DNA from: a virus
Strand: one strand, 5' to 3'
Length of the DNA: 64,000 nucleotides
Virus record (IMG/VR): IMGVR_UViG_3300024518_000034
Span: 96,001-160,000 of that record
Part shown: one piece after another, positions 1-64,000 of the stretch
How positions within the stretch are numbered: the first letter of the stretch is position 1
Layout of the letters: every line of letters starts with the position of its first letter
Notes under the pieces: model-generated
What the model was told of the DNA's origin: nothing
The model's input: the letters and a program-made list of their open reading frames with translations, nothing else
Database searches by the model: none
Program-made: the position numbers and the translations under genes

Positions 1-177
1 GGGCAGGCAGTGGCAAGAGCTATAGAAATGGCAATTGAAGGAGAAGTTCCAGAAGTTAAGAAGCCTAGATCAATACCGAGAGCGGGAGGATTTAGGGGAA
101 TAGCAAATACAAATCCAGCAGTAAATCAATCAAGGGCAAGAAAAGGTGGGAATGCAGGACTGCCCCACTTTAAATAG
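1..177 (+). CDS. C-terminal fragment of a gene starting left of the window
   Basis: Open frame 1 from base 1 (GQAVARAIEMA...GLPHFK) to TAG at 175-177. Confidence 0.6.
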   Translation, partial: GQAVARAIEMAIEGEVPEVKKPRSIPRAGGFRGIANTNPAVNQSRARKGGNAGLPHFK

Positions 178-186
178 GAGAAAGAT

Positions 187-471
187 ATGAAGTTAAGAGA
201 TACAAACGATTTTAGTAGTGACACAACTGAAGAATATTCAAGAAGAACAAATAGTGTTGATTATGCTAATTGTGGTAAATGTGGAAGAAAAGTTGTTGAT
301 AAACAGGGTGTTGAGATCAAGGTCACTTCCGAGGAAGAAATAAGATTAAGTCCTAGTAATATCAGTGTTTTAAATTATACGTTTAAAGTATGTAAAAAGT
401 GTATATTGAGACTAGTTGGTGGTGGTGGATCTGTTTTAAAAATTAAGTACGGACTAGAAGAAGAGGAATAA
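187..471 (+). CDS. Small zinc-finger hypothetical protein
   Basis: CGKC...CKKC pair; AGGAG upstream. Confidence 0.7.
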   Translation: MKLRDTNDFSSDTTEEYSRRTNSVDYANCGKCGRKVVDKQGVEIKVTSEEEIRLSPSNISVLNYTFKVCKKCILRLVGGGGSVLKIKYGLEEEE

Positions 472-472
472 T

Positions 473-964
473 ATGAAAAAGATATTGATTTTAATGGTAC
501 TATTATTGGCATTAGGTGGATGTCAGACAGCGCCAAAAGATGTTACGCACGGCTGGGATGTGGCTATGGATCAAGCTGATTTGTCTCATTCTTTTTATGT
601 TAATAGGTTAAAAGCATATAATAGTAATTTAGACCTTGAACAGGAAAATCACAGAAATACGATTTTTAAGAATCAAATTAAGATACTTAAAAAGAATGGT
701 CAGATTGATGCTGACGGAGTATTGAAACTTTTTACTCTATTAAAGGCTAAAGAAAAAGAAAATAGAGATAGGTTAAAGAAACACGCTAAAATAGATGCTA
801 AGGTTGAAAAAGCTTGGGAAAACTTTGAAAAGATTATGGGAGCAGTTCGAAGGTATTTAGCTTCTGGTATGACTGAAGAAGATAGACAGAAGATGTATAA
901 GACTTTAGCTCAATTAGCAAAAGAAGGATTTAAAACTATAGAAGAGGAAAAAGAGGGAAATTAG
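473..964 (+). CDS. Lipoprotein with coiled-coil body (spanin-like role possible)
   Basis: MKKILILMVLLLALGG-C signal peptide and lipobox; helical K/E-rich body. Confidence 0.7.
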   Translation: MKKILILMVLLLALGGCQTAPKDVTHGWDVAMDQADLSHSFYVNRLKAYNSNLDLEQENHRNTIFKNQIKILKKNGQIDADGVLKLFTLLKAKEKENRDRLKKHAKIDAKVEKAWENFEKIMGAVRRYLASGMTEEDRQKMYKTLAQLAKEGFKTIEEEKEGN

Positions 965-1273
965 ATGTCAGATACAGCAGATAAGATTAAAAAATTAATT
1001 GAAGCGGCTAACGAATTAGCAAAAAAAGTAGTTTTTGAAGACGCAGAAGATAGGATTGAAAACCCATTTGATGAAGTAGGTGACATGTCAATTCTTGATG
1101 AAAGCGCAAGCGAAATGGGAACATTATTGGAATTAATCCTTAATGGTGAAGAGGTTAGTGATATTGTCGCTACGGTAGATGGAAAGACTCACGACAAGCA
1201 AGAAGTGGCCGAATGGGCTAATGTAACCGTGGAAATTCTTAAAATGGCGAGAAGCAAATTTTTCGCTGTATAA
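965..1273 (+). CDS. Hypothetical protein
   Basis: 102-aa ORF abutting upstream stop. Confidence 0.7.
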   Translation: MSDTADKIKKLIEAANELAKKVVFEDAEDRIENPFDEVGDMSILDESASEMGTLLELILNGEEVSDIVATVDGKTHDKQEVAEWANVTVEILKMARSKFFAV

Positions 1274-1316
1274 TAGTTTATTTAACTATAGTAATGATAA
1301 GGAGTGTGGATTATCT

Positions 1317-1652
1317 ATGAGATATAATACACCTAAAAGAAGTACAGAAATTCCAAATTTTATTTTAAATGGATTAACCGATCCCAAAAAGAAGCGTGCT
1401 GCTCAGCTTATTGGCGAAGTAGAAGCGCAAGTTGCTGTCGGTCTAAGGCAGGGACAAATGAATAAACAAGCTTTTATGCGACATATACCCAACATTAGAC
1501 ATGGGGCGGGCGTATACGAAGCACAACATGATATGAGTATATGGGAATTACAAGGCGACACAATTGTGCGTCGTAACGATAGTCAAATGGAAGTAGAGGC
1601 TGTTCTAAGCGCTCTTGAGGCTAATGAAGATGAGGAAAATATAAATGGCTAG
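1317..1652 (+). CDS. Hypothetical protein
   Basis: 111-aa ORF, AAGGAG upstream, 8-bp overlap with next gene. Confidence 0.75.
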   Translation: MRYNTPKRSTEIPNFILNGLTDPKKKRAAQLIGEVEAQVAVGLRQGQMNKQAFMRHIPNIRHGAGVYEAQHDMSIWELQGDTIVRRNDSQMEVEAVLSALEANEDEENING

Positions 1653-4600
1653 ACCTATTAAGAAAGACGATTCTTCTATTTTGAATCTCCTTTTTGCTAA
1701 CAAAAGATTGGCGAAAAAAGTCAATAAATCAATTAATGAGGAAAGAGAAGATCTGGTTGCAAATATCAAGAGAGTAGACGCAAAGTCTAAAAGAGATATT
1801 CGCGCTTATGCAGTGACTCATCCTGACAATATAAATAGAACTCCCGATTTGACACATGATAATAGGGAATTGATTGTCAAAAAAGCTAGCGAGGCGCTTG
1901 AAAGCAGATTGGCAGCTTTTATTGGCAAAGGTGGAACAAATGTTGATTTGGATGACATGGAAATTAAAAGTTCAAAAAATGACATAGGAGATCCACACGG
2001 GAAAGTTATTGATAAGGCCTTGTTGGCTTTTGCAGTTAGACTGCAGACCCCCACTAAGCCTTTGAAAGTTTTTGCAGCAGTAGAGTATGATGAAAGTCAA
2101 GAAACTCCAGAACAGTACAAAGTTGTAGAGAAACTATTTACTGGCGACGGTGAAGAAATGCCTTTTACTTCGGAAAACTTGCAAAGCTTTGTTGAAGATA
2201 ACGGAAGCATTAAAGAAAGTAGCTATAAGACTAATCGTAAGCTTGTATTGTTTGATCTAAGTAGCGACGATCCCAGAACGCATGCGTATGTTGAATTGCC
2301 AGTTAAAAATGTAGAAGCTGCAAGAGCTAAGCTACGCACTGCTGGCATTAATGTTCTTTCAAAATGGCTAGGCGCTGAACACAATGTGGAAGGTCCAGTC
2401 TATGAAGTAGTTTCTATTCCTAAATTTTATCCAGAAATCAAAAAGGTTTTGGCAGAAGAATATAAAGAATATAGCCGCGAACCACATAATGATGAAGATA
2501 AGGCGTGGAGTGACGCTACTGAAAACGCATCAGATTTCTCTGGTCGTTCTCGTGAAAAGAATGCCGCTCCATGGCAGAGTGAAGAAGGCGGTCCTACACA
2601 TCAGGAACCACATGCTGACGAAGACAAGGCACAAAGTAATGAAAGTGAAGAATCTGGAAAATTCCCAGGTCGTGCCCACGATAAGAATCAAAGTGAATTG
2701 TCTAGACCAGATGTAGATCGTTCAGTAAAGAATGACGAATTTGATGGTAACCACATGACAGACGCTAGAACTGAAAGCGTATCTGAATTCCCAGGTCGTG
2801 CCGCAGAAGGCCCAGTTGCAGATGCAGCTACTCCTGAGAAAATGCTTAGATATGAGAAGAAAAAGGCTATGTACAGTTGCGGATCGGAATGCGACTGCGA
2901 ATGTGAGAAATGTGAAGGAAGTGCTTGCTGCAAAAAGGAAGACGATAAGAAGGAGGCTCAAATGCAGGCTCCCGAACAACTTCCAGGCGAGTACGAAATG
3001 GGTGAAGTGTCACCCCTAGAACAGACCGAACAACCAATGGAGTCTTTAGAAGAAGAAGGACTTGATATGGGACTAGGTGATGAACTAGAAGAACCTGGCG
3101 CAGATTACGATGCTATAATTACCCTTCTTGATTGGGCACACTCAAAGATGGGAAAGAAGAAGTTATCTAAGAAATATAAAGTATCATTGGCTGATATGGA
3201 AAAGTTCGCTGCCGATTGGGAAAAGAAGGAAGGTCCAGAGGATCTGTCTGAAGCCAAGGAAGCAGCCGAAGCAGGCGAAGGTATGGTTAAGTTTACTGAA
3301 GATGACGAGACTCTGACCGCAGAAGCTTCTAGAAGAGGAAAGAGAATCGCTAAGTATCTTGACTATGTATCAAGCAAAGGCTTTGAAGTAAGAGCAGCAT
3401 GTTTCTGCAGAAATAGTGGAAACTGTGCATATTGCGGATCGTTTGGATGTAGTTCTTGCGGCGAATGTAATTCAAGTAGAGGAATTGCATTGATGGCGCA
3501 AAAGAAGAACAGTCCAGGTACAACTTGTGACATGCTAAGTGCAAAAAGTCATCCATCACCAGAAGGATTTCCGGCACCAGATAGTATGGACGGACTAGAA
3601 GGTTGTGGTGACTGCGAGCCAAAAGTAGTCCCTTCGCAAGAAGCTAAAAGTGAAAGTGAAGTAAGACATGGTGGAAAGAAAGAAGCTATTACAACTAGTG
3701 GAGTAGACAACGATCCGCCAAGTATTACATTAGAACATAATGAGATGGACGGTATGCAGGTTTCTAAGGGAGACGCTGCACCAAAGATGGTTCCATCAGA
3801 GCATGGAGAATATGAAGAAACTCCAGGCTTGAATAAGAACCATAAGCAAGATATTACTGATGATTCAGAAGAAGAGCCATGTGACGGTGTAGGTCCAAGG
3901 CCTGAATATAAGCCAAAGAGTAATAGCGATGCTACGAATGACTCAAAAGGTGAGAGTCATGAGTGGAAACCAGGAAAGCGTAAAAGCTCATTAGATATGT
4001 TTGACGATAAAGAAGAAGAAATAAAATTCTCTGGCTCAGAGAAAGCAAGACCATCAGGTTTTAATAGAGTTTATGCTAAGAAAGTAGTTGCTGAAAAGAG
4101 ATTGAAAGCGGCTTACGATTCTCAGAGAGGAAAGATTCTAGATGACTGGAAGATGGGAATGGTTGACTTAGACGAGTGCAACAAGAGAGTTGCCATGTTG
4201 AATGGTCAGTATATGAATAAAAAAAAAGAGCTAGAGCGTAAAGCAAGCGATATGGGCCACGAACCTGCAAAAGGTGGGGACGATGCCGATAAGCAAAAAG
4301 GACGCGACAAATATCACCAAAGTGAAACTCTAACTAACAACTCAGAGTTTGGTGATAATGATTGGTTCGATAGGGCAAAAGAAAAGAACCCTCACCAGGG
4401 TGGGTCACATAATTGGCACCCTAAGCTGAAGGGCGATGAAGGCAAGGAGCGTTCTGATGAAACTGAAAATCAGAAGGATTGGCCAGGTCGTTCTAGAGAA
4501 AAGCAACCAGACGATTCCGTAAAGCATCTTAATGAGATTAACCAGAATGCTAAAGAAATGGGTGAAGTCAAGGGTGACGAAGGTAAGGAACGTTCTGGCG

Positions 4601-6136
4601 ACAGCGAAGACGCTGATAAATGGCCAGGAAGAACTCACGAAAAGCGTAAGAGCGATCCATCAAAGGATGCAAGTAAATACATGTATCGTAGCGAGCAGAA
4701 GAAGTGTGATTGTGATTGCGACCCATGTGAATGCCCAGATCCTGACGACAAAAGCGGCGGTGATAAGAAAACAGGCGGTCCCGGTGAGTTCGTTAACGCA
4801 CTAAAAAAAAAGGCTAACGTCTCAGGCGGTGGAAAAGAAACTTCATACGCAAAAGAAGGTAAAGACGATATAGCGACAAACATGCCACCATGGGAATATG
4901 ATGGTAATGATGAGCTAGGTCGCTCTGATCAGGCACAAGATGTGCCTTCGCCACTCCACCGTTCAGAAAATGTAGACGAAGAGTTTTATTCTGAAGGTAA
5001 ATACCTTAAAAGCGGTGGAGCCCACTCGCCTGCGACACGCAAAAAATCTGACGAAGCTAAGCTGATCGACGCACGAAAAAAAAAGCTAGCAAAAAAGTAC
5101 CGTAAATCATATGCTAGTTATATGAATAAAGGCGGGCAGCTAGATTTTCAGGCGTGGTTAAAAAAGAAGAAAATTGCTCAAGGAGATCCTATGTTTACAG
5201 GACAAGAGCAATTAAAGCCAATGACACTTAATGATTTAACTCCAGAGGAACAGGAGCAATTCTTGCAGTGGCGTCAGCAAAAACAACAACAGGAACAAAT
5301 GCAGCAACCACAAGTTCAGGCTAGAAAAAGAACTGCTGGCGGAAAGTCTATGTGTGGTGGATGCAAGACAATGAAACCAGTTGGCGATTTTAGTGGAAAA
5401 CGTTGCAAGAAATGTGCTTCTAAGAAAACTGCTATAGAACATGACCGTGTACCTACAGATATTAGAAGGCATAAAGTAGATCAACACATAGGAAGAGTAA
5501 ATCACTTAGGTCATCCTTACAAAGGGAATGATGTAGTGTTTGCTCCAAACGATTCAGTATATTCTGATTTAACTGAAGGTCGCAAGCCAAATTACATGTC
5601 ACCACTTACAGAGCATTACTTTGTAGATCGTGCATTGCGCGGAATGGATAATGGGTTTTACTGGAGTGGTAACGAAGCTTATCGTGGTGTAGTTGCTGCC
5701 GAAGAAGCTAAGTATCTTAGCGATTCACAGAAGATCAGATTAGCTGAGAATATGAGAGGGTACGGTATCTGGGTCGATGACGACGTAGTTCAGAAGACTA
5801 TAAAGGCTGGAAACGAGTTTGAGATTCAGCAGCGTACAGATACTGGCGACTTGAATAAGAAAGCAAAAAAAAAAGAAGCGCACATAGGAAACATGGATGA
5901 TTTTTTTAAAGAAAGAATAGGATATACTCCAGATTTTACAAAAGCGGAATATTGGGATGAAATAGATCCAGACGACCCAATGGCGAATAGAATTCCATGT
6001 GTTGATATGGGGTGTCCTGCGGGGAGAACGTGTCCTAAGTGTGGATTTACGCCTGAGCAGCGAGAAAAGAGAGAAAGATGGGAAGAAAAAAATAATGAAG
6101 GCCATGATCGCTGGGAACATGCAAGTTGGAGTCAAG

Positions 6137-6144
<8 letters not shown>
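1645..6144 (+). CDS. 1499-aa low-complexity repetitive protein, probable internal head/virion protein
   Basis: Long ORF with charged repeats (F/W)PGR, Cys clusters and recurring K/R-K/R-x-A motifs; function is inference. Confidence 0.75.
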
Positions 6145-7803
<1,659 letters not shown>

Positions 7804-7804
<1 letters not shown>

Positions 7805-8388
7805 TGTCAATTGTAGATAACTTTTATAAGAGAACGAATGAGGGCGAAGTTCAGAAAAAAACTGTTGCAAGAGTAAATGAAAATCAACAGTTGAGCAGCG
7901 CTTTAAGTTTGTTTAACGAATCAGTAGATTCACAAAAAAGAACTGCTGAAAATGCTGGGCGTCAATCCGATGAAACTGTTATTCAGTGGGAACAACGAAT
8001 AAGAGAACAGGGTCGTAGTCAGAGAGGCCAAAGCAGTCAACATGAGCCGCTTTATGCTGATCAATATAGAAAAGCTGATTATGAGTCAAATGAAAGATAT
8101 GTACAAGAAGCTGCTGAAATTGAGAATAGAGTAAGTGCAGGTGAAAGTCATGAATCAACGGGAATTGCAAACGATTTACCTTGGACTAAAGGCGATTCTG
8201 TAACGAACGTTGAAGACACTTACAAAGAGATGGGTGATATGCAAGTAGACAATTCTATGTTGCAGAAAGCTGTAAGTGAAAATGTAATTACTCACGCAGA
8301 TGCAGTTAAAATAAGTAAAAAGGGTAAGGTTGAGGGTATTAATTCGACTATGTGGACTTCAAAACCAAGAGAATCGGAGTTTGAATAA
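7804..8388 (+). CDS. Hypothetical protein
   Basis: 194-aa ORF directly coupled to upstream stop. Confidence 0.75.
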
Positions 8389-8390
8389 TT

Positions 8391-8729
8391 ATGGATTATG
8401 CGATAACAGCACTAGTAGTTGGTATAGTGATGGCTCTCATAAAGGTCATAGAGAAATTAATTGATCATAATGGTGAGAAGAAATCTATTCTGATGACAGA
8501 CGAAAGAGAGTGGTTACGTGAGTTGTATACGCAGCACCAGAAGTTTGACGAAAACGGAACGCCAATTTGGTATGTTCCGAGATCATGGGATGACACACAA
8601 CAAGAAATAGTAAAAGCTTTGACAACAGTTGTTGGCGATCAGCGCAGAATAGCAGAGTTGTTGGATAAAATAGAACAAAGATATGAAAAGATAAGTGAAA
8701 CTTTATCTGAAATGAAAAACAGATGTTAA
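8391..8729 (+). CDS. Single-TM membrane protein, holin-like
   Basis: N-terminal hydrophobic helix AITALVVGIVMALI followed by charged coiled coil. Confidence 0.5.
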   Translation: MDYAITALVVGIVMALIKVIEKLIDHNGEKKSILMTDEREWLRELYTQHQKFDENGTPIWYVPRSWDDTQQEIVKALTTVVGDQRRIAELLDKIEQRYEKISETLSEMKNRC

Positions 8730-8747
8730 AATATAAAGGAGAATATT

Positions 8748-8960
8748 ATGGGAAGCGAAAAATATAATTTAGGTTATGGAGATTTACTAAAGCTTGGTAA
8801 GGGTGCTGCACTTGCAGGTCTTGGCGCGTTAGGAAGTTATCTATTGCAAGTTGGAGTACCAACTAGTTTAGATAAGCAGGAATGGTTACTTCTTGGTGCC
8901 GCAGCAGGGTCAGTAGCTTTGAACGCTGCATATAAATTTCTAACTGACACGAGCGCATAA
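8748..8960 (+). CDS. Small two-TM protein, holin-like
   Basis: 70 aa, two hydrophobic Gly/Ala-rich segments; AAGGAG upstream. Confidence 0.55.
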   Translation: MGSEKYNLGYGDLLKLGKGAALAGLGALGSYLLQVGVPTSLDKQEWLLLGAAAGSVALNAAYKFLTDTSA

Positions 8961-9710
8961 ATGTATTATCACAATAGAGTGAAAAGATCTGCTAGTGCGG
9001 ATTGGAGAAAACCAGAAGATGGCGAAAAGGTCAAGGAAAATAGTCCATCTGTAAGAGCCGCCAAAGAAGCTGCAAGTTACTTAAAAGCGTTAAGATATGG
9101 GCAACTGGCAACACCAACTCCAGTGGCAGGAACAGAGCAGACAAGTCCATTGACGCCGGAACAGCAACAGGAACGCTTGAAACAACAGCAAGAGCAGGAA
9201 CGTCAAGTGCAGCTTCAGCAACAGCAGCAATTACAGCAACAGCAACAGGCTCAACAACAGCAGCAACAGCAACAAATGCAACAGCAACAAATGCAGACCG
9301 CTCAAAAAACAGAAGCGATAGGGCCAGATGAATGGAGAGAATATAGGAAAATGTTTCCAGGTCCACGAGGACGTGTGCATTCGAACCCTGAAAAGTGGAA
9401 CGATGAACCGGGGCAGATAGATATAAACGAACCAGATCCGCCGTTTTTAGGAACTGATAGAGATATCGATATGAGGTCAGAGGTGGGATACATGAGTCGA
9501 GAAGACGCACTAGAAGAATTAAGGCAAGATGAAGCTTCGTATGATCCGACCGCTGATTTCAGAAGAAAGAAAAGAGAAGATTTGGTAAAAGAAGATTTTC
9601 TAGAGCAGCCTGGCGTACAAGAAAAAGGCTGGTCTGCTCCTGTAAGAGAAAAAGAAGAGGCGGCAGATGAGATGGGATATGTAGATCCAGAAGAGGACTG
9701 GAAAGAATGA
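8961..9710 (+). CDS. Poly-Gln hypothetical protein
   Basis: CAG/CAA tract at about 9165-9290. Confidence 0.75.
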   Translation: MYYHNRVKRSASADWRKPEDGEKVKENSPSVRAAKEAASYLKALRYGQLATPTPVAGTEQTSPLTPEQQQERLKQQQEQERQVQLQQQQQLQQQQQAQQQQQQQQMQQQQMQTAQKTEAIGPDEWREYRKMFPGPRGRVHSNPEKWNDEPGQIDINEPDPPFLGTDRDIDMRSEVGYMSREDALEELRQDEASYDPTADFRRKKREDLVKEDFLEQPGVQEKGWSAPVREKEEAADEMGYVDPEEDWKE

Positions 9711-9964
9711 GACAAATTAAAGGCAAATCGATAGCGGATTATCTTCTTGACAGTAGGAAGAGGTCTGGTATGATGGAACATGAAGCTATTCAAGTACACG
9801 ACGTTAGGGAACGTATAGTTCTGGCAGAAATAAATCAAGGATTGCCAGAGAGTGACAAGAGCGATACTGGAGAAGTAGGACAAGAAAAAGAAGACTTAGA
9901 AGATTTAGACGGCAAGGGTAAGAAGGAAAAGAAAAGCCGTCCCAGTGTTGCCTATGATGGCTAA
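9707..9964 (+). CDS. Hypothetical protein
   Basis: ATGA overlap with upstream gene. Confidence 0.65.
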   Translation: MRQIKGKSIADYLLDSRKRSGMMEHEAIQVHDVRERIVLAEINQGLPESDKSDTGEVGQEKEDLEDLDGKGKKEKKSRPSVAYDG

Positions 9965-9975
9965 GAAAGGGATTT

Positions 9976-10833
9976 ATGAAGAAACTTAGAAATTTGAGCG
10001 AAGAGGATGTCAAGAAGCTTCTGGCAATAGTAAGAAATGGCGGAAGTGGAAAAGACATTCGTGATGCTGGAATTAGAACGTCAAATGGTGATTTAGTTTC
10101 TGAAAGGCAAGCAAGAAGATATAGAACTGCTGCTGTGGAAACTATTGAAAACACAGACGATGAGTTGCTGGACCGCTTCGTTAAGGGTGAAGGATACATG
10201 AGAGATCTGAATTTAGACGAAGAAGTTCATACAGCCTATCCAACTATCAAAGCGCCAAGGATTCAGAATAAAACAGCTATCATGGACATAGAGGTAATGT
10301 CCCCAGCGTTTGGAAGAATGTCTAAGTATAGTATTTATTTGCTATGTGTTAGTTTTCTTGATTTTGAAACAGGCGAAGTAAAAACGCTAGAAATAACACA
10401 TGAAGATGGCAGAGACGACAAGAGATTGTTGAATGCTGTCTTTCAGGAAATGAGAAAATATACGTTCATTATTGGACATAATGTAAAAGGCTATGATTTG
10501 AATTGGTTAATGACTAGAGCTATCTTTTATGGTTGGGATATACCAGATAGAGCTTTTTATTACTGTACTTATCAGGGCGCTAAGCGTATACCATTATTGC
10601 ATAGGAAGGGATTGGGGAATCTTATTGATTTCTTTAGAATTAAGACTGCAGAGAAGACTCAAATTATGCCTATTGAGTGGGACAGAGCAAACTCGCCACA
10701 CAAGGCTGACTTTGATGAAGCTATGCAGCAAATTGTCTATCATTGCGAGCAAGATGTAATTGCTAATAGAGAAGTATATGATCTCGTGATGAAATATGAC
10801 CCGAAACCTTCTTGGAAGCTATGGCCGCGATAA
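9976..10833 (+). CDS. RNase H-like (DEDD) 3'-5' exonuclease with N-terminal helical/HTH-like region
   Basis: IMDIE, IIGHNVKGYDL and YHCEQDV motifs. Confidence 0.75.
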   Translation: MKKLRNLSEEDVKKLLAIVRNGGSGKDIRDAGIRTSNGDLVSERQARRYRTAAVETIENTDDELLDRFVKGEGYMRDLNLDEEVHTAYPTIKAPRIQNKTAIMDIEVMSPAFGRMSKYSIYLLCVSFLDFETGEVKTLEITHEDGRDDKRLLNAVFQEMRKYTFIIGHNVKGYDLNWLMTRAIFYGWDIPDRAFYYCTYQGAKRIPLLHRKGLGNLIDFFRIKTAEKTQIMPIEWDRANSPHKADFDEAMQQIVYHCEQDVIANREVYDLVMKYDPKPSWKLWPR

Positions 10834-11549
10834 AAAAAACATTTGTATTAATATTATTAATTTTTACCCTAACAGGGTGTGCAAGTTCTCTTTTTAAAAG
10901 TTTTCCTCTTCAAACTGAGACACCTATTGTTAAAAAAGACTATGTTAAGTTTGTAAAAGTTGGCGATATTCAAATCGCTGATGTTGGGAAAACTAAAACT
11001 GAGACGAACCTCAAACAACAACTGGCTACAGCCTTAAAAAGATATCCTAGGATTACTACAACATATCTGACGGATGTGTGGTTGGTTGAGTCGGCAGATA
11101 AGAGTGGAGATGTATTAGGTAAGTATGTATATAGAGAAAAAGCTATCTACATATCTATAAATGGATACAGTGATAGAGAAATAATTGATACGTTCTATCA
11201 TGAATTAGGTCATGCAATTCATTTAAGTATGACTGTTAAAGCAGAAGACGCATGGTATGCTTTATTTTTAAAGAGATTGAAAGTTTTGGGATATAAGAAG
11301 TCTTTAGGAAAAGATTGGCGAACTGTAAAAGATATAAAAGGGTTTCCAAGCTATTATAGTTTAAAGAGTTTTTGGGAATATTTTGCTGAACATTTCAGAG
11401 TAAGCTCTATGAGATCTGAACATCACAAGAAAATGTTTAAACCAGAACATAAGTTACTTTTGAAACATAAACTATTACCAGTTAAGAAAATTAAAAAAAT
11501 AAAAAATGAGAAGACAAAGCGTAAAAAGAGTTATTGCAGAGCAGCCTAA
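10812..11549 (+). CDS. Lipoprotein zinc metallopeptidase (HExxH, lethal-factor-like fold)
   Basis: Lipobox LTGC; HELGHAIH; SYY...EYFAE third-ligand motif. Confidence 0.7.
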   Translation: MEAMAAIKKTFVLILLIFTLTGCASSLFKSFPLQTETPIVKKDYVKFVKVGDIQIADVGKTKTETNLKQQLATALKRYPRITTTYLTDVWLVESADKSGDVLGKYVYREKAIYISINGYSDREIIDTFYHELGHAIHLSMTVKAEDAWYALFLKRLKVLGYKKSLGKDWRTVKDIKGFPSYYSLKSFWEYFAEHFRVSSMRSEHHKKMFKPEHKLLLKHKLLPVKKIKKIKNEKTKRKKSYCRAA

Positions 11550-12762
11550 GGGTCATATTCACTACAACCCTAGGCATGGATCAGTTCCTAGAAAAACTAA
11601 TACTGATGAAGATCAGGAAGTAGTAGAGATGGGGTCTAGAGAGACAGGTATGGGCTCTGAGACTAATAATCAAAGTAGTGAAAATAGAAATACAGGTTTT
11701 CCCTCTTCTTCGAAAAGTGATAGGTCCGTAAAGACGCACGGACATAATAATCCTAAAGTGGACAGTCGCCCCGTCGAAACTTCAAATGAAAAAGGCTCAT
11801 CGACTAGTCAGAGACAGTTGGAGGGGGCAAAAGGCCCTCAGTCGTCAACGAGAGATTGGGATTGGTTTATATATGTTCCAAACAATCATAGCAGAGAATG
11901 TCCAAAATTTTCGTGGATAAATAATCAATGTGAGTGTCCGCCAGGATATCTTGAAGATATGTTTGAAAAAATGCAGCAATGGGAAGAAGGTGGAATGAAA
12001 GGTCCAGACCCTAGGGGTATTATAGGATCTAAAAGAGAAGCTGGAATAATTTGGGTAGAGAATCCAAAAATGCCAGACGGTGGATATTGGGCACACGACC
12101 CAAGTCAAAAAACTGATCCAAATTTTAAACAAGAAAAGGCTGTCACAATTGAGCCACATCCTGGTCTAGAAGGAATTAGAGAACATGAGAGTGAATTTCC
12201 TGGGTATGTTAAAAAAGATACTCCTTTAGAATATAGTGATCTATTAAATAGATTACAGGGGGGAGAAGATATACCATTAAAACAGGAAGCCCTTCATCTT
12301 TGTATAGATGAGAGATTAAGAGGTAACGTCAATTCTATAGTTGAATCATTTGATGATTTAAACTGGGATGATATTGATTCTGTGTCTTATCAACCGATGG
12401 CTGCGGCTGAATCAATTGAAGATTGGCCAACTACGTCAAAAGATGGAATAATGATATACCATGCAGACACCCCATCGAGGCAAGCTCAAGGATTACAGTA
12501 TGTAGAGGAAAATGATTTCCCTAAGAATGCTGTCATGTTGTTCAAAAATGCTTCTGGACCTTTCCATATGCATAACTGCAGATTCCCTATTGATATTATA
12601 TTTACTGATGACGATTTCAGAGTGTTAGCGATTCATAACATGATTCCTGAAGGTGGATATACATATTCGCCTATGGGGACAAAACACGCAGTTGAAACAC
12701 ATCCTGATTGGGCTGAAAATAAGGGAATTAGCGAAGGTGATATCTTATTTAAAGATGAATAA
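11506..12762 (+). CDS. Hypothetical protein with C-terminal DUF192-like domain
   Basis: MLF...FHMHNCRFPIDIIF...HAVET...GISEGD matches the DUF192 pattern. Confidence 0.65.
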   Translation: MRRQSVKRVIAEQPKGHIHYNPRHGSVPRKTNTDEDQEVVEMGSRETGMGSETNNQSSENRNTGFPSSSKSDRSVKTHGHNNPKVDSRPVETSNEKGSSTSQRQLEGAKGPQSSTRDWDWFIYVPNNHSRECPKFSWINNQCECPPGYLEDMFEKMQQWEEGGMKGPDPRGIIGSKREAGIIWVENPKMPDGGYWAHDPSQKTDPNFKQEKAVTIEPHPGLEGIREHESEFPGYVKKDTPLEYSDLLNRLQGGEDIPLKQEALHLCIDERLRGNVNSIVESFDDLNWDDIDSVSYQPMAAAESIEDWPTTSKDGIMIYHADTPSRQAQGLQYVEENDFPKNAVMLFKNASGPFHMHNCRFPIDIIFTDDDFRVLAIHNMIPEGGYTYSPMGTKHAVETHPDWAENKGISEGDILFKDE

Positions 12763-12856
12763 ACCCTACCTTAAACCGCTTAAGTACGACCAAGGGAGTA
12801 GTCCCTTGTGCCATTCGTGTGGTAAAAAAACTTGGAACTTCGCTACCGTAGTCTAG
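12755..12856 (+). CDS. Possible 33-aa Zn-ribbon peptide
   Basis: ATG overlapping upstream stop; CHSCG motif. Confidence 0.35.
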   Translation: MNKPYLKPLKYDQGSSPLCHSCGKKTWNFATVV

Positions 12857-12891
12857 CCTAACAAGCAGGCGTCACGAACTGGTGTGCCCAT

Positions 12892-12921
12892 AGTGCCCAA
12901 CACTGTGGGCACTTTTTTTTT
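12892..12921 (+). terminator. Rho-independent terminator
   Basis: AGTGCCCA-6nt-TGGGCACT followed by a T run. Confidence 0.85.
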
Positions 12922-12931
12922 GAAAAAAGTT

Positions 12932-12959
12932 TTGACAAGGGTTGGAATTGTGGTATAGT
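12932..12959 (+). promoter_or_regulatory. Sigma70-type promoter of the tRNA array
   Basis: TTGACA-N16-TATAGT with extended -10 TG, 19 nt before the first tRNA. Confidence 0.75.
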
Positions 12960-12978
12960 AGTAATACGTTAATAAGAC

Positions 12979-13052
12979 GCCTCCGTAACTCAATTAGGTA
13001 GAGTACCCGCCTTTTAAGCGGCACAGTCTTGGTTCGATTCCAAGCGGAGGTA
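12979..13052 (+). tRNA. trnK: tRNA-Lys(UUU)
   Basis: GCCTCCG/CGGAGGT acceptor, CTTTTAA loop, TTCGATT T-loop. Confidence 0.85.
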
Positions 13053-13074
13053 TAAGAAAAGGGAGGGTAGTAAT

Positions 13075-13455
13075 TTGGCAAAGCAAAAATATAGGTTGAC
13101 ACCACCAACAATTCATCGTAAGATTAGAGACGAGAAGAGAACGGTGGCGTCAGAGAAGTATGGCAAGAAGACTAAGTATCGTATTGGTTTTGTACAAAGA
13201 GAAACAGTAGCAGGATTAGTTAAGCATATTTATATTGATCCTCGCCCAGTAAGAGATGAACCTGGAGTTTTCACAAGTACAGAAGCTTACATTACTCAAA
13301 GTAATCATTTGGATACTAAGTTTAGTGATGTAACTAAAACACCAACTGGTAAGGTTTTCTTCAGATGGATCGATAGGCAGACGTTAAGATCTTTAAGAAG
13401 AAAGATGACTTGGGCCGGTATAAAATTAGTAAAAAAGCAAACAGTAACAGTTTAA
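13075..13455 (+). CDS. Basic hypothetical protein
   Basis: TTG start with G-rich RBS. Confidence 0.65.
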   Translation: MAKQKYRLTPPTIHRKIRDEKRTVASEKYGKKTKYRIGFVQRETVAGLVKHIYIDPRPVRDEPGVFTSTEAYITQSNHLDTKFSDVTKTPTGKVFFRWIDRQTLRSLRRKMTWAGIKLVKKQTVTV

Positions 13456-13457
13456 TA

Positions 13458-13552
13458 TAACGTGCAGCGCACAGGTTGCGGGCTAATTGGGAGTCTAGTG
13501 GCAGATGCAGAAGCGGTAAACCCAATGGATCTGAAACTACAAGTACACGTTA
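13458..13552 (+). ncRNA. Candidate pseudoknotted ncRNA, family unassigned
   Basis: TAACGTG/CACGTTA closing stem, CAGAT/ATCTG, TAGT/ACTA, TTGGG/CCCAA cross-pairing. Confidence 0.4.
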
Positions 13553-13622
13553 AATATTACCGAGCGGTAAAAAGGAGTAGCAAAAGCGGCTGAAGTCGGT
13601 ATAATATTACCGAGCGGTAAAA
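13553..13622. repeat. Two identical 20-bp dyad-containing direct repeats
   Basis: AATATTACCGAGCGGTAAAA at 13553-13572 and 13603-13622. Confidence 0.9.
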
Positions 13623-13661
13623 TTAGTCGCTTATCAAGACAGCCTGGAAAGACAGGCAACT

Positions 13662-13734
13662 GGGAACGTAACTTAATTGGCAAAGCACCTGACTCTTAAT
13701 CAGAGAGATGGAGGTTCAAGTCCTCCCGTTCCTA
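13662..13734 (+). tRNA. trnK: tRNA-Lys(CUU)
   Basis: GGGAACG/CGTTCCT acceptor, CTCTTAA loop, GGAGG-TTCAAGT-CCTCC. Confidence 0.85.
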
Positions 13735-13747
13735 TTAGAAACAAAAT

Positions 13748-13820
13748 GCCCTGCTTGCTGGATTGCAGACTAGGGACTTCTAATCCTTAAGACCATGTTC
13801 GATTCATGGGTGGGGTGCCA
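13748..13820 (+). tRNA. trnR: tRNA-Arg(UCU)
   Basis: AGGGA-CTTCTAA-TCCTT, T-arm, encoded CCA; short D-arm and several GU pairs in acceptor. Confidence 0.7.
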
Positions 13821-13933
13821 GATATGAAAAGCACATTGGAAAGAATTAACGTAAAGAAACTTTTAGAGTTTTGCAATAAGTTATTTGGGCCAAAGGTTGC
13901 AAAAGAAATGGAAGCTTTGAATAAGAAAAAGAT

Positions 13934-14008
13934 GGAGAGGAAGTCAAATGGATAGACGCTGTTCTGATACGACAGTTTCAGCAGGTTCGATTCCTGCCCT
14001 CTCTACCA
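13934..14008 (+). tRNA. trnI: tRNA-Ile(GAU)
   Basis: GGAGAGG/CCTCTCT, CTGATAC loop, encoded CCA. Confidence 0.85.
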
Positions 14009-14057
14009 TAATTGTGTATAGAATATAACTAAAATACACTATAGTACTTATAATAGG

Positions 14058-14303
14058 GTGAAGAAAATGAGTAGGTCATATAGAAAGACTCCAATTTGTG
14101 GAAACACAAAAGCGGAATCTGAAAAAGAAGATAAAAAGATTGCAAATAGAAGTTTTAGAAGAAAAACTAAAATGCAATTAATTAACTCAGATGAGGAACT
14201 TCTCTTTAACATAAGACAAGTTTGTGATGGACGAGGATATTATTCCAAGGACGGCAAACAGTGGATTGACAAAGAGGAACATCCTGATATAATGAGGAAG
14301 TAG
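14058..14303 (+). CDS. Basic hypothetical protein
   Basis: 81-aa ORF between tRNAs; start may be ATG 14067. Confidence 0.6.
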   Translation: MKKMSRSYRKTPICGNTKAESEKEDKKIANRSFRRKTKMQLINSDEELLFNIRQVCDGRGYYSKDGKQWIDKEEHPDIMRK

Positions 14304-14310
14304 TAAAGAA

Positions 14311-14386
14311 GGCGGTATAGCCCAACGGCAGAGGCAGCAGGTTCAAATTCTGTACAGTCTAGGTTCGAATCCTAGTATCGCTACCA
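14311..14386 (+). tRNA. trnL: tRNA-Leu(CAA), short variable loop
   Basis: GCAGG-TTCAAAT-TCTGT, 5-nt variable region, A73, CCA. Confidence 0.8.
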
Positions 14387-14477
14387 AGATTCGCAAAGGG
14401 ACTCCCCGATGATGGAGATAATGTTTCATTTTTAAAATGATAGAAGTAAATTAATTAGAAGTAAAAAGTTATAACTC

Positions 14478-14507
14478 GCGGCTAAGTTTGCAAGCTTGGC
14501 CGCACCA
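14478..14507 (+). ncRNA. Candidate acceptor-stem-like microhelix ending in ACCA
   Basis: GCGGCTAAG/CTTGGCCGC 9-bp stem followed directly by ACCA. Confidence 0.45.
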
Positions 14508-14508
14508 A

Positions 14509-14591
14509 CCAGAGACTAGGCATCGGTGAGCCCAGCGGTCTGTAAAACCGCCGTGAAAACTGTGGGTGTTCGAATCACCCTCTCTGGACCA
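14509..14591 (+). tRNA. trnY: tRNA-Tyr(GUA) with C1:G72
   Basis: CCAGAGA/TCTCTGG acceptor, GCGGT-CTGTAAA-ACCGC, 12-nt variable region, A73, CCA. Confidence 0.8.
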
Positions 14592-14666
14592 TTATTACAT
14601 GTGATGTATATCGACAGGTTTGTGAGGACGACACCTGGCTTAATCAAAAAAATCATCCTTATTTAT

Positions 14667-14741
14667 GGGCCTATCATCTAAAGGTTAAGATACCGGACTG
14701 TCGATCCGGCGATTGGGGTTCGATTCCCCATAGGCTCGCCA
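14667..14741 (+). tRNA. trnD: tRNA-Asp(GUC)
   Basis: CCGGA-CTGTCGA-TCCGG, G73, CCA. Confidence 0.9.
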
Positions 14742-14786
14742 GACAGGTTTTTCGGTTGTTCCTGTATAAATAAAACTCCGATTTAT

Positions 14787-14863
14787 GTCCCACTAGCCCA
14801 ACTGGCAGAGGTAAGCGGCTTAAACCCGTAACAGTCTAGGTTCGAATCCTAGGTGGGATACCA
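14787..14863 (+). tRNA. trnL: tRNA-Leu(UAA), short variable loop
   Basis: CTTAAAC loop, 5-nt variable region, A73, CCA. Confidence 0.8.
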
Positions 14864-14915
14864 GCAAAATTTAAACGGCTTAACAATATGTACAACTTGA
14901 AGGGGGTGTCAGAAA

Positions 14916-15887
14916 ATGAAGTATAAACTGATGAATAGGAGGAACCGAGTGTACCAAAAACAGCTAGATTTAACTTTATCTGGTACTGGCCCTGTAAGAT
15001 TTCCAGCGTGGGTTGGCGTTCTAAGATATATAGAAGAAAGAGGATACCATATACGTAGACTTGCCGGTACATCGGGTGGCGCATTAGTTGGCGGTTTATA
15101 CGCGGCTGGGATGTCAGTAGACGACTTGGAAAGTGTTCTACTTAAAACAGATTATTCGGATTTCGCTAGGACTAGTTGGTGGAGAGTAGCAAAAGCTATT
15201 GCTTGGCCAAAAGCTTTTGGTGGCGGCTATATGAATAACGGGTATAAGTTAGAAAAGTTTCTACATGGTCTTATTGGAAAGAAATCTTTTAAACACGCAA
15301 AAGGATTACATATATTTACTACAGATATGTGTAATGGCGTATCTAAGATTTTTAATTGGAAAGATGACTATCATTATTCAATAGCTAAGGCTATTCGAGC
15401 AAGTATTTCTTTACCTATCATCTGGAATGGTGTACCATATAAGTACAAAAAGGGACACAGAGTGAAGGGGATAAAGAGAAGAAGAACTGTTTTGATGGAT
15501 GGCGGTTTAAGAAACAATTTTCCAATTGATTACTTTGAACCAACAGATTTGGATGTAATAAGTGGAAAGAAAGTCCCACTTGTTGGGTTTACAATTGAGC
15601 ATGATTTTTGTACAATTAAAGAACAGTATTCGTTTAAGGATATTGGTGGATCAGTTATTTCAAATATGATCGGAGCAGCAGATCGAAAATATGAGGAAGA
15701 CAGTAAAGGAAATTACATAATGTTGACTCATGGCGATCTGGATGATGGAAACCCTTACGAGTTTGATATAAATAATAGCGTAAAGGCAAAGTGGATTGAA
15801 GCAGGGTATAAGGTAGCAAGAGATAACTGGGGCGATTTAATTAATACCTCAGAAAAAGAGGTTGACAAACCTGTTGCTCAGAGATAA
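14916..15887 (+). CDS. Patatin-like phospholipase
   Basis: Gly-rich N-terminal loop, GTSGG nucleophile motif, ASISLP, DGG. Confidence 0.85.
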   Translation: MKYKLMNRRNRVYQKQLDLTLSGTGPVRFPAWVGVLRYIEERGYHIRRLAGTSGGALVGGLYAAGMSVDDLESVLLKTDYSDFARTSWWRVAKAIAWPKAFGGGYMNNGYKLEKFLHGLIGKKSFKHAKGLHIFTTDMCNGVSKIFNWKDDYHYSIAKAIRASISLPIIWNGVPYKYKKGHRVKGIKRRRTVLMDGGLRNNFPIDYFEPTDLDVISGKKVPLVGFTIEHDFCTIKEQYSFKDIGGSVISNMIGAADRKYEEDSKGNYIMLTHGDLDDGNPYEFDINNSVKAKWIEAGYKVARDNWGDLINTSEKEVDKPVAQR

Positions 15888-15890
15888 CAT
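15862..15890 (+). promoter_or_regulatory. Sigma70-type promoter
   Basis: TTGACA-N17-TAACAT inside the patatin 3' end. Confidence 0.55.
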
Positions 15891-15954
15891 AGTACTAGAG
15901 GTTAAAATTTAAGGGAAAATTTGGTTTGCTTTTTAGCAGAAAGGAAGTTTAGTT

Positions 15955-16548
15955 ATGACAGAAATGGAATTGTTTGTAAGAAGTTTGCTTCATCATGGTG
16001 CTGATTTCATGGTTGGTATGAAGGGGCAGGATTCGAAGCAGTTGGCGGTAAAGATTGGTACGATTGCTGCGGTTTTGGTAGGTATTTATTTGAGTAAGAA
16101 AGTTTGGGGCGGATATCGTCGTAACTTTAGCTTTTCTAAGAAACTGGTTTACGTTGGATCGAAGAAGTTGGCAGTTGAAGGCGGTTGGGGCGGAATGCTC
16201 TTGCTTCCAACAGCAGTCGTAGAAACTGTTTTGGTTCCGCTGTATCTCCTTCTAGGTTGCTTCTCGCCTCGTAGCGATGAAGAAAAGCAGAAGATGCTAA
16301 ATCAGGATAAGGATGTTGTTAAGACTCTTGATCGCCACAGCGGTCTTCAGGAAAATCTAAACGAACGTCTTATGGAGTCTGAAGATAAGGTTGCAGATCT
16401 GGAAGCACACATTAAGAGATTGACAGATAGTGTGGGCAAAGTTCTTTCAGAAGTAAAGAAGAACAGACAGGACGCTCCAACTAGACGTATCGCAAGACCA
16501 GCAGCAAAGCAGTATAGCGATTATCAGTACGCTGATAACGATATGTAA
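15955..16548 (+). CDS. Membrane protein with coiled-coil C-terminus
   Basis: Two hydrophobic segments; frequent CGT/CTG codons unlike flanking genes. Confidence 0.75.
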   Translation: MTEMELFVRSLLHHGADFMVGMKGQDSKQLAVKIGTIAAVLVGIYLSKKVWGGYRRNFSFSKKLVYVGSKKLAVEGGWGGMLLLPTAVVETVLVPLYLLLGCFSPRSDEEKQKMLNQDKDVVKTLDRHSGLQENLNERLMESEDKVADLEAHIKRLTDSVGKVLSEVKKNRQDAPTRRIARPAAKQYSDYQYADNDM

Positions 16549-16581
16549 GAAACAAATAGCCTAAGAAATTAGGCTATCTTA

Positions 16582-16654
16582 GGCCCTGTAGTTTACTTGG
16601 TAAGAACGCCAGGCTTTCACCCTGGAAGATCGGGTTCGAATCCCGGCAGGGTCA
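16582..16654 (+). tRNA. trnE: tRNA-Glu(UUC)
   Basis: CCAGG-CTTTCAC-CCTGG; GGCCCTG/CAGGGTC. Confidence 0.9.
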
Positions 16655-16685
16655 TTATTTTTTAAACATTGGCAGAGGGTATAAA

Positions 16686-17129
16686 ATGAAAACTTGTATT
16701 ATTATTGCTGGACTACCAGGAAGTGGTAAAAGTAGTCTAGCAAGAATTTTAGCTAGTATGTTTAGTTTCAACACTAAAATAATTTGTACTGATGATTATT
16801 TTGTAAATGAAGAAACTGGAGAATATGAATTCGATGTTAAGGATTTACATCGAAACCACAATAAAGCATTTAATGACTTTAAGAAGGCGGTACTTGGAAG
16901 AGGTATTGAGTATCATACAGTTATAGTATCAAACACTTGTACCCAAACTTGGGAATACAAGAGATACGAAGATTTTGCAAAAGAAAATGGATTTATAGTA
17001 TTTCCTGTTATTGTAAGAAAGAACAAAGAACAAGTTTATAAGAATTTGCATGGTGTTCCAGATGAAGTGGTGGATAAAATGCAAGCAAGACTTGTTCAAG
17101 ATTTCGTAACACCGAAATTGAAGAGATAA
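16686..17129 (+). CDS. P-loop kinase/NTPase (AAA_33, polynucleotide-kinase-like)
   Basis: GLPGSGKS Walker A, ICTDDYF, VIVSNT, NLHGVP. Confidence 0.8.
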   Translation: MKTCIIIAGLPGSGKSSLARILASMFSFNTKIICTDDYFVNEETGEYEFDVKDLHRNHNKAFNDFKKAVLGRGIEYHTVIVSNTCTQTWEYKRYEDFAKENGFIVFPVIVRKNKEQVYKNLHGVPDEVVDKMQARLVQDFVTPKLKR

Positions 17130-17132
17130 ACT

Positions 17133-17199
17133 GGGCGACCCCATGGTGGGACAGTGGACTTACATTCCATTAGATCAGGTTCGATTCCTGGGTGGCCTA
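17133..17199 (+). tRNA. trnV: Atypical or degenerate tRNA-Val(UAC)
   Basis: GTGGA-CTTACAT-TCCAT and normal T-arm; shortened D region, G:G mismatch in acceptor. Confidence 0.55.
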
Positions 17200-17355
17200 T
17201 TACCAGAGGTATAAACGTAAACGTAACCAGCATGAGTTTGACGAGTGAAGGCGTTAACCGTAAAGCGGCGAACCGGTACGAAGTCGCACGCCACAACGGG
17301 GCAGGGAATAGTGTGAAATATGTGTGCGTGACGATCAGGAGAGACTGATAGGTTT

Positions 17356-17431
17356 GCCCCTGTAGCATAATTGGCAGTGCAGCACTTTTGTAATGTGCAG
17401 ATTCCGGGTTCGAATCCTGGCAGGGGCTCCA
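17356..17431 (+). tRNA. trnT: tRNA-Thr(UGU)
   Basis: GCCCCTG/CAGGGGC, TTTGTAA loop, CCA. Confidence 0.9.
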
Positions 17432-17446
17432 GAGGGGGGCAAAAAA

Positions 17447-17836
17447 ATGAAAGTAAAGGTGTATTTAAAAAATAATGATCCTGAACTAGAAGAGGTTCTA
17501 GAGATGGAAAACATTAGACCGGAAAGCGTAATAGGCTTTAAAAGTATGCAAATCTTTGCTGCAACCGGAATGATGTCATTTACAACGCTAGATGGGACAA
17601 GGTGGGAAATCATTCCGAGAGAAATGATTGAAAGAATAACTTGTATACTGGATGACGATATCTCAGACAACACCGGAATGCCTTCCATTGAAGAAATTAG
17701 TGATGATGACATGGAAGAGTTTGAAATTGATATACCGGACGTTGACATTATAGATGGACAAGAAGAGATGGATTTTCTGCTAGGTGGAGATCTAGAGATT
17801 CAAACAGAAGAGGGCGATGAAGAAACTGCAGAGTAA
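17447..17836 (+). CDS. Acidic hypothetical protein
   Basis: Start at ATG 17447 after GAGGGGGG; the longer track start overlaps tRNA-Thr. Confidence 0.7.
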   Translation: MKVKVYLKNNDPELEEVLEMENIRPESVIGFKSMQIFAATGMMSFTTLDGTRWEIIPREMIERITCILDDDISDNTGMPSIEEISDDDMEEFEIDIPDVDIIDGQEEMDFLLGGDLEIQTEEGDEETAE

Positions 17837-18071
17837 GATTTTTATCATAGTACTGATTTTAATGCTTGCATTTGGATCAGGATGTGGTAGTATAGCATAT
17901 AGGCACCATAATAAGGGTGCAGATATACCATACGGCGGAACGATGTTAATTATTTATTGGTCGGCACTATCATTAAATCCATTTATTTTAATAGATTTGC
18001 CGGGTAGTTTTCTTGTAGACACAATATTACTTCCAAGAGACATTATATTAATGAATAGGGGAAAAAGATGA
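17817..18071 (+). CDS. YceK/YidQ-like lipoprotein
   Basis: Lipobox GSGC; YGGT...IDLPGSFLVDTILLP pattern. Confidence 0.65.
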   Translation: MKKLQSKIFIIVLILMLAFGSGCGSIAYRHHNKGADIPYGGTMLIIYWSALSLNPFILIDLPGSFLVDTILLPRDIILMNRGKR

Positions 18072-18412
18072 ATAAAGAAGTAGCTAAGAAATTTGGGAAA
18101 AGTGGATTGTTTTGCGGATTGGTGCTTTTGGCTGGTACTATAGTTTATGAAGTCGGTGATCGCATTCATCATCATGTGACTAGAACTGTGCAGGAAAAAG
18201 AAGCAGACATGAGAGCAGATTATCGCATCGTATATGATGGTGAGTATTATGCTGCACAAAAATATAGATCTGCTGAAGGGTGGTATTTTATAAATCTTTG
18301 GAATGGTGAAAACCACCAGAAATTTTATAAAGATAAGGTGAAAGTAAAAAAGGCTTTAGAAGTTCGTTTGCACGAACTGCATCCAGATATTTTCTTTAAG
18401 CCCGTTAAGTAG
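18068..18412 (+). CDS. Membrane-anchored hypothetical protein
   Basis: ATGA overlap; N-terminal hydrophobic helix. Confidence 0.65.
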   Translation: MNKEVAKKFGKSGLFCGLVLLAGTIVYEVGDRIHHHVTRTVQEKEADMRADYRIVYDGEYYAAQKYRSAEGWYFINLWNGENHQKFYKDKVKVKKALEVRLHELHPDIFFKPVK

Positions 18413-18418
18413 CAAGAG

Positions 18419-18491
18419 TGTGGAGTGATGTAATTTGGTAGCATACGGCGCTGTTAACGCCTCTGTCGGGGTTCAAGTCCCTGCTCCACAG
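18419..18491 (+). tRNA. trnN: tRNA-Asn(GUU)
   Basis: TGTGGAG/CTCCACA, CTGTTAA loop, G73. Confidence 0.85.
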
Positions 18492-18560
18492 TTAGACTGA
18501 ATGTAATAAGAGTTACAATAACTGATGATGTTTGTAATGGTACGGACTCAGATAAGTACC

Positions 18561-18578
18561 CACCTTCGGGTGTTTTTT
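18561..18578 (+). terminator. Short Rho-independent terminator
   Basis: CACC-TTCG-GGTG-TTTTTT. Confidence 0.6.
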
Positions 18579-18712
18579 AAATATTCTGAAAGATTTATGT
18601 TTTTTGAAGTATAGTATGTAGTACCTACTAACTTTTATTGACGTATGTCAGTCATTTCGCAGATATGATGTTAGTGGTACAATGTGTACTAACAGTAGAT
18701 GGTTAGGAAATA

Positions 18713-18991
18713 ATGCTGGAAGATTTAAGAACAAAGAAGAAAGTAAAATTAAAGAAATTGAAAAAGAGATATCAGAATTGCAACATTGTAGAAAAGATAT
18801 GGCGTAGAAGATGGTATCTTTTAATACCGTACCACACTTTTAGGTTTTATTATTATACGAGGAAGAAGAGTAGTTTTAGGATGTCTTTGAGGCATTGTTA
18901 TAAACTTGCAGTTGGGATGGCTCAATATAAAATGAACTGGATGTATGGTTGGAAAGAAGTAAAAGAGAGAATAGAAAATAAGTTAAAATAA
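18713..18991 (+). CDS. Basic hypothetical protein
   Basis: 92-aa ORF, AGGA upstream. Confidence 0.65.
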   Translation: MLEDLRTKKKVKLKKLKKRYQNCNIVEKIWRRRWYLLIPYHTFRFYYYTRKKSSFRMSLRHCYKLAVGMAQYKMNWMYGWKEVKERIENKLK

Positions 18992-18992
18992 A

Positions 18993-19069
18993 CTACCTAT
19001 AGGCTAATTTGGCAAGTCGCTCGGTTTGGGTCCGAGAGAGTGGAGGTTCAAATCCTCCTAGGTAGACCA
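18993..19069 (+). tRNA. trnP: tRNA-Pro(UGG)
   Basis: CTACCTA/TAGGTAG, CTCGG-TTTGGGT-CCGAG, CCA. Confidence 0.9.
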
Positions 19070-19085
19070 TGGAGGGGGTAGGAGG

Positions 19086-19436
19086 ATGTTGTTAGATTAT
19101 AAACAGGAGGACGGTAAAATAAATATGCATATAAACCTTATGAACGGTCCATTGGATGGACAAAGATTTGCTATAAATGACCCCCCAGACGAGATATCTC
19201 TACCGTTATATGTTTTTAAGAATAGACAGATATCTAACGTGTTTATGGATAGTAAGAAAGCTTGGCACTATGAACATAAACTACCTAATAGAGACTACTG
19301 CCCATCCCCTAAGGCTATTGGAAAAGCCATCTATAGGCATAATTTTAGAATTAAAGAAGAAAAGGGTAAAATAATAGAGAAGTATTATGCTTATGTAAGA
19401 AGCGAAAAGATAGAAGAAAAAGAAAAAGAGAAATAA
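19086..19436 (+). CDS. Hypothetical protein
   Basis: 116-aa ORF with GGAGG RBS. Confidence 0.7.
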   Translation: MLLDYKQEDGKINMHINLMNGPLDGQRFAINDPPDEISLPLYVFKNRQISNVFMDSKKAWHYEHKLPNRDYCPSPKAIGKAIYRHNFRIKEEKGKIIEKYYAYVRSEKIEEKEKEK

Positions 19437-19465
19437 TACATTTTCGCTTTCATTTTTTTACCTCC

Positions 19466-19505
19466 AGGGTCTTGCGATTTTACGTCGTAAGGCCCTATTT
19501 TTATT
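19466..19505 (+). terminator. Probable terminator hairpin
   Basis: AGGGTCTTGCGA/TCGTAAGGCCCT followed by ATTTTTATT. Confidence 0.6.
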
Positions 19506-19532
19506 CTATTGTATATATGGAGATAGGATGAT

Positions 19533-20855
19533 ATGAGATACTGTATGCCATGTAAAAGTGAACCGGATAAGAATGACGCGAAATATGCCTCATATGGCAT
19601 CTGCAATCGTTGTTATATTAATAATAATAAAATGATTGCAGCAGAACGCATCGTACAATCTATTTTAATTACAGCAGCAGAACCCAAAAAGAAACGAAAG
19701 AGAAAAAAGAAGAAAAAGGACCAGCCAGAGGAAAAACCTTATCCTGATTATGACGACCCGTATTGGACAGAGGGGATAGAAGAAAGAAGGATGACCTATC
19801 CAGAAGAAAGGCCACCAAAAGATCCTGTCCACCTAGCCCCTGGATATGAAAATAGGATGAGAACGAAAGAAGAAATTCCAGGCAGAAGAAGAAGGTTACT
19901 TACAATTGATGAGCTTGTAAGAAGCGCTGAAATGATGGATTCGTGGAAGGATTGGTATGAGAGAAATGATGGAATTATAGAAGAGCTTTTTGGTGCTGAT
20001 ACAGATTTGTTAAAAAGTCTTTTAGCGCTAACTTCACCAAATAACGCAGTTAAAGGAAATGTTACGCAAGCTATGAAAGCTTATGTTAAAATCTTGAAAG
20101 GCGAGCCAATTAGACCAGGAGATCAAGATAGACCAGGGTCAGATTTCTTACCAAACCATGCGATAAATATAAATAAGATGCTTAGAGGAGAACCAATTAG
20201 TGGCCCCAAAGTGATTCCTTTTGAGAAGAATGTATTTGGCGATAGATTGGCGGTAACGATAGATCTCCACATGCAACAATTGTTTTATGGAGAGTGGGGA
20301 ACTTGTCCTGGTTGCAAGGGTGCAGGAAAAGGCAAAGTAAATGGAAGAATGCAAAAGTGTAAAACTTGCAAAGGGAACAAAGAAGGATATTTTTTAGGTA
20401 AGTCAGTTGTCAGTGCAGATCACACAATGTTTTATGCAGATAAGATTGTCAGAGAAGTGGCTGAAGAGTTAGGGTGGGCACCACCTGAAACTCAAGCTGC
20501 TTTATGGGCTTTTAATTTAGAATTAAGAAATGAGGAGGTACAAAGTTATGACGGAGTATTGGAAGCAAGGTCAGAAGAATACGGAGAAATCATCAGAATT
20601 CTCCAAGAAGAATACGGAACACTCTTCGAAAGATCAGGAGGAGGGCAAGGAGGAATTGATGAGCCACTTAGCGGAAGCGGTCAAGACAAGATCGAATTCA
20701 GTACAGAACGCAGCCCTCTTTTGGAAGAAACTGAAGGAGAAGGTGAACAAGAGCAGGGAAGACAGAGGTTTGAAACCTATCCCGTAAACTTAAAAAAGTT
20801 TGATCCGATGGATCCAGAAGATCCAGAAGATTTTAATCCACTAAAACCAAATTAA
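19533..20855 (+). CDS. Phage protein with an HhH-glycosylase-like (DUF7178-like) domain and an inserted DnaJ-type Zn finger
   Basis: LTSPNNAV, GPKV.PF..N, VTIDLH, ELGW.P.ETQAALW; CPGCKGAG...CKTCKG. Confidence 0.5.
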   Translation: MRYCMPCKSEPDKNDAKYASYGICNRCYINNNKMIAAERIVQSILITAAEPKKKRKRKKKKKDQPEEKPYPDYDDPYWTEGIEERRMTYPEERPPKDPVHLAPGYENRMRTKEEIPGRRRRLLTIDELVRSAEMMDSWKDWYERNDGIIEELFGADTDLLKSLLALTSPNNAVKGNVTQAMKAYVKILKGEPIRPGDQDRPGSDFLPNHAININKMLRGEPISGPKVIPFEKNVFGDRLAVTIDLHMQQLFYGEWGTCPGCKGAGKGKVNGRMQKCKTCKGNKEGYFLGKSVVSADHTMFYADKIVREVAEELGWAPPETQAALWAFNLELRNEEVQSYDGVLEARSEEYGEIIRILQEEYGTLFERSGGGQGGIDEPLSGSGQDKIEFSTERSPLLEETEGEGEQEQGRQRFETYPVNLKKFDPMDPEDPEDFNPLKPN

Positions 20856-20870
20856 TCTAGTATAGTACTT

Positions 20871-20955
20871 TTGAAGCCCATCAGGACTTCAACCCCTACC
20901 CCCCTTTCTTCGCTTGTCCGCGTTGTAGGCCCCCAGTTCGCTGGGGGCCTTTTTT
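20871..20955 (+). ncRNA. Candidate ~85-nt sRNA with C-rich single-stranded region
   Basis: TATAGTA at 20861, 5' hairpin TTGAAG/CTTCAA, CCCCTACCCCCCTTTCTT, then terminator; no ORF. Confidence 0.4.
20927..20955 (+). terminator. Strong Rho-independent terminator
   Basis: AGGCCCCCAG-TTCG-CTGGGGGCCT-TTTTT. Confidence 0.9.
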
Positions 20956-20957
20956 AA

Positions 20958-20986
20958 TTGACAGGACAGCGGTTCTAGGCTATGAT
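20958..20986 (+). promoter_or_regulatory. Sigma70-type promoter P1
   Basis: TTGACA-N17-TATGAT. Confidence 0.85.
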
Positions 20987-21060
20987 AGATGTACTTGGTG
21001 AGTCGAGCCTGTTTTCCCTATAGAGAAGACGTGGCTCGTATGAGTACCAGCAATCCTTAC

Positions 21061-21117
21061 ATAGTTAAATAGCGTAAATAGCGTAAATAGTTAAATAGCG
21101 TAAATAGTTAAATAGCG
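21061..21117. repeat. Six tandem TAAATAG(CG/T) repeats, iteron-like
   Basis: TAAATAG at 21066, 21075, 21084, 21092, 21101, 21109. Confidence 0.9.
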
Positions 21118-21129
21118 CAACATACGGCA

Positions 21130-21158
21130 TTGACAAAAGCCAACATGTGCAGTAGACT
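21130..21158 (+). promoter_or_regulatory. Sigma70-type promoter P2
   Basis: TTGACA-N17-TAGACT. Confidence 0.75.
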
Positions 21159-21232
21159 AGATGAATAGTATAAAGAACAAATAACAAAACAGTTAAGGAT
21201 TTTAAGCGAGAGAAAAAGGAGAGCAAAATAAG

Positions 21233-23407
21233 ATGGGTAAAAAGTTTTATATTGAAAGGTTAAAAATAGAAGTAAAAATTCCTGACAACTACTATCTTTC
21301 AGAAGAAGATCATGAAGTGGCAGAAGATGATCTAACTTGGTGGAAGGCGAAAGAGGATTTTGTAACACCAAGTCATGTGGGAGAGTTAGCGGGCGATAAA
21401 TATTGCTGCATTTCGCCATGTGATAGAAATCATCCCCCTCACGGTTACGAGTTAGTACCAGACGACAGTGAAGAAATAGTTAAAAAAGATTGGAAGTGGT
21501 GGGGGGCGGCAAAGAGGTGGGTTAGGACGGACTGCTCAATAGGAAAAGTTGTAAAAGATTTGTATACAGTAAATGGACTGCACGGACTAGCGAAACCAAT
21601 AGTAAAGCTTCCAGCAATCCCAGAAGGCTTTGAATTAGCTAAAGTGGGCGAAAGAAAAGAGGCTGGCTGGATGTATTTTTCTGCCAATGGGGATTGGAAG
21701 ATTGGCACTTTTTCACTAGTTGGAAACATTTTACGTAAAGGTGGGGCGTTGACTTTTGTCAAGCCAATCAAGGCAAAGCTTCCAGCAATCCCAGAAGGCT
21801 TTGAGTTAGTTAAAAAGGATGAAAAAATTATCCAACACACTTGGAAAGTTTGGCATAAAACGTCAGGGTGGAATAGAACCGTTGACGCTGGTGCTGACAG
21901 AATGAGAGCGGAGGGCACTAGTAAACTAATTTACATAAAGCCAGCGAAGAAAATGACTGGCTGGATGATATCGAATGCGCCAGAAGGGTATGAATTAGTG
22001 CCAAAAAGCAGCGAAGAATTAATTCAAAAAGGTTGGTTAACTTATGTATATTGGGAAGAGCTTGACGAGAATGGTAAACAGTTAGAATGGAAACCATCAA
22101 GTCATCATGCCATTGGACGTAAAAATAACACTACCGCTGAAAAATACGCTAAACCAGTCGCAAAGAGAAAAGAAGAAAGGAAGGAATCAGTGATAGATCA
22201 GAAATTGAAACCAAAGAAGCAGATGTACAAAGAGTACGTGAAGTTGCAGAATCTCAAAAAAGATCATGCAAATTTGGCTCACGAGTATAAGGAATTGTTG
22301 GCTAAGCATGACTCGTTGAGAGAAGCCGAAGAAGCGCAACAATGTGCGCTTGAAGATTTGCAAGACGAGTACAACGGACAGGTGTGTAGGAATGAGGATC
22401 TACAAGACGAGTACGACGAGTTGGAATCGGAAAAGGAATCTTTGCAAGACGAGTACGACGAGTTGGAATCGGAAAAGGAATCTTTGCAAGACGAGTACGA
22501 CGAGTTGGAGAGTGAAAAAGAAGAGCTTGAACAGGAACGCGATGAAATAAGAGAAGAATATAGTTCCGCCTTGGATGAAAGAGCAGAGCTTCAACAGGAT
22601 TGCGAAGATTATTCTGAAAAATTAGATGATGTGGAAGTAGTTTATGAGGAAACTAAAAAGGCATTTGGTGAATATCAGACAAAGGCAAAGGCTAAGATTA
22701 GAGAACTTGAAGATATCGCAGATAAGCACTATCAAGAAGCGCATGTGAATAAGTTGAAAGCCGCTGCCTACGACACCGTAGCCGGTCATGCCGCTGCCTA
22801 CGACAAAGATAGAAAAATCTACAAAACAGAAGAAGCCAAATATAGAAATCTATATGTTGCTGCTGTTAAGACCATCAACGAACAGGAAGAGAAGGAAAAG
22901 TCACAAAAGAAACGCAACAATGCTCTTATTGACACTGTGAAAAGTCTAGTAAAGAAGTATTCGAAATATGCAAGAATCTACAAGGGGCTATGTATCGTTT
23001 CGGATGATTCAGGAATAGACGGACATTTCGAAGATGAACACGCCTGTGTATCACCGTATAAGCCAGAAGTTCATGGGTCGCTAAATGGTGATCAGGAAGA
23101 ATTGTTGGAAATGCTGGGCTGGAAGAATGACGGGGATGACATGTACGTGTACGATCTGAGAAGTGATGAAGAAAAGAAGAAAGATGCTGATAAGACTAAG
23201 TTTTATGAAGAACTTGCAATATTAGGACCAGTGGAACCATTACCACAACCGCTAGACTATGACTGCCCTCACTGTGAAACGAAGTTGATCGAAGGTGTTG
23301 AGGGTGAAGTTTTAAGTTGCGGTAATTGTGGTGAAGATATTGGATGGAGTGACGAGTATGGGTATGTGTTAGTCATTGATCCGATTGAGGAAGATTTGGA
23401 CATATAA
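21233..23407 (+). CDS. 724-aa modular protein: four ~57-aa repeats, long coiled coil, C-terminal Zn ribbon
   Basis: P(E/H)G(F/Y)EL repeats; LQDEYDELESEKES repeats; CPHC...CGNC. Confidence 0.8.
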   Translation: MGKKFYIERLKIEVKIPDNYYLSEEDHEVAEDDLTWWKAKEDFVTPSHVGELAGDKYCCISPCDRNHPPHGYELVPDDSEEIVKKDWKWWGAAKRWVRTDCSIGKVVKDLYTVNGLHGLAKPIVKLPAIPEGFELAKVGERKEAGWMYFSANGDWKIGTFSLVGNILRKGGALTFVKPIKAKLPAIPEGFELVKKDEKIIQHTWKVWHKTSGWNRTVDAGADRMRAEGTSKLIYIKPAKKMTGWMISNAPEGYELVPKSSEELIQKGWLTYVYWEELDENGKQLEWKPSSHHAIGRKNNTTAEKYAKPVAKRKEERKESVIDQKLKPKKQMYKEYVKLQNLKKDHANLAHEYKELLAKHDSLREAEEAQQCALEDLQDEYNGQVCRNEDLQDEYDELESEKESLQDEYDELESEKESLQDEYDELESEKEELEQERDEIREEYSSALDERAELQQDCEDYSEKLDDVEVVYEETKKAFGEYQTKAKAKIRELEDIADKHYQEAHVNKLKAAAYDTVAGHAAAYDKDRKIYKTEEAKYRNLYVAAVKTINEQEEKEKSQKKRNNALIDTVKSLVKKYSKYARIYKGLCIVSDDSGIDGHFEDEHACVSPYKPEVHGSLNGDQEELLEMLGWKNDGDDMYVYDLRSDEEKKKDADKTKFYEELAILGPVEPLPQPLDYDCPHCETKLIEGVEGEVLSCGNCGEDIGWSDEYGYVLVIDPIEEDLDI
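22358..22525. repeat. Intragenic 42-bp tandem repeat, four copies
   Basis: Units start at 22358, 22400, 22442, 22484; the middle two are nearly identical. Confidence 0.9.
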
Positions 23408-23820
23408 TGAGTGTCTGGTCGAAAGGCCAGACACAGCTTCTCTTTGACGAATATAGAAGTTGGGCGAACCAACACGAGTGGGACATATATGCACACTTAA
23501 CTTTTGGAAAGAAGACAAGCTACAATCTGGCACGAGAGAAATTTAGGAAGTGGATAAGGGCGATAGAAAAGCACGAAAATATAAAGGGCAAGACATCATA
23601 CTACATGTCGGTCGAATTCAATAAGGCTGGTGCCCATATCCACGCTGTTGGGAAGAATATTAAGGACGTTAACTTTGCTAGAAAGTGGTGGACAAAACAC
23701 CATGGCAAGTGTATGATAGAAGCATACGATGAAAAGCAAGACGGCATAGGATACATTACTAAAATAGTAAATGTCGGAGGGACACCGGATCCATGGGGGC
23801 CGGTTTGGAAAGGTAAATAA
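23407..23820 (+). CDS. Small HUH endonuclease (rolling-circle Rep-like)
   Basis: HLTF (motif I-like), HIH (HUH), YITK (catalytic YxxK). Confidence 0.7.
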   Translation: MSVWSKGQTQLLFDEYRSWANQHEWDIYAHLTFGKKTSYNLAREKFRKWIRAIEKHENIKGKTSYYMSVEFNKAGAHIHAVGKNIKDVNFARKWWTKHHGKCMIEAYDEKQDGIGYITKIVNVGGTPDPWGPVWKGK

Positions 23821-23821
23821 A

Positions 23822-23995
23822 ATGAGAGAAAAAGATTTTTTGGAAAGATTTGAAAGTGGAATGACAAGAAAAAGCAATTCAATATTTACGGGAGTTGGAA
23901 TAATTTTTGTAGGAACATTATTGTTGAATCTAGGTTTGCTGGCATTTGGAATCTGGGTTATTGTTAAACTTATGCAACATTTCGGAGTTATTTAA
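23822..23995 (+). CDS. Small membrane protein
   Basis: ATG 23822 after upstream stop; long hydrophobic segment. Confidence 0.6.
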   Translation: MREKDFLERFESGMTRKSNSIFTGVGIIFVGTLLLNLGLLAFGIWVIVKLMQHFGVI

Positions 23996-24523
23996 ATGTT
24001 AACAGCGGGACAAAAAGAAAAGCTTTTAAAGTGGGACGAGGATTTTTCGGATATGCCTTACGACTATATGTATAAAGCATATATCAAGCCGAGAAACAAG
24101 AGAAGGGTATTCTTTCAAGAAACGTTCAATATTGCTGCAAGGCATATGATTGAACAAGGCGAAAGAGCGTACATGAAGGGCTACAACAACATGTACGAAA
24201 CCAGAGGTGGTCTTAAAAGTCCTGTCAGAGTATTAATCTCTGACAGAGACTGGATTCTGCCAGTAGAGTTTGCTGGCGATAAGAGAAGGCCAGCATATTG
24301 GATTCCATCGAAAATGGAATTTACCTCTTGTGACACAGGAGTGGTAGCGGGGGCGTTGATGAAAGCGGGACACGATTTGGATCTTTGTAAAAAATTGCAA
24401 AAGATTCATGATAACGTGGAACCAAAATTTTGGGAAAAAGCCTTGAACAGATTGGCAGAATCGTATAAGATCTATGGAGTAAAAAGATCTTGGTATAAAA
24501 CTAAGGAGAAGTATCGTGATTGA
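23996..24523 (+). CDS. Hypothetical protein
   Basis: 175-aa ORF abutting upstream stop. Confidence 0.7.
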   Translation: MLTAGQKEKLLKWDEDFSDMPYDYMYKAYIKPRNKRRVFFQETFNIAARHMIEQGERAYMKGYNNMYETRGGLKSPVRVLISDRDWILPVEFAGDKRRPAYWIPSKMEFTSCDTGVVAGALMKAGHDLDLCKKLQKIHDNVEPKFWEKALNRLAESYKIYGVKRSWYKTKEKYRD

Positions 24524-24938
24524 ACTAAGAAATGTAGAAGAGAAAATTGACTTGGAACTTTCATATCAAACATTGTATGCGTGGGTGCAACATGTAGATT
24601 TTGACAAACGCCAGGCGGGTGACCATACGTGGATCGATGGTGCAGTTGCAGACGCACTATGGAGAGACACTCCAGCGTTTAGTGGAATAAATCGTACACC
24701 ACTGTTGCACAGATTGGAAGATACAGCTAGAGTTATAACGGTAGTTAAAATTTATGAAAATCCAACAGACTATAAGAATGGATTTTTACCAATTAGTTCG
24801 GGCGTCTCTATTTGTGATTTTCGTGATCAATGGTGTAGAAAAGTGGGAAGAGATAAAGCTCTCAGAAGAGCTTTGGGTAAAATTGGTTATCTGTTAGATA
24901 CGCCTAAAGGCGTAGTAAAAACATTTAGAACTCAATAA
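24516..24938 (+). CDS. Hypothetical phage protein
   Basis: 140-aa ORF overlapping upstream gene. Confidence 0.7.
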   Translation: MIELRNVEEKIDLELSYQTLYAWVQHVDFDKRQAGDHTWIDGAVADALWRDTPAFSGINRTPLLHRLEDTARVITVVKIYENPTDYKNGFLPISSGVSICDFRDQWCRKVGRDKALRRALGKIGYLLDTPKGVVKTFRTQ

Positions 24939-24948
24939 GGAGGTAAAT

Positions 24949-25100
24949 TTGATGAAAAAAGATTTTGATTATGGCAATTTTGCTAATGGTAAGTGGTTGT
25001 GCTAAGCTGAAGGCGGTAAGGGCGGTAAGGGCGGTAAGGCAATGGAGAAGATCCACAACCACCAGGACATGATGGGAAGCCAGATAAACAGAATGATTAA
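24949..25100 (+). pseudogene. Frameshifted small lipoprotein gene remnant
   Basis: AAGGAGG RBS and ATG 24952; signal peptide KILIMAILLMVSG-C lies in the +1 frame after an A6 run; GGCGGTAAG x3. Confidence 0.45.
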
Positions 25101-25120
25101 AAAGCTTTATGCAGAAAGTA

Positions 25121-25150
25121 AGGGAGTCCTTTAGGGGACTCCCTTTTTTT
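25121..25150 (+). terminator. Rho-independent terminator
   Basis: AGGGAGTCC/GGACTCCCT plus T run. Confidence 0.85.
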
Positions 25151-25157
25151 ATTTATT

Positions 25158-25415
25158 ATGAAAATTTACGAATATAAACACAAATACGCAAATGTAAGGG
25201 GATATACTCATTGTTGTGCTGTTTTAGTAGTATATCCATTTAAGCACGCAGAATGGTGCCCTTATCATAACTTTGACACAAAGAAAATCAAGGCTGGTGA
25301 TATACCTATAAATGTAAAAAGACCTTATCTTGAGGGGGATTTGATACAAGATTATCATACGGGGAAAAGATATAGAATGAAAGACGGCTCGTGGGCTGAA
25401 GAAGAAAGTGGATAA
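25158..25415 (+). CDS. Hypothetical protein
   Basis: 85-aa ORF. Confidence 0.6.
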   Translation: MKIYEYKHKYANVRGYTHCCAVLVVYPFKHAEWCPYHNFDTKKIKAGDIPINVKRPYLEGDLIQDYHTGKRYRMKDGSWAEEESG

Positions 25416-25686
25416 TTTTTACATAAACGATTATAAGTCACTATATAGCCAAAAGGTATTCGAGGTCGGAGGAGACAGGAATGAATACATAATATTCTCA
25501 ATTGAAGGAAAAGAGAGATTGAGAATTGGGAAAGATAAATTTTATATAGATGGCAAGCCAACAGAGGACCATAAGAGAATATATGGGGCTTTTGTAGATT
25601 GGCTTATAAAGCAGAACTTATACAAAACTAAACCTAAGTTTAGAATTAGGATGAAAAAGAAAGAAAAACCAGGAGAAGAGGTATAG
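25408..25686 (+). CDS. Hypothetical protein
   Basis: 92-aa ORF, GTG start overlapping upstream gene. Confidence 0.6.
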   Translation: MDNFYINDYKSLYSQKVFEVGGDRNEYIIFSIEGKERLRIGKDKFYIDGKPTEDHKRIYGAFVDWLIKQNLYKTKPKFRIRMKKKEKPGEEV

Positions 25687-25705
25687 TATTATAGAGGAGA
25701 GATAT

Positions 25706-26101
25706 ATGGATAAGAGGCGAAAAGAAGGACGAGTAGAACAATTTGGTGAAGTTTGCCAAGAGATGGTGGCACTCTTCGCTAAGAAGAATGAAGATTATGG
25801 AGATGCATTTGCGGATTCGGGAACAATTGGTGTATTGGTAAGTATCAACAATAAGATACGAAGATTGCAAAACATTACTAAGACAGGAATTACGCTAGTT
25901 GAAGACGAAAAAATAAGAGACACAGTGTTAGATCTGGCTAACTATTCAGTAATGTTTCTTATGCTATTGGACGAAAAAGAAGAAGGTGAGGAAGACGAGT
26001 ACGAGGAAGAGATAGATTTATTTTTAGATGAGGACGACGAAGAAGAAACGTTTAATGAAAGTGATAGCATAATAGACGAATTATTTGATGAAGAAAAATA
26101 G
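25706..26101 (+). CDS. Nucleotide-modification-associated domain protein (DUF1599/Nmad1-like, MazG-like helical fold)
   Basis: KKNEDYGDAF...NKIRRL...DTVLDLANYSVM. Confidence 0.75.
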   Translation: MDKRRKEGRVEQFGEVCQEMVALFAKKNEDYGDAFADSGTIGVLVSINNKIRRLQNITKTGITLVEDEKIRDTVLDLANYSVMFLMLLDEKEEGEEDEYEEEIDLFLDEDDEEETFNESDSIIDELFDEEK

Positions 26102-27200
26102 CCAAGAGATTACCTTAATAGACATATCTATATTGGGCGAAACAGAGCCTACAGATTGTTGTCATATATGTGGCACTGAAGCACACAATAGATGTTCTTG
26201 TTGTAAAAAGAATATTTGTGAATATTGTACCATAGAGAAGAACAATGACAGGAAATGTTATTTGTGTACGTCGAGTCAAGAGAGGGTTGAAATAGATGGT
26301 ATGGATAGTAATAAAACCATATGTATAGATTTCGACGGAGTTATATCTGACTACAAGAGTGGATGGCAAGGTTTGGGAGTATATGGAAAGCCTATACCGG
26401 GAGTGGACAGAGCAACTAAGTGGTTGAAAGATCACGGATGGTTTATCATAATAAATACTTGCAGAGATGAAGATGAACAAATAGCTGAGTTTTGCAAACA
26501 GAACAATATTTGGTTTGATTCAATAAATGAAAACCCAAATCAGCCTAAAGATGGTTCAAGTAAACCAATGGCTGATGTATATCTAGACGACAAAGCAATT
26601 GGGTTTACTGGCGACTGGGGGATGACGCTAGACAAAATTGAGTGTTTTAAACCGTGGTGGGAAGAGCCAGCAGAAGAACAAGTTATTAAGGTGTTTTCGC
26701 AAAAGATAAACGACTCGTGTGGCGACTCGTGTGACGTTTGTGGAAAAGCAATAGAGGGTACACCGCTGAAGTATAACAATGAATGTTATCACAGTGAGTG
26801 TTTGCTGGGAAAGAGAGCGCAAACTCTATTGAGGACGGCTAACACTTTGAACAAGTTAGAAAATAAGATGAAGCACTTTACATTAGACTTTGACGATAGA
26901 AGACATATTGAAAAGCAAATAAAAGACATAAGAGCAATGATAATGATAAAAAAGAAATTTGATCCGCTATTTAGAATGGCGGCAGAAGACAACTTTAGTC
27001 CATCGGCTAATAATGATTCAGAAATAGAAGACGCCGACGACGGTGCATCGGAGCCTGATCCAGTACAAAAAGACAAAAAGTCAACAACTAAGAATTATAT
27101 AGATAGAGATTCTGACGCATTACATCAGGACGATCCAGGTAAACCAACATATCCGAGAGAGAAGAATTTGGTGCATAGACCAAGATCGCTGAATGAATAG
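26085..27200 (+). CDS. HAD-superfamily phosphatase flanked by Zn fingers
   Basis: IDFDGV, INTCR, KPMADVYLDDKA; CxxC clusters. Confidence 0.75.
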   Translation: MMKKNSQEITLIDISILGETEPTDCCHICGTEAHNRCSCCKKNICEYCTIEKNNDRKCYLCTSSQERVEIDGMDSNKTICIDFDGVISDYKSGWQGLGVYGKPIPGVDRATKWLKDHGWFIIINTCRDEDEQIAEFCKQNNIWFDSINENPNQPKDGSSKPMADVYLDDKAIGFTGDWGMTLDKIECFKPWWEEPAEEQVIKVFSQKINDSCGDSCDVCGKAIEGTPLKYNNECYHSECLLGKRAQTLLRTANTLNKLENKMKHFTLDFDDRRHIEKQIKDIRAMIMIKKKFDPLFRMAAEDNFSPSANNDSEIEDADDGASEPDPVQKDKKSTTKNYIDRDSDALHQDDPGKPTYPREKNLVHRPRSLNE

Positions 27201-27426
27201 TTATGAAGTTTACTATACAAAGACTAAACAGTGGATAGTAATAAGAGAAGAGGAGAACAGATATAGAATATCAATCCCCTGTCGTGGGAAGAATGATCAT
27301 GTGATAAGTAAAAGTCTGTGGGAGGTTCAAGATCGTGGTGGACTTTTGACCATTACTCCTGCTATAATGTGTACGGCATGTGGACTAAGAATAATTGTTG
27401 CAGAGGGACAAATGAAGAACACATGA
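27193..27426 (+). CDS. Small Cys-containing hypothetical protein
   Basis: LTITPAIMCTACG; ATGA-type overlap. Confidence 0.6.
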   Translation: MNSYEVYYTKTKQWIVIREEENRYRISIPCRGKNDHVISKSLWEVQDRGGLLTITPAIMCTACGLRIIVAEGQMKNT

Positions 27427-27470
27427 TAAAAAATAGGGGATGTTGAGTTTCAACATAGAAAGGTATAGAG

Positions 27471-27863
27471 ATGGCAAAAGTGATGTCAAGAAAAACAAAA
27501 GGAAATAATATTACAGTTAAATTATGTCATAAAAAACCAAGGACGTTGATGTCAATGGGTTTTGCACAGTTCGAAAAGAGAAACAGAAAAGTAGAGATTA
27601 TTTCAGCTTCTAAAAAATGGATTAGGTACATAAAGAGTTGGAAGAATAGTTTCGATAAGGACATTGGAGACATAAGTAAGCTGAATATATACAAGGCTAG
27701 ACCACACCTTTTTGAAAATGTGGAAATCGTAGGAAGATTGTGGGGAGCAGTAATCATAGAACAAGACTTTGAGTCTAACATGTGTAGACTTGCAGCCCAC
27801 GGTGGAGAGAAGCTGAATGGTGTGTTATGCACATTGTTCTTAGAAAAGAAAGAGGAGAAGTGA
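27471..27863 (+). CDS. Hypothetical protein
   Basis: 130-aa ORF. Confidence 0.65.
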   Translation: MAKVMSRKTKGNNITVKLCHKKPRTLMSMGFAQFEKRNRKVEIISASKKWIRYIKSWKNSFDKDIGDISKLNIYKARPHLFENVEIVGRLWGAVIIEQDFESNMCRLAAHGGEKLNGVLCTLFLEKKEEK

Positions 27864-27864
27864 G

Positions 27865-28110
27865 ATGGATAGAGACGTGCATGATAAATTTAGAGAGTTG
27901 TCTGGTCAAATTAGTGACTTAGCAGATTCCGTACAGAGTTTTGGGAAAAGACTGGAAAAGTCTAAAGAAGGTGAATTAGATAAACATGAAATTATGGTGG
28001 AGATAGAAGAATTGAAGGCGAGACTGACAAAAACTGAAAAAGTGAAGACAGCGGTAAAGAAGAGAGTTGTAAAGAAAAAGAAAGCGACAACAAAGACAAC
28101 AAATGAATAA
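27865..28110 (+). CDS. Coiled-coil hypothetical protein
   Basis: 81-aa heptad-rich ORF. Confidence 0.6.
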   Translation: MDRDVHDKFRELSGQISDLADSVQSFGKRLEKSKEGELDKHEIMVEIEELKARLTKTEKVKTAVKKRVVKKKKATTKTTNE

Positions 28111-28888
28111 GTTAAATGACTTGAGTCCAAGCGAGTGGATACATTGGACGAAAACATGCTGGATGACTGACTATCCGGTAGACTCAACATTTTGCGTTAG
28201 AAAAGAACTTAAGACGACAAAATCACCACAGGCGATGAGAGACATAATTTCGTTTTTCACCAAAGAGGGAGATAGAGTCTTAGACACTTTTGCTGGAGTG
28301 GGGAGTACACTCATAGCAGCCTTGCTATGTGGAAGAGAAGCCGTTGGCATTGAGATGGATGAGAGACACTGTCAGATTTTTGACCAGATTAAAAGTACAT
28401 TCGTCTTGAAGGGCGGCACACTAGTTCCAACTTTAAATAAAGTAGAGGGGCAAATGTGGGCCTCTACGAGGATGATAAACGATGACTGTATGTTGAGATT
28501 ACCAAGGCTCAAGAAGGATTCGGTAGATCTAGTGTTATGCGACCCGCCACACGGTCCACAAGGATATCACGCCAAGGAAGGATTAGGTTCAAGTAAGACC
28601 ACTGAAGAGTTTATTGACAGTATGGCCAAACTTGGCGAAGGCGTTCGTGAAGTGTTGAGGGACGACAAATATTGGGTTATCATAATGGGAGACAGATACC
28701 AGGATGGTGAGTATATTCCACTGACCTACATGCTGGCTACTAAGATGCAGGAGTGTGGGTTTAAACTTAAAGGCATTAAGGTGTGGATCAATCAGGTCAC
28801 ACAGAAGAATCTTAAGGCGTTCAGAGTAGGTGAATCTTTTGTGCCAAATATTGTGCATGAGAACTTAATTATATTGAGGAAAGAATAA
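28103..28888 (+). CDS. Amino (N4-C/N6-A) DNA methyltransferase-like protein
   Basis: VLDTFAGVGS SAM-binding motif before a DPPH catalytic-type motif. Confidence 0.7.
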   Translation: MNKLNDLSPSEWIHWTKTCWMTDYPVDSTFCVRKELKTTKSPQAMRDIISFFTKEGDRVLDTFAGVGSTLIAALLCGREAVGIEMDERHCQIFDQIKSTFVLKGGTLVPTLNKVEGQMWASTRMINDDCMLRLPRLKKDSVDLVLCDPPHGPQGYHAKEGLGSSKTTEEFIDSMAKLGEGVREVLRDDKYWVIIMGDRYQDGEYIPLTYMLATKMQECGFKLKGIKVWINQVTQKNLKAFRVGESFVPNIVHENLIILRKE

Positions 28889-29208
28889 TGTATGGGTACG
28901 TAGTGATGGTAGATGGAGATTGCTGGCATTTGGCGGTGGATCAGGACGAAGCTTTTGATGTTGCGCAATCAGAGGTAAATCAGTACATTTGTGATTTTTA
29001 TAGACATAAATTACCTATGAATGTAGAAAGAGAAGGGTTTGATCCAGATATAAGAGTGCATGTTTTAAATGCAGCGAGCGAACTGGAATTGCCTTTACAA
29101 AAGTGGGTGGACGAAAATTATCAAGAAACAATAGAGTACAATGAAGATCAAGAAAAAAGAGAATACGCAAGATATCTGGAGCTAAAAGAGAAGTATGAAA
29201 ATAGTTAG
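28888..29208 (+). CDS. Hypothetical protein
   Basis: 106-aa ORF coupled to upstream stop. Confidence 0.65.
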   Translation: MYGYVVMVDGDCWHLAVDQDEAFDVAQSEVNQYICDFYRHKLPMNVEREGFDPDIRVHVLNAASELELPLQKWVDENYQETIEYNEDQEKREYARYLELKEKYENS

Positions 29209-29542
29209 TTTTGGATTCAAATATGGTCAGCCTAGGGCGAATCATTATTTTGATGTAAGTTGGATTAAGAATCCTGCTAGAGGAGAGGGCAGAAACTTGT
29301 TTTCACCTATGGATACTGGAATAATAAATGAGGTTCTGCAAGATCAAGCTGTGAAAGATTTTTTAAGCAAAGTAATTCCTTTACTTGATTTCTTGTCCAA
29401 AAAAGATGTAATGGTAGTTGCTTTTGGATGTTCTGCCGGAAGACACAGATCACCGATAATCGCAGAAACGGTTGCTAAGGCACTTTCTAAAGTATATAAA
29501 ATAGATGTTACGATTGAACACAGAGATATAGACCTATGTTAG
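29195..29542 (+). CDS. Stand-alone RapZ C-terminal-domain-like protein
   Basis: IVSFGFKYG, FDV..I.NP, AFGCSAGRHRS; no P-loop domain. Confidence 0.75.
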   Translation: MKIVSFGFKYGQPRANHYFDVSWIKNPARGEGRNLFSPMDTGIINEVLQDQAVKDFLSKVIPLLDFLSKKDVMVVAFGCSAGRHRSPIIAETVAKALSKVYKIDVTIEHRDIDLC

Positions 29543-30279
29543 AAGAAAGAATAGATGAATTGAATCCTTGGTATTATTCAGTACAAATGGGCGGGGGCCG
29601 CCGTACTATGCCAGGCATTGGATCTAAACAGAATCATACTGAACTAATAGATAGGCAAAACTATAGATATAAACTATTGGTTGATCCTATATTAGAAAAG
29701 TATGATTTTAAAAATAAAACCATATTGGATGTAGCTTGTAATTGTGCATATTGGAGTTCACAGTATGTGAAGAAAGGAAGAGCTACAGCAATAATTGGAA
29801 TAGAAGGTAGGAAGGAATATGTAGAACAAGCATATCTATATTGGGGGTTGAATGACTTCCTTCCAGCTACAAACTTGGCCTTTGTCCAGATGGATGTGAT
29901 GGACAAAGAAATGTGGGAAAAGCTTAAAATAGATGATCAAGTGGATTTTACATTATGCGCTGGAATACTGTATCATGTGAGTGATTACAAATGGTTGGTG
30001 CAAAAGATCTGTAATGTTACGAAAGAAGCGATTTTGATAGATACGAGGGTGTCTAAAGATGAAAAGAAGATTGAGGAACCAGGAGGTTGGTGTTTCGACG
30101 GAGTAGGAGACAAAGTAGTTAAGGTGAATCCTAACACGAAAAGCATTTGTAAAATTTTGGTAGATAATGGTTTTAAACATGTAGAAATAATTCCTCATGC
30201 GGGTCCAGTTCCTCCAGAGATGAAGAACAATGACAACTATGAGACAGGCGGAAGAGTAACTATACTAGCTAAAAAATGA
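29536..30279 (+). CDS. Class I SAM-dependent methyltransferase
   Basis: ILDVACNCAY, IGIEGR, CAGILYH. Confidence 0.75.
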   Translation: MLEERIDELNPWYYSVQMGGGRRTMPGIGSKQNHTELIDRQNYRYKLLVDPILEKYDFKNKTILDVACNCAYWSSQYVKKGRATAIIGIEGRKEYVEQAYLYWGLNDFLPATNLAFVQMDVMDKEMWEKLKIDDQVDFTLCAGILYHVSDYKWLVQKICNVTKEAILIDTRVSKDEKKIEEPGGWCFDGVGDKVVKVNPNTKSICKILVDNGFKHVEIIPHAGPVPPEMKNNDNYETGGRVTILAKK

Positions 30280-30830
30280 AAGAATTAGAAAAGTACAAAA
30301 GAATAGTGGTTTCAGGATGTCAGCGTAGTGGCACAACTATTTTGACAAAGATGATAGCACATACGCTGGGATATACCAAACTAGATGAGTTTCAGGTATA
30401 TCCACACAATCTGGCTAATATGTCTGAGACATTAAAGAGAGAAAAAGTAGTAATTCATAGTCCTCAGTTGACTTCTAGATTACATCAGATAACTGCGCCA
30501 TCCACATGCATTGTTTGGATTACAAGACCGTTTGGCGAAATAAGAAAATCGATGAATCGTATAGGTTGGCAGATTGAAGAAGAGGAAAGGCAAAAATATA
30601 TACATAGGTTTGCAAAGATAGTAAAAGGTATTAATTATAACCAACCAATAGAAAAACTAAAGCATGATTTCTGGCAGTGGCAAAAGCAAAGAATGAAGGT
30701 TGATTGGATAGAACATAAGTACGAAAGTGAATATATGAAAACTCATGAGTTGTTTAGGAATAGTGAACAACGTAAAGAATTCAACCCAAAACAAACAAGT
30801 GAGGATAATCGATCAGGAAGAGATTGGTAA
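30276..30830 (+). CDS. Sulfotransferase-family protein 1
   Basis: IVVSGCQRSGTT PAPS-binding loop; VWITRP...S. Confidence 0.7.
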   Translation: MKELEKYKRIVVSGCQRSGTTILTKMIAHTLGYTKLDEFQVYPHNLANMSETLKREKVVIHSPQLTSRLHQITAPSTCIVWITRPFGEIRKSMNRIGWQIEEEERQKYIHRFAKIVKGINYNQPIEKLKHDFWQWQKQRMKVDWIEHKYESEYMKTHELFRNSEQRKEFNPKQTSEDNRSGRDW

Positions 30831-31805
30831 ATGAAGCCGCTATGTTCAGTACAGATAGAACTTACAAATCACTGTAATTACAAATGTAAGTTTTGCCCAC
30901 AAGCTTATTATAAAGATCCTCTATATAAAGATACCCCTTTTGATCGAAAGAAGGGGTATATGTCGTTTGAGACATTTAAGAGATCAGTGACGCAGTGCAA
31001 GAACTTTGCACAAGAGATTAACTTCTCCTATTTTGGAGAACCTACCCTACACCCAGAATATCGCAAGATGTTCAGGTGGTTAAAACATAACAAAGGACAT
31101 CTTAGAATAATTCTAAACTCAAATCTTTCATTAGTTACAAATGATATATTTGATGCATGGATGGATACAGGTGTGACACAATGTAGGTTTAGTATAGACG
31201 CAGCTACTTCTGATACCTACGAGAAGGTAAGACCAGGAGGGCCAGTTAAGGATTATTTGACTGGAGAGTTTAAGTCATATCAAGACAGATTAACAAAGAT
31301 AAAAGAAAAAGTGATTGTGTGGTTTGGTAAGAAAGGTCATTGTCCAACAAGGCATGTCTACGTTGTATGTAAAAGAAACAAGAGCGAGATAGTACCTTAT
31401 CTGAGGTTTTGGCAACCATGGTTGGGACCAAATGATGAGATTGTAGTTAAAAGTGTGTTGACCTACGGTGGCGTGATCCACAAAGGGACACCAGACTTTG
31501 ATGGCATTACTGACAGCAATCCTTGCAATGTTTGGTCACAGGACAGCATGACCATAGCTTGGAATGGCGATATAACACCGTGTAATCTCGATGTAAACGT
31601 CGGACTAAGGATTGGCAATATTAAAAATAATACGTTGAAGGAGCTACACAGGGGTCAAAAATGGCAGCAATTGAAGAAACTTTCTGATAGGAGAGAAATC
31701 TCACCTTGCAAGACTTGCCACGATGCAAACAATTGGAGTAAGAATGTAGTGGTTAAGAAAGGTGACAAGATAAATAATGCAATCGCCAATTCTTTTTCTA
31801 GCTAG
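30831..31805 (+). CDS. Radical SAM enzyme with SPASM/twitch domain
   Basis: CNYKCKFC; GEPTLH; GDITPC...IGNI...CKTC. Confidence 0.9.
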   Translation: MKPLCSVQIELTNHCNYKCKFCPQAYYKDPLYKDTPFDRKKGYMSFETFKRSVTQCKNFAQEINFSYFGEPTLHPEYRKMFRWLKHNKGHLRIILNSNLSLVTNDIFDAWMDTGVTQCRFSIDAATSDTYEKVRPGGPVKDYLTGEFKSYQDRLTKIKEKVIVWFGKKGHCPTRHVYVVCKRNKSEIVPYLRFWQPWLGPNDEIVVKSVLTYGGVIHKGTPDFDGITDSNPCNVWSQDSMTIAWNGDITPCNLDVNVGLRIGNIKNNTLKELHRGQKWQQLKKLSDRREISPCKTCHDANNWSKNVVVKKGDKINNAIANSFSS

Positions 31806-32571
31806 AGGCCATTCAGGAACATCTATCTTATCGAAGATACTTGAAGCTAACGGAGTATTTATGGGAGATCATAAATCGCTCAATCCTACTTACGATTCAT
31901 TGCCATGGACCTATGATTTCCAAAGGAAACTTCTGCCAATGTGTTGGGAATACGGCAAAGGATGTTCGCCTAAGAAACCAGAAGTTATGACTGTTGCGGC
32001 TAGATGTTTAGCGAGACATATGGTAGGATATAATGGTGGACGATGGGGGATAAAGACGTGCGCTGGAATGTTTTCTTATCCAATGTGGAAGATGGTATTT
32101 CCAGATGCTAAGTATATTTATCTAACCAGAGATGGTAGAGATGTGATTCGCTCAGGACAGGGATACTTCCACATGACCAATGAAAGTTCAAGAGAGAAGG
32201 ATTGGGAGTATTTTAAGATAATAACGTTTGGTATATCGAACGACATAGATAAGTGTCACTTTAAGATACCTGATAAGCCAAACAAGAATGACGAAGTAAT
32301 GAAGAATAGACATTGGATCCAGGCGAAGTCATGGCTGGAACATAAAAAAATGTTTAACAGGATTGAGTCTGACAATATATTTCATCTTAAGTATGAGGAC
32401 GTTTGTAGAAAACCACATAGGTCGTTGGAGGGATTGTTTAACTTTTTAGAAATGCCTTATAAGTGTGAGAGCTATGTAAATAAAAACTTTAGAGGAAGAG
32501 CGGGATCGTGGAAATTATCTAGTGTTGGAGTTGATAAAAGGGCGCATAAGTTAATGGGGTATGAATCATGA
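31777..32571 (+). CDS. Sulfotransferase-family protein 2
   Basis: ARGHSGTS; FPDAKYIYLTRDGRDVIRS; LKYEDV. Confidence 0.8.
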   Translation: MQSPILFLARGHSGTSILSKILEANGVFMGDHKSLNPTYDSLPWTYDFQRKLLPMCWEYGKGCSPKKPEVMTVAARCLARHMVGYNGGRWGIKTCAGMFSYPMWKMVFPDAKYIYLTRDGRDVIRSGQGYFHMTNESSREKDWEYFKIITFGISNDIDKCHFKIPDKPNKNDEVMKNRHWIQAKSWLEHKKMFNRIESDNIFHLKYEDVCRKPHRSLEGLFNFLEMPYKCESYVNKNFRGRAGSWKLSSVGVDKRAHKLMGYES

Positions 32572-33326
32572 GAGTAGCAGTATTAATAGTTGGTCGCAAT
32601 AGACCAGACTTAGAAAAAAAACAAAACAAACAATTTGATGCCTTAGAAAAACAAGAGCATGAACATGAAGTAGATAGAATCTTTATTGAATGTAGTGAGA
32701 AAGATTTTAAGGGAAAATGTTATGGACACAATAGGGGACTAGATGATCTAAAAAAACATGGTAGGTTTGAAGACTATGACTATTTTCTTTTCATGCACAA
32801 TGATGTGTTTTTCCCAAATAGAGAATACGGCGATCCAATAGATGTCATGATAACAACCATGGAGAACCATAAGCAAATAGGAGTGTTAAGTCCAACTGAG
32901 CATGGCAGTTCATATCCTGATGCTCAGCCTAGACCTTTTCCTGAATCATACTGGAGAAAAGTAAGTACATGTGATTATCTTTGCATAATGATGAGAAGAA
33001 GTACTTTGGAAAACGTAGGATTCCTTAATCCAGATTTCAAATATTGCTGGGGCGCTATTCATGAATTGTCTTACAAGTTGTACAAAAGAGGGCTGTGTGT
33101 AGCCTATGAAGATAAAGTGCAAATGAGACATCTAGGTGGGTCAACATATGGTAAGAAGACCGGCACAATAAGTAGAGATGAATATCAGAAGAGAGCCAAG
33201 AGGTTCGCTGCAAATTACTTCAAGAAGACTTATGGGGATAGGTGGGACGAGGAGTTTACTAAGCACTTACCAAAAGATATAAAGATTAATACGTATAAGG
33301 AACATAAAAAACTATGGGAATCATAG
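32568..33326 (+). CDS. GT2 (GT-A fold) glycosyltransferase
   Basis: GHNRGL, FMHNDV, GFLNPDF..CWG, HLGGST. Confidence 0.75.
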   Translation: MRVAVLIVGRNRPDLEKKQNKQFDALEKQEHEHEVDRIFIECSEKDFKGKCYGHNRGLDDLKKHGRFEDYDYFLFMHNDVFFPNREYGDPIDVMITTMENHKQIGVLSPTEHGSSYPDAQPRPFPESYWRKVSTCDYLCIMMRRSTLENVGFLNPDFKYCWGAIHELSYKLYKRGLCVAYEDKVQMRHLGGSTYGKKTGTISRDEYQKRAKRFAANYFKKTYGDRWDEEFTKHLPKDIKINTYKEHKKLWES

Positions 33327-33691
33327 ATAGGTTTTGGAAAAAAATAAAAGCAAATTATTCTAGTGGCATGTGTGACGTTATGGCTATAGCGATAGCTAGA
33401 AAATACAATAAGCCGTTGGGTGTTGTAAGAGGTTTTTTCTTTGATGAAACAGAACAAGATGAATATTATATAGATTGCCACATGGTGGTAATTATGGAAG
33501 ACAATAAGGTGGCTGACTCACAGGGAGTGAGAGATCTGGAAGAGGTTTTAAGTTTGTGTGTGTGGGATGCTAAACCAAACAGGATAGAGTTAATCCCTGT
33601 GTCGGAAGAAGAGGCTATGCATTGTATGACTGCAGATGGTGTAACGGAAGAAGAAATAAATGAAACAATGGAGGATGTACCAGAACTATGA
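33314..33691 (+). CDS. Putative papain/transglutaminase-like (Cys-His-Asp) protein
   Basis: Y..GMCDVMAIAI, DCHMVV, VADSQG. Confidence 0.45.
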   Translation: MGIIDRFWKKIKANYSSGMCDVMAIAIARKYNKPLGVVRGFFFDETEQDEYYIDCHMVVIMEDNKVADSQGVRDLEEVLSLCVWDAKPNRIELIPVSEEEAMHCMTADGVTEEEINETMEDVPEL

Positions 33692-35734
33692 GAATAAGAA
33701 TGGGACCAGACCAAAGATATTTAGAGGTATCTGAAAAGACTACTGATTTTCATCCACTATTAAAAAAGTTAGCGCAGTTTCCCCCTGAGGAAAACTATTT
33801 AGATCCAGACGCTTATGTTCAACAATTGGAACCTCCGCAGCCAGTTGCACCAACTGACGTTCAGGAAAATATGAATTGCCCACATTGCGGGAGTATTTTC
33901 CCAACAAGTCGCTTAGAAAATGATCACGCGGTATGTGACAATTGCAATTATTATATTGAATTAAAATGTGATGATTGCGATAAAAATCTTCTCTTTGGAG
34001 AAGAAAGAAAAGATCCTTGGGGCAATGAAATATGTGAAGAATGTTTTGAAGGAAGTTATGTAGTATGTGTGAATTGTGAGGAAACGGTAAAAGAGGAGGA
34101 CGAAAAGAAAGACGAAGATGGTGACTCGCTTTGCGAGGAATGTTTTTACGATAATTATACATACTGCGAGCCGTGCGGAGATGCTATAAAAATAGATGAT
34201 GCAGCTTTTGTAGACGAAGATAGGTGGATGTGTAAAGAGTGTGCTAAAGATTTTTACTGTGATGAATGTATGGGATATAAAACAAACACGCAGGATCGTC
34301 AAATAGGTGAGGAAAATAAAAAACTATGTGATGAGTGTTTTATGTCGATGTGGGAAAATGGTGAAATAGCAACTTGTGACCAATGTCATGCTGTAGTTAC
34401 AGGAGACAACATTCACTATACAGAGGATGGATCTGAGTGTAATGAATGCTATGGAGGCAATGATAACATTAAAAGTTATTATGAATTAAAAGAGGCGGCA
34501 GAGGGGAATCTTGAAACCCAAAGCGATTTGGAATATTACAAAGATATGTATCCTAACTTATTTAGTGTGTCGGAAGATTATAATAGGAAGAAAAAAAAGT
34601 CTTGGAATTATATTCAAAAGTGGTCAGGCGGATTTGACTATGTTCCAGAAATGGATGTTGGAGTAACTAGACCATCTACTGATTATGAGGGAACATACAT
34701 TGAGTTTGATTTGTCAGTTAATGAAGGAGAAAGATTGGCAGAAAAAATAGGAATGGACGAAAGTCAAATGTGGGATGTGTTTAAAAGATGCAACGATTAT
34801 CACCCATGTTTAGTAAGTTCAGACGCAGACAGAATGATAGTGTCCAGAGTTTTGGTGGATGATAACGGAGACTGGAATGTTAAACTAATGCAAGGTTCTA
34901 TAAATCAAGAAGCAAAAGCAGAAATGTCAAGAATTGAGGATGAAATAAGAGGGGAAGAGCGCAAGTGTAGGGACTGCGGCGGTGGCGGGAAAAGTTATTC
35001 TTGGCGAGGAGGGCCGTGTAAAGCTTGTAATGGAAAAGGCGTCGTTAAGATTATTAATGAAGAACAATTGGAGGGGTGGGATAAAACGAGGGGAGAAGAG
35101 GAAGCGGAAAAGCTTTACCCAAAAGAATATGGAGGAGAAGATCCATTAAAAGGACTTGAAGAGAGGGGAAAAGACTATTATCTTAAACAGGACTTACAAC
35201 AGAAAATGGAACAATTAGATAAAATTGTAAAACTAACAAATGGTGCATATATAGCAGCATATGATTGGATAAAGAACCTGGCTAAACAAAAAGGAAAAAA
35301 ATGTTATGTAGAAGTGCCAGAAGGCCAAGCGCGTCAACATCCAAATGCACCTAAAATAAGTCTTGAAGTTATATATGGTGGAATACCATTTTTGATGGGA
35401 TTTGAAAAAGAGAAAATTAAGAGGGAGTTAGAAGGTGAGGGAGAGAAAGGTGTGGAACAAAAAGGAAAATCAAGATATAGGATGGCTAAGGCAAACAATT
35501 GGGATTTTGAAGATATTGCAGATATGGCAATATTTGACCCTCTACTTAGATAGGAAACAATATGAGAATAAGAATGGGACCAGACCAAAGACATTCGTTA
35601 GATAGAGCAACAGAGGCTTTAAGAAAAGCTTTTAATATTGACAGTGAGAGTGATACACCAGCTAGAAATGATGAAGGATTTTTAAGATATTTAGAGGTAT
35701 CTGAAAAGACTACTGATTTTCATCCACTATTAAA
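33687..35734. repeat. Split direct repeat: 31-bp block A and 51-bp block B
   Basis: A at 33687-33717 and 35561-35591; B at 33714-33764 and 35684-35734; contiguous in copy 1, 96 bp apart in copy 2. Confidence 0.9.
33688..35553 (+). CDS. 621-aa multi-zinc-finger protein
   Basis: 14 CxxC motifs (12 tandem plus a DnaJ-type pair). Confidence 0.8.
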   Translation: MRIRMGPDQRYLEVSEKTTDFHPLLKKLAQFPPEENYLDPDAYVQQLEPPQPVAPTDVQENMNCPHCGSIFPTSRLENDHAVCDNCNYYIELKCDDCDKNLLFGEERKDPWGNEICEECFEGSYVVCVNCEETVKEEDEKKDEDGDSLCEECFYDNYTYCEPCGDAIKIDDAAFVDEDRWMCKECAKDFYCDECMGYKTNTQDRQIGEENKKLCDECFMSMWENGEIATCDQCHAVVTGDNIHYTEDGSECNECYGGNDNIKSYYELKEAAEGNLETQSDLEYYKDMYPNLFSVSEDYNRKKKKSWNYIQKWSGGFDYVPEMDVGVTRPSTDYEGTYIEFDLSVNEGERLAEKIGMDESQMWDVFKRCNDYHPCLVSSDADRMIVSRVLVDDNGDWNVKLMQGSINQEAKAEMSRIEDEIRGEERKCRDCGGGGKSYSWRGGPCKACNGKGVVKIINEEQLEGWDKTRGEEEAEKLYPKEYGGEDPLKGLEERGKDYYLKQDLQQKMEQLDKIVKLTNGAYIAAYDWIKNLAKQKGKKCYVEVPEGQARQHPNAPKISLEVIYGGIPFLMGFEKEKIKRELEGEGEKGVEQKGKSRYRMAKANNWDFEDIADMAIFDPLLR

Positions 35735-35756
35735 CGAAGAAAAAAATGAAGAATAA
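35562..35756 (+). CDS. 64-aa protein whose two ends are duplicated at the start of the 621-aa gene
   Basis: MRIRMGPDQR...YLEVSEKTTDFHPLL shared. Confidence 0.6.
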   Translation: MRIRMGPDQRHSLDRATEALRKAFNIDSESDTPARNDEGFLRYLEVSEKTTDFHPLLNEEKNEE

Positions 35757-36507
35757 AAATGCTATAGTTGGGCTAGTTAGAGGTTATGCAAATCCTAAAG
35801 GATACCATATGCTTAGGAGAAGAAATAGACTTCTAATGGAGAACTATTATAAACACAATAAAAACGCAGATGTGATTATATTCCATGAAGGAAATATTAA
35901 AAAAGAGCATCAAGAAGAATTAAAGAAAGATATACCTATTAAGTTTCACAGCGTGGGTAATCTATTTAAAGCACAGGGCTCTAATAAAACAAACCTGGGA
36001 TATAAGCACATGTGTCGTTTTTATGCTATGCAGATGGCACCAATACTTGACAAGTGGGGATATGAAAAGTATTGGAGGTTGGACGATGATAGTTTTCTCT
36101 TAAAAAAAGTAGAATATAATGTGTTTAAGTTTATGGAAAACAACCAGACGGTATATGGTTATATACATACGAAATGGCCAGTCGCTCCGCAGGCCAAACT
36201 GACAGAGAGAACATTACTGCCATTGGTGAAGAAGCATATGAGCGAAGATGGTTTAAAGTGGGGTAAATTAGATGGGCAGAATCATTACAGCAACTTTCAT
36301 CTTTCGCAAGTTAAGTTTTGGATGAAACCAGAAGTTAGAGAATTTCTTGATCACATTGATGAAAGTGGTGGCATATATGCTCATAGGTGGGGCGACCATA
36401 TAATTCAAACATTAATATTGAAATTATTTGCAATGGAAAAGGAAGTAAAGAAAATGCCGTGGATACACTACAATCATGGCAGTCATAATTTTGAGGTGAA
36501 AACATGA
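35746..36507 (+). CDS. GT15-like (Kre2/Mnt1-type) glycosyltransferase without TM anchor
   Basis: YKHMCRFY, YWRLDDD, YSNF, GGIY.HRWGD. Confidence 0.75.
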   Translation: MKNKNAIVGLVRGYANPKGYHMLRRRNRLLMENYYKHNKNADVIIFHEGNIKKEHQEELKKDIPIKFHSVGNLFKAQGSNKTNLGYKHMCRFYAMQMAPILDKWGYEKYWRLDDDSFLLKKVEYNVFKFMENNQTVYGYIHTKWPVAPQAKLTERTLLPLVKKHMSEDGLKWGKLDGQNHYSNFHLSQVKFWMKPEVREFLDHIDESGGIYAHRWGDHIIQTLILKLFAMEKEVKKMPWIHYNHGSHNFEVKT

Positions 36508-37097
36508 AGTTTCCAGTAAAAGTGCCATTTAAATATGATCAGCATGGAGAGGTAAAATGCATTGTTGACTATATTAGACAGAACAATATAACTGTGCCAA
36601 CAATGTATGTAGATGTTGGGGCATCAGACGGAGTATGTAATAGTAACTCAAGATATTTTGTCCATCAGGGATGGAGGACGTGGCTTATCGAACCATGCCC
36701 TGTAAACTTTAAACTTTTGAAAACAAATACAAATTTCATGGGTAGTGCAGTTGCGGTGAATTATGCAGTTGGAAATGAAAATGGAAAAGTAAAATTTAAA
36801 TCAGAAGGTGGGCTATCTAAGGTTACTCATAGTGGAAATATTGAAGTGCCAATGATAATGGTAAAAGAATTGGTTGAAAAAATTAAGACAAAAGATATAG
36901 GAATTTTAGACGTGGACACAGAGGGTGGAGAAGAAGGAATACTTTTACAGTTTATGAAGTTGAAAATATATCCTCATTTTATTATTGTAGAACACCAATG
37001 TCATGAACCAAAAATAAAAGAACAAGAAAGAATATTATCGCCAAGATATAAGAGAATAGCCAGAAAAGGCGTTAATGACATATGGCACTTAAAATAA
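36504..37097 (+). CDS. FkbM-family methyltransferase
   Basis: VDVGASDG..SNS, LIEP, ILDVDTEGGE. Confidence 0.8.
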   Translation: MKFPVKVPFKYDQHGEVKCIVDYIRQNNITVPTMYVDVGASDGVCNSNSRYFVHQGWRTWLIEPCPVNFKLLKTNTNFMGSAVAVNYAVGNENGKVKFKSEGGLSKVTHSGNIEVPMIMVKELVEKIKTKDIGILDVDTEGGEEGILLQFMKLKIYPHFIIVEHQCHEPKIKEQERILSPRYKRIARKGVNDIWHLK

Positions 37098-37720
37098 TAG
37101 TTACGGGACAACCGAGAACTGGTACAAGTTTTCTTACAAGTTTAGTGGCTAAGATGAGCGGGTATTCTCTGGGACCAAAGGGTGGATTGAAAAAACAAGA
37201 TAGACACAATCCTAACGGGTATTTTGAATCTGTAGATATAATGCAAATAGAGGATGCGTTGTTGCAAAAATTGGGAGGATCGTACCAAAAGATACCAGAC
37301 AAAAAGAGTAATTGGCATAAGGAGTGTGATGGAATAAAGGCAATACTAAGGGGTACGATAAATAGAGATAAGATAGAAATAATTAAGTCTCCTAGAGGAA
37401 TTATGATAGGTGACATATATTATGATATGTATCCTAAAGCTGTATGGTTCTATACAAAAAGAGAACCAGAGGTAACGTACAAGAGTAGGTGGGGCAAAAG
37501 GATTTCTTTGAAAAAATGGAAGAAAATTTGTGCAGAGAGAGAGATAGTTTGGAGAAAGTCAAAAGTAAGTAGAAGAGTTTGGAATGTAAACTATGAAAAC
37601 TTTGAAACAAATTTTAAAGGTGAGTGGTTAAGAATAATACGGGCGTTTAGGTCAGAGGGGATAAAGATAAATTGTTCATTTGAAGAATGTGAAGCGTTAT
37701 GGAAACCAAGAAGAAAATAA
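37082..37720 (+). CDS. Sulfotransferase-family protein 3
   Basis: VTGQPRTGTS; NPNGYFE; IKSPR. Confidence 0.75.
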   Translation: MALKIIVTGQPRTGTSFLTSLVAKMSGYSLGPKGGLKKQDRHNPNGYFESVDIMQIEDALLQKLGGSYQKIPDKKSNWHKECDGIKAILRGTINRDKIEIIKSPRGIMIGDIYYDMYPKAVWFYTKREPEVTYKSRWGKRISLKKWKKICAEREIVWRKSKVSRRVWNVNYENFETNFKGEWLRIIRAFRSEGIKINCSFEECEALWKPRRK

Positions 37721-38553
37721 AGATAGCATTTAAGAGGTGGTGGACTCCTTGGAATATGAATTATTTCAGAGAGAGATTTCCATTTATGACTAGTCAATAC
37801 GATTTTGTTGAATCAAAGAATCCAGACTATGTAATGTATTCAGTATTTGGGAATGAGCCATTGCCTAAGAATTGCACTAAGGTTTTCTATACGGCAGAAA
37901 ATGCAGCGCCAAATATGAGTGAATGCGACTATGCTATATCCTTTAGAAGAGATATAGGAGGCAAGCACTTTAGGTTACCAAATTATGCTGTGAGATACAA
38001 TCATTGCAAGAATCATGATTTGATAGATTTGGTAAGAAACGACAGACCGCGAAGTCATGTGAACTTTAAAGATCGCAAGTTCTGTGTTTTCCTTCATAGA
38101 AGACCATCTGAACCAAGAGATAGTTTCGTAAAAGAGCTTTCTAAATATAAAAGAGTAGACTGTCCAGGGATAGTTCACAGAAATATGAATGTGGAAATTC
38201 CTAAGGGTGGAGACGCTAAGATTAACTTCTTTAAGCAGTACAAATTTGCAATGGCATTTGAAAATAGCAGAGGAAATGGATATGTAACGGAGAAATTAAC
38301 AGATGCTATGATGGCAGGCTGTATACCTATATATTGGGGTGATCCAGACGTAAAATTAGATTTTAATACTAGGAGTTTTATCAACGTTTTGAACTATGGT
38401 AATTTTGATAGGGCAATTAAAAGGATTAAAAACATAGATAGTAACGATGAGGCATGTAAAAAAATATTAGCACAGCCCTGGGTAAATGAAGACTCGTGGA
38501 TTTTATTAAATAATCATAAAACAGAGAAATTTTTTAGGAGAATATTCGGATGA
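37699..38553 (+). CDS. GT10 alpha-1,3/4-fucosyltransferase-like protein
   Basis: FYTAEN, RKFC, YKFAMAFENS.G.GYVTEKL.DA, IPIYWG. Confidence 0.85.
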   Translation: METKKKIKIAFKRWWTPWNMNYFRERFPFMTSQYDFVESKNPDYVMYSVFGNEPLPKNCTKVFYTAENAAPNMSECDYAISFRRDIGGKHFRLPNYAVRYNHCKNHDLIDLVRNDRPRSHVNFKDRKFCVFLHRRPSEPRDSFVKELSKYKRVDCPGIVHRNMNVEIPKGGDAKINFFKQYKFAMAFENSRGNGYVTEKLTDAMMAGCIPIYWGDPDVKLDFNTRSFINVLNYGNFDRAIKRIKNIDSNDEACKKILAQPWVNEDSWILLNNHKTEKFFRRIFG

Positions 38554-39341
38554 AAGTACACCAAGATTCTTTTTTATTTATAACATTAGATAGTTGTAGA
38601 TGGGATACGTTTAGGGATGCTCACGCACCTAATATAAAAGGAATCGGTCCCCATAGGAAAACCTTTACACAGGCTACTTACACTTATCCAGCACATCAGT
38701 CGTTTTTCATGGGTTTTCTTCCAACGGATAAGTCAGGACAAAGATATTGGGACAGTAGAAGATCGAGAATATTTCACTTAGTGTCGCCCACTAGCACCAA
38801 GGAGTCTGAAGCATATGTGAAGCTAAAGGGTAGAAATATAGTCGATGGATTTAACAGAAAAGGATATAGGACGCTAGGACTAGGTGCAATGGGGTGGTTC
38901 AATAAAGAATTACCAGCGGGTAAAGTTTTGACAGACGATTTTCAAAGATTTGTATTTACTGGACCATTTGATATTAAAAGACAAATAGATGTAGCATTGA
39001 ACGATGCAGTGAAAAATGCTAATAAACCGCTTTTCACATTTATAAATGTAGGTGAGACACATCATCCATATTGGCATAAGGGTGCAACGTGGGATCAGAC
39101 AAATTACTGCATGCCATTTGGCACTTTCAATAATAGGGCTGAATGTCAGAAGAGACAGCGAGGATGTCTAGAATACGTCGATAGAAAAATCAAGCACCTG
39201 TTGCAAATTTTCAGCAATGCGTCTATAATAGTATGTGCAGATCATGGAGATGTACATGGAGAGGATGGATTATGGGGACACAGCGTAGTACACCCGACCG
39301 TAATGACGGTGCCGATGGTGATGAAGTTAAGAAAAAAATAG
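38550..39341 (+). CDS. Alkaline-phosphatase/sulfatase-superfamily enzyme with Thr at the nucleophile position
   Basis: ITLDSCRWD, TYTYPAH, ETHHPY, ADHGD...WGH. Confidence 0.75.
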   Translation: MKVHQDSFLFITLDSCRWDTFRDAHAPNIKGIGPHRKTFTQATYTYPAHQSFFMGFLPTDKSGQRYWDSRRSRIFHLVSPTSTKESEAYVKLKGRNIVDGFNRKGYRTLGLGAMGWFNKELPAGKVLTDDFQRFVFTGPFDIKRQIDVALNDAVKNANKPLFTFINVGETHHPYWHKGATWDQTNYCMPFGTFNNRAECQKRQRGCLEYVDRKIKHLLQIFSNASIIVCADHGDVHGEDGLWGHSVVHPTVMTVPMVMKLRKK

Positions 39342-39365
39342 AGATGTTATTTGGAAGCTTGAAGA

Positions 39366-40172
39366 TTGATGTGTGATCTAACGGTAGTAGTTTCAACATA
39401 CAACAGACTTAAGCACCTGAAGAAATCACTTCATTGTTACGAGAGGCAAACTCATAAAAACTTTGAGGTGGTTGTCACAGATGACGGTTCGTCGGATGGA
39501 ACAAGAGAGTATATAGAAGAAGCTATAAAATCTGAGTTTTATGACTTTGACCTTAGTTACGTTAGACAGCCAGATAGAGGATACGATCTCGCTGGGGCAA
39601 GAAATAGAGGGATCGAGTTAGCTGAAGGAAAGAGAATACTTTTTACAGACAACGACATATGGTTTTCCCCTAGATCTGTCGAATTCCACGTAAAGATAAA
39701 ACCTAACAATATTGGAGTGAGTTCTATATATTGGTTGAACAAAGAGTTTAGCAATAGATTATTAAGGGATGATCCAATACCAGAGAATTCGGAATTTGCG
39801 AAGAGAGAAAACATACAGAGTAGAGAGGTTAGAGGGAATATAAATATCCCATGTCCAGATAACTGTTATGGTGGGGCAGTATCTTATCATAGAGGTTTAC
39901 TGAGACATGCTGGAGGTTTTGACGCTGAAGGATTTTTAAACAAATACGGCTTTGAAGACATAGATTTGGCTCAGAGACTAATGAGATCTCCACTTGGCGT
40001 GCCTAGTGGAGGAAGGGCTGGATATGAAGTGGCTAACACCTCTATTGCCTTTCACATATGGCACCCATATGGTAAGTATAGGGGAGACATAGGGAATGCT
40101 TTTGGTGGAAGAAGAATTAGAGAAGGCTATTACAAAAGGGTACACAAGGGGTCGTTGAAAGGGAAAATATAA
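39366..40172 (+). CDS. GT2 glycosyltransferase
   Basis: VVVSTYNR, VVTDDGSSDG, ARNRG, FTDND, GGFD...YGFEDIDL. Confidence 0.9.
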   Translation: MMCDLTVVVSTYNRLKHLKKSLHCYERQTHKNFEVVVTDDGSSDGTREYIEEAIKSEFYDFDLSYVRQPDRGYDLAGARNRGIELAEGKRILFTDNDIWFSPRSVEFHVKIKPNNIGVSSIYWLNKEFSNRLLRDDPIPENSEFAKRENIQSREVRGNINIPCPDNCYGGAVSYHRGLLRHAGGFDAEGFLNKYGFEDIDLAQRLMRSPLGVPSGGRAGYEVANTSIAFHIWHPYGKYRGDIGNAFGGRRIREGYYKRVHKGSLKGKI

Positions 40173-40939
40173 TGGGGAAGAAAAAGAAAGATCCGTTTTG
40201 TGAAGCTGTAGATAAATTTATAGTGAAACAGACAATAAAAGAAAATAAAAGATATCTAGAGAGAAAGAAAAAAGAAGGCACGAAAGAGGGAAAGTTGGCA
40301 AACAGCTTTAGCCCTTCTTTCATTTCTAGCAAAGAATGTCTAAGGTCTTGGTATTATCATTATTTGAAAACGCCAAAAGATCCGGGAATTGATCCAAGAT
40401 TGCAAAGAATATTTGCTAACGGTCATAGTATGCACGATAGGGTCCAGGCAATGTTGCAAAAGATGGGTGTGCTGGAAGAGGAAGACATTGAAATAGGAAT
40501 AGTAGATGACGAGTGGATGATTAGTGGTAGAGTTGATGGGGTGGTAAAGAGAAAAAAGGGTGAAGAAATAAAGAGATTAGTTTTAGAAATAAAGAGCATA
40601 AATGCTTGGGGTTTTGGCGAGGTAGAAAAGAAAGGCCCAAAAGATGAACATAAGAGGCAAGCTAACATTTACATGTGGCTGTTAGATCTAGAGGAAGCAG
40701 TTATATATTATGAATGCAAAAATAGTCAGCAGCATATGTCGTGCATTATAAAATATAGTCCAAGGATGGTACAAAAGCAGATAAAAAATAAAATCATCAA
40801 AGCGTTAGAGCATGTGAAACTTGAAGAGTCGCCAGACGTATGTTACAATGGATCAATAAGAGAGTGTGAGTGGTGTGACTGGAAAGAGAGATGTCAAGAT
40901 GAAGGTGGCAAAAGAAGAAAGAACATTATAAAGGTTTAG
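40172..40939 (+). CDS. Cas4-like PD-(D/E)xK exonuclease
   Basis: CLRSWYY, GHSMH, GRVDG, LEIKS, QANIYM, C..CDWKERC. Confidence 0.8.
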   Translation: MGKKKKDPFCEAVDKFIVKQTIKENKRYLERKKKEGTKEGKLANSFSPSFISSKECLRSWYYHYLKTPKDPGIDPRLQRIFANGHSMHDRVQAMLQKMGVLEEEDIEIGIVDDEWMISGRVDGVVKRKKGEEIKRLVLEIKSINAWGFGEVEKKGPKDEHKRQANIYMWLLDLEEAVIYYECKNSQQHMSCIIKYSPRMVQKQIKNKIIKALEHVKLEESPDVCYNGSIRECEWCDWKERCQDEGGKRRKNIIKV

Positions 40940-40943
40940 GAGA

Positions 40944-43415
40944 GTGATGGTGGAATATAAAGAAAGCGAAGTAATTGAGGCGACAAAAGCATATTTTAAC
41001 GGGGATGAACTGGCTACGAGTGTGTGGGTAAATAAGTATGCCTTGAGAGATAAGGAAGGAAGGTGGCTAGAGAAGACTCCAGAAGAGATGCATATGAGGC
41101 TGGCAAAAGAGCTAGCTAGAATAGAAAAGAAATATCCTAACCCTATGGGCGAGGACACAATTTTTGGTTTATTAGATAGATATGAACACATTGTGTTACA
41201 GGGCTCACCGATGAGTGGAATAGGTAATGATCATCAAGTACAGAGTCTTTCAAATTGTTTTACAATAGCTCCACCATACGATTCTTATGGAGGAATATTA
41301 AAGACAGACCAGGAAATGGTTCAGTTGATGAAACGTCGCGGTGGTGTAGGTTTTGATATGTCAAATATTAGACCTAAAGATATGATGACAAACAATGCAG
41401 CTAGAACTACAGATGGGATAGCTTGCTTTTTGGAGAGATATTCAAATTCTACTAGAGAGGTAGCACAGAATGGTAGACGTGGAGCGTTGATGCTCACTAT
41501 ATCAATTCATCACCCAGAAATAAGAACCTTTATAAACATCAAAAGAGATCTTACAAAAGTGACAGGCGCTAACATGAGTATCAGAATAACTGATGAATTT
41601 ATGAAGGCTGCAAAGAATGATGAAGAGTTTGAATTGTATTGGCCACTGGATGGATCAGAGAAAAAGATCAGTATGGTGGTGAAGGCCAAAGAAATATGGG
41701 ACGAGATAGTATCATCAGCTAGAGATATGGCAGAACCAGGACTTATCTTCTGGGATACTGTATTAAATAATTCTCCAGCAGACTCATACGCAGACGATGG
41801 TTTTGAAACAATAAGCTGCAATCCTTGTAGTGAAATAATGTTGTCGGCTTATGACAGTTGTAGGTTGATTCTTTTAAATTTAACATCATATGTAGACAAT
41901 CCATATGCTGGAAGTTCTGAGTTCAATTATGAAGCTTTTGCTAACCATGTTCAGAAAGCCCAAAGAATGATGGATGATCTTGTTGACTTAGAAATAGAGA
42001 AGATAGATAAGATTATAAAAAAGATTGAGAATGATCCTGAGCCAAGGTATATAAAAGAAACAGAAATTGCTTTATGGACAAAAATAAAGAATTCGTGCTT
42101 AGGAGGAAGGAGAACAGGGCTGGGTATTACTGGTCTGGGAGATACTATTGCGGCTCTAGAAATGACTTACGGTTCACCTCAATCCATTGAAGTAACAGAA
42201 AAAATATATAAGGCTTTAGCATTAAATGCTTACAGGTCTTCTTGTATTTTAGCCGAAGAGAGAGGCGCTTTTTCTGTATGGAATAAGGACAAGGAAAAAG
42301 ATAATAACTTCTTAAATAGATTATTTGAGGCAGATCCAGAGCTAAAAGAAAAGATGCAAAAGTATGGAAGAAGAAATATAGCCATTCTTACTACAGCACC
42401 ATGTGGATCTACTAGTACTCAAACGCAGACTTCTTCAGGGATCGAACCAGTTTTCCTTCTTAAATATACCAGAAGAAGAAAACTAAGTGATAACGACATT
42501 GATAGTAGAGTAGACTTTGTAGATGATTTAAATGATAAATGGCAGGAATATGAAGTTTATCATCATGGTCTTGAAAAGTGGATGGAAATAACAGAGAATG
42601 AAAACGTTGAAGAATCCCCATATTGGCACGCTACGGCGAACGATGTAGAGTGGAGCGATAGGGTCCAACTTCAAGCTGGAGCGCAAAAGTGGATAGACCA
42701 TGCGATTTCGTCAACCTGTAATCTACCATCAGATATAACAGATGAAGAGGTTAGTAACATCTATTTTGCAGCCTGGGAAGAGGGCTGTAAGGGATTTACA
42801 GTATATCGTGAAGGGTGTAGGACCGGAGTAATTATCGATAAAGACAAGGAGGAAAAGAAGGAAGAATCTAGAAAAGGAAACAAGAGAAAAAAACTACCAA
42901 TGGATAGGGTGGCTATTACTCATAAATTTAGTATAGGAGGACACACGGGATTTTTGACAGTAGGATTTTATGCTGACGGTAAGATAGGAGAGGTGTTTGT
43001 TAGGATGTCCAAGGCTGGATCTACTATAAACGGACTATTAGATTCATGGGCTAAGGCTACATCCATGCTATTACAGCACGATGTAAGCTTAGATGAGATA
43101 GTGGACAATTTTGAAGGAGTAGCATTTGAACCAGCAGGGTTTACTAGTTGTAAGAATGTGCCTACAGCTAGAAGTGCAATAGATTATATAGTAAAAATAT
43201 TAAAACAGAGATTTATTATAGGTAGAGGCGTAAACATGGACTTCGATTTATTCTTTGATAAGGATTTAACGTCAAAACCGCAAAATGAGAACGAGGGTAC
43301 GATGGTGCCATATTCTATAGACTCCCCGCCATGTAGGAATTGTGGAGCAATGATGCATAAAGTTGGAGGTTGTTATATGTGCCCATCTTGTGGAGAAACA
43401 GGCAGTTGTGGGTAA
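40944..43415 (+). CDS. nrdJ: Class II (adenosylcobalamin-dependent) ribonucleotide reductase with C-terminal TSCPD-like domain and Zn ribbon
   Basis: LSNCF, RRGGVG, NPCSEI, RRTGLG, SGIEP, GCKGFTVYREG; C-terminal CRNC...CPSC. Confidence 0.9.
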   Translation: MMVEYKESEVIEATKAYFNGDELATSVWVNKYALRDKEGRWLEKTPEEMHMRLAKELARIEKKYPNPMGEDTIFGLLDRYEHIVLQGSPMSGIGNDHQVQSLSNCFTIAPPYDSYGGILKTDQEMVQLMKRRGGVGFDMSNIRPKDMMTNNAARTTDGIACFLERYSNSTREVAQNGRRGALMLTISIHHPEIRTFINIKRDLTKVTGANMSIRITDEFMKAAKNDEEFELYWPLDGSEKKISMVVKAKEIWDEIVSSARDMAEPGLIFWDTVLNNSPADSYADDGFETISCNPCSEIMLSAYDSCRLILLNLTSYVDNPYAGSSEFNYEAFANHVQKAQRMMDDLVDLEIEKIDKIIKKIENDPEPRYIKETEIALWTKIKNSCLGGRRTGLGITGLGDTIAALEMTYGSPQSIEVTEKIYKALALNAYRSSCILAEERGAFSVWNKDKEKDNNFLNRLFEADPELKEKMQKYGRRNIAILTTAPCGSTSTQTQTSSGIEPVFLLKYTRRRKLSDNDIDSRVDFVDDLNDKWQEYEVYHHGLEKWMEITENENVEESPYWHATANDVEWSDRVQLQAGAQKWIDHAISSTCNLPSDITDEEVSNIYFAAWEEGCKGFTVYREGCRTGVIIDKDKEEKKEESRKGNKRKKLPMDRVAITHKFSIGGHTGFLTVGFYADGKIGEVFVRMSKAGSTINGLLDSWAKATSMLLQHDVSLDEIVDNFEGVAFEPAGFTSCKNVPTARSAIDYIVKILKQRFIIGRGVNMDFDLFFDKDLTSKPQNENEGTMVPYSIDSPPCRNCGAMMHKVGGCYMCPSCGETGSCG

Positions 43416-43466
43416 AGATAAACTATGAGTGCTTAACCATAGTCTTAATTTAGCAAAATTTCATTG

Positions 43467-43500
43467 AAGGGATAGCAGAATATTCTGTTATCCCTTTTTT
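43467..43500 (+). terminator. Rho-independent terminator
   Basis: AAGGGATAGCAGAA/TTCTGTTATCCCTT plus T run. Confidence 0.85.
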
Positions 43501-43533
43501 ATTTGATACTATTGTACTTGTGAGGAGTTTTAT

Positions 43534-44052
43534 ATGGATTTGAAGGCTTTAGAGAAGCTTAAAGTTAAGATGATTATAAGGACAGCACAAGGACCACAAG
43601 GCGGTGCCCCTGGCGCAGGCCCAGGACCAGCAGCTAGTCCCTTTGCCGGTCCCATGCCAGGTATGGGAGGCGCTCCAGGTGGACAGCCACCAGGAGGCGT
43701 GCCGCCCAGTGGCGCTGGCGCGGGTGGAGGTGGAGTACCAATGGCACCCCCTGCTCCGCAAAACCCAGGGGCTGTTCACCCAGAATCGCCTGCGGGAGAT
43801 CAAACGACACCGAAAGGTAGAGAGGCTGAAGTGAGAGGTTCTTTAGAACAATTTAGAAATTGTATATTGGACCTAGCTCAAAAAGTATATGAAATTCCAA
43901 TCACAGAAGATCAGTTAAAGGACATAGCAGAAAGAATGATACAAACTTTTTCAGATAGAATAAACGAAATCACGGTTGACCGAGTAATTGATATTGGTCA
44001 CGACTTAATTGGTGGATATAGAAGTCCATATGAAAGAAAGCGCAGGAGATAA
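43534..44052 (+). CDS. Gly/Pro-rich hypothetical protein, first gene of head operon
   Basis: GAGGAG RBS; low-complexity linker. Confidence 0.75.
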   Translation: MDLKALEKLKVKMIIRTAQGPQGGAPGAGPGPAASPFAGPMPGMGGAPGGQPPGGVPPSGAGAGGGGVPMAPPAPQNPGAVHPESPAGDQTTPKGREAEVRGSLEQFRNCILDLAQKVYEIPITEDQLKDIAERMIQTFSDRINEITVDRVIDIGHDLIGGYRSPYERKRRR

Positions 44053-44058
44053 ATAAAT

Positions 44059-44967
44059 ATGTCTAGAGCAGAAACTAGTATTAAGAAACAGATATCAGAT
44101 ATGACATTGTTGAATCAACTTAATGACAAATATCTAGATACGACTGGCGCAGAAACAGTCGAAAGAAAAGGAACTGTAAGAAGTATGCGTCACGCTATGC
44201 GCAGAAATATCGCTGATGCTGGCAGTGGAAATCTATATGTTAATACGTTAGATGGTCAAATGCTTAAGGCTCTTGCAGGATTAACAGGGGCAGCTACAGC
44301 TTCAGATATGATCTTAGCAGTTAGAGGCGTAGTGACTGGCAGTGCAACATCGTTTGCAGATGATAGCCCAGATTCAGATATTTCATCAAGATCACTAAAA
44401 CACTTTTTGTCTGATGTAACAGTACTTAAATCAAATGGTCATTATTACATTGACGACTATGGGATGACAACATTGTTTAGACCAACAGTTGTTAAAGACC
44501 TTAAAAAGGGCTTGAGAAGAGTTGTGGGAGATAATGGTGATGGGACGTTTAGACTGTTGACGGTTACGGGTGACGCAGTAAGCGCACTTTCAGCAGTTAC
44601 AGCACCAGTTACAGCAGTTAAGATTTTAGCAGCAATCAATTCAGTGGTTATAGATTCATCAACATCAGCTACAACAAAAATTGATGAAACTACTAGGCCA
44701 TCAGTGTCAGCCAGACAGATCTTTCAGAAGGCTTTGAGAAAAGTCGGTGGAAGTAATAGAGTAGTAAGAATAGATAATGTCGGCCATGACTCTGGCGTTG
44801 CTGGACTAAGATATAGTAATAGAAAAATGCTGTACGATGCATTAGCCACAGATGGTAGTAATATTAATACGGTCAGTGGTGACGCATTGGCAGCTATTGC
44901 ATTATTAGATGAAGGCTCAGCAAGCTTTGCAGACATTGTGTCGGCAGTAGCAGCGGCAATTGTCTAA
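44059..44967 (+). CDS. Ala/Thr/Ser-rich probable virion protein with three internal repeats
   Basis: Repeated T..G..(L/V).AL....A..I..A module. Confidence 0.65.
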   Translation: MSRAETSIKKQISDMTLLNQLNDKYLDTTGAETVERKGTVRSMRHAMRRNIADAGSGNLYVNTLDGQMLKALAGLTGAATASDMILAVRGVVTGSATSFADDSPDSDISSRSLKHFLSDVTVLKSNGHYYIDDYGMTTLFRPTVVKDLKKGLRRVVGDNGDGTFRLLTVTGDAVSALSAVTAPVTAVKILAAINSVVIDSSTSATTKIDETTRPSVSARQIFQKALRKVGGSNRVVRIDNVGHDSGVAGLRYSNRKMLYDALATDGSNINTVSGDALAAIALLDEGSASFADIVSAVAAAIV

Positions 44968-45331
44968 TATGGACGTTTTCAATCAAATAGCCCAAGCACA
45001 AAATGAGGGGGAAATAAGAAGGGCTATTGATAATTGGTTTCTTTTTGGAGATCAAAGCCAAGACGCTGAATATGTTATTCCGCATATAGTAGAGCATCTA
45101 AAAAAGGTTAAAGAATATTCTTATTACTTACAAAATACGGGCGTGGAACAACATGTACTGCACCACTTAAACAACTCAATAGCTGAAGTTGAGAAAGTGA
45201 TGTCTCACATACATGAAACTTTAGAGAGAAGAAAACAAGAAGCTTATAATAGTAGTTACGATCATGGAAATTTGAGCGATGAAGAATTGAAACAGAAAGT
45301 AATAGATAAGCTTCACGGTGTGATTGGGTAA
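44960..45331 (+). CDS. Hypothetical protein
   Basis: 123-aa ORF. Confidence 0.65.
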   Translation: MSNMDVFNQIAQAQNEGEIRRAIDNWFLFGDQSQDAEYVIPHIVEHLKKVKEYSYYLQNTGVEQHVLHHLNNSIAEVEKVMSHIHETLERRKQEAYNSSYDHGNLSDEELKQKVIDKLHGVIG

Positions 45332-45333
45332 AT

Positions 45334-47202
45334 ATGGCAAAAAAAGTATTAGTAAGAAAAAATAGAACAGCGGAACCACCTCATAATGACAGAGTAATCG
45401 TTAGTATGGGGAGAGGTAGAGATAATCTAATTACTAATAATTTAGATTCAGAGTTTAGATCTGCGAGAAGAGGCGATCCACACGTTCCGCAAAGAAGATC
45501 TCCTACTGTAAACGTATCTTCGCTGCCAGGTAATATGCAGAGCGAGATGAAAAGAAGAGCCCAGGGTGGTGGTGCCCAAGGTGTATTTGGTTCCTTCTTT
45601 TCACCATTTAGAATTCGCCCATCCATTGAGTCTCCGACAAAGCGTAAGGATTTAAATGAATGGTATAGATACTATTTCAAGCATGATCCAATTGTTGGAA
45701 CGGCTATAGATCTGCACTCAACATTCCCTCTGAGTAGATTTTCAGTAGAACATGATGATCCAGAAGTAGCTGAATTTTTCAACGATATGGTAGAAGAGTT
45801 GAACTTGCAGGAATTTTTGATACAAATGAGTATTGAATATTTTGTGGTAGGTGAGGCTTTCCCGTTTGGATTTTTAGATGATGTAAAGGATCCAACAAGA
45901 TGGACTAAATTCATTCTATTGGATCCTGACAAGATTAGAATAAATCACCACGTATTTGCATCAGGAGAAGGGTCAGGATATACAATTAAGTTGCAACCTG
46001 ACGCTGACTTACTTACGATAGTAGAGCGAGGACCGAATGATCCAGCTACAGGTCCATTATTTAAAGCATTACCTGGTGATATAATTGAATACGTAAAACA
46101 AAGAAAAGATATACCTCTAGATCCACTACAGGCATCACACTTTAAAAGATCAACTAACTACTTAAATGTAAGAGGCGAAAGCATTTTGAGTAGAATTATT
46201 CAGGATCTAATGTATCTTGACAAATTAAGAGATGCACAGTGGGCTATCGCTGATAGACACATCACTCCTAAGGAATTTTATCTAATTGGAGAACCAGACA
46301 ATCCAGCAGATGATTCAGAAATTGCAGCTTTCCAAAGTATTCTTGCTACACAGTGGCAATCACCCAACCAAGCATACGTGTGGCACCACGCAGTTAAGAT
46401 TCAGTGGGAAGGTGCCTCAGGTAGAATCTTACCATTGCAGCCTGAATTCGACTTTATAGAAAGAAGAATACTTTCTGGATTGGGAATAAATAAGTCTATG
46501 CTTTCAGGTGAAGGACCATCTTATAGTAATGCAAGTGTGGCTATGGATGTTCTAATTGGTAGATATATGCTTTACAGAGAGAAGATGGAACAGTGGTTGC
46601 TTGAGTCTGTATTTAAGCCATTATGTAGAATGCATGGAATATATAAGACTTCAAAGAAAGAAGTAAGCAATAGAATTAAAATGAAGAAGAGAAGGAAATT
46701 GCCAGACCTTCCACGTATCAGTTGGGACAAGTCACAGTTGAGAGACGAGATGACAAAGATTATGCTATACGAGAGATTGGTACAACAGGGAATTATACCA
46801 AGAAAGCAGCTTTACAGTATATTGAATATGAGTCCAAAACAGATGAGAGAAGAATTCTACGATCAGAAGAAAGAGGATTTGGAAGATCAAAAGAAAGTAC
46901 AGGAAATGACGAACCAGATGTCTGGCGGGCAAGCTGGTGGAAACTTACCATCTATGGGCGGTCCAGGCGGCATGCCAGGTGGATTAGGAGGATTATTTGG
47001 AGGAGGTGGAGGACCAGCAGGCGGCATGGGCGCACCGACAGCGGGCCTTCCAGGTGGAACATTAGGTGGAGGCCCAGGAGGATTATCAATGAATAAACCA
47101 TTGCCTGGCGCACCAGGAGGATCACCAGCGGGAGGAATAACTAGTCCGATGGGCGGTGGCCCAATGAGGCCACCAGGAGCGGCTCGACCGCCAGGAACTT
47201 AA
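45334..47202 (+). CDS. Portal protein
   Basis: PIVGTAIDLH, EYFVVGEAF, HFKR...RGESIL, AQ.AIADR; size and position in head operon; Gly/Pro tail. Confidence 0.8.
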   Translation: MAKKVLVRKNRTAEPPHNDRVIVSMGRGRDNLITNNLDSEFRSARRGDPHVPQRRSPTVNVSSLPGNMQSEMKRRAQGGGAQGVFGSFFSPFRIRPSIESPTKRKDLNEWYRYYFKHDPIVGTAIDLHSTFPLSRFSVEHDDPEVAEFFNDMVEELNLQEFLIQMSIEYFVVGEAFPFGFLDDVKDPTRWTKFILLDPDKIRINHHVFASGEGSGYTIKLQPDADLLTIVERGPNDPATGPLFKALPGDIIEYVKQRKDIPLDPLQASHFKRSTNYLNVRGESILSRIIQDLMYLDKLRDAQWAIADRHITPKEFYLIGEPDNPADDSEIAAFQSILATQWQSPNQAYVWHHAVKIQWEGASGRILPLQPEFDFIERRILSGLGINKSMLSGEGPSYSNASVAMDVLIGRYMLYREKMEQWLLESVFKPLCRMHGIYKTSKKEVSNRIKMKKRRKLPDLPRISWDKSQLRDEMTKIMLYERLVQQGIIPRKQLYSILNMSPKQMREEFYDQKKEDLEDQKKVQEMTNQMSGGQAGGNLPSMGGPGGMPGGLGGLFGGGGGPAGGMGAPTAGLPGGTLGGGPGGLSMNKPLPGAPGGSPAGGITSPMGGGPMRPPGAARPPGT

Positions 47203-47214
47203 CGAGGAGATAGT

Positions 47215-47790
47215 ATGAAAAAAACTGAAAAACTGATGAGTGCAGCGGGAATGTTACTTATCTTAACAATTGTATTGTCTAGCTTAACTTTGTCGCACCA
47301 GGCGGTGAAGAAAATAGGAGTACAAAAGAAAGAGTCAACACAGTTAGTATCGCCAAAGGCTTTTAAACCACACTACATTAGAGTAGCAATGGTATATGAA
47401 GGTTTGGTTCATCAACGTTATCTCCTGAAAAAGGAAATGTTGGACAAGTATGATGTTACATTCATTGGAAGATCAATGGTTTTGGGGCATGAAAAAGCTG
47501 ACCCAGATAGAGTAGTTGGAAGAATTATAGCAGCAGATCTTAGATATGATAAAAAGTTAAAAAAGTATTATGTGGAAGGGATAGTGAAGGTTTTAAGTGA
47601 AGAGGCAGTTAAGAAGATTAAGTTGGGATTGTACTATCATGTAAGTATTAGTTGGGAAATTTTAGAAAGGCGGGGTCAAGTAGTAACAAAAATAGAGGGG
47701 ATAGAAGTGTCAATCGTTGGAGCGGCAGCTTCTAGGCATGCTAGAATTTTAGAGATAAGTCAAGAAGAGTTGAAACTAAGTAAGAGGTAA
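47215..47790 (+). CDS. Prohead-protease-fold protein with N-terminal signal/TM segment
   Basis: VLGH...VVGRI, HVSIS, EVSIV.AA..HARI; hydrophobic N-terminus. Confidence 0.55.
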   Translation: MKKTEKLMSAAGMLLILTIVLSSLTLSHQAVKKIGVQKKESTQLVSPKAFKPHYIRVAMVYEGLVHQRYLLKKEMLDKYDVTFIGRSMVLGHEKADPDRVVGRIIAADLRYDKKLKKYYVEGIVKVLSEEAVKKIKLGLYYHVSISWEILERRGQVVTKIEGIEVSIVGAAASRHARILEISQEELKLSKR

Positions 47791-47797
47791 TAAGAAA

Positions 47798-47959
47798 ATG
47801 GCAATGAGAAAAATAGTGGCGGGTAAAGTAAAGTATATTGGTAATGAGGCACCTAAACCTTGTTGCCCTATTTCTGATAAAATTATAAAAGAGTCATTGA
47901 AAGAAAAAGAGAAAAGTGACGATGAAACCACAGAAAAAAAAGATAAGCATACTAAGTAG
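47798..47959 (+). CDS. Possible 53-aa protein
   Basis: ATG after GAGG; fills the gap before the next ORF. Confidence 0.4.
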   Translation: MAMRKIVAGKVKYIGNEAPKPCCPISDKIIKESLKEKEKSDDETTEKKDKHTK

Positions 47960-48302
47960 ATTTCATTCTGCGCAAGAACAGAAGAAGGTAAATGCTGCGT
48001 GGCCACCTACTGGTCCTTTTAGAGATTTAGGACCAGCAACAGGCTACGAACAGCAATGGGAGGCAGAGGAAAAGGAGCGTTCTCGCCAGCAGCAATTGGA
48101 AAGACAAAAAACAAAAGAACAGAATCCAAGAGAAGTTGAAGAAGTTCAAGAAACTCCTGGGTCAGACATATATCAAGACCCTTTATATACAGCATATGAA
48201 AAAATGTTAGGATCTGATATTCTTGGGCCAGAAGAGAAGCAAGCGGTAGAACAGGTTTATAATGAATGGAAACAGCGTATAGTAGATATTGGTAGTATGT
48301 AG
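47916..48302 (+). CDS. Hypothetical protein
   Basis: 128-aa ORF; start uncertain. Confidence 0.6.
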   Translation: MTMKPQKKKISILSRFHSAQEQKKVNAAWPPTGPFRDLGPATGYEQQWEAEEKERSRQQQLERQKTKEQNPREVEEVQETPGSDIYQDPLYTAYEKMLGSDILGPEEKQAVEQVYNEWKQRIVDIGSM

Positions 48303-48313
48303 GAGATAAAATT

Positions 48314-49198
48314 ATGGCAATGTTTAAAACTTGTAAAGCAAAAGTAAAAAGAGTAGACCCCAAACTCTGTGGAAATAGGACGGCACAAGGCTCTAATGAC
48401 ATTTTCAAATGCACGGGACACTGTGTAGGCTGTTACGGAGGGTGCAGGCCTATTTCCAATATAAGAATGGCAGCTTCAGGAAAGAAGGTATGTGAAGTTG
48501 ATCCTGACTACATGTATGTCCATGTTTCTGGTTTACATGGAAGTCAGAAGTGTGCTAACAAAGACCATCCAGGTTATGGGCAATTTTCAGGAAACTCAAA
48601 TGGAGACTTCTTTTGGTGGAACCAAACACTGTTGGCATATAATGATAGATTTGGTATGAGAGCTTTTGAAACATGGAGAGGTAAAGATAATTTAGAAAAT
48701 CATGATGAGAGCCAAGTGATAGGTGATATACCAGATGTGTGGCCATCTATTAGAGATAAGAGTATTGACATGCTGATAAGAACTTCAAAAAGAAGAGCGT
48801 GGTCTATTTGTGAAAGCGTTAGAAAAGGATCTGTGACAGACGTATCAATGGGTACTTTAGTAAATTATAGTTTATGTTCGATTTGTGCTAATAAGGCAGA
48901 AACAGAAGAAGAGTGGTGTGACCATTTGCAGTATGCCAAGGGTCAGTTCTTACCAATCAGCGAACTATCATTGAAAGATAAGATGGAGTTTCCTCAGGGT
49001 AAGTGGAGTTATGAAGATAATAGAGATATCTATGGAATAGAAACCTCATGGATTACGGTAGGTGAGGGAGCAGATGAGGATGCTATAGTTAAGAATTTGA
49101 TTGCAGGAATAGATGCACCAATGGGAAAGCAATTTGCAAGTAAGAAAAATCAAAGTCTTGCAGACATGTATTGGGCAAAGTTTGGTAAACAACACTAG
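48314..49198 (+). CDS. Prohead protease with Zn-finger insert
   Basis: NGDFF, ENHD..VIG, DVSMG..V.YSLCSIC...CDHL, IETSWI...AD..A. Confidence 0.7.
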   Translation: MAMFKTCKAKVKRVDPKLCGNRTAQGSNDIFKCTGHCVGCYGGCRPISNIRMAASGKKVCEVDPDYMYVHVSGLHGSQKCANKDHPGYGQFSGNSNGDFFWWNQTLLAYNDRFGMRAFETWRGKDNLENHDESQVIGDIPDVWPSIRDKSIDMLIRTSKRRAWSICESVRKGSVTDVSMGTLVNYSLCSICANKAETEEEWCDHLQYAKGQFLPISELSLKDKMEFPQGKWSYEDNRDIYGIETSWITVGEGADEDAIVKNLIAGIDAPMGKQFASKKNQSLADMYWAKFGKQH

Positions 49199-49208
49199 GG
49201 GATTATAA

Positions 49209-50273
49209 ATGGCAAAAGTTAGAAGTAGAGTAGGAAGAAGTGCGTTAGGCAATGCGTCCACTAGACGTAGTAATGGTTTCAGAGAGAAGAAATCTGATAT
49301 TGGTGAAAAATATCAAATTCTTCAGAAAGGCGGAAAGATTAATTTTCCAGTAGAACCTGAAGAAAGAGAAAGAATACACGCGCAGGAATACCTAGAGGCA
49401 CAGTTTGAGGATGGACATGGAAGAGCAAGAGAATACGTGGGAAGAAAAGGTGAAGACTACAAGGCTGATACGCCAAAACAGGCTTTAGAATTGTTTCATA
49501 GGGAAAAGATAAGTAAGAGTGAACTTCCAATTATAGCATTTACACTTGGTCTTATAAACGATCCAGACGATTGTTCAGTAAATAAAGCGCTTAATAGTCT
49601 TAAGCAGGCGTCGGAAGGACAAGTGGTGGTCGAAGAAGGATTAGAAGAATTAGTAAGACAAAATACCGGACTGGCTTCTAGTAAAAATCAGAAGCGTAGA
49701 AAAGGTAAAAAGAAAGCGCCTTTGATGACACCCGAGGAAAGATTAGAATATCAGAGAAAAGCCAAAAAAAGAATGAAAGAAGCTAAGAAAAAAGAACTGG
49801 TTTTGACAGGAAAGCCAAAAGTTAGATTTAAAAAGAAAGTCAAGGGGCAGTATAGCAATGAGGCTTATACTGGTAATGGCGGTAGCAGACCAGGAACTCA
49901 CACTGAGGAAGATACACAAATAGAGGAAAAAGGAGAATCGACGCGATACGATGAGCGTCAGCGTAAGTTACTTAAGAAAAAGAACTTACAACCAAAATCA
50001 GACACAGATGGTGCAGTAGAACAATTTAGTGTTGAAGATCCGCGCAATGAAGGATTGAAATCAGCTATGAAAAATATATCATCTGAATTGGATTCTTTGT
50101 CAGTATCTGATTTACAAGATATTAAAGAACAAGTATCTTTTTTAATAGAAAATAATGCAAAAAGCTCTATTGTAGTTAGTGAAGACACTATGCAAATGCC
50201 TTCACCTGAAGACATTGCAGAACAAATAGAGTATCCAGAATTAGTGGACGATTTGAGGAGTAATTTTAATTAA
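49209..50273 (+). CDS. Lys-rich hypothetical head-operon protein
   Basis: 354-aa ORF. Confidence 0.7.
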   Translation: MAKVRSRVGRSALGNASTRRSNGFREKKSDIGEKYQILQKGGKINFPVEPEERERIHAQEYLEAQFEDGHGRAREYVGRKGEDYKADTPKQALELFHREKISKSELPIIAFTLGLINDPDDCSVNKALNSLKQASEGQVVVEEGLEELVRQNTGLASSKNQKRRKGKKKAPLMTPEERLEYQRKAKKRMKEAKKKELVLTGKPKVRFKKKVKGQYSNEAYTGNGGSRPGTHTEEDTQIEEKGESTRYDERQRKLLKKKNLQPKSDTDGAVEQFSVEDPRNEGLKSAMKNISSELDSLSVSDLQDIKEQVSFLIENNAKSSIVVSEDTMQMPSPEDIAEQIEYPELVDDLRSNFN

Positions 50274-52204
50274 TGTCAAAAGCAGAATTGAAAGTAGTGG
50301 AAGATTTAATATCAATGAAAATTGCAGAAAAATCTAAAGCTCTTATGTTGAAGGAAGCTCCTGAAAATATTACTGACGAAGGAAAGTGGACACAAGCGAA
50401 AGCACAGGCTAAAAAACAATACGGAGAAGAGCTTGGTGAAGACAAGTTTTATTCAGTAGTGAATCATATATATCAAAACATGGGCGGCGAATTTAAAAAG
50501 AAAAAGAGTAAGAAGACTACAACCAATAGTCATGAGTGTCCCTGTGGCACTAAGCTAAAGAAAGACGACAGCAAATATGGTGTAAAGCCTGGCTGGTCGA
50601 AATACGAATGCGATGATTGCGGTTATAGTAGAGACTACAGAGACGGTGCCCCAGTATATCAGGCTATAAAAATAGCAAGTAGGTGGTATATATGTGAATC
50701 AGGATTACCGCTATTTTCTTTAAGTGCAGACGATGTTGTCAAAAGTAAAAGAAAAAGCTTTTTGAATATCAAACATGGTCAGGCCATAGCAGAACAAGTA
50801 GCTAGCAAGGGTGCATATAATGCTGTAAAGAGTTGGTTTGTAGACGGTGAAGGTGCAGAAATTTTTCATCCAGGTCTAAAGCTAGCATCGGCTGGTATAG
50901 ATGAATCAGATTATCGCCTTATTATAAGAGATATACTGTTAAATAATCCTTACAAAAGGTCAGCAGCTAAGTCACAAATAAGCTCTGAGTGGTATAGTAG
51001 TTTAAAGCAATTAGCAAAAGTAATGGATTCTGCCGAAAAAGAAGGTGGATTAGAAAAGCTGACACCGGGATATTGGGCAAACAAATTGATGCCTGACGAC
51101 GAAGGCACTGAAAAAGAAGGTGCTGAATATAGTCACTATACACCGGGATGGCAAAAATGGTGGGAAGAAAATTCTCCATTGAACTATATAATACCAAAAT
51201 CAAAGAAAGCAATGATGTATTTAACAGCAGGCCATATTGTAGAAGCACAGATACCAATGCAAACAGATGTGTCTGTGTCTGAACCAGGAATAGAGGCACC
51301 ATCGGAACAGCCAGGAGAGATGGGCGGCGAAGGAGCAGATGCGTTAGTTGGTGAAGAGATGGGTGCTGAGTTAACTGAAGATAAGATGGACCACTCAAAC
51401 ATAGTTGATGCTATAGGCGATGTGTTGGCGACAATACTTGCCAATTCAGATATGCTTAGTGTGGAAGATGTTGTAAATGAAATAAGAGAAGTCTTTACGG
51501 ACGACGATGCAATGTCTGAATTTAGAGGTAAATTAGAAGAAAAAGTAGAAGAGTCTGACAATGATGACATTCAGGAAGACTTGATGAGCGACGAGCCGCC
51601 CGCCGATCAGATGCCAGGACAAGAAGGCCCAGGTCCAGCACCACAGGTAGTGGCAGCAATGAAGAAAGCTGAAAAATGGGAAGGATATGCTAGAAAAGTA
51701 TGGGCCTCTCATGAAGAATATAGAATCAAGAACGATGTCTTAACAGTAGAGGCTAAAAGCCTTAACGAAATTAAGATTGAGAATGAAGAATTGAAGAGAA
51801 TTAATAAGAGGCTTTTAATAGAGAGATCAGCAAAGATTAGAGCGCCAAGAGCAGTTAAGTTAGCTAAGAAATGCTACGAGATTGGCGAACTAGGAGATGC
51901 TGCAAATGATGATCATCAGAGGATGGTTATTAAAGCAAAAGTTGATGAGCTTATGAAACTTCCAGACGATTCGTTCCTAGAAAAAGAAGAAACAATCAAT
52001 AACATTCATTCTAAGATGTTAAGTCAAAAGGCAAATAAGGTGGAAAGTAATGGGAATTCGTTATTGATGCCATTCCTTCCAAATAAGCCTGTGAGTCAAT
52101 CTGAATTGGCGTCTTGGGAACACATGTCAAAGAGGACAGGATCAGCGAAAGCCGATAATGAATTCTATGACTGGAATAGGTCATCGGGGCGTGCCCGATG
52201 GTAA
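50273..52204 (+). CDS. Probable scaffold/internal head protein
   Basis: Acidic, coiled-coil C-terminal half; directly upstream of capsid genes. Confidence 0.55.
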   Translation: MSKAELKVVEDLISMKIAEKSKALMLKEAPENITDEGKWTQAKAQAKKQYGEELGEDKFYSVVNHIYQNMGGEFKKKKSKKTTTNSHECPCGTKLKKDDSKYGVKPGWSKYECDDCGYSRDYRDGAPVYQAIKIASRWYICESGLPLFSLSADDVVKSKRKSFLNIKHGQAIAEQVASKGAYNAVKSWFVDGEGAEIFHPGLKLASAGIDESDYRLIIRDILLNNPYKRSAAKSQISSEWYSSLKQLAKVMDSAEKEGGLEKLTPGYWANKLMPDDEGTEKEGAEYSHYTPGWQKWWEENSPLNYIIPKSKKAMMYLTAGHIVEAQIPMQTDVSVSEPGIEAPSEQPGEMGGEGADALVGEEMGAELTEDKMDHSNIVDAIGDVLATILANSDMLSVEDVVNEIREVFTDDDAMSEFRGKLEEKVEESDNDDIQEDLMSDEPPADQMPGQEGPGPAPQVVAAMKKAEKWEGYARKVWASHEEYRIKNDVLTVEAKSLNEIKIENEELKRINKRLLIERSAKIRAPRAVKLAKKCYEIGELGDAANDDHQRMVIKAKVDELMKLPDDSFLEKEETINNIHSKMLSQKANKVESNGNSLLMPFLPNKPVSQSELASWEHMSKRTGSAKADNEFYDWNRSSGRARW

Positions 52205-52256
52205 GTAACTATATTATGGTAATTTTAACCACCCAGACAAAAGGAGTTAACTTATA

Positions 52257-52760
52257 ATGAGTACAACTACATTTGATCGTGGCTCTCAGTTTGGTGGAGA
52301 CGATGGCTTTGAGATTCTTCAAGGTGGTCAAATTCGTTGGAGTCTTCCAATAGATGAAGCGTCAGTCTTAACATGGCTACGTGGATATGTATTGGAATTG
52401 AAGGCGGATGGTACTGTCGATAAGGATTCTAGTGCAACAAACGGTCTGTTAAAGGGCCTTGCTTTGGAGCGTAGATCACCTGTTGGCGGTAGGCCAGAAG
52501 AAGATGAAACTCTTGGTTCTAAGAAAGCTTCAATGCTTTTGGACGAATCAATTGTACGCACTATTGCGGTAGCATCAGGTATTTCGGTAGCAGTTAATGA
52601 CAAAATGTATCCTAACGGTGCAGGTCTGTTAACTAATGTCGATGCCGGTGGAGCCCCAGTATTGGGTAAAGCGTTGTCATCAGCACTGGGAGACGGTGGA
52701 GCAGGTGGTTCTGGCTCTACGCTAACAATGTTCTATTCGAACCATAGCGTAAGCTCATAA
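52257..52760 (+). CDS. Probable capsid decoration/cement protein
   Basis: 167-aa Gly-rich beta protein immediately before the major capsid gene; AAGGAG RBS. Confidence 0.6.
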   Translation: MSTTTFDRGSQFGGDDGFEILQGGQIRWSLPIDEASVLTWLRGYVLELKADGTVDKDSSATNGLLKGLALERRSPVGGRPEEDETLGSKKASMLLDESIVRTIAVASGISVAVNDKMYPNGAGLLTNVDAGGAPVLGKALSSALGDGGAGGSGSTLTMFYSNHSVSS

Positions 52761-52782
52761 TGATTGAAAAGGAGAAATAGAT

Positions 52783-53637
52783 ATGCCAGCAACACAAGCA
52801 GAACGTGAATATGCATTAGCAAATGCGCTGCGCACTCCCGAAGGTCGTTTCGAGGTTGCGCAAACTATTCTTGAACCTTTCAAGGAAGGTCGAGATTATG
52901 TCGGGATAGGTCGTAAGATTCTATTCGTTGATCAGATTCCTCAAGGTGCCCCAATGTGGTACGACCGTGACCCGCAGTTTAGTTCGGTTACTATGTCACA
53001 ACAGGGAGCAGTACCTGTAGAGGAAATCTTTGGTGAACGTGTTGAACTGACGCCATTCCCAATTGTCCAGTTGATTCGTATCCCTGTTTTGGAAGTTGCG
53101 GTTCGCCGTTTTAACATCCTTGACAGAGAGCAGGTTCGCGCTCGTGCAGAGATGGCTGAGCAGGAAGATACAGAAGTACTAGCTACTCTGTCTTTCGCAG
53201 CTACACGTACAAGTTCGGCAAATGCAGAAATCACTGGGTTCCCAGACGTTTCTCGTGAAGCTTTAGCAGACGCTTTCGCGCAAGTGGAAGATAACGATGC
53301 ACCAGTTGCAAACGTTATAATGAATGCTAAGGACTATCGTGACATTCGTACATGGGACGGTACAGATTTTGATCCAGTAACTAGAAGAGAGTTAATCAAA
53401 ACTGGTTATATGGGTGATCTGTGGAGTGCCGCAATTAGAATTACTAAGAAGCAGACAGAGGGAAGTATCTTGGTACTTGCTGATCCTGAATTCTTAGGTG
53501 TAATTGCAGTACGTATTGATTTGGACCAGATGGAAGCTCCAAATCCTGACCTGTTGGAGTATGGTTGGGTATTCTACGAGTACATCTCGGTTGCTGCACT
53601 TACTGACGTTGGTGCATGTAAGATCACCTTATCGTAA
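52783..53637 (+). CDS. Major capsid protein (HK97 fold)
   Basis: GRKILFVD.IPQG...YDRD, RRFNILDR, EQED, GYMGDLW.A.I; codon bias typical of high expression. Confidence 0.85.
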   Translation: MPATQAEREYALANALRTPEGRFEVAQTILEPFKEGRDYVGIGRKILFVDQIPQGAPMWYDRDPQFSSVTMSQQGAVPVEEIFGERVELTPFPIVQLIRIPVLEVAVRRFNILDREQVRARAEMAEQEDTEVLATLSFAATRTSSANAEITGFPDVSREALADAFAQVEDNDAPVANVIMNAKDYRDIRTWDGTDFDPVTRRELIKTGYMGDLWSAAIRITKKQTEGSILVLADPEFLGVIAVRIDLDQMEAPNPDLLEYGWVFYEYISVAALTDVGACKITLS

Positions 53638-53650
53638 GATAAGTAAAAGA

Positions 53651-53728
53651 AAATTAAATTGGGAGGGAGGCACACTAATCGCGGTGATGTCTGCCCTACA
53701 ATCTAGCCTGTCTCCCTATTTTTAATTT
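53651..53728 (+). promoter_or_regulatory. Structured intergenic element after the capsid gene (terminator/attenuator-like)
   Basis: Outer AAATTAAA..GGGAG/CTCCC..TTTAATTT stem around an inner hairpin. Confidence 0.35.
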
Positions 53729-53751
53729 CTATCCCCATAAAGGTATAACAA

Positions 53752-54654
53752 ATGGCTGACTTATTAGTAAAAAATCAATTAGACTTCTTGAACAGTGTAG
53801 TCGTTGAAGACCCTACAACTGGATTGTTTTCCATGGATTTAACTGGCACTATAGCTGGTGAAAGAGGAAAATTTAAGAAGATAACTGACCTTTTAAATGC
53901 TATTACCGACGTAACCAGAGTTGGTGGAGTTTTAAAAGGAGATCCTCGTATTTCAGGATTGACAGCAGATGTTGCAGATGGCTCTATAACAGATGCTAAA
54001 TTGACAGAATCTTATGTAAAAACAGATGGTAGCAAGCCATTAACAGGAGATTGGTCGGCTGGTGGAAACAAAATAACAGGACTTCCTACGCCATCTGCTA
54101 GCTCAGAGCCAGCCACCAAGGGGTTTGTTGATGTGACAAAGAGAACTTTGGTTCTGCCAGCAAGAGGAGCCAGAGGGACCGCAACATCCGGGGCAGGAGA
54201 TGCATCTGGTTTGCCAGAGAGCAGAGAATTAGCTACTAATGATATAAATATAGATTATATGGCGTTTGATTCAGTTTCAGATGAAACTGCGTCTTGGCCA
54301 CTTTCAATGCCGGATAGTTGGGATGGTGGAGCCATTACTTTTAGAGTATATTGGACTGCTGAATCTGGAACGCCTGCTGAAACAGTTATATGGGGATTAC
54401 AAGTTAGATCTTTTGGTGACGATGATCCGCTAGATGCGCCACAGGGCGTTTCAGTTACAGTTACAGATTCGCTCATAGCGACCGAAGATATGCATATTAG
54501 TGCTGAGTCTGCTGACGTAACAGTTGCGGGTTCACCGGCAGGGGGAAATTATTTGATTTTTGAATTAACTAGGGACACAACTGATACTTTATCGGCTGAT
54601 GCCCAGTTATTGGAAATTCATATAGAATACACTAGCTCTTCTTACGGAGACTAA
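53752..54654 (+). CDS. Probable virion structural protein
   Basis: Fibre-like GDWSAGGNKITGLPTP motif and beta-rich C-terminal domain. Confidence 0.6.
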   Translation: MADLLVKNQLDFLNSVVVEDPTTGLFSMDLTGTIAGERGKFKKITDLLNAITDVTRVGGVLKGDPRISGLTADVADGSITDAKLTESYVKTDGSKPLTGDWSAGGNKITGLPTPSASSEPATKGFVDVTKRTLVLPARGARGTATSGAGDASGLPESRELATNDINIDYMAFDSVSDETASWPLSMPDSWDGGAITFRVYWTAESGTPAETVIWGLQVRSFGDDDPLDAPQGVSVTVTDSLIATEDMHISAESADVTVAGSPAGGNYLIFELTRDTTDTLSADAQLLEIHIEYTSSSYGD

Positions 54655-54657
54655 TAT

Positions 54658-56124
54658 ATGTCAATTAATCAAATTAATTTAGGAGGCTTGAGTTTATCCA
54701 ATCCCAGCGCAGGTGGTGGCATTCCGCTAACAACTGACCTGATCGCATGGTGGGAGCTAGGGGAATTGTCGGGCAATCGTTTTGATTCAACCCTGAACAA
54801 TTTGGACCTTGCCGACAACAACTCGGTGGGCATGAAACCCGCGCCGAGCCCGGCGCTGACCGGTGCGGCCCATTTCACTCTGGCTAACGACGAATACCTA
54901 AGTCACGCCGACGACCCGTTGCTTTCGACGGTCGGTAGCTTTACTTTCTCGGCATGGGTTCTGGCTGATTCGCTTCCTGCGGGTGCCGGCTCTTTAGCCG
55001 TAATCGCTGGCAAATGGACAGGCACCGGATCGCCCCGAGAGTGGCTACTCTGTTACAACAAGGATACCAATAACTTCCTGTTTGAGATGTACGAAACGGG
55101 CGGGAGTGTAACCGGCCAAGCGTTTTCAACCTCATTTGGGAGCCCCGTAGTTAGCACTTGGTATCACGTTGTTGTCCGGTATGACAGTACCGGGACATGT
55201 AGCATTCAAGTGGACAACGGCACCGAGGACGTGGCAGCCCTAACCGGAGCCGACCCAGGGGACACCGCAGCAGTATTTCAGCTTGGAAAAGCCGGCACCT
55301 CAGTCAGCCAATGGGACGGCAAAATCTCAAACGCGGGCTATTGGAGCCGCGTACTAACGGAGGAGAATGTTACCGAATTGTATCAAGGTGGGTACGGTCT
55401 GGCCTATCCGTTCTCTACAACGCCGGCCCTAGCTGCTAGTCTTGAGGGGTTCTGGGCGTTGGATGAAACGAGCGGCGTAAGATCCGATACAAGTGGCAAC
55501 GCCAGGGATCTTTCCGACTTCAACAGTGTAACGGGAGCCGTAGGCGTAAGCGCGTCCACTAACCTATTGGCCGCGCAATTCACTAACGCCAATTCGGAAT
55601 ATTTGGCGGGCGCGTTGGGAGATTTTGATCCAGCCGCAAACTGGATGGTCTCCTGTTGGGTTTATTTAGATAACAAATCAACAACCCAATTCCTTATTGG
55701 GAAGGGCGCGATAAATCAAAAATTCTGGCACATTCGGTATGATCTCGGATTGGATCGGTTTGTGTTTTTCACAAGCCCGAATGCGGTCATAAATCAGTTG
55801 GTAGTGGCCAACAATTTCGGGTCGCCGCCTATCGGGACTTGGCTGTTCCTGCAAGCTTTCCACACCTTTCAGGGAAACACGCTTGTTGGTTCCGAAAAGT
55901 ATCTATCTGGCATCCGGGTAAACGACGGAAAGCCTGACGTGATTGACGCGGGTTCGTCGGGCGGGCATCCAGCTTGGGGGATTTCTCTCGGCGGCGGTGT
56001 TCTCGGGACTAACGCCTATTCGGACGCACGCATGGATGCATCAGGAGTCTGGAGCAAGGATCTAACGGGGCCTGAGTGGGCGCATTTGTATAATGGTGGA
56101 CTTGGAAAGGAGCACCCCTTCTAA
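54658..56124 (+). CDS. Tandem LamG/concanavalin-A-like domain virion protein (probable receptor-binding)
   Basis: Two copies of L.(A/G).W.L.E.SG.R.D...DL.D.NSV...A.F...N.EYL; WYHVV. Confidence 0.8.
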   Translation: MSINQINLGGLSLSNPSAGGGIPLTTDLIAWWELGELSGNRFDSTLNNLDLADNNSVGMKPAPSPALTGAAHFTLANDEYLSHADDPLLSTVGSFTFSAWVLADSLPAGAGSLAVIAGKWTGTGSPREWLLCYNKDTNNFLFEMYETGGSVTGQAFSTSFGSPVVSTWYHVVVRYDSTGTCSIQVDNGTEDVAALTGADPGDTAAVFQLGKAGTSVSQWDGKISNAGYWSRVLTEENVTELYQGGYGLAYPFSTTPALAASLEGFWALDETSGVRSDTSGNARDLSDFNSVTGAVGVSASTNLLAAQFTNANSEYLAGALGDFDPAANWMVSCWVYLDNKSTTQFLIGKGAINQKFWHIRYDLGLDRFVFFTSPNAVINQLVVANNFGSPPIGTWLFLQAFHTFQGNTLVGSEKYLSGIRVNDGKPDVIDAGSSGGHPAWGISLGGGVLGTNAYSDARMDASGVWSKDLTGPEWAHLYNGGLGKEHPF

Positions 56125-56528
56125 TGCCGTTGCCTCAAGCCATAATTGATCGGGCTGATTCAGATTTAGCCGAGTTAGATGCACAATTAAGTGATGGCGA
56201 AAAGCAAGATGAAGTATTAGCTGCAGAAGGCAAATATCTTCAAATAATCAGCGGCATGACTGAATTGCCTAAAGATGGGGAAGCTGAAGCTGTAGATGAT
56301 ACAGCTAAACCACTTGATCGACTGACAAGCCCGGCGGATAATAATATTATTAGGCAAACAAATAGTACTGTTTCTACCTGCGTAGATGAATATTGTTCGA
56401 AAAACGGACGCGGGTGGGGGTATCGTCAAGAAGTAATTATATCAGGTAAAATCTGGCTTAGAACGCAGTGGGTCGTTAATCCTGATAATCAATCAGATTT
56501 ACCTTGGACTGAAGTTTTAGACGTATAA
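56124..56528 (+). CDS. Acidic partner protein of the LamG gene
   Basis: TAATG coupling to the LamG gene. Confidence 0.65.
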   Translation: MPLPQAIIDRADSDLAELDAQLSDGEKQDEVLAAEGKYLQIISGMTELPKDGEAEAVDDTAKPLDRLTSPADNNIIRQTNSTVSTCVDEYCSKNGRGWGYRQEVIISGKIWLRTQWVVNPDNQSDLPWTEVLDV

Positions 56529-56531
56529 TAA

Positions 56532-56687
56532 TATTTGTCCAGAAAGTGGGGGATCTCGATACCACGAAATACGACGCTGTCTCAAGGGGACTAATATATG
56601 TCAATTAATCAAATTAATTTAGGAGGTTTGGGCCTATCCAATCCTAGCGCAGGGAACGGGCTGGAATACCCATTTGTAGCGCCATGA
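56532..56687 (+). pseudogene. Remnant junction: YLSRKWGI...QGD* tail plus 29-aa mini-ORF MSINQINLGG...GLEYPFVAP
   Basis: Mini-ORF 56598-56687 copies the LamG gene leader and ends in a LamG-terminal-like GLEYPF. Confidence 0.55.
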
Positions 56688-56757
56688 CCCATATATCGTA
56701 TAAAAAAATGGCATAATTTGATTACCAATGGTATTGTATAATAAGAGAGGATAAATA

Positions 56758-57051
56758 ATGACGGCACCAAATAGATCATTTGATAAGTTTTTTAACCAAG
56801 ATAGTAATCCTTTGTCTGGAAATTATACTATGTTGAGCTTCGACAGAACCATGGATGGACATCAGATAGTTAATGATGATTCTAGTTTAGATCTAGAAGT
56901 ATCATATACTGGCGGACCAGTTCATTTTGTTGTTAAGCCTGGTGAAGATCATTCTTATGACGAGAGAAGAAGAAATAAAATATATTTAAGAGAGGCTGGC
57001 GGAACAGATTCTGGAATTTCCTATAGGGTATCGTCTTGGTCAACAAATTAA
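56758..57051 (+). CDS. Hypothetical virion-region protein
   Basis: GAGAGG RBS. Confidence 0.7.
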   Translation: MTAPNRSFDKFFNQDSNPLSGNYTMLSFDRTMDGHQIVNDDSSLDLEVSYTGGPVHFVVKPGEDHSYDERRRNKIYLREAGGTDSGISYRVSSWSTN

Positions 57052-57060
57052 TATTTTAAT

Positions 57061-57810
57061 ATGACTACTATTACAGCAAAAGAAAGAAAATTGATAGACA
57101 CTGTGCTGATCCTCTTAGGAGGGTTTCAGCACATACCAGTTCATAATGAAATAGGTATTCCAAAGGAAAGTGTTACTGGAAAAAGAGACGTAATAACTTT
57201 TGCATATGATGACTGGAACTTAACTAAGAGAAAATGGTTTCATCTTAACAACGGACAAAGGGAGTTGAGAGAGGGAACAGATTTTACCTTAGATGGGACA
57301 GCAGGAGAGATGGGATTACTTACTAGTGCTGGCAGTGTGTTTGCTGACGATGGTGAATTACCAGTAGGTCAACAAATAGAGGCTAGTTACCATTTCAAAT
57401 ATTTCAGCGATGAGTGTATCTTGATATGTCTTGAGATTGCATTAAATTTCTTAAATATGGAAAGACCTGTAACGTCTTTTGCCACATTAGATGCATCGCC
57501 AGCAGAGTTTTTTGGCGGGTTAATAATTTACGGATATTATTGTGCATTAAAGAAGATTCTAATGGACAATCAAATCTGGAACAATCATCTGATTTGGGCT
57601 ACAAATGCTGATGGCAATATGCAGGGATTTCATGGACAAGTATATCAACTTAAAGAAGAAGCATGGCGAGAATGGGCAGAGCAGAAGAAGATGGCTAAGC
57701 CTAGGTCGTTCGCCAAACCTCGCGGGGTACACAGTGGTAAGTTTGCTACACAACAAAGAGTTACAGGAGCTAACTTTCAGGATTTTACCATCATTGGTGG
57801 TAGTTTATAA
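57061..57810 (+). CDS. Probable head-tail/neck protein
   Basis: Position; YHFKYFSD...LEIAL..LN pattern typical of adaptor proteins (inference). Confidence 0.45.
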   Translation: MTTITAKERKLIDTVLILLGGFQHIPVHNEIGIPKESVTGKRDVITFAYDDWNLTKRKWFHLNNGQRELREGTDFTLDGTAGEMGLLTSAGSVFADDGELPVGQQIEASYHFKYFSDECILICLEIALNFLNMERPVTSFATLDASPAEFFGGLIIYGYYCALKKILMDNQIWNNHLIWATNADGNMQGFHGQVYQLKEEAWREWAEQKKMAKPRSFAKPRGVHSGKFATQQRVTGANFQDFTIIGGSL

Positions 57811-57822
57811 TAGAGATTAAGA

Positions 57823-58032
57823 ATGCCATTTAGAGAAGATAACGGAACAGTATTATATGTATTTGACCAAGATGATGCTGGTCGTAGTGCATATGAAGAA
57901 CTAAATGGACAGCATGCAAGTCTATTGTTAGGACAACAGTGGGTATTACATGAAGAGTTAAGGCTTGAGTTTGATAGCGAAATACATTTTGAAGGTGATG
58001 AGGGCTATCTGCCGTTAGTTATTGAAATATGA
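57823..58032 (+). CDS. Small acidic virion-region protein
   Basis: 69-aa ORF, ATGA overlap downstream. Confidence 0.6.
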   Translation: MPFREDNGTVLYVFDQDDAGRSAYEELNGQHASLLLGQQWVLHEELRLEFDSEIHFEGDEGYLPLVIEI

Positions 58033-60308
58033 GTAGAATAAGATTTGAAAATTCACCTGAGCCAGTAACGCCACCAGCCGGGAGAACTTATGTTTATGTT
58101 GATAGTGTTGATGGACATACAAAGCAAAAAGATGATGCAGGAATAGTAATAGATTTAGCTGCTGCAGCCGCAGGCGGGGGGCTGACAACAACAAACGTCA
58201 ACTGGGTGGACACAGCAGGAAATGACGGTACTGCTGTGGCCGACAGAGCCGACCTCCCGTGGTTGACCATTGGAGCAGCGTTGACGGCATCAGCATCGGG
58301 CGATGTGGTGGTGGTCCGCCCAGGCACCTATGCCGAGTCTGGCCTGACAGTTCCGGCGGGGGTGTCTCTGATCTCCGAAGGAGGCTTCGGGACGACTATC
58401 GTGGGAGATGCCGCAGCGGTCGCCCACATCATCACCCTCTCGGCTGGGAGCTATTTGCAGGGCTTTCAAATCCTCTGTCCGACGACGGCTAGCTTGGCTG
58501 GTGTGTCCCATAGCGCGGGCACAGGAACGATCTACGATCTCGACCTGCGCGGCGACGGGGCGACGGGATCAGGCGACGGGATCTACAAGACGGGCGCGGG
58601 CAAGGTTGTCGGTGGGAATATCAGATGCGAGGTCGGCGGTTTCGGGAACCTACTGCATGTGGACGCGGCGGTCCTGGCGCTCGATGATGTGCATGTGCCT
58701 GGGTCCACAGGCGCGATAGGAAATGTGATCCTGACCGAGGGCGCTGGTCGATTCCAGGGACAAGGAGTCAACATCGGCAATGCAAACGTCACCGACTGTA
58801 TCCATGTTGCCGGGACTAGCACCTGCATCATCTACTCGCCTAACTGGTTCAATGCACTAATCGGCGGGCACATCGCAGATGATGGTGTCTCCGTGACCAT
58901 CGTGGGCGGGAGTGTCGATTCAAGTGTGGCTACGCTGCTGGTTGACCCTGCGCTCACAGGCGTCGGGACAACCATCACTGTGAGCGGGACAACAATTCAA
59001 CCACTATTTAGCTTCCCATCAGCGGCTATTGGCGAGATGGATCTGAGCGCCCAGATTCACCAAGTAGTTACAGCTACCCGAGACTCGGAAGTCAGGGTAC
59101 TGGGGTCAGACTTGGTGTGCGGGTTCCCTGAAGTTGGTTCTGGTGTATCGGCAGGGGAGGGGTCCGCTTACTCAGATGGGATCAAGGTGGTTACATCTGA
59201 CGGGACGGCGACACCAACCACACTCGGAGGGAACCTCACTGATGTTACGACTGCGGCTCAGAGTAGATCTGGAAGCACGATAGCCTTCCAGGGGTTGACA
59301 GCAGATCATTGTATTTACTTCGGCAGCACCAGATCATCCCCCGGCGGCACTGAACTAAAACATTGGGGCGCTCGTGTCGAGCAAACAGTTGCAGGGGTGG
59401 GCGGGTCTTACGTGGTCGAGATCTTTGACGGTGTGAACTGGGTTGCTATCGGGGTGATGGCGACAAGCAATGTTGAGACATACCGATACTCTAACGCATT
59501 GTTTCTCCGGGCGAGCAGCAGCGAGTTCCTTCAGTATGGAATTGATGCAGACACGACATGGGCCACGGTTTCGGTCGATGGGACAACCGCGTACTGGGTG
59601 CGTTGGAGAATTGATACCACCCTAACGACAGGCCCCACATTCGAGAGAGTGTGGCTAACCCCGTCCGCTATTCAGTTCAACAATCGAGGGCTGCGAAGGT
59701 CGTTAGGGCTCGCAACGTGGACCAAAACCATCGTCTCTGCGGGCAATGTTTTTGGTGAATCAGGTGGAGTAGTCTCGGCAAATTTTGCTGTTGGTTCAGG
59801 AGGTGTTCCCACAGGATGGACACACAATTCCCCTAATAGCCTGATGAATCAGAATGGTGACGCGATGTACGCGCAATTCACGTTGCCCGCCGGGATCTCC
59901 ACAGCGTTTCCGTTGAATATTGATGTCATCTTCTCGTTTGACCCCGGTGGGCTGCTTTCGACCCCGGTACTGGGGTTTGTATCCGCCATTCCGGTCGAGA
60001 CTGCTTTCAATAAAGTGGCCGACCCCACTGGTGGAATTACTCCTGTAGCTCGTGCAATCGCAGACACCGAAACGACAACTGCCAAGGCAGCGACGAGCGT
60101 TTCCTTCGACTCGTCGCTTATCGCGACTACGTGGCCTGCCGATACCTTGGTCAAGGGTGAATTTGGCCCTTACGATATCAGTGGCTACTATAGCGGGGAC
60201 GCTGTACTGGTTCGCTTTGAACTCGATAACGATGGAACACCCAACCAGGATGTGGCGATTATCGCGATGATTGTTAGCGGAACTGCCTTTACGGACGGGG
60301 AGATCTAA
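58029..60308 (+). CDS. Fibre/spike-like protein with predicted beta-helix region
   Basis: GND...[23 protein letters not shown] pectin-lyase-like start; GC-rich body. Confidence 0.7.
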
Positions 60309-61600
60309 TGGCGGGTTTCTTCACTATCCTCCAGAGTCAGGATTTTACCTCTACTGATTCAATCACTGTCACGCATGGGCTCAACCGGGCACAGGTAGCT
60401 ATCGCTGTTCGAGTGGGGGACGAATTGCGGAATGACCTGATAGAAAAGGTCCAGCCAGGTTCCGCTGACCCCCGAAACGAGGTGGTTGTCACGCTTACTT
60501 CGGCGCAATCGGGTTCGATCCTGTTGCTGGGAACTGACTATATCTTCTCCAATACACCAGCACCGGAAGAAGCGGCCATTATCTCAACCGCAATCCATGC
60601 TGATGTCGCCGGGGAAGTCGATGGCATTGCCGAGAAAGTGGCCCCAACGGCGAGCGATATTCTTCTAATTGAAGATGCCTCTGACTCTAACAATAAGAAG
60701 AAGCTGCAAATCGGCAATCTACCCGGAGGAGGTGGGGGACAGTCCAACACGGGATCAAATGTTGGAACTGCGGGTGTAGGCCCATTTGACGCCAAGGTTG
60801 GTGTGGACCTCCAATTCAAGAACATCAATGCCGGGTCATCAAAGATCTCAGTGACAGACGATCTAGCTGACAAGGAAATCGACATTGATGTTGTCGAGAG
60901 CAACGTCGTCCACCAGAACTTGAACGGGTCGGGGACCAATACCCACGCTCAGATTGATACTCATATCGCGGACACGGCTAACCCACACGCGACTGACGTG
61001 GGTAACTTGGGTAGTGGAACCCTGGCCGAGCTAAACACAGCCATCACAGACGCAACCCTGGATGATTCCGGGGATAGCCGTCCACCTAGCGGAAGTGCAG
61101 GTGGGGATTTGGCCGGGAGCACGTACCCTAACCCGACCATCGCTGCGAGCGGCGTTGTTGCGGGCAGCTACACCAGCGCGGATATTACGGTAGATGCGGC
61201 GGGGCGTCTGACCGCAGCGGCGAGCGGGAGCGGGGCCACGCAGATCTACACTATTGCCATCGGGTCGGAGTTTGACGACCTGGGGAAATTCGGCGTCGTG
61301 AACGGCAAGGGTTCCGACAGAGATGAAACGACAGAGGCCAAGACCCGCGCACCTATCGCGGCGGATGGGACGATAACAACTGTGGCCTATCGCACGGCGA
61401 GCGCGGATGCTACAACGCAGATGAAAATCCACATCGACGGAGTGGTGCAGGCGACTTTTACCCTGGCTAGTATTTCATCTCTCGGCGGGGCCGAGACTGT
61501 CAGCGTGGCCGTCACCGCCGGGCAATATCTTGAGTTGGAGTACGACGCGGGAACCGCCCCGGACGAAAGCACCTGGCTCATCTTGCAGGAGGTGTCCTGA
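60308..61600 (+). CDS. Fibre-like virion protein
   Basis: [34 protein letters not shown] fibre motifs. Confidence 0.7.
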
Positions 61601-62187
61601 TGATCGTCGGCATCGTGAGGGACGGGTCGGGTGAGATACCGCTGGAAGAATTCAGGGAGGCTGCGGACGTGGCGGCGGGCGTGGCTGCGTTCTGCGCGGA
61701 CCATACACCGCCGCTAGATCCCGCAGACTATGTCGGCATCGACACGGGCTGGGCACCAGGCGCGTCGGAGTTGCAAAAGCAATGGGCATGGGACGGGTCC
61801 GCGCTGACGCAGATCGGGTGGCGCTCGCCCATCATGGACGACGTGAGCGAGCACCGCGACGAGCGGCTCGCTACTGTCATATTGGCTGAATATCCCGCTG
61901 CATCAGGAAATCTATTCGGGTGTAGCGCGGCCGATCAGGACAACTGGGCAAAGTTGGCCACCCTCGACGAGCGGGGCCTGATGACGTACCCTTTCCGAGC
62001 CTACACCTACGATCACGCAGCGCATCACGACATCGTAGACAGCGCGGACCTGACAGCAGCTATCGCGTCGATCTCGCTCGCGGTGATGACCGAGCGGAAT
62101 ACCGCGAGCGGTGTGTTGGACAATGTCGCAGCGGCGACGACAGAGGCAGCAGCGCAAGCGGCGGCTGAACCATATCTAAGTTCATAA
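61600..62187 (+). CDS. Probable fibre assembly chaperone
   Basis: Follows fibre gene; TGATG coupling; helical C-terminal domain. Confidence 0.5.
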   Translation: MIVGIVRDGSGEIPLEEFREAADVAAGVAAFCADHTPPLDPADYVGIDTGWAPGASELQKQWAWDGSALTQIGWRSPIMDDVSEHRDERLATVILAEYPAASGNLFGCSAADQDNWAKLATLDERGLMTYPFRAYTYDHAAHHDIVDSADLTAAIASISLAVMTERNTASGVLDNVAAATTEAAAQAAAEPYLSS

Positions 62188-62216
62188 AATGGGTAAAACT
62201 ATAAGAGAGGTATAAA

Positions 62217-62708
62217 ATGGCATTAACACCAGATAAAGTTTTTGGAAGTACTTTTTATAGTGGTACGGGAGAGAATATCGAGCGTATCTTAAATATGATT
62301 GAAATCGGTGGAGGAAGATTAGCTTCCTTAACCGATGAAGATTTAGCTATTTACCAACAGGAAGTAGATAGGTTGATTAATAACAGATTGTCACCATATT
62401 ATGCTGTTCCACTAAGTAAGGACGTTGAAGGATTTTACCCCTTCCCTATTCCTTTCATAGCTGCTCGAATAGTAGCCGCAGACATCATCCATAACGAGTT
62501 CACAGAGATCGATGCTAATAAATCAGAAGCGGCCTTGACCATGAAGCGTAATGCATTAGACGAATTAGACAGGCTGACTATGGGCGTCAGAGCGGGAACA
62601 CAGAGGTTAGAGAACCAGAGACTCAAGTCTAGAGATCGTTTCCCACGACCAACTATCATACCGTTGACACAACCCCCTGAAACTGGAGGTGGGAGGCCCT
62701 TAGCTTAA
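62217..62708 (+). CDS. Head-tail connector, Mu gp36/DUF1320-like
   Basis: INNRL...Y.VPL, IAARI.A, ALDELDRL..G. Confidence 0.6.
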   Translation: MALTPDKVFGSTFYSGTGENIERILNMIEIGGGRLASLTDEDLAIYQQEVDRLINNRLSPYYAVPLSKDVEGFYPFPIPFIAARIVAADIIHNEFTEIDANKSEAALTMKRNALDELDRLTMGVRAGTQRLENQRLKSRDRFPRPTIIPLTQPPETGGGRPLA

Positions 62709-62738
62709 ACGATTTAAGACCCTTCCCCCTGAAGTTGA

Positions 62739-62778
62739 ACAGGTCAGACTCTATAAGGTCTGGCCTGTGTTTATTTTA
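62739..62778 (+). terminator. Rho-independent terminator
   Basis: ACAGGTCAGAC/GTCTGGCCTGT plus GTTTATTTT. Confidence 0.75.
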
Positions 62779-62808
62779 GGGCGACTTGAAAAGTTTCTAG
62801 AAAACTGG

Positions 62809-62837
62809 TTGCATTCACTAGGCCTCATCAGTATACT
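62809..62837 (+). promoter_or_regulatory. Sigma70-type promoter
   Basis: TTGCAT-N17-TATACT. Confidence 0.75.
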
Positions 62838-62909
62838 GGGTGTAGTTGATAACAACAGCACTGGCCGACACCGGCAAGCAACAGTCTAAAAGACGAAAGG
62901 AAATTTATT

Positions 62910-63983
62910 ATGGCTAAGGTAGCAACAGAAGTAAGCGTTCCTCAGGGGACACAGAAGCAAGTCGAATTTGACAAGATTCAAACCGACCCAGAGCAGTTCG
63001 AAAATGTTCGCCACGAGATGGGTGATCTGAAGGAACTGGCTAAGTCAATTAAGAAGGACGGTTTGCTGGTTCCGATGATCGTTCGTAAACGTGGTCGAGG
63101 TAAGACTCTGGCTTATGATCTGGTCGATGGCTGGCGTCGTCATGGTGCAATCAGTCGCCTTCGAAAGAAGGACAAGACGATTCTCACACAGGTTCCTGTA
63201 ATCATTACTACGGCATCCGACGAGCAAGGTCTGCTGTTGGTGAATCTGGTTTCGAACTTTCAACGCAAGGAGTACACTCAGGCTGAGATGTCTGCTGGAC
63301 TTCATCGTCTGGAACAGATGGGTATGAAACGTAATGCAATCGCTAAGGCGTTCAACAAGACCGCTGGTTGGGTTACTCAGGTAATGCGCTTCGAAACAGG
63401 TGCGACTCCTGAACTGAAGAAGCTTTCTCAGGAAGGTAAGATCACCAACACTGCCGCACAACGCGGTGCCGATCTGAAGAAGAAGAATCAGAAGGAACTG
63501 GTTAAGACCATTAAGGATCTTGACGAGAAGGTGGAAAAAGCCACTAAGACGGGAACTAGAGCTACTTCTGATCGCAAGAAGTCGGCAACAACTTCTAAAA
63601 AGAAGGAAACGACTAAGGCGAAGGAAAAGATCAATAAGACTCTGACCGAATTGGAAGCGAACGAAGGACGCGCCTTCTTCAAACTGGCACTCAAGAAGAA
63701 GGAAGTTATCGCTTTGGTCGATGAATTGACAGATCGTCTCTTCAACGGTGAGGTAGAGGACGACGAGGCATACGCTCTTGGCGCTCTCGCTGCAATCTCA
63801 CGTCTTCTTGGAATGCCTGAAATGGGCGAGGATATCAACGATATTCGTGACTTTCTCAGAACCTTGAGCATCGAGGTTAACATTCCTGTGGATCAGGACG
63901 AGGAAGAAGAGGAAGTCTCTGTGGACTTTGAAGAGGACACTGATGGCGAGTACGAGTGGGAAGACGATAGCGAAGAAGAGTAA
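62910..63983 (+). CDS. ParB/Spo0J-like protein
   Basis: LAKSIKKDGLLVPMIV, LVDGWRR, SNFQRK, HTH; acidic tail. Confidence 0.8.
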   Translation: MAKVATEVSVPQGTQKQVEFDKIQTDPEQFENVRHEMGDLKELAKSIKKDGLLVPMIVRKRGRGKTLAYDLVDGWRRHGAISRLRKKDKTILTQVPVIITTASDEQGLLLVNLVSNFQRKEYTQAEMSAGLHRLEQMGMKRNAIAKAFNKTAGWVTQVMRFETGATPELKKLSQEGKITNTAAQRGADLKKKNQKELVKTIKDLDEKVEKATKTGTRATSDRKKSATTSKKKETTKAKEKINKTLTELEANEGRAFFKLALKKKEVIALVDELTDRLFNGEVEDDEAYALGALAAISRLLGMPEMGEDINDIRDFLRTLSIEVNIPVDQDEEEEEVSVDFEEDTDGEYEWEDDSEEE

Positions 63984-64000
63984 GATGTAACGACAATGGG

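What the first reader, a model, noticed from the sequence alone, without database searches (positions are those of the whole stretch)
29195..40172. Phage operon for a sulfated, fucosylated, methylated glycan
Seen: a tightly overlapping run of genes (many ATGA couplings) encoding two GT2s, a GT15-like and a GT10-like glycosyltransferase, three sulfotransferases with PAPS-binding loops, FkbM and class I methyltransferases, a radical SAM/SPASM enzyme and an alkaline-phosphatase-superfamily enzyme. I see no signal peptide or TM anchor in any of them. Established: GT10 transfers fucose from GDP-Fuc, GT15 transfers mannose from GDP-Man, and phage-encoded virion glycosylation and DNA sugar hypermodification are both known. 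Inference: soluble enzymes imply a cytoplasmic acceptor, so the phage may build a branched, O-methylated, multiply sulfated glycan on virion proteins or DNA. A phage-made sulfated fucose glycan would be very unusual. No PAPS or GDP-sugar synthesis genes are in this window.
Basis: partly seen in the sequence, partly recalled or inferred. Interest (0 to 1): 0.85.

Follow-up and report, generated by a model that had tools for sequence, protein, structure and literature searches.

The report
Phage glycan-building and sulfating operon
An uncultured 192-kb phage carries a tightly packed run of soluble enzymes that can build a sugar chain and add fucose, methyl and sulfate groups to it; such gene blocks recur in large environmental phages and nobody has yet shown what they decorate.

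Summary
Window 29195-40172 is part of a 16-kb, 21-gene, translationally coupled gene train (27471-43415). It encodes GT10, GT15-like, GT2 and a second GT-A glycosyltransferase, one firm and two probable PAPS-type sulfotransferases, FkbM and class I methyltransferases, a radical SAM/SPASM enzyme and an alkaline-phosphatase-superfamily enzyme. All are predicted soluble.

New here:
- The phage has its own APS kinase (CysC) 33 kb upstream, plus a second glycosyltransferase island.
- The AP-like enzyme has an invariant Thr nucleophile, so it is not a formylglycine sulfatase. It is fused or adjacent to sulfotransferases in another viral contig and in a third of 79 bacterial loci.
- The RapZ-C-like first gene sits next to the same GT-A gene in two other viral contigs.
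- Distant phages with 28-30% identical portals carry analogous GT10 + FkbM + two-sulfotransferase cassettes.

The acceptor is unresolved. Virion protein is my favoured guess and host-surface glycan is the main rival. DNA is poorly supported, because no hydroxymethyl-pyrimidine route was detected.

Published cyanophage "cell-wall/LPS" clusters already contain fucosyltransferases. This scan has also noted similar sulfating islands on DNA from at least 66 other genomes. I therefore rate this a new variant of a known kind.

The parts
29195..29542 (+). RapZ C-terminal-domain-like protein (115 aa) with a C-x5-R-S phosphate-binding-type loop
   Evidence: PF22740 1.8e-22. E. coli RapZ CTD 5o5s 1.2e-7. 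Lies directly upstream of the 252-aa GT-A homologue in viral contigs L101 and L102.
29536..30279 (+). Class I SAM methyltransferase (247 aa)
   Evidence: Several class I methyltransferase Pfam models at 1e-4, all below cut-off. TIGR04290 family 2.3e-13.
30276..30830 (+). Compact sulfotransferase-like P-loop protein (184 aa)
   Evidence: Sulfotransfer_3 1e-3, 5' loop only. 25 of 40 family members hit Sulfotransfer_3. Invariant G14, R17, S18, G19, T20, R84 and S92. In the pLDDT-93 model, kinases score Z 10 and TPST scores Z 9, so fold alone does not decide.
30831..31805 (+). Radical SAM / SPASM enzyme (324 aa)
   Evidence: PF04055 3e-14 and PF13186 2e-12. No NCBIfam model is reached at its cut-off. 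A similar rSAM/SPASM sits in the GT15-like/GT10 cassette of L064.
31777..32571 (+). Sulfotransferase (264 aa)
   Evidence: Sulfotransfer_3 1.3e-11 and Sulfotransfer_1 1.7e-10, both over cut-off. 5'-PSB (RGHSGTS) and 3'-PB (R..S) motifs read directly from the sequence.
32568..33326 (+). GT-A fold glycosyltransferase (252 aa), GT2-like
   Evidence: No Pfam hit. 77 homologues, some named GT2 by their sources and some fused to methyltransferase domains. AF2 pLDDT 91.3. Foldseek matches GT-A enzymes at 1e-7.
33314..33691 (+). Acidic 125-aa ORF, unknown
   Evidence: No family hit.
33688..35553 (+). 621-aa Cys-rich protein with repeated CxxC zinc ribbons; probably a recent insertion into the operon
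   Evidence: Only weak Zn-finger hits. Low-confidence likeness to viral LIM/Amidoligase_2 clusters. Its first 78 nt are a 97-100% copy of the start of the next ORF.
35562..35756 (+). 64-aa ORF whose 5' end is duplicated at 33687-33764
   Evidence: Direct repeats D1 and D2. The peptide motif occurs only at these two places in the genome.
35746..36507 (+). GT15-like (Kre2/Mnt1-type) glycosyltransferase (253 aa)
   Evidence: PF01793 2.3e-20. 1s4n 1.6e-16, with equivalents of Y220, E247 (as D in a DDD motif), D361 and H388 aligned. Homologue next to GT10 in L064.
36504..37097 (+). FkbM-family methyltransferase (197 aa)
   Evidence: PF05050 4.4e-12. 18 FkbM-homologue hits across the 78 GT10-bearing viral loci, several lying directly beside the GT10 gene.
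37082..37720 (+). Probable sulfotransferase (212 aa)
   Evidence: Sulfotransfer_3 4.5e-4, full length (5-188 against 2-209 of 216) but below cut-off. PSB loop (QPRTGTS) and R..S motif in the sequence. Probe hits in 17 bacterial AP-gene neighbourhoods.
37699..38553 (+). GT10 alpha-1,3/4-fucosyltransferase-type enzyme (284 aa), catalytic core only
   Evidence: PF00852 1.8e-18 and PF18025 5.2e-17. 941 homologues at about 38-40% identity. Invariant E67-N68 and FEN..Y.TEK motifs.
38550..39341 (+). Alkaline-phosphatase-superfamily enzyme, STM4013/SEN3800-related (263 aa), Thr nucleophile
   Evidence: NF038075 3.8e-47. Invariant D14, T45, H49, D231, H232. Fused to a sulfotransferase domain in viral L099 and bacterial L116. 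A sulfotransferase-like ORF lies within 8 kb in 26 of 79 bacterial loci.
39366..40172 (+). GT2 glycosyltransferase (268 aa)
   Evidence: PF00535 6e-25. EpsD-type NF041875 5e-30, below its cut-off.
27471..43497 (+). Inferred transcription unit holding the cassette. Upstream are small ORFs and an N6/N4 DNA methylase; downstream are a PD-(D/E)XK nuclease and a class II RNR; it ends at a strong terminator-like hairpin.
   Evidence: Gene junctions. The only strong terminator-like hairpin with a T-run lies at 43466-43497. Flanking families.

Best explanation
The block is a co-transcribed cassette that acts in the cytoplasm of the infected cell to assemble and tailor a glycan.

Assembly. Four nucleotide-sugar glycosyltransferases build a short hetero-oligosaccharide. 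They are a GT2, a second GT-A enzyme, a GT15-like enzyme that probably uses GDP-Man, and a GT10 that probably uses GDP-Fuc supplied by the host.

Tailoring. FkbM and class I methyltransferases O-methylate the chain. One firm and two probable PAPS-dependent sulfotransferases O-sulfate it. The phage's own APS kinase (CysC, genome 91,927-92,451) raises PAPS supply from host APS.

Accessory enzymes. The Thr-nucleophile AP-superfamily enzyme belongs to the sulfation module. It most plausibly hydrolyses a phosphoester tied to sulfation, such as the PAP by-product, PAPS/APS, or a phosphate on the acceptor. The radical SAM/SPASM enzyme is an accessory redox tailoring step. The RapZ-C-like protein probably binds a phospho-sugar or another phosphate-bearing ligand for the adjacent GT-A module.

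Shown versus inferred. Shown: family assignments, conserved catalytic motifs, solubility, gene coupling, recurrence of the same enzyme combination in distant phages, and the AP-sulfotransferase linkage. Inferred: donor sugars, the order of steps, and the roles of the AP, rSAM and RapZ-C proteins.

Acceptor. It is not determined. I favour phage virion protein(s), giving a sulfated, methylated, fucose-bearing coat.
For: - Family and motif evidence.
- All cassette proteins lack TM-strength segments.
- The train has 21 genes, a largest gap of 24 nt and a single strong terminator after the RNR gene.
- CysC at 2e-53, plus a second island with two GT2, a GT1-like, a GT4-like and a methyltransferase gene, in the same genome.
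- Recurrence in phages with 28-30% identical portals. L060/G036 has a methyltransferase, two GT10, a TylF-type methyltransferase, two GT2, FkbM, Sulfotransfer_3, Sulfotransfer_2 and a GT1-like gene. L039/G025 has two GT10, a GT-A, FkbM, Sulfotransfer_3, Sulfotransfer_2 and GT2.
- L064 joins GMD, an Fcl-like gene, GT15-like, GT10 and rSAM/SPASM in one cassette. This ties GT10 to GDP-fucose and the rSAM to glycan cassettes.
- 18 FkbM-homologue hits across the 78 GT10 loci, several directly beside the GT10 gene.
- AP-sulfotransferase fusion in viral L099 and in bacterial L116. A sulfotransferase-like ORF lies within 8 kb in 26 of 79 bacterial loci.
- RapZ-C and the GT-A gene are adjacent in L101 and L102.
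- For a virion acceptor: the operon sits directly upstream of the structural module (portal 5 kb downstream). The order cassette-then-portal on one strand is also seen in G025. No + strand ORF in the 192-kb record has more than three hydrophobic segments, so the phage encodes no initiating, flippase or polymerase-type membrane protein. Virion glycosylation by phage GT and methyltransferase genes is established in mycobacteriophages (Freeman et al. 2023, as cited in PMC12619734).
Against: - No acceptor is identified, and no structural protein shows an obvious glycosylation tail.
- The nearest homologues of each enzyme are bacterial at 40-48% identity. They are of the kind found in surface-polysaccharide loci, and the published reading of cyanophage clusters is host-surface modification (PMC9602691).
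- Two of the three sulfotransferases are below Pfam cut-offs. The 184-aa protein cannot be separated from small P-loop kinases by fold.
- No GDP-Fuc or GDP-Man synthesis genes occur in the phage.
- By BLAST, the cassette as a whole is shared only with one near-identical fragment, L007. It is therefore mosaic, not a conserved unit.
Confidence: 0.45

Rival explanations
1. Host-surface remodelling. The same soluble enzymes act on the host's lipid-linked (undecaprenyl-PP) O-antigen, EPS or capsule intermediates at the inner leaflet. The host's own flippase, polymerase and ligase then export the altered, sulfated, methylated and fucosylated polymer. This would change adsorption of other phages, grazing or aggregation during infection.
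For: - The closest homologues are bacterial enzymes at 38-48% identity. The GT2 resembles the EPS enzyme EpsD.
- The AP-like family and its sulfotransferase neighbours occur in Prochlorococcus, Synechococcus and Planctomycetota genomes.
- This is the published interpretation of the P-SSM2, S-SSM7 and S-SCSM1 clusters (PMC9602691). S-SKS1 carries GT10 among nucleotide-sugar epimerases.
- Soluble GT10 enzymes such as HpFucT act on LPS (my own knowledge).
Against: - The phage encodes no initiating phosphoglycosyltransferase, flippase, polymerase or any polytopic membrane protein.
- It looks like a large lytic-type phage with a short infection window in which to export a polymer. Lysogeny genes were not examined.
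- The cassette lies beside the structural module rather than in an early-gene or moron-like position.
Confidence: 0.3
2. Modified peptide or small molecule. The radical SAM/SPASM enzyme, TPST-like sulfotransferases, methyltransferases and glycosyltransferases tailor a peptide (RiPP-like) or another small acceptor rather than a polysaccharide or a virion protein. The AP-like enzyme takes part as in the bacterial rSAM-linked STM4011-4015 cassettes.
For: - Some bacterial homologues of the AP-like enzyme carry a C-terminal PqqD peptide-binding domain. NCBIfam names the family after a Salmonella locus whose neighbour gene gives its name to a radical SAM family (STM4011).
- The rSAM has weak matches to peptide maturases.
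- The sulfotransferase loops resemble the PRSGTT loop of TPST, and TPST is among the best structural matches (Z 9, 149 residues aligned).
- Small acidic ORFs lie inside the operon.
Against: - No recognisable precursor peptide, protease or exporter is present.
- The phage AP-like protein lacks PqqD.
- The analogous cassettes in G036 and G025 have no radical SAM gene.
- Four or more glycosyltransferases plus a GDP-fucose link (L064) fit an oligosaccharide better.
Confidence: 0.1
3. Mosaic of independent auxiliary genes. The genes are neighbours because large phages accumulate morons in this region, and they do not make one common product.
For: - Only L007 shares the whole arrangement.
- The 621-aa gene is an evident insertion.
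- RapZ-C and the GT-A gene are contiguous in L101 and L102 but 3 kb apart here.
- Unrelated genes (DNA methylase, nuclease, RNR) sit in the same gene train.
Against: - The same functional combination (GT10, FkbM, sulfotransferases, GT2) recurs with unrelated sequences in distant phages.
- AP-sulfotransferase fusions exist.
- The phage carries its own CysC.
- Translational coupling runs throughout the train.
Confidence: 0.07
4. DNA hypermodification. The glycosyltransferases and tailoring enzymes decorate a modified base in the phage genome.
For: - Phage glycosyltransferases related to LPS and teichoic-acid enzymes glycosylate 5hmC with mono- to trisaccharides (10.1101/2023.12.21.572611).
- An N6/N4 DNA methylase and a PD-(D/E)XK nuclease flank the cassette.
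Against: - No ThyA-type dNMP hydroxymethylase and no C5 DNA methyltransferase were found. No TET/JBP match was found either, but its control was uninformative.
- No 5-hmdU kinase-type gene was noted, though this was not searched specifically.
- Sulfated or GT10/GT15-made DNA glycans are unknown.
Confidence: 0.03

Closest known systems
'LPS' / 'cell wall synthesis and modification' gene clusters of large marine cyanophages (P-SSM2, S-SSM7, S-SCSM1: PMC9602691; S-SKS1: NC_020851)
   Same: These are phage-borne, co-directional sets of soluble glycosyltransferases that include fucosyltransferases. In S-SCSM1 and in L064 they also include GDP-fucose synthesis. Function is untested. S-SKS1 has a GT10 that is 34% identical.
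   Different: - Neither the S-SCSM1 paper (zero occurrences of 'sulfotransferase') nor the S-SKS1 region I viewed lists a sulfotransferase, AP-like enzyme, radical SAM/SPASM, GT15-like or RapZ-C gene.
- This phage is not T4-like; its portal is distantly like that of phage G.
- Apart from GT10, no cassette gene is shared with S-SKS1.
Mycobacteriophage virion glycosylation (Freeman et al. 2023, cited in PMC12619734)
   Same: Phage-encoded soluble glycosyltransferases, with methyltransferases, lie near structural genes and glycosylate capsid and tail-tube proteins in the cytoplasm.
   Different: - Those cassettes hold only one to a few glycosyltransferases, with no fucosyltransferase of GT10 type and no sulfation.
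- The acceptor here is unknown.
Giant-virus glycan machineries: chlorovirus PBCV-1 capsid N-glycans and Megavirinae fibril clusters (my own knowledge; not read here)
   Same: Virus-encoded cytosolic glycosyltransferases and methyltransferases build fucose-containing, O-methylated glycans on virion proteins independently of host machinery.
   Different: Those are eukaryotic viruses, no sulfation is described, and the enzyme families are unrelated.
Rhizobium Nod-factor decoration: NodZ (fucosyl), NoeI (2-O-methyl-fucose), NoeE/NodH (sulfate) with NodPQ for PAPS (my own knowledge; NodZ reference listed in PMC9602691)
   Same: The chemistry has the same logic. Fucose is added, then O-methylated and O-sulfated by soluble enzymes, with a dedicated PAPS supply. 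The FkbM - sulfotransferase - GT10 triplet at 36504-38553 mirrors it.
   Different: NodZ is GT23, not GT10, and the acceptor there is a lipo-chitooligosaccharide. The resemblance rests on recall and was not tested by sequence.
STM4013/SEN3800 family hydrolase (NCBIfam NF038075), named after a Salmonella locus next to STM4011, which names a radical SAM family
   Same: Same AP-superfamily family by profile (161 bits, 3.8e-47, aligned over the whole length). A radical SAM enzyme is also present in the phage operon.
   Different: The score is below the equivalog cut-off of 250. The phage rSAM is not an STM4011 member (30 bits against a cut-off of 200). In phages and many bacteria the partner is a sulfotransferase rather than an rSAM.
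Anaerobic sulfatase-maturating enzyme with a Cys/Ser-type sulfatase
   Same: An rSAM/SPASM enzyme and a 'Sulfatase' Pfam-domain protein lie in one operon.
   Different: The nucleophile position is an invariant Thr in an F-T-Y-x-[SA]-H context, not C/S-x-P-x-R. The anSME model scores 39 bits against a cut-off of 349.
Phage DNA sugar-hypermodification gene clusters (Pyle et al., 10.1101/2023.12.21.572611)
   Same: Phage glycosyltransferases recruited from LPS or teichoic-acid enzymes, found in metavirome gene clusters.
   Different: Those clusters are defined by a C5-methyltransferase plus a 5mYOX/TET enzyme, and neither was detected here.

Membership tests
CAZy GT10 (alpha-1,3/4-fucosyltransferase) | Both GT10 domains (FucT_N and GT10 C-terminal) above the curated score | tested here: met
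   PF18025 at 62.5 bits (cut-off 27.2) and PF00852 at 67.3 bits (cut-off 23.9).
CAZy GT10 (alpha-1,3/4-fucosyltransferase) | Conserved catalytic and donor-binding motifs (the Glu of the ..TGEN.. segment and FEN...Y.TEK) | tested here: met
   E67, N68, F187, E188, N189, Y195, T197, E198 and K199 are invariant in a 26-sequence alignment. Mapping to HpFucT residues is from memory.
CAZy GT10 (alpha-1,3/4-fucosyltransferase) | Transfers L-fucose from GDP-Fuc | not testable with these tools
   Indirect only: in L064 a GT10 homologue lies in one cassette with GMD (5e-150) and an Fcl-like reductase.
CAZy GT15 (Kre2/Mnt1 alpha-1,2-mannosyltransferases) | Sequence match to the family profile and to a solved member | tested here: met
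   PF01793 at 73.7 bits (cut-off 25), covering profile positions 149-323 of 325. 1s4n at 1.6e-16.
CAZy GT15 (Kre2/Mnt1 alpha-1,2-mannosyltransferases) | Metal-binding and catalytic residues of Kre2p (Y220, E247, D361, H388) | tested here: met
   The alignment gives Y to Y, E247 to D (within a DDD motif), D361 to D and H388 to H. Residue roles are from memory of the Kre2p structure paper.
CAZy GT15 (Kre2/Mnt1 alpha-1,2-mannosyltransferases) | Full catalytic domain including the N-terminal half | tested here: inconclusive
   Residues 1-79 of the phage protein are not matched by the profile.
CAZy GT2 / GT-A fold (252-aa protein, 32568-33326) | GT-A Rossmann-like fold with an acidic motif and a downstream His | tested here: met
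   pLDDT 91.3. Foldseek probability 1.00 to ppGalNAc-T, TarS, majastridin and WrtF. Invariant D79 and H188.
CAZy GT2 / GT-A fold (252-aa protein, 32568-33326) | Match to GT2 sequence profiles | tested here: not met
   No Pfam or NCBIfam hit, and the profile search against PDB found nothing. The GT2 label comes only from source names and ESM-Atlas neighbours.
PAPS-dependent sulfotransferases | Profile match above cut-off | tested here: met
   264-aa protein: PF13469 at 45.6 bits (cut-off 27) and PF00685 at 41.2 bits (cut-off 22).
PAPS-dependent sulfotransferases | Profile match above cut-off for the 212-aa and 184-aa proteins | tested here: inconclusive
   They score 21.0 and 19.9 bits against a cut-off of 27. 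For the 184-aa family, 25 of 40 members hit PF13469, with a best E-value of 7e-8. Fold search ties kinases (Z 10) with TPST (Z 9).
PAPS-dependent sulfotransferases | 5'-phosphosulfate loop (x-[KR]-[ST]-G-[ST]-[ST]) and a 3'-phosphate motif (Arg, then Ser eight residues later), with no Walker-A Lys | tested here: met
   The motifs were read from the translations. R17-S18-G19-T20, R84 and S92 are invariant in the 184-aa family. Motif definitions are from memory.
Formylglycine sulfatase with an anSME maturase | C/S-x-P-x-R nucleophile motif in the sulfatase | tested here: not met
   The position holds an invariant Thr45, with His49 in place of Arg.
STM4013/SEN3800 family (NF038075) | Score at or above the curated equivalog cut-off | tested here: not met
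   161 bits against 250, although the alignment is full length (3-257 against 5-257 of 261).
Phage 5hmC/5hmU DNA-glycosylation clusters | A source of hydroxymethyl-pyrimidine: a ThyA-type hydroxymethylase, or a C5-methyltransferase plus TET/JBP | tested here: not met
   PF00303 and PF00145 are absent while their controls were positive. PF12851 is absent but its control was uninformative. The record is about 90% complete.
Wzx/Wzy- or ABC-type surface-polysaccharide pathway encoded by the phage itself | Initiating phosphoglycosyltransferase, flippase, polymerase or permease (polytopic membrane proteins) | tested here: not met
   No + strand ORF in the 192-kb record has more than three hydrophobic 19-mers. 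Host genes could still supply these functions. Family profiles were not searched.
Mycobacteriophage-type virion glycosylation | Glycans attached to capsid or tail proteins | not testable with these tools
   The only support is position next to the structural module.

The most novel reading that the evidence does not exclude
The phage coats its own virion proteins with a sulfated, O-methylated, fucose- and mannose-containing glycan made entirely by phage enzymes, with PAPS supply raised by phage CysC. This would be the first virus-encoded sulfated glycan. The Thr-nucleophile AP-like (STM4013-related) enzyme would be a previously unrecognised obligatory partner of bacterial and phage sulfotransferases, for example a dedicated PAP/PAPS phosphohydrolase.
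Probability: 0.3. Interest if true: 0.8.

Novelty: new variant of a known kind. Interest (0 to 1): 0.55.

Why it matters
Glycan gene clusters are known in large marine phages, but none has a demonstrated product. The role of phage sulfotransferases is explicitly called unclear in the literature (PMC10580990).

This cassette is a compact, fully soluble set of about 12 enzymes with the phage's own APS kinase, so it could be reconstituted in vitro or in a surrogate host. If the product sits on the virion, it would be a sulfated, fucoidan-like surface. Such a surface could affect adsorption, stickiness to marine gels, grazing and decay. If it sits on the host, it would be a new form of infection-time surface conversion.

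Two side results can be tested independently. First, the STM4013-type AP-like enzymes are linked to sulfotransferases across bacteria, Prochlorococcus included. Second, a RapZ-C-like protein is a conserved neighbour of a viral GT-A enzyme.

Tried and rejected
- Megablast of the 11-kb block against 50,697 phage records found no match.
- Single-protein scans of IMG/VR with GT10, the AP-like enzyme and the portal found only one near-identical 9-kb fragment, L007.
The 43-kb, 28-kb and 9.4-kb contigs holding the 91%, 86% and 46-66% identical relatives could therefore not be read.
- The S-SKS1 glycan block shares only GT10 with this cassette.
- I considered an rSAM that matures a sulfatase (anSME logic). 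Rejected because the nucleophile is an invariant Thr and the anSME score is far below cut-off.
- I considered that the MRIRMGPDQR start of the 621-aa protein might be the shared N-terminal 'address tag' noted elsewhere in this genome. Rejected because the motif occurs only at the two repeat copies.
- PADLOC gave only generic viperin-like rSAM hits, so there is no sign of a defence system.
- The tail-fibre protein found no phage match and the RNR's matches spanned many host groups, so neither gave a host clue.
- Profile searches of the GT-A family against PDB found nothing; fold search was needed.
The narrower 'pdb_via' search could not separate sulfotransferase from kinase folds.
- Literature searches found no paper describing a phage cassette that combines fucosyl-, sulfo- and methyltransferases. 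The only paper mentioning STM4013 was not opened.

Full report
**Setting.** The window is bases 96,001-160,000 of a 192,308-bp linear IMG/VR virus record, estimated about 90% complete. Nearly all of its genes lie on the + strand. It is a tailed phage. The ORF at 45334-47202 is a portal (PHROG 3e-56), and its nearest cultured relative is Bacillus phage G at 33.6% identity. No cultured phage shares DNA with the region.

| Coordinates | Assignment | Evidence |
|---|---|---|
| 37699-38553 | GT10 | both domains over cut-off |
| 35746-36507 | GT15-like | 2e-20; 1.6e-16 to yeast Kre2/Mnt1 |
| 39366-40172 | GT2 | 6e-25 |
| 36504-37097 | FkbM methyltransferase | 4e-12 |
| 30831-31805 | radical SAM + SPASM | 3e-14 and 2e-12 |
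| 31777-32571 | sulfotransferase | two families over cut-off |
| 38550-39341 | alkaline-phosphatase superfamily | Sulfatase domain 3e-7; NF038075 4e-47 |

In the GT15-like protein the Kre2p positions Y220, D361 and H388 are conserved, and E247 is replaced by Asp inside a DDD motif.

Four assignments are weaker:
- The second 'GT2' (32568-33326) has no profile hit. A pLDDT-91 AlphaFold model built from 26 homologues is a clear GT-A fold. Several homologues are called GT2 by their sources.
- The 212-aa protein (37082-37720) aligns to Sulfotransfer_3 over its whole length but scores below the cut-off.
- The 184-aa protein (30276-30830) matches only the 5' loop on its own. However, 25 of 40 members of its family hit Sulfotransfer_3. 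Its invariant residues (G14, R17-S18-G19-T20, R84, S92) fit the two PAPS-binding motifs and lack a Walker-A lysine. Fold comparison cannot separate it from small P-loop kinases: Z 10 for gluconate/APS kinases against Z 9 with 149 aligned residues for tyrosylprotein sulfotransferase.
- The class I methyltransferase (29536-30279) is below Pfam cut-offs but matches TIGR04290 at 2e-13.

None of the proteins has a TM-strength hydrophobic segment.

The genes are tightly coupled. From 27471 to 43415 there are 21 genes. The largest gap is 24 nt, 15 of 20 junctions overlap, and five junctions are ATGA overlaps. The only strong terminator-like hairpin with a T-run lies at 43466-43497, after the RNR gene. 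The transcription unit is therefore larger than the finding. It also contains an N6/N4 DNA methylase, a PD-(D/E)XK nuclease and a class II RNR.

1. *The phage has its own APS kinase.* It lies at genome 91,927-92,451 (2e-53), 3.6 kb before the window start. A second island at genome 78.5-88.3 kb holds two GT2, a GT1-like, a GT4-like and a methyltransferase gene. There is no SDR epimerase/dehydratase, NDP-sugar pyrophosphorylase or ATP sulfurylase. GDP-fucose, GDP-mannose and APS must therefore come from the host.

2. *The AP-like enzyme is not a sulfatase in the usual sense.* In an alignment of 27 family members, the nucleophile position is an invariant Thr (T45, with H49), flanked by the usual metal ligands (D14, D231, H232). 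This is the signature of phosphodiesterase or phosphotransferase members of the superfamily, not of formylglycine sulfatases. The radical SAM enzyme is therefore not its maturase.

3. *The AP-like family is linked to sulfotransferases.*
   - In viral contig L099 it is fused to a sulfotransferase domain in one 683-aa ORF, next to a GT4 gene.
   - In viral contig L100 it sits among GT2, capsule-synthesis and methyltransferase genes.
   - Of 79 bacterial loci from many phyla, 26 have a sulfotransferase-like ORF within 8 kb. These include Planctomycetota, Acidobacteriota, Prochlorococcus and Synechococcus. Two were scored as the same ORF: L116 is a clear fusion, while L134 may only be overlapping ORFs. 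Six more lie within 300 nt. This count is a lower bound, because only my own probe sequences were used.
   - Some bacterial members instead carry a C-terminal PqqD domain.

4. *The first gene of the block is a stand-alone RapZ C-terminal domain* (1.8e-22; RapZ structure 1e-7), with a C-x5-R-S loop. Its homologue lies directly upstream of the homologue of the 252-aa GT-A gene in two other viral contigs (L101 and L102). It therefore belongs to the glycosylation module. In this phage, the methyltransferase - sulfotransferase - rSAM - sulfotransferase sub-block separates the pair.

5. *The 621-aa Cys-rich zinc-ribbon gene looks like a recent insertion.* It is flanked by a 97-100% identical duplication of the 5' end of the following 64-aa ORF.

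**Recurrence elsewhere.** GT10 genes are common in IMG/VR, with 370 confirmed stretches. By BLAST, only the near-identical fragment L007 shares the arrangement seen here. The functional combination, however, recurs with unrelated sequences:
- Nine of 43 GT10-bearing viral records have Sulfotransfer_3 matches.
- In L060/G036 the order is methyltransferase, GT10, TylF-type methyltransferase, GT2, FkbM, an unassigned ORF, GT10, Sulfotransfer_3, Sulfotransfer_2, GT2, GT1-like.
- In L039/G025 (and its near-twin G027) the order is GT10, GT-A, FkbM, two unassigned ORFs, GT10, an unassigned ORF, Sulfotransfer_3, Sulfotransfer_2, GT2.
- These three records have portals 28-30% identical to this phage's, so they are distant members of the same broad lineage.
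- L064 joins GT2, GMD, an Fcl-like reductase, an aminotransferase, GT15-like, GT10, a GT-D-like gene and an rSAM/SPASM in one cassette. This ties GT10 to GDP-fucose and shows that GT15-like and rSAM/SPASM genes belong in such cassettes.
- There are 18 FkbM-homologue hits across the 78 GT10 loci, several directly beside the GT10 gene.

The contiguous FkbM - sulfotransferase - GT10 - AP-like genes at 36504-39341 therefore look like a 'fucose add, methylate, sulfate' module.

**Mechanism.** The best-supported reading is a cytoplasmic assembly line.
- *Assembly.* GT-A and GT-B transferases add sugars, including fucose and probably mannose.
- *Methylation.* SAM-dependent methyltransferases O-methylate the chain.
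- *Sulfation.* PAPS-dependent sulfotransferases O-sulfate it, with PAPS boosted by phage CysC.
- *AP-like enzyme.* It serves the sulfation step. My guess is removal of the inhibitory by-product PAP, control of PAPS/APS, or removal of a phosphate from the acceptor. That is inference from the fusion and neighbourhood data alone.
- *rSAM/SPASM enzyme.* It matches no specific family and is absent from the G036 and G025 cassettes. I treat it as an optional redox tailoring step.

**The acceptor.** It is not determined.

For virion proteins:
- The operon lies immediately upstream of the structural module.
- G025 keeps the same order.
- The phage encodes no polytopic membrane protein that could initiate, flip or polymerise a lipid-linked glycan.
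- There is a precedent in mycobacteriophages (cited in PMC12619734).

For host-surface glycan:
- All enzymes have bacterial homologues at 38-48% identity.
- This is the published interpretation of the cyanophage clusters (PMC9602691).

Against DNA:
- No ThyA-type hydroxymethylase and no C5-methyltransferase were found, and there was no TET/JBP match.
- These define the known glycosyl-DNA routes (10.1101/2023.12.21.572611).

A peptide or small-molecule product stays possible. The grounds are the PqqD link of the AP-like family and the TPST-like loops of the sulfotransferases.

**Comparison with what is known.**
- Cultured cyanophages carry glycan clusters with fucosyltransferases. S-SKS1 has a GT10 that is 34% identical, set among nucleotide-sugar epimerases. 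S-SCSM1 has GMD, Fcl, three fucosyltransferases and five glycosyltransferases, and P-SSM2 and S-SSM7 have LPS clusters (PMC9602691). The S-SCSM1 paper contains no mention of sulfotransferases.
- Single sulfotransferase genes have been reported in marine and glacier phages, with their function called unclear (PMC10580990, PMC8290583).
- I found no paper describing a phage cassette that combines fucosyl-, methyl- and sulfotransferases.
- Earlier notes of this scan describe similar sulfating glycan islands on DNA from at least 66 other genomes. The class is therefore widespread and this is not its first sighting within the scan.

**Verdict.**
- *Observation:* confirmed.
- *Interpretation:* partly supported. 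The chemistry is plausible and the PAPS link strengthens it. The acceptor inference is unsupported and the rarity is overstated.
- *Novelty:* a new variant of a known kind.
- *Particular to this example:* phage CysC, three sulfotransferase-like genes, a GT15-like enzyme, an rSAM/SPASM, the sulfotransferase-linked Thr-type AP-like enzyme and the RapZ-C/GT-A pair.
Closer relatives' contigs and expression data could therefore not be examined.

Noticed in passing
window 33687-33764 and 35561-35734: The first 78 nt of the 621-aa zinc-ribbon gene are a 97-100% copy of the start of the next 64-aa ORF. The two differ by a 96-nt in-frame stretch bounded by AAGAYATT microhomology. This looks like the scar of a recent gene insertion inside the operon.
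   Followed up: partly
window 29195-29542; L101:9561-10768; L102:9624-10801: A stand-alone RapZ C-terminal-domain protein with a C-x5-R-S loop is the conserved upstream neighbour of a viral GT-A glycosyltransferase in three viral lineages. In L101 and L102 the pair is followed by a gene with a methyltransferase part like genome 83,017-83,580.
   Followed up: partly
L099:2822-4873; L116:3480-5804; L104-L182: STM4013-type AP-like enzymes with an invariant Thr nucleophile are fused or adjacent to sulfotransferase-like genes. This holds in a viral contig and in 26 of 79 bacterial loci, including four Prochlorococcus genomes. Other bacterial members carry a C-terminal PqqD domain. The family may be an unrecognised partner of sulfotransferases.
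   Followed up: partly
window 54658-62187: Tail-fibre-like genes (LamG-like, Gly/Thr/Ala-rich) have GC 0.53-0.62 in a phage of about 0.38 GC. This suggests recent acquisition from a GC-richer source. The one fibre-like protein searched (58029-60305) found no match among cultured phages.
   Followed up: partly
genome 78,530-92,451 (L009:2530-16448), upstream of the window: A second glycosyltransferase island (two GT2, Glyco_trans_1_2, a GT4-like gene and a methyltransferase) is interleaved with glutamine synthetase, an HNH endonuclease, an isocitrate-lyase-like/CitE-like pair and a WGR-domain protein. It is followed by a sigma-70 region 4 protein and CysC.
   Followed up: partly
L064:27-12722: A 14-kb viral contig carries GT2, GMD, an Fcl-like reductase, a DegT aminotransferase, GT15-like, DUF4254, GT10, a GT-D-like gene and an rSAM/SPASM, directly upstream of a family B DNA polymerase.
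   Followed up: partly
window 43466-43497: A strong 14-bp-stem hairpin with a T-run follows the class II RNR gene. It marks the end of the 16-kb gene train and the boundary with the structural module.
   Followed up: no
window 33688-35553: The 621-aa protein has about six tandem CxxC...CxxC zinc ribbons and a DnaJ-like CxxCxGxG element. The ESM-Atlas model has low confidence (pTM 0.24). Its nearest structural neighbours are viral clusters carrying LIM and Amidoligase_2 domains.
   Followed up: partly
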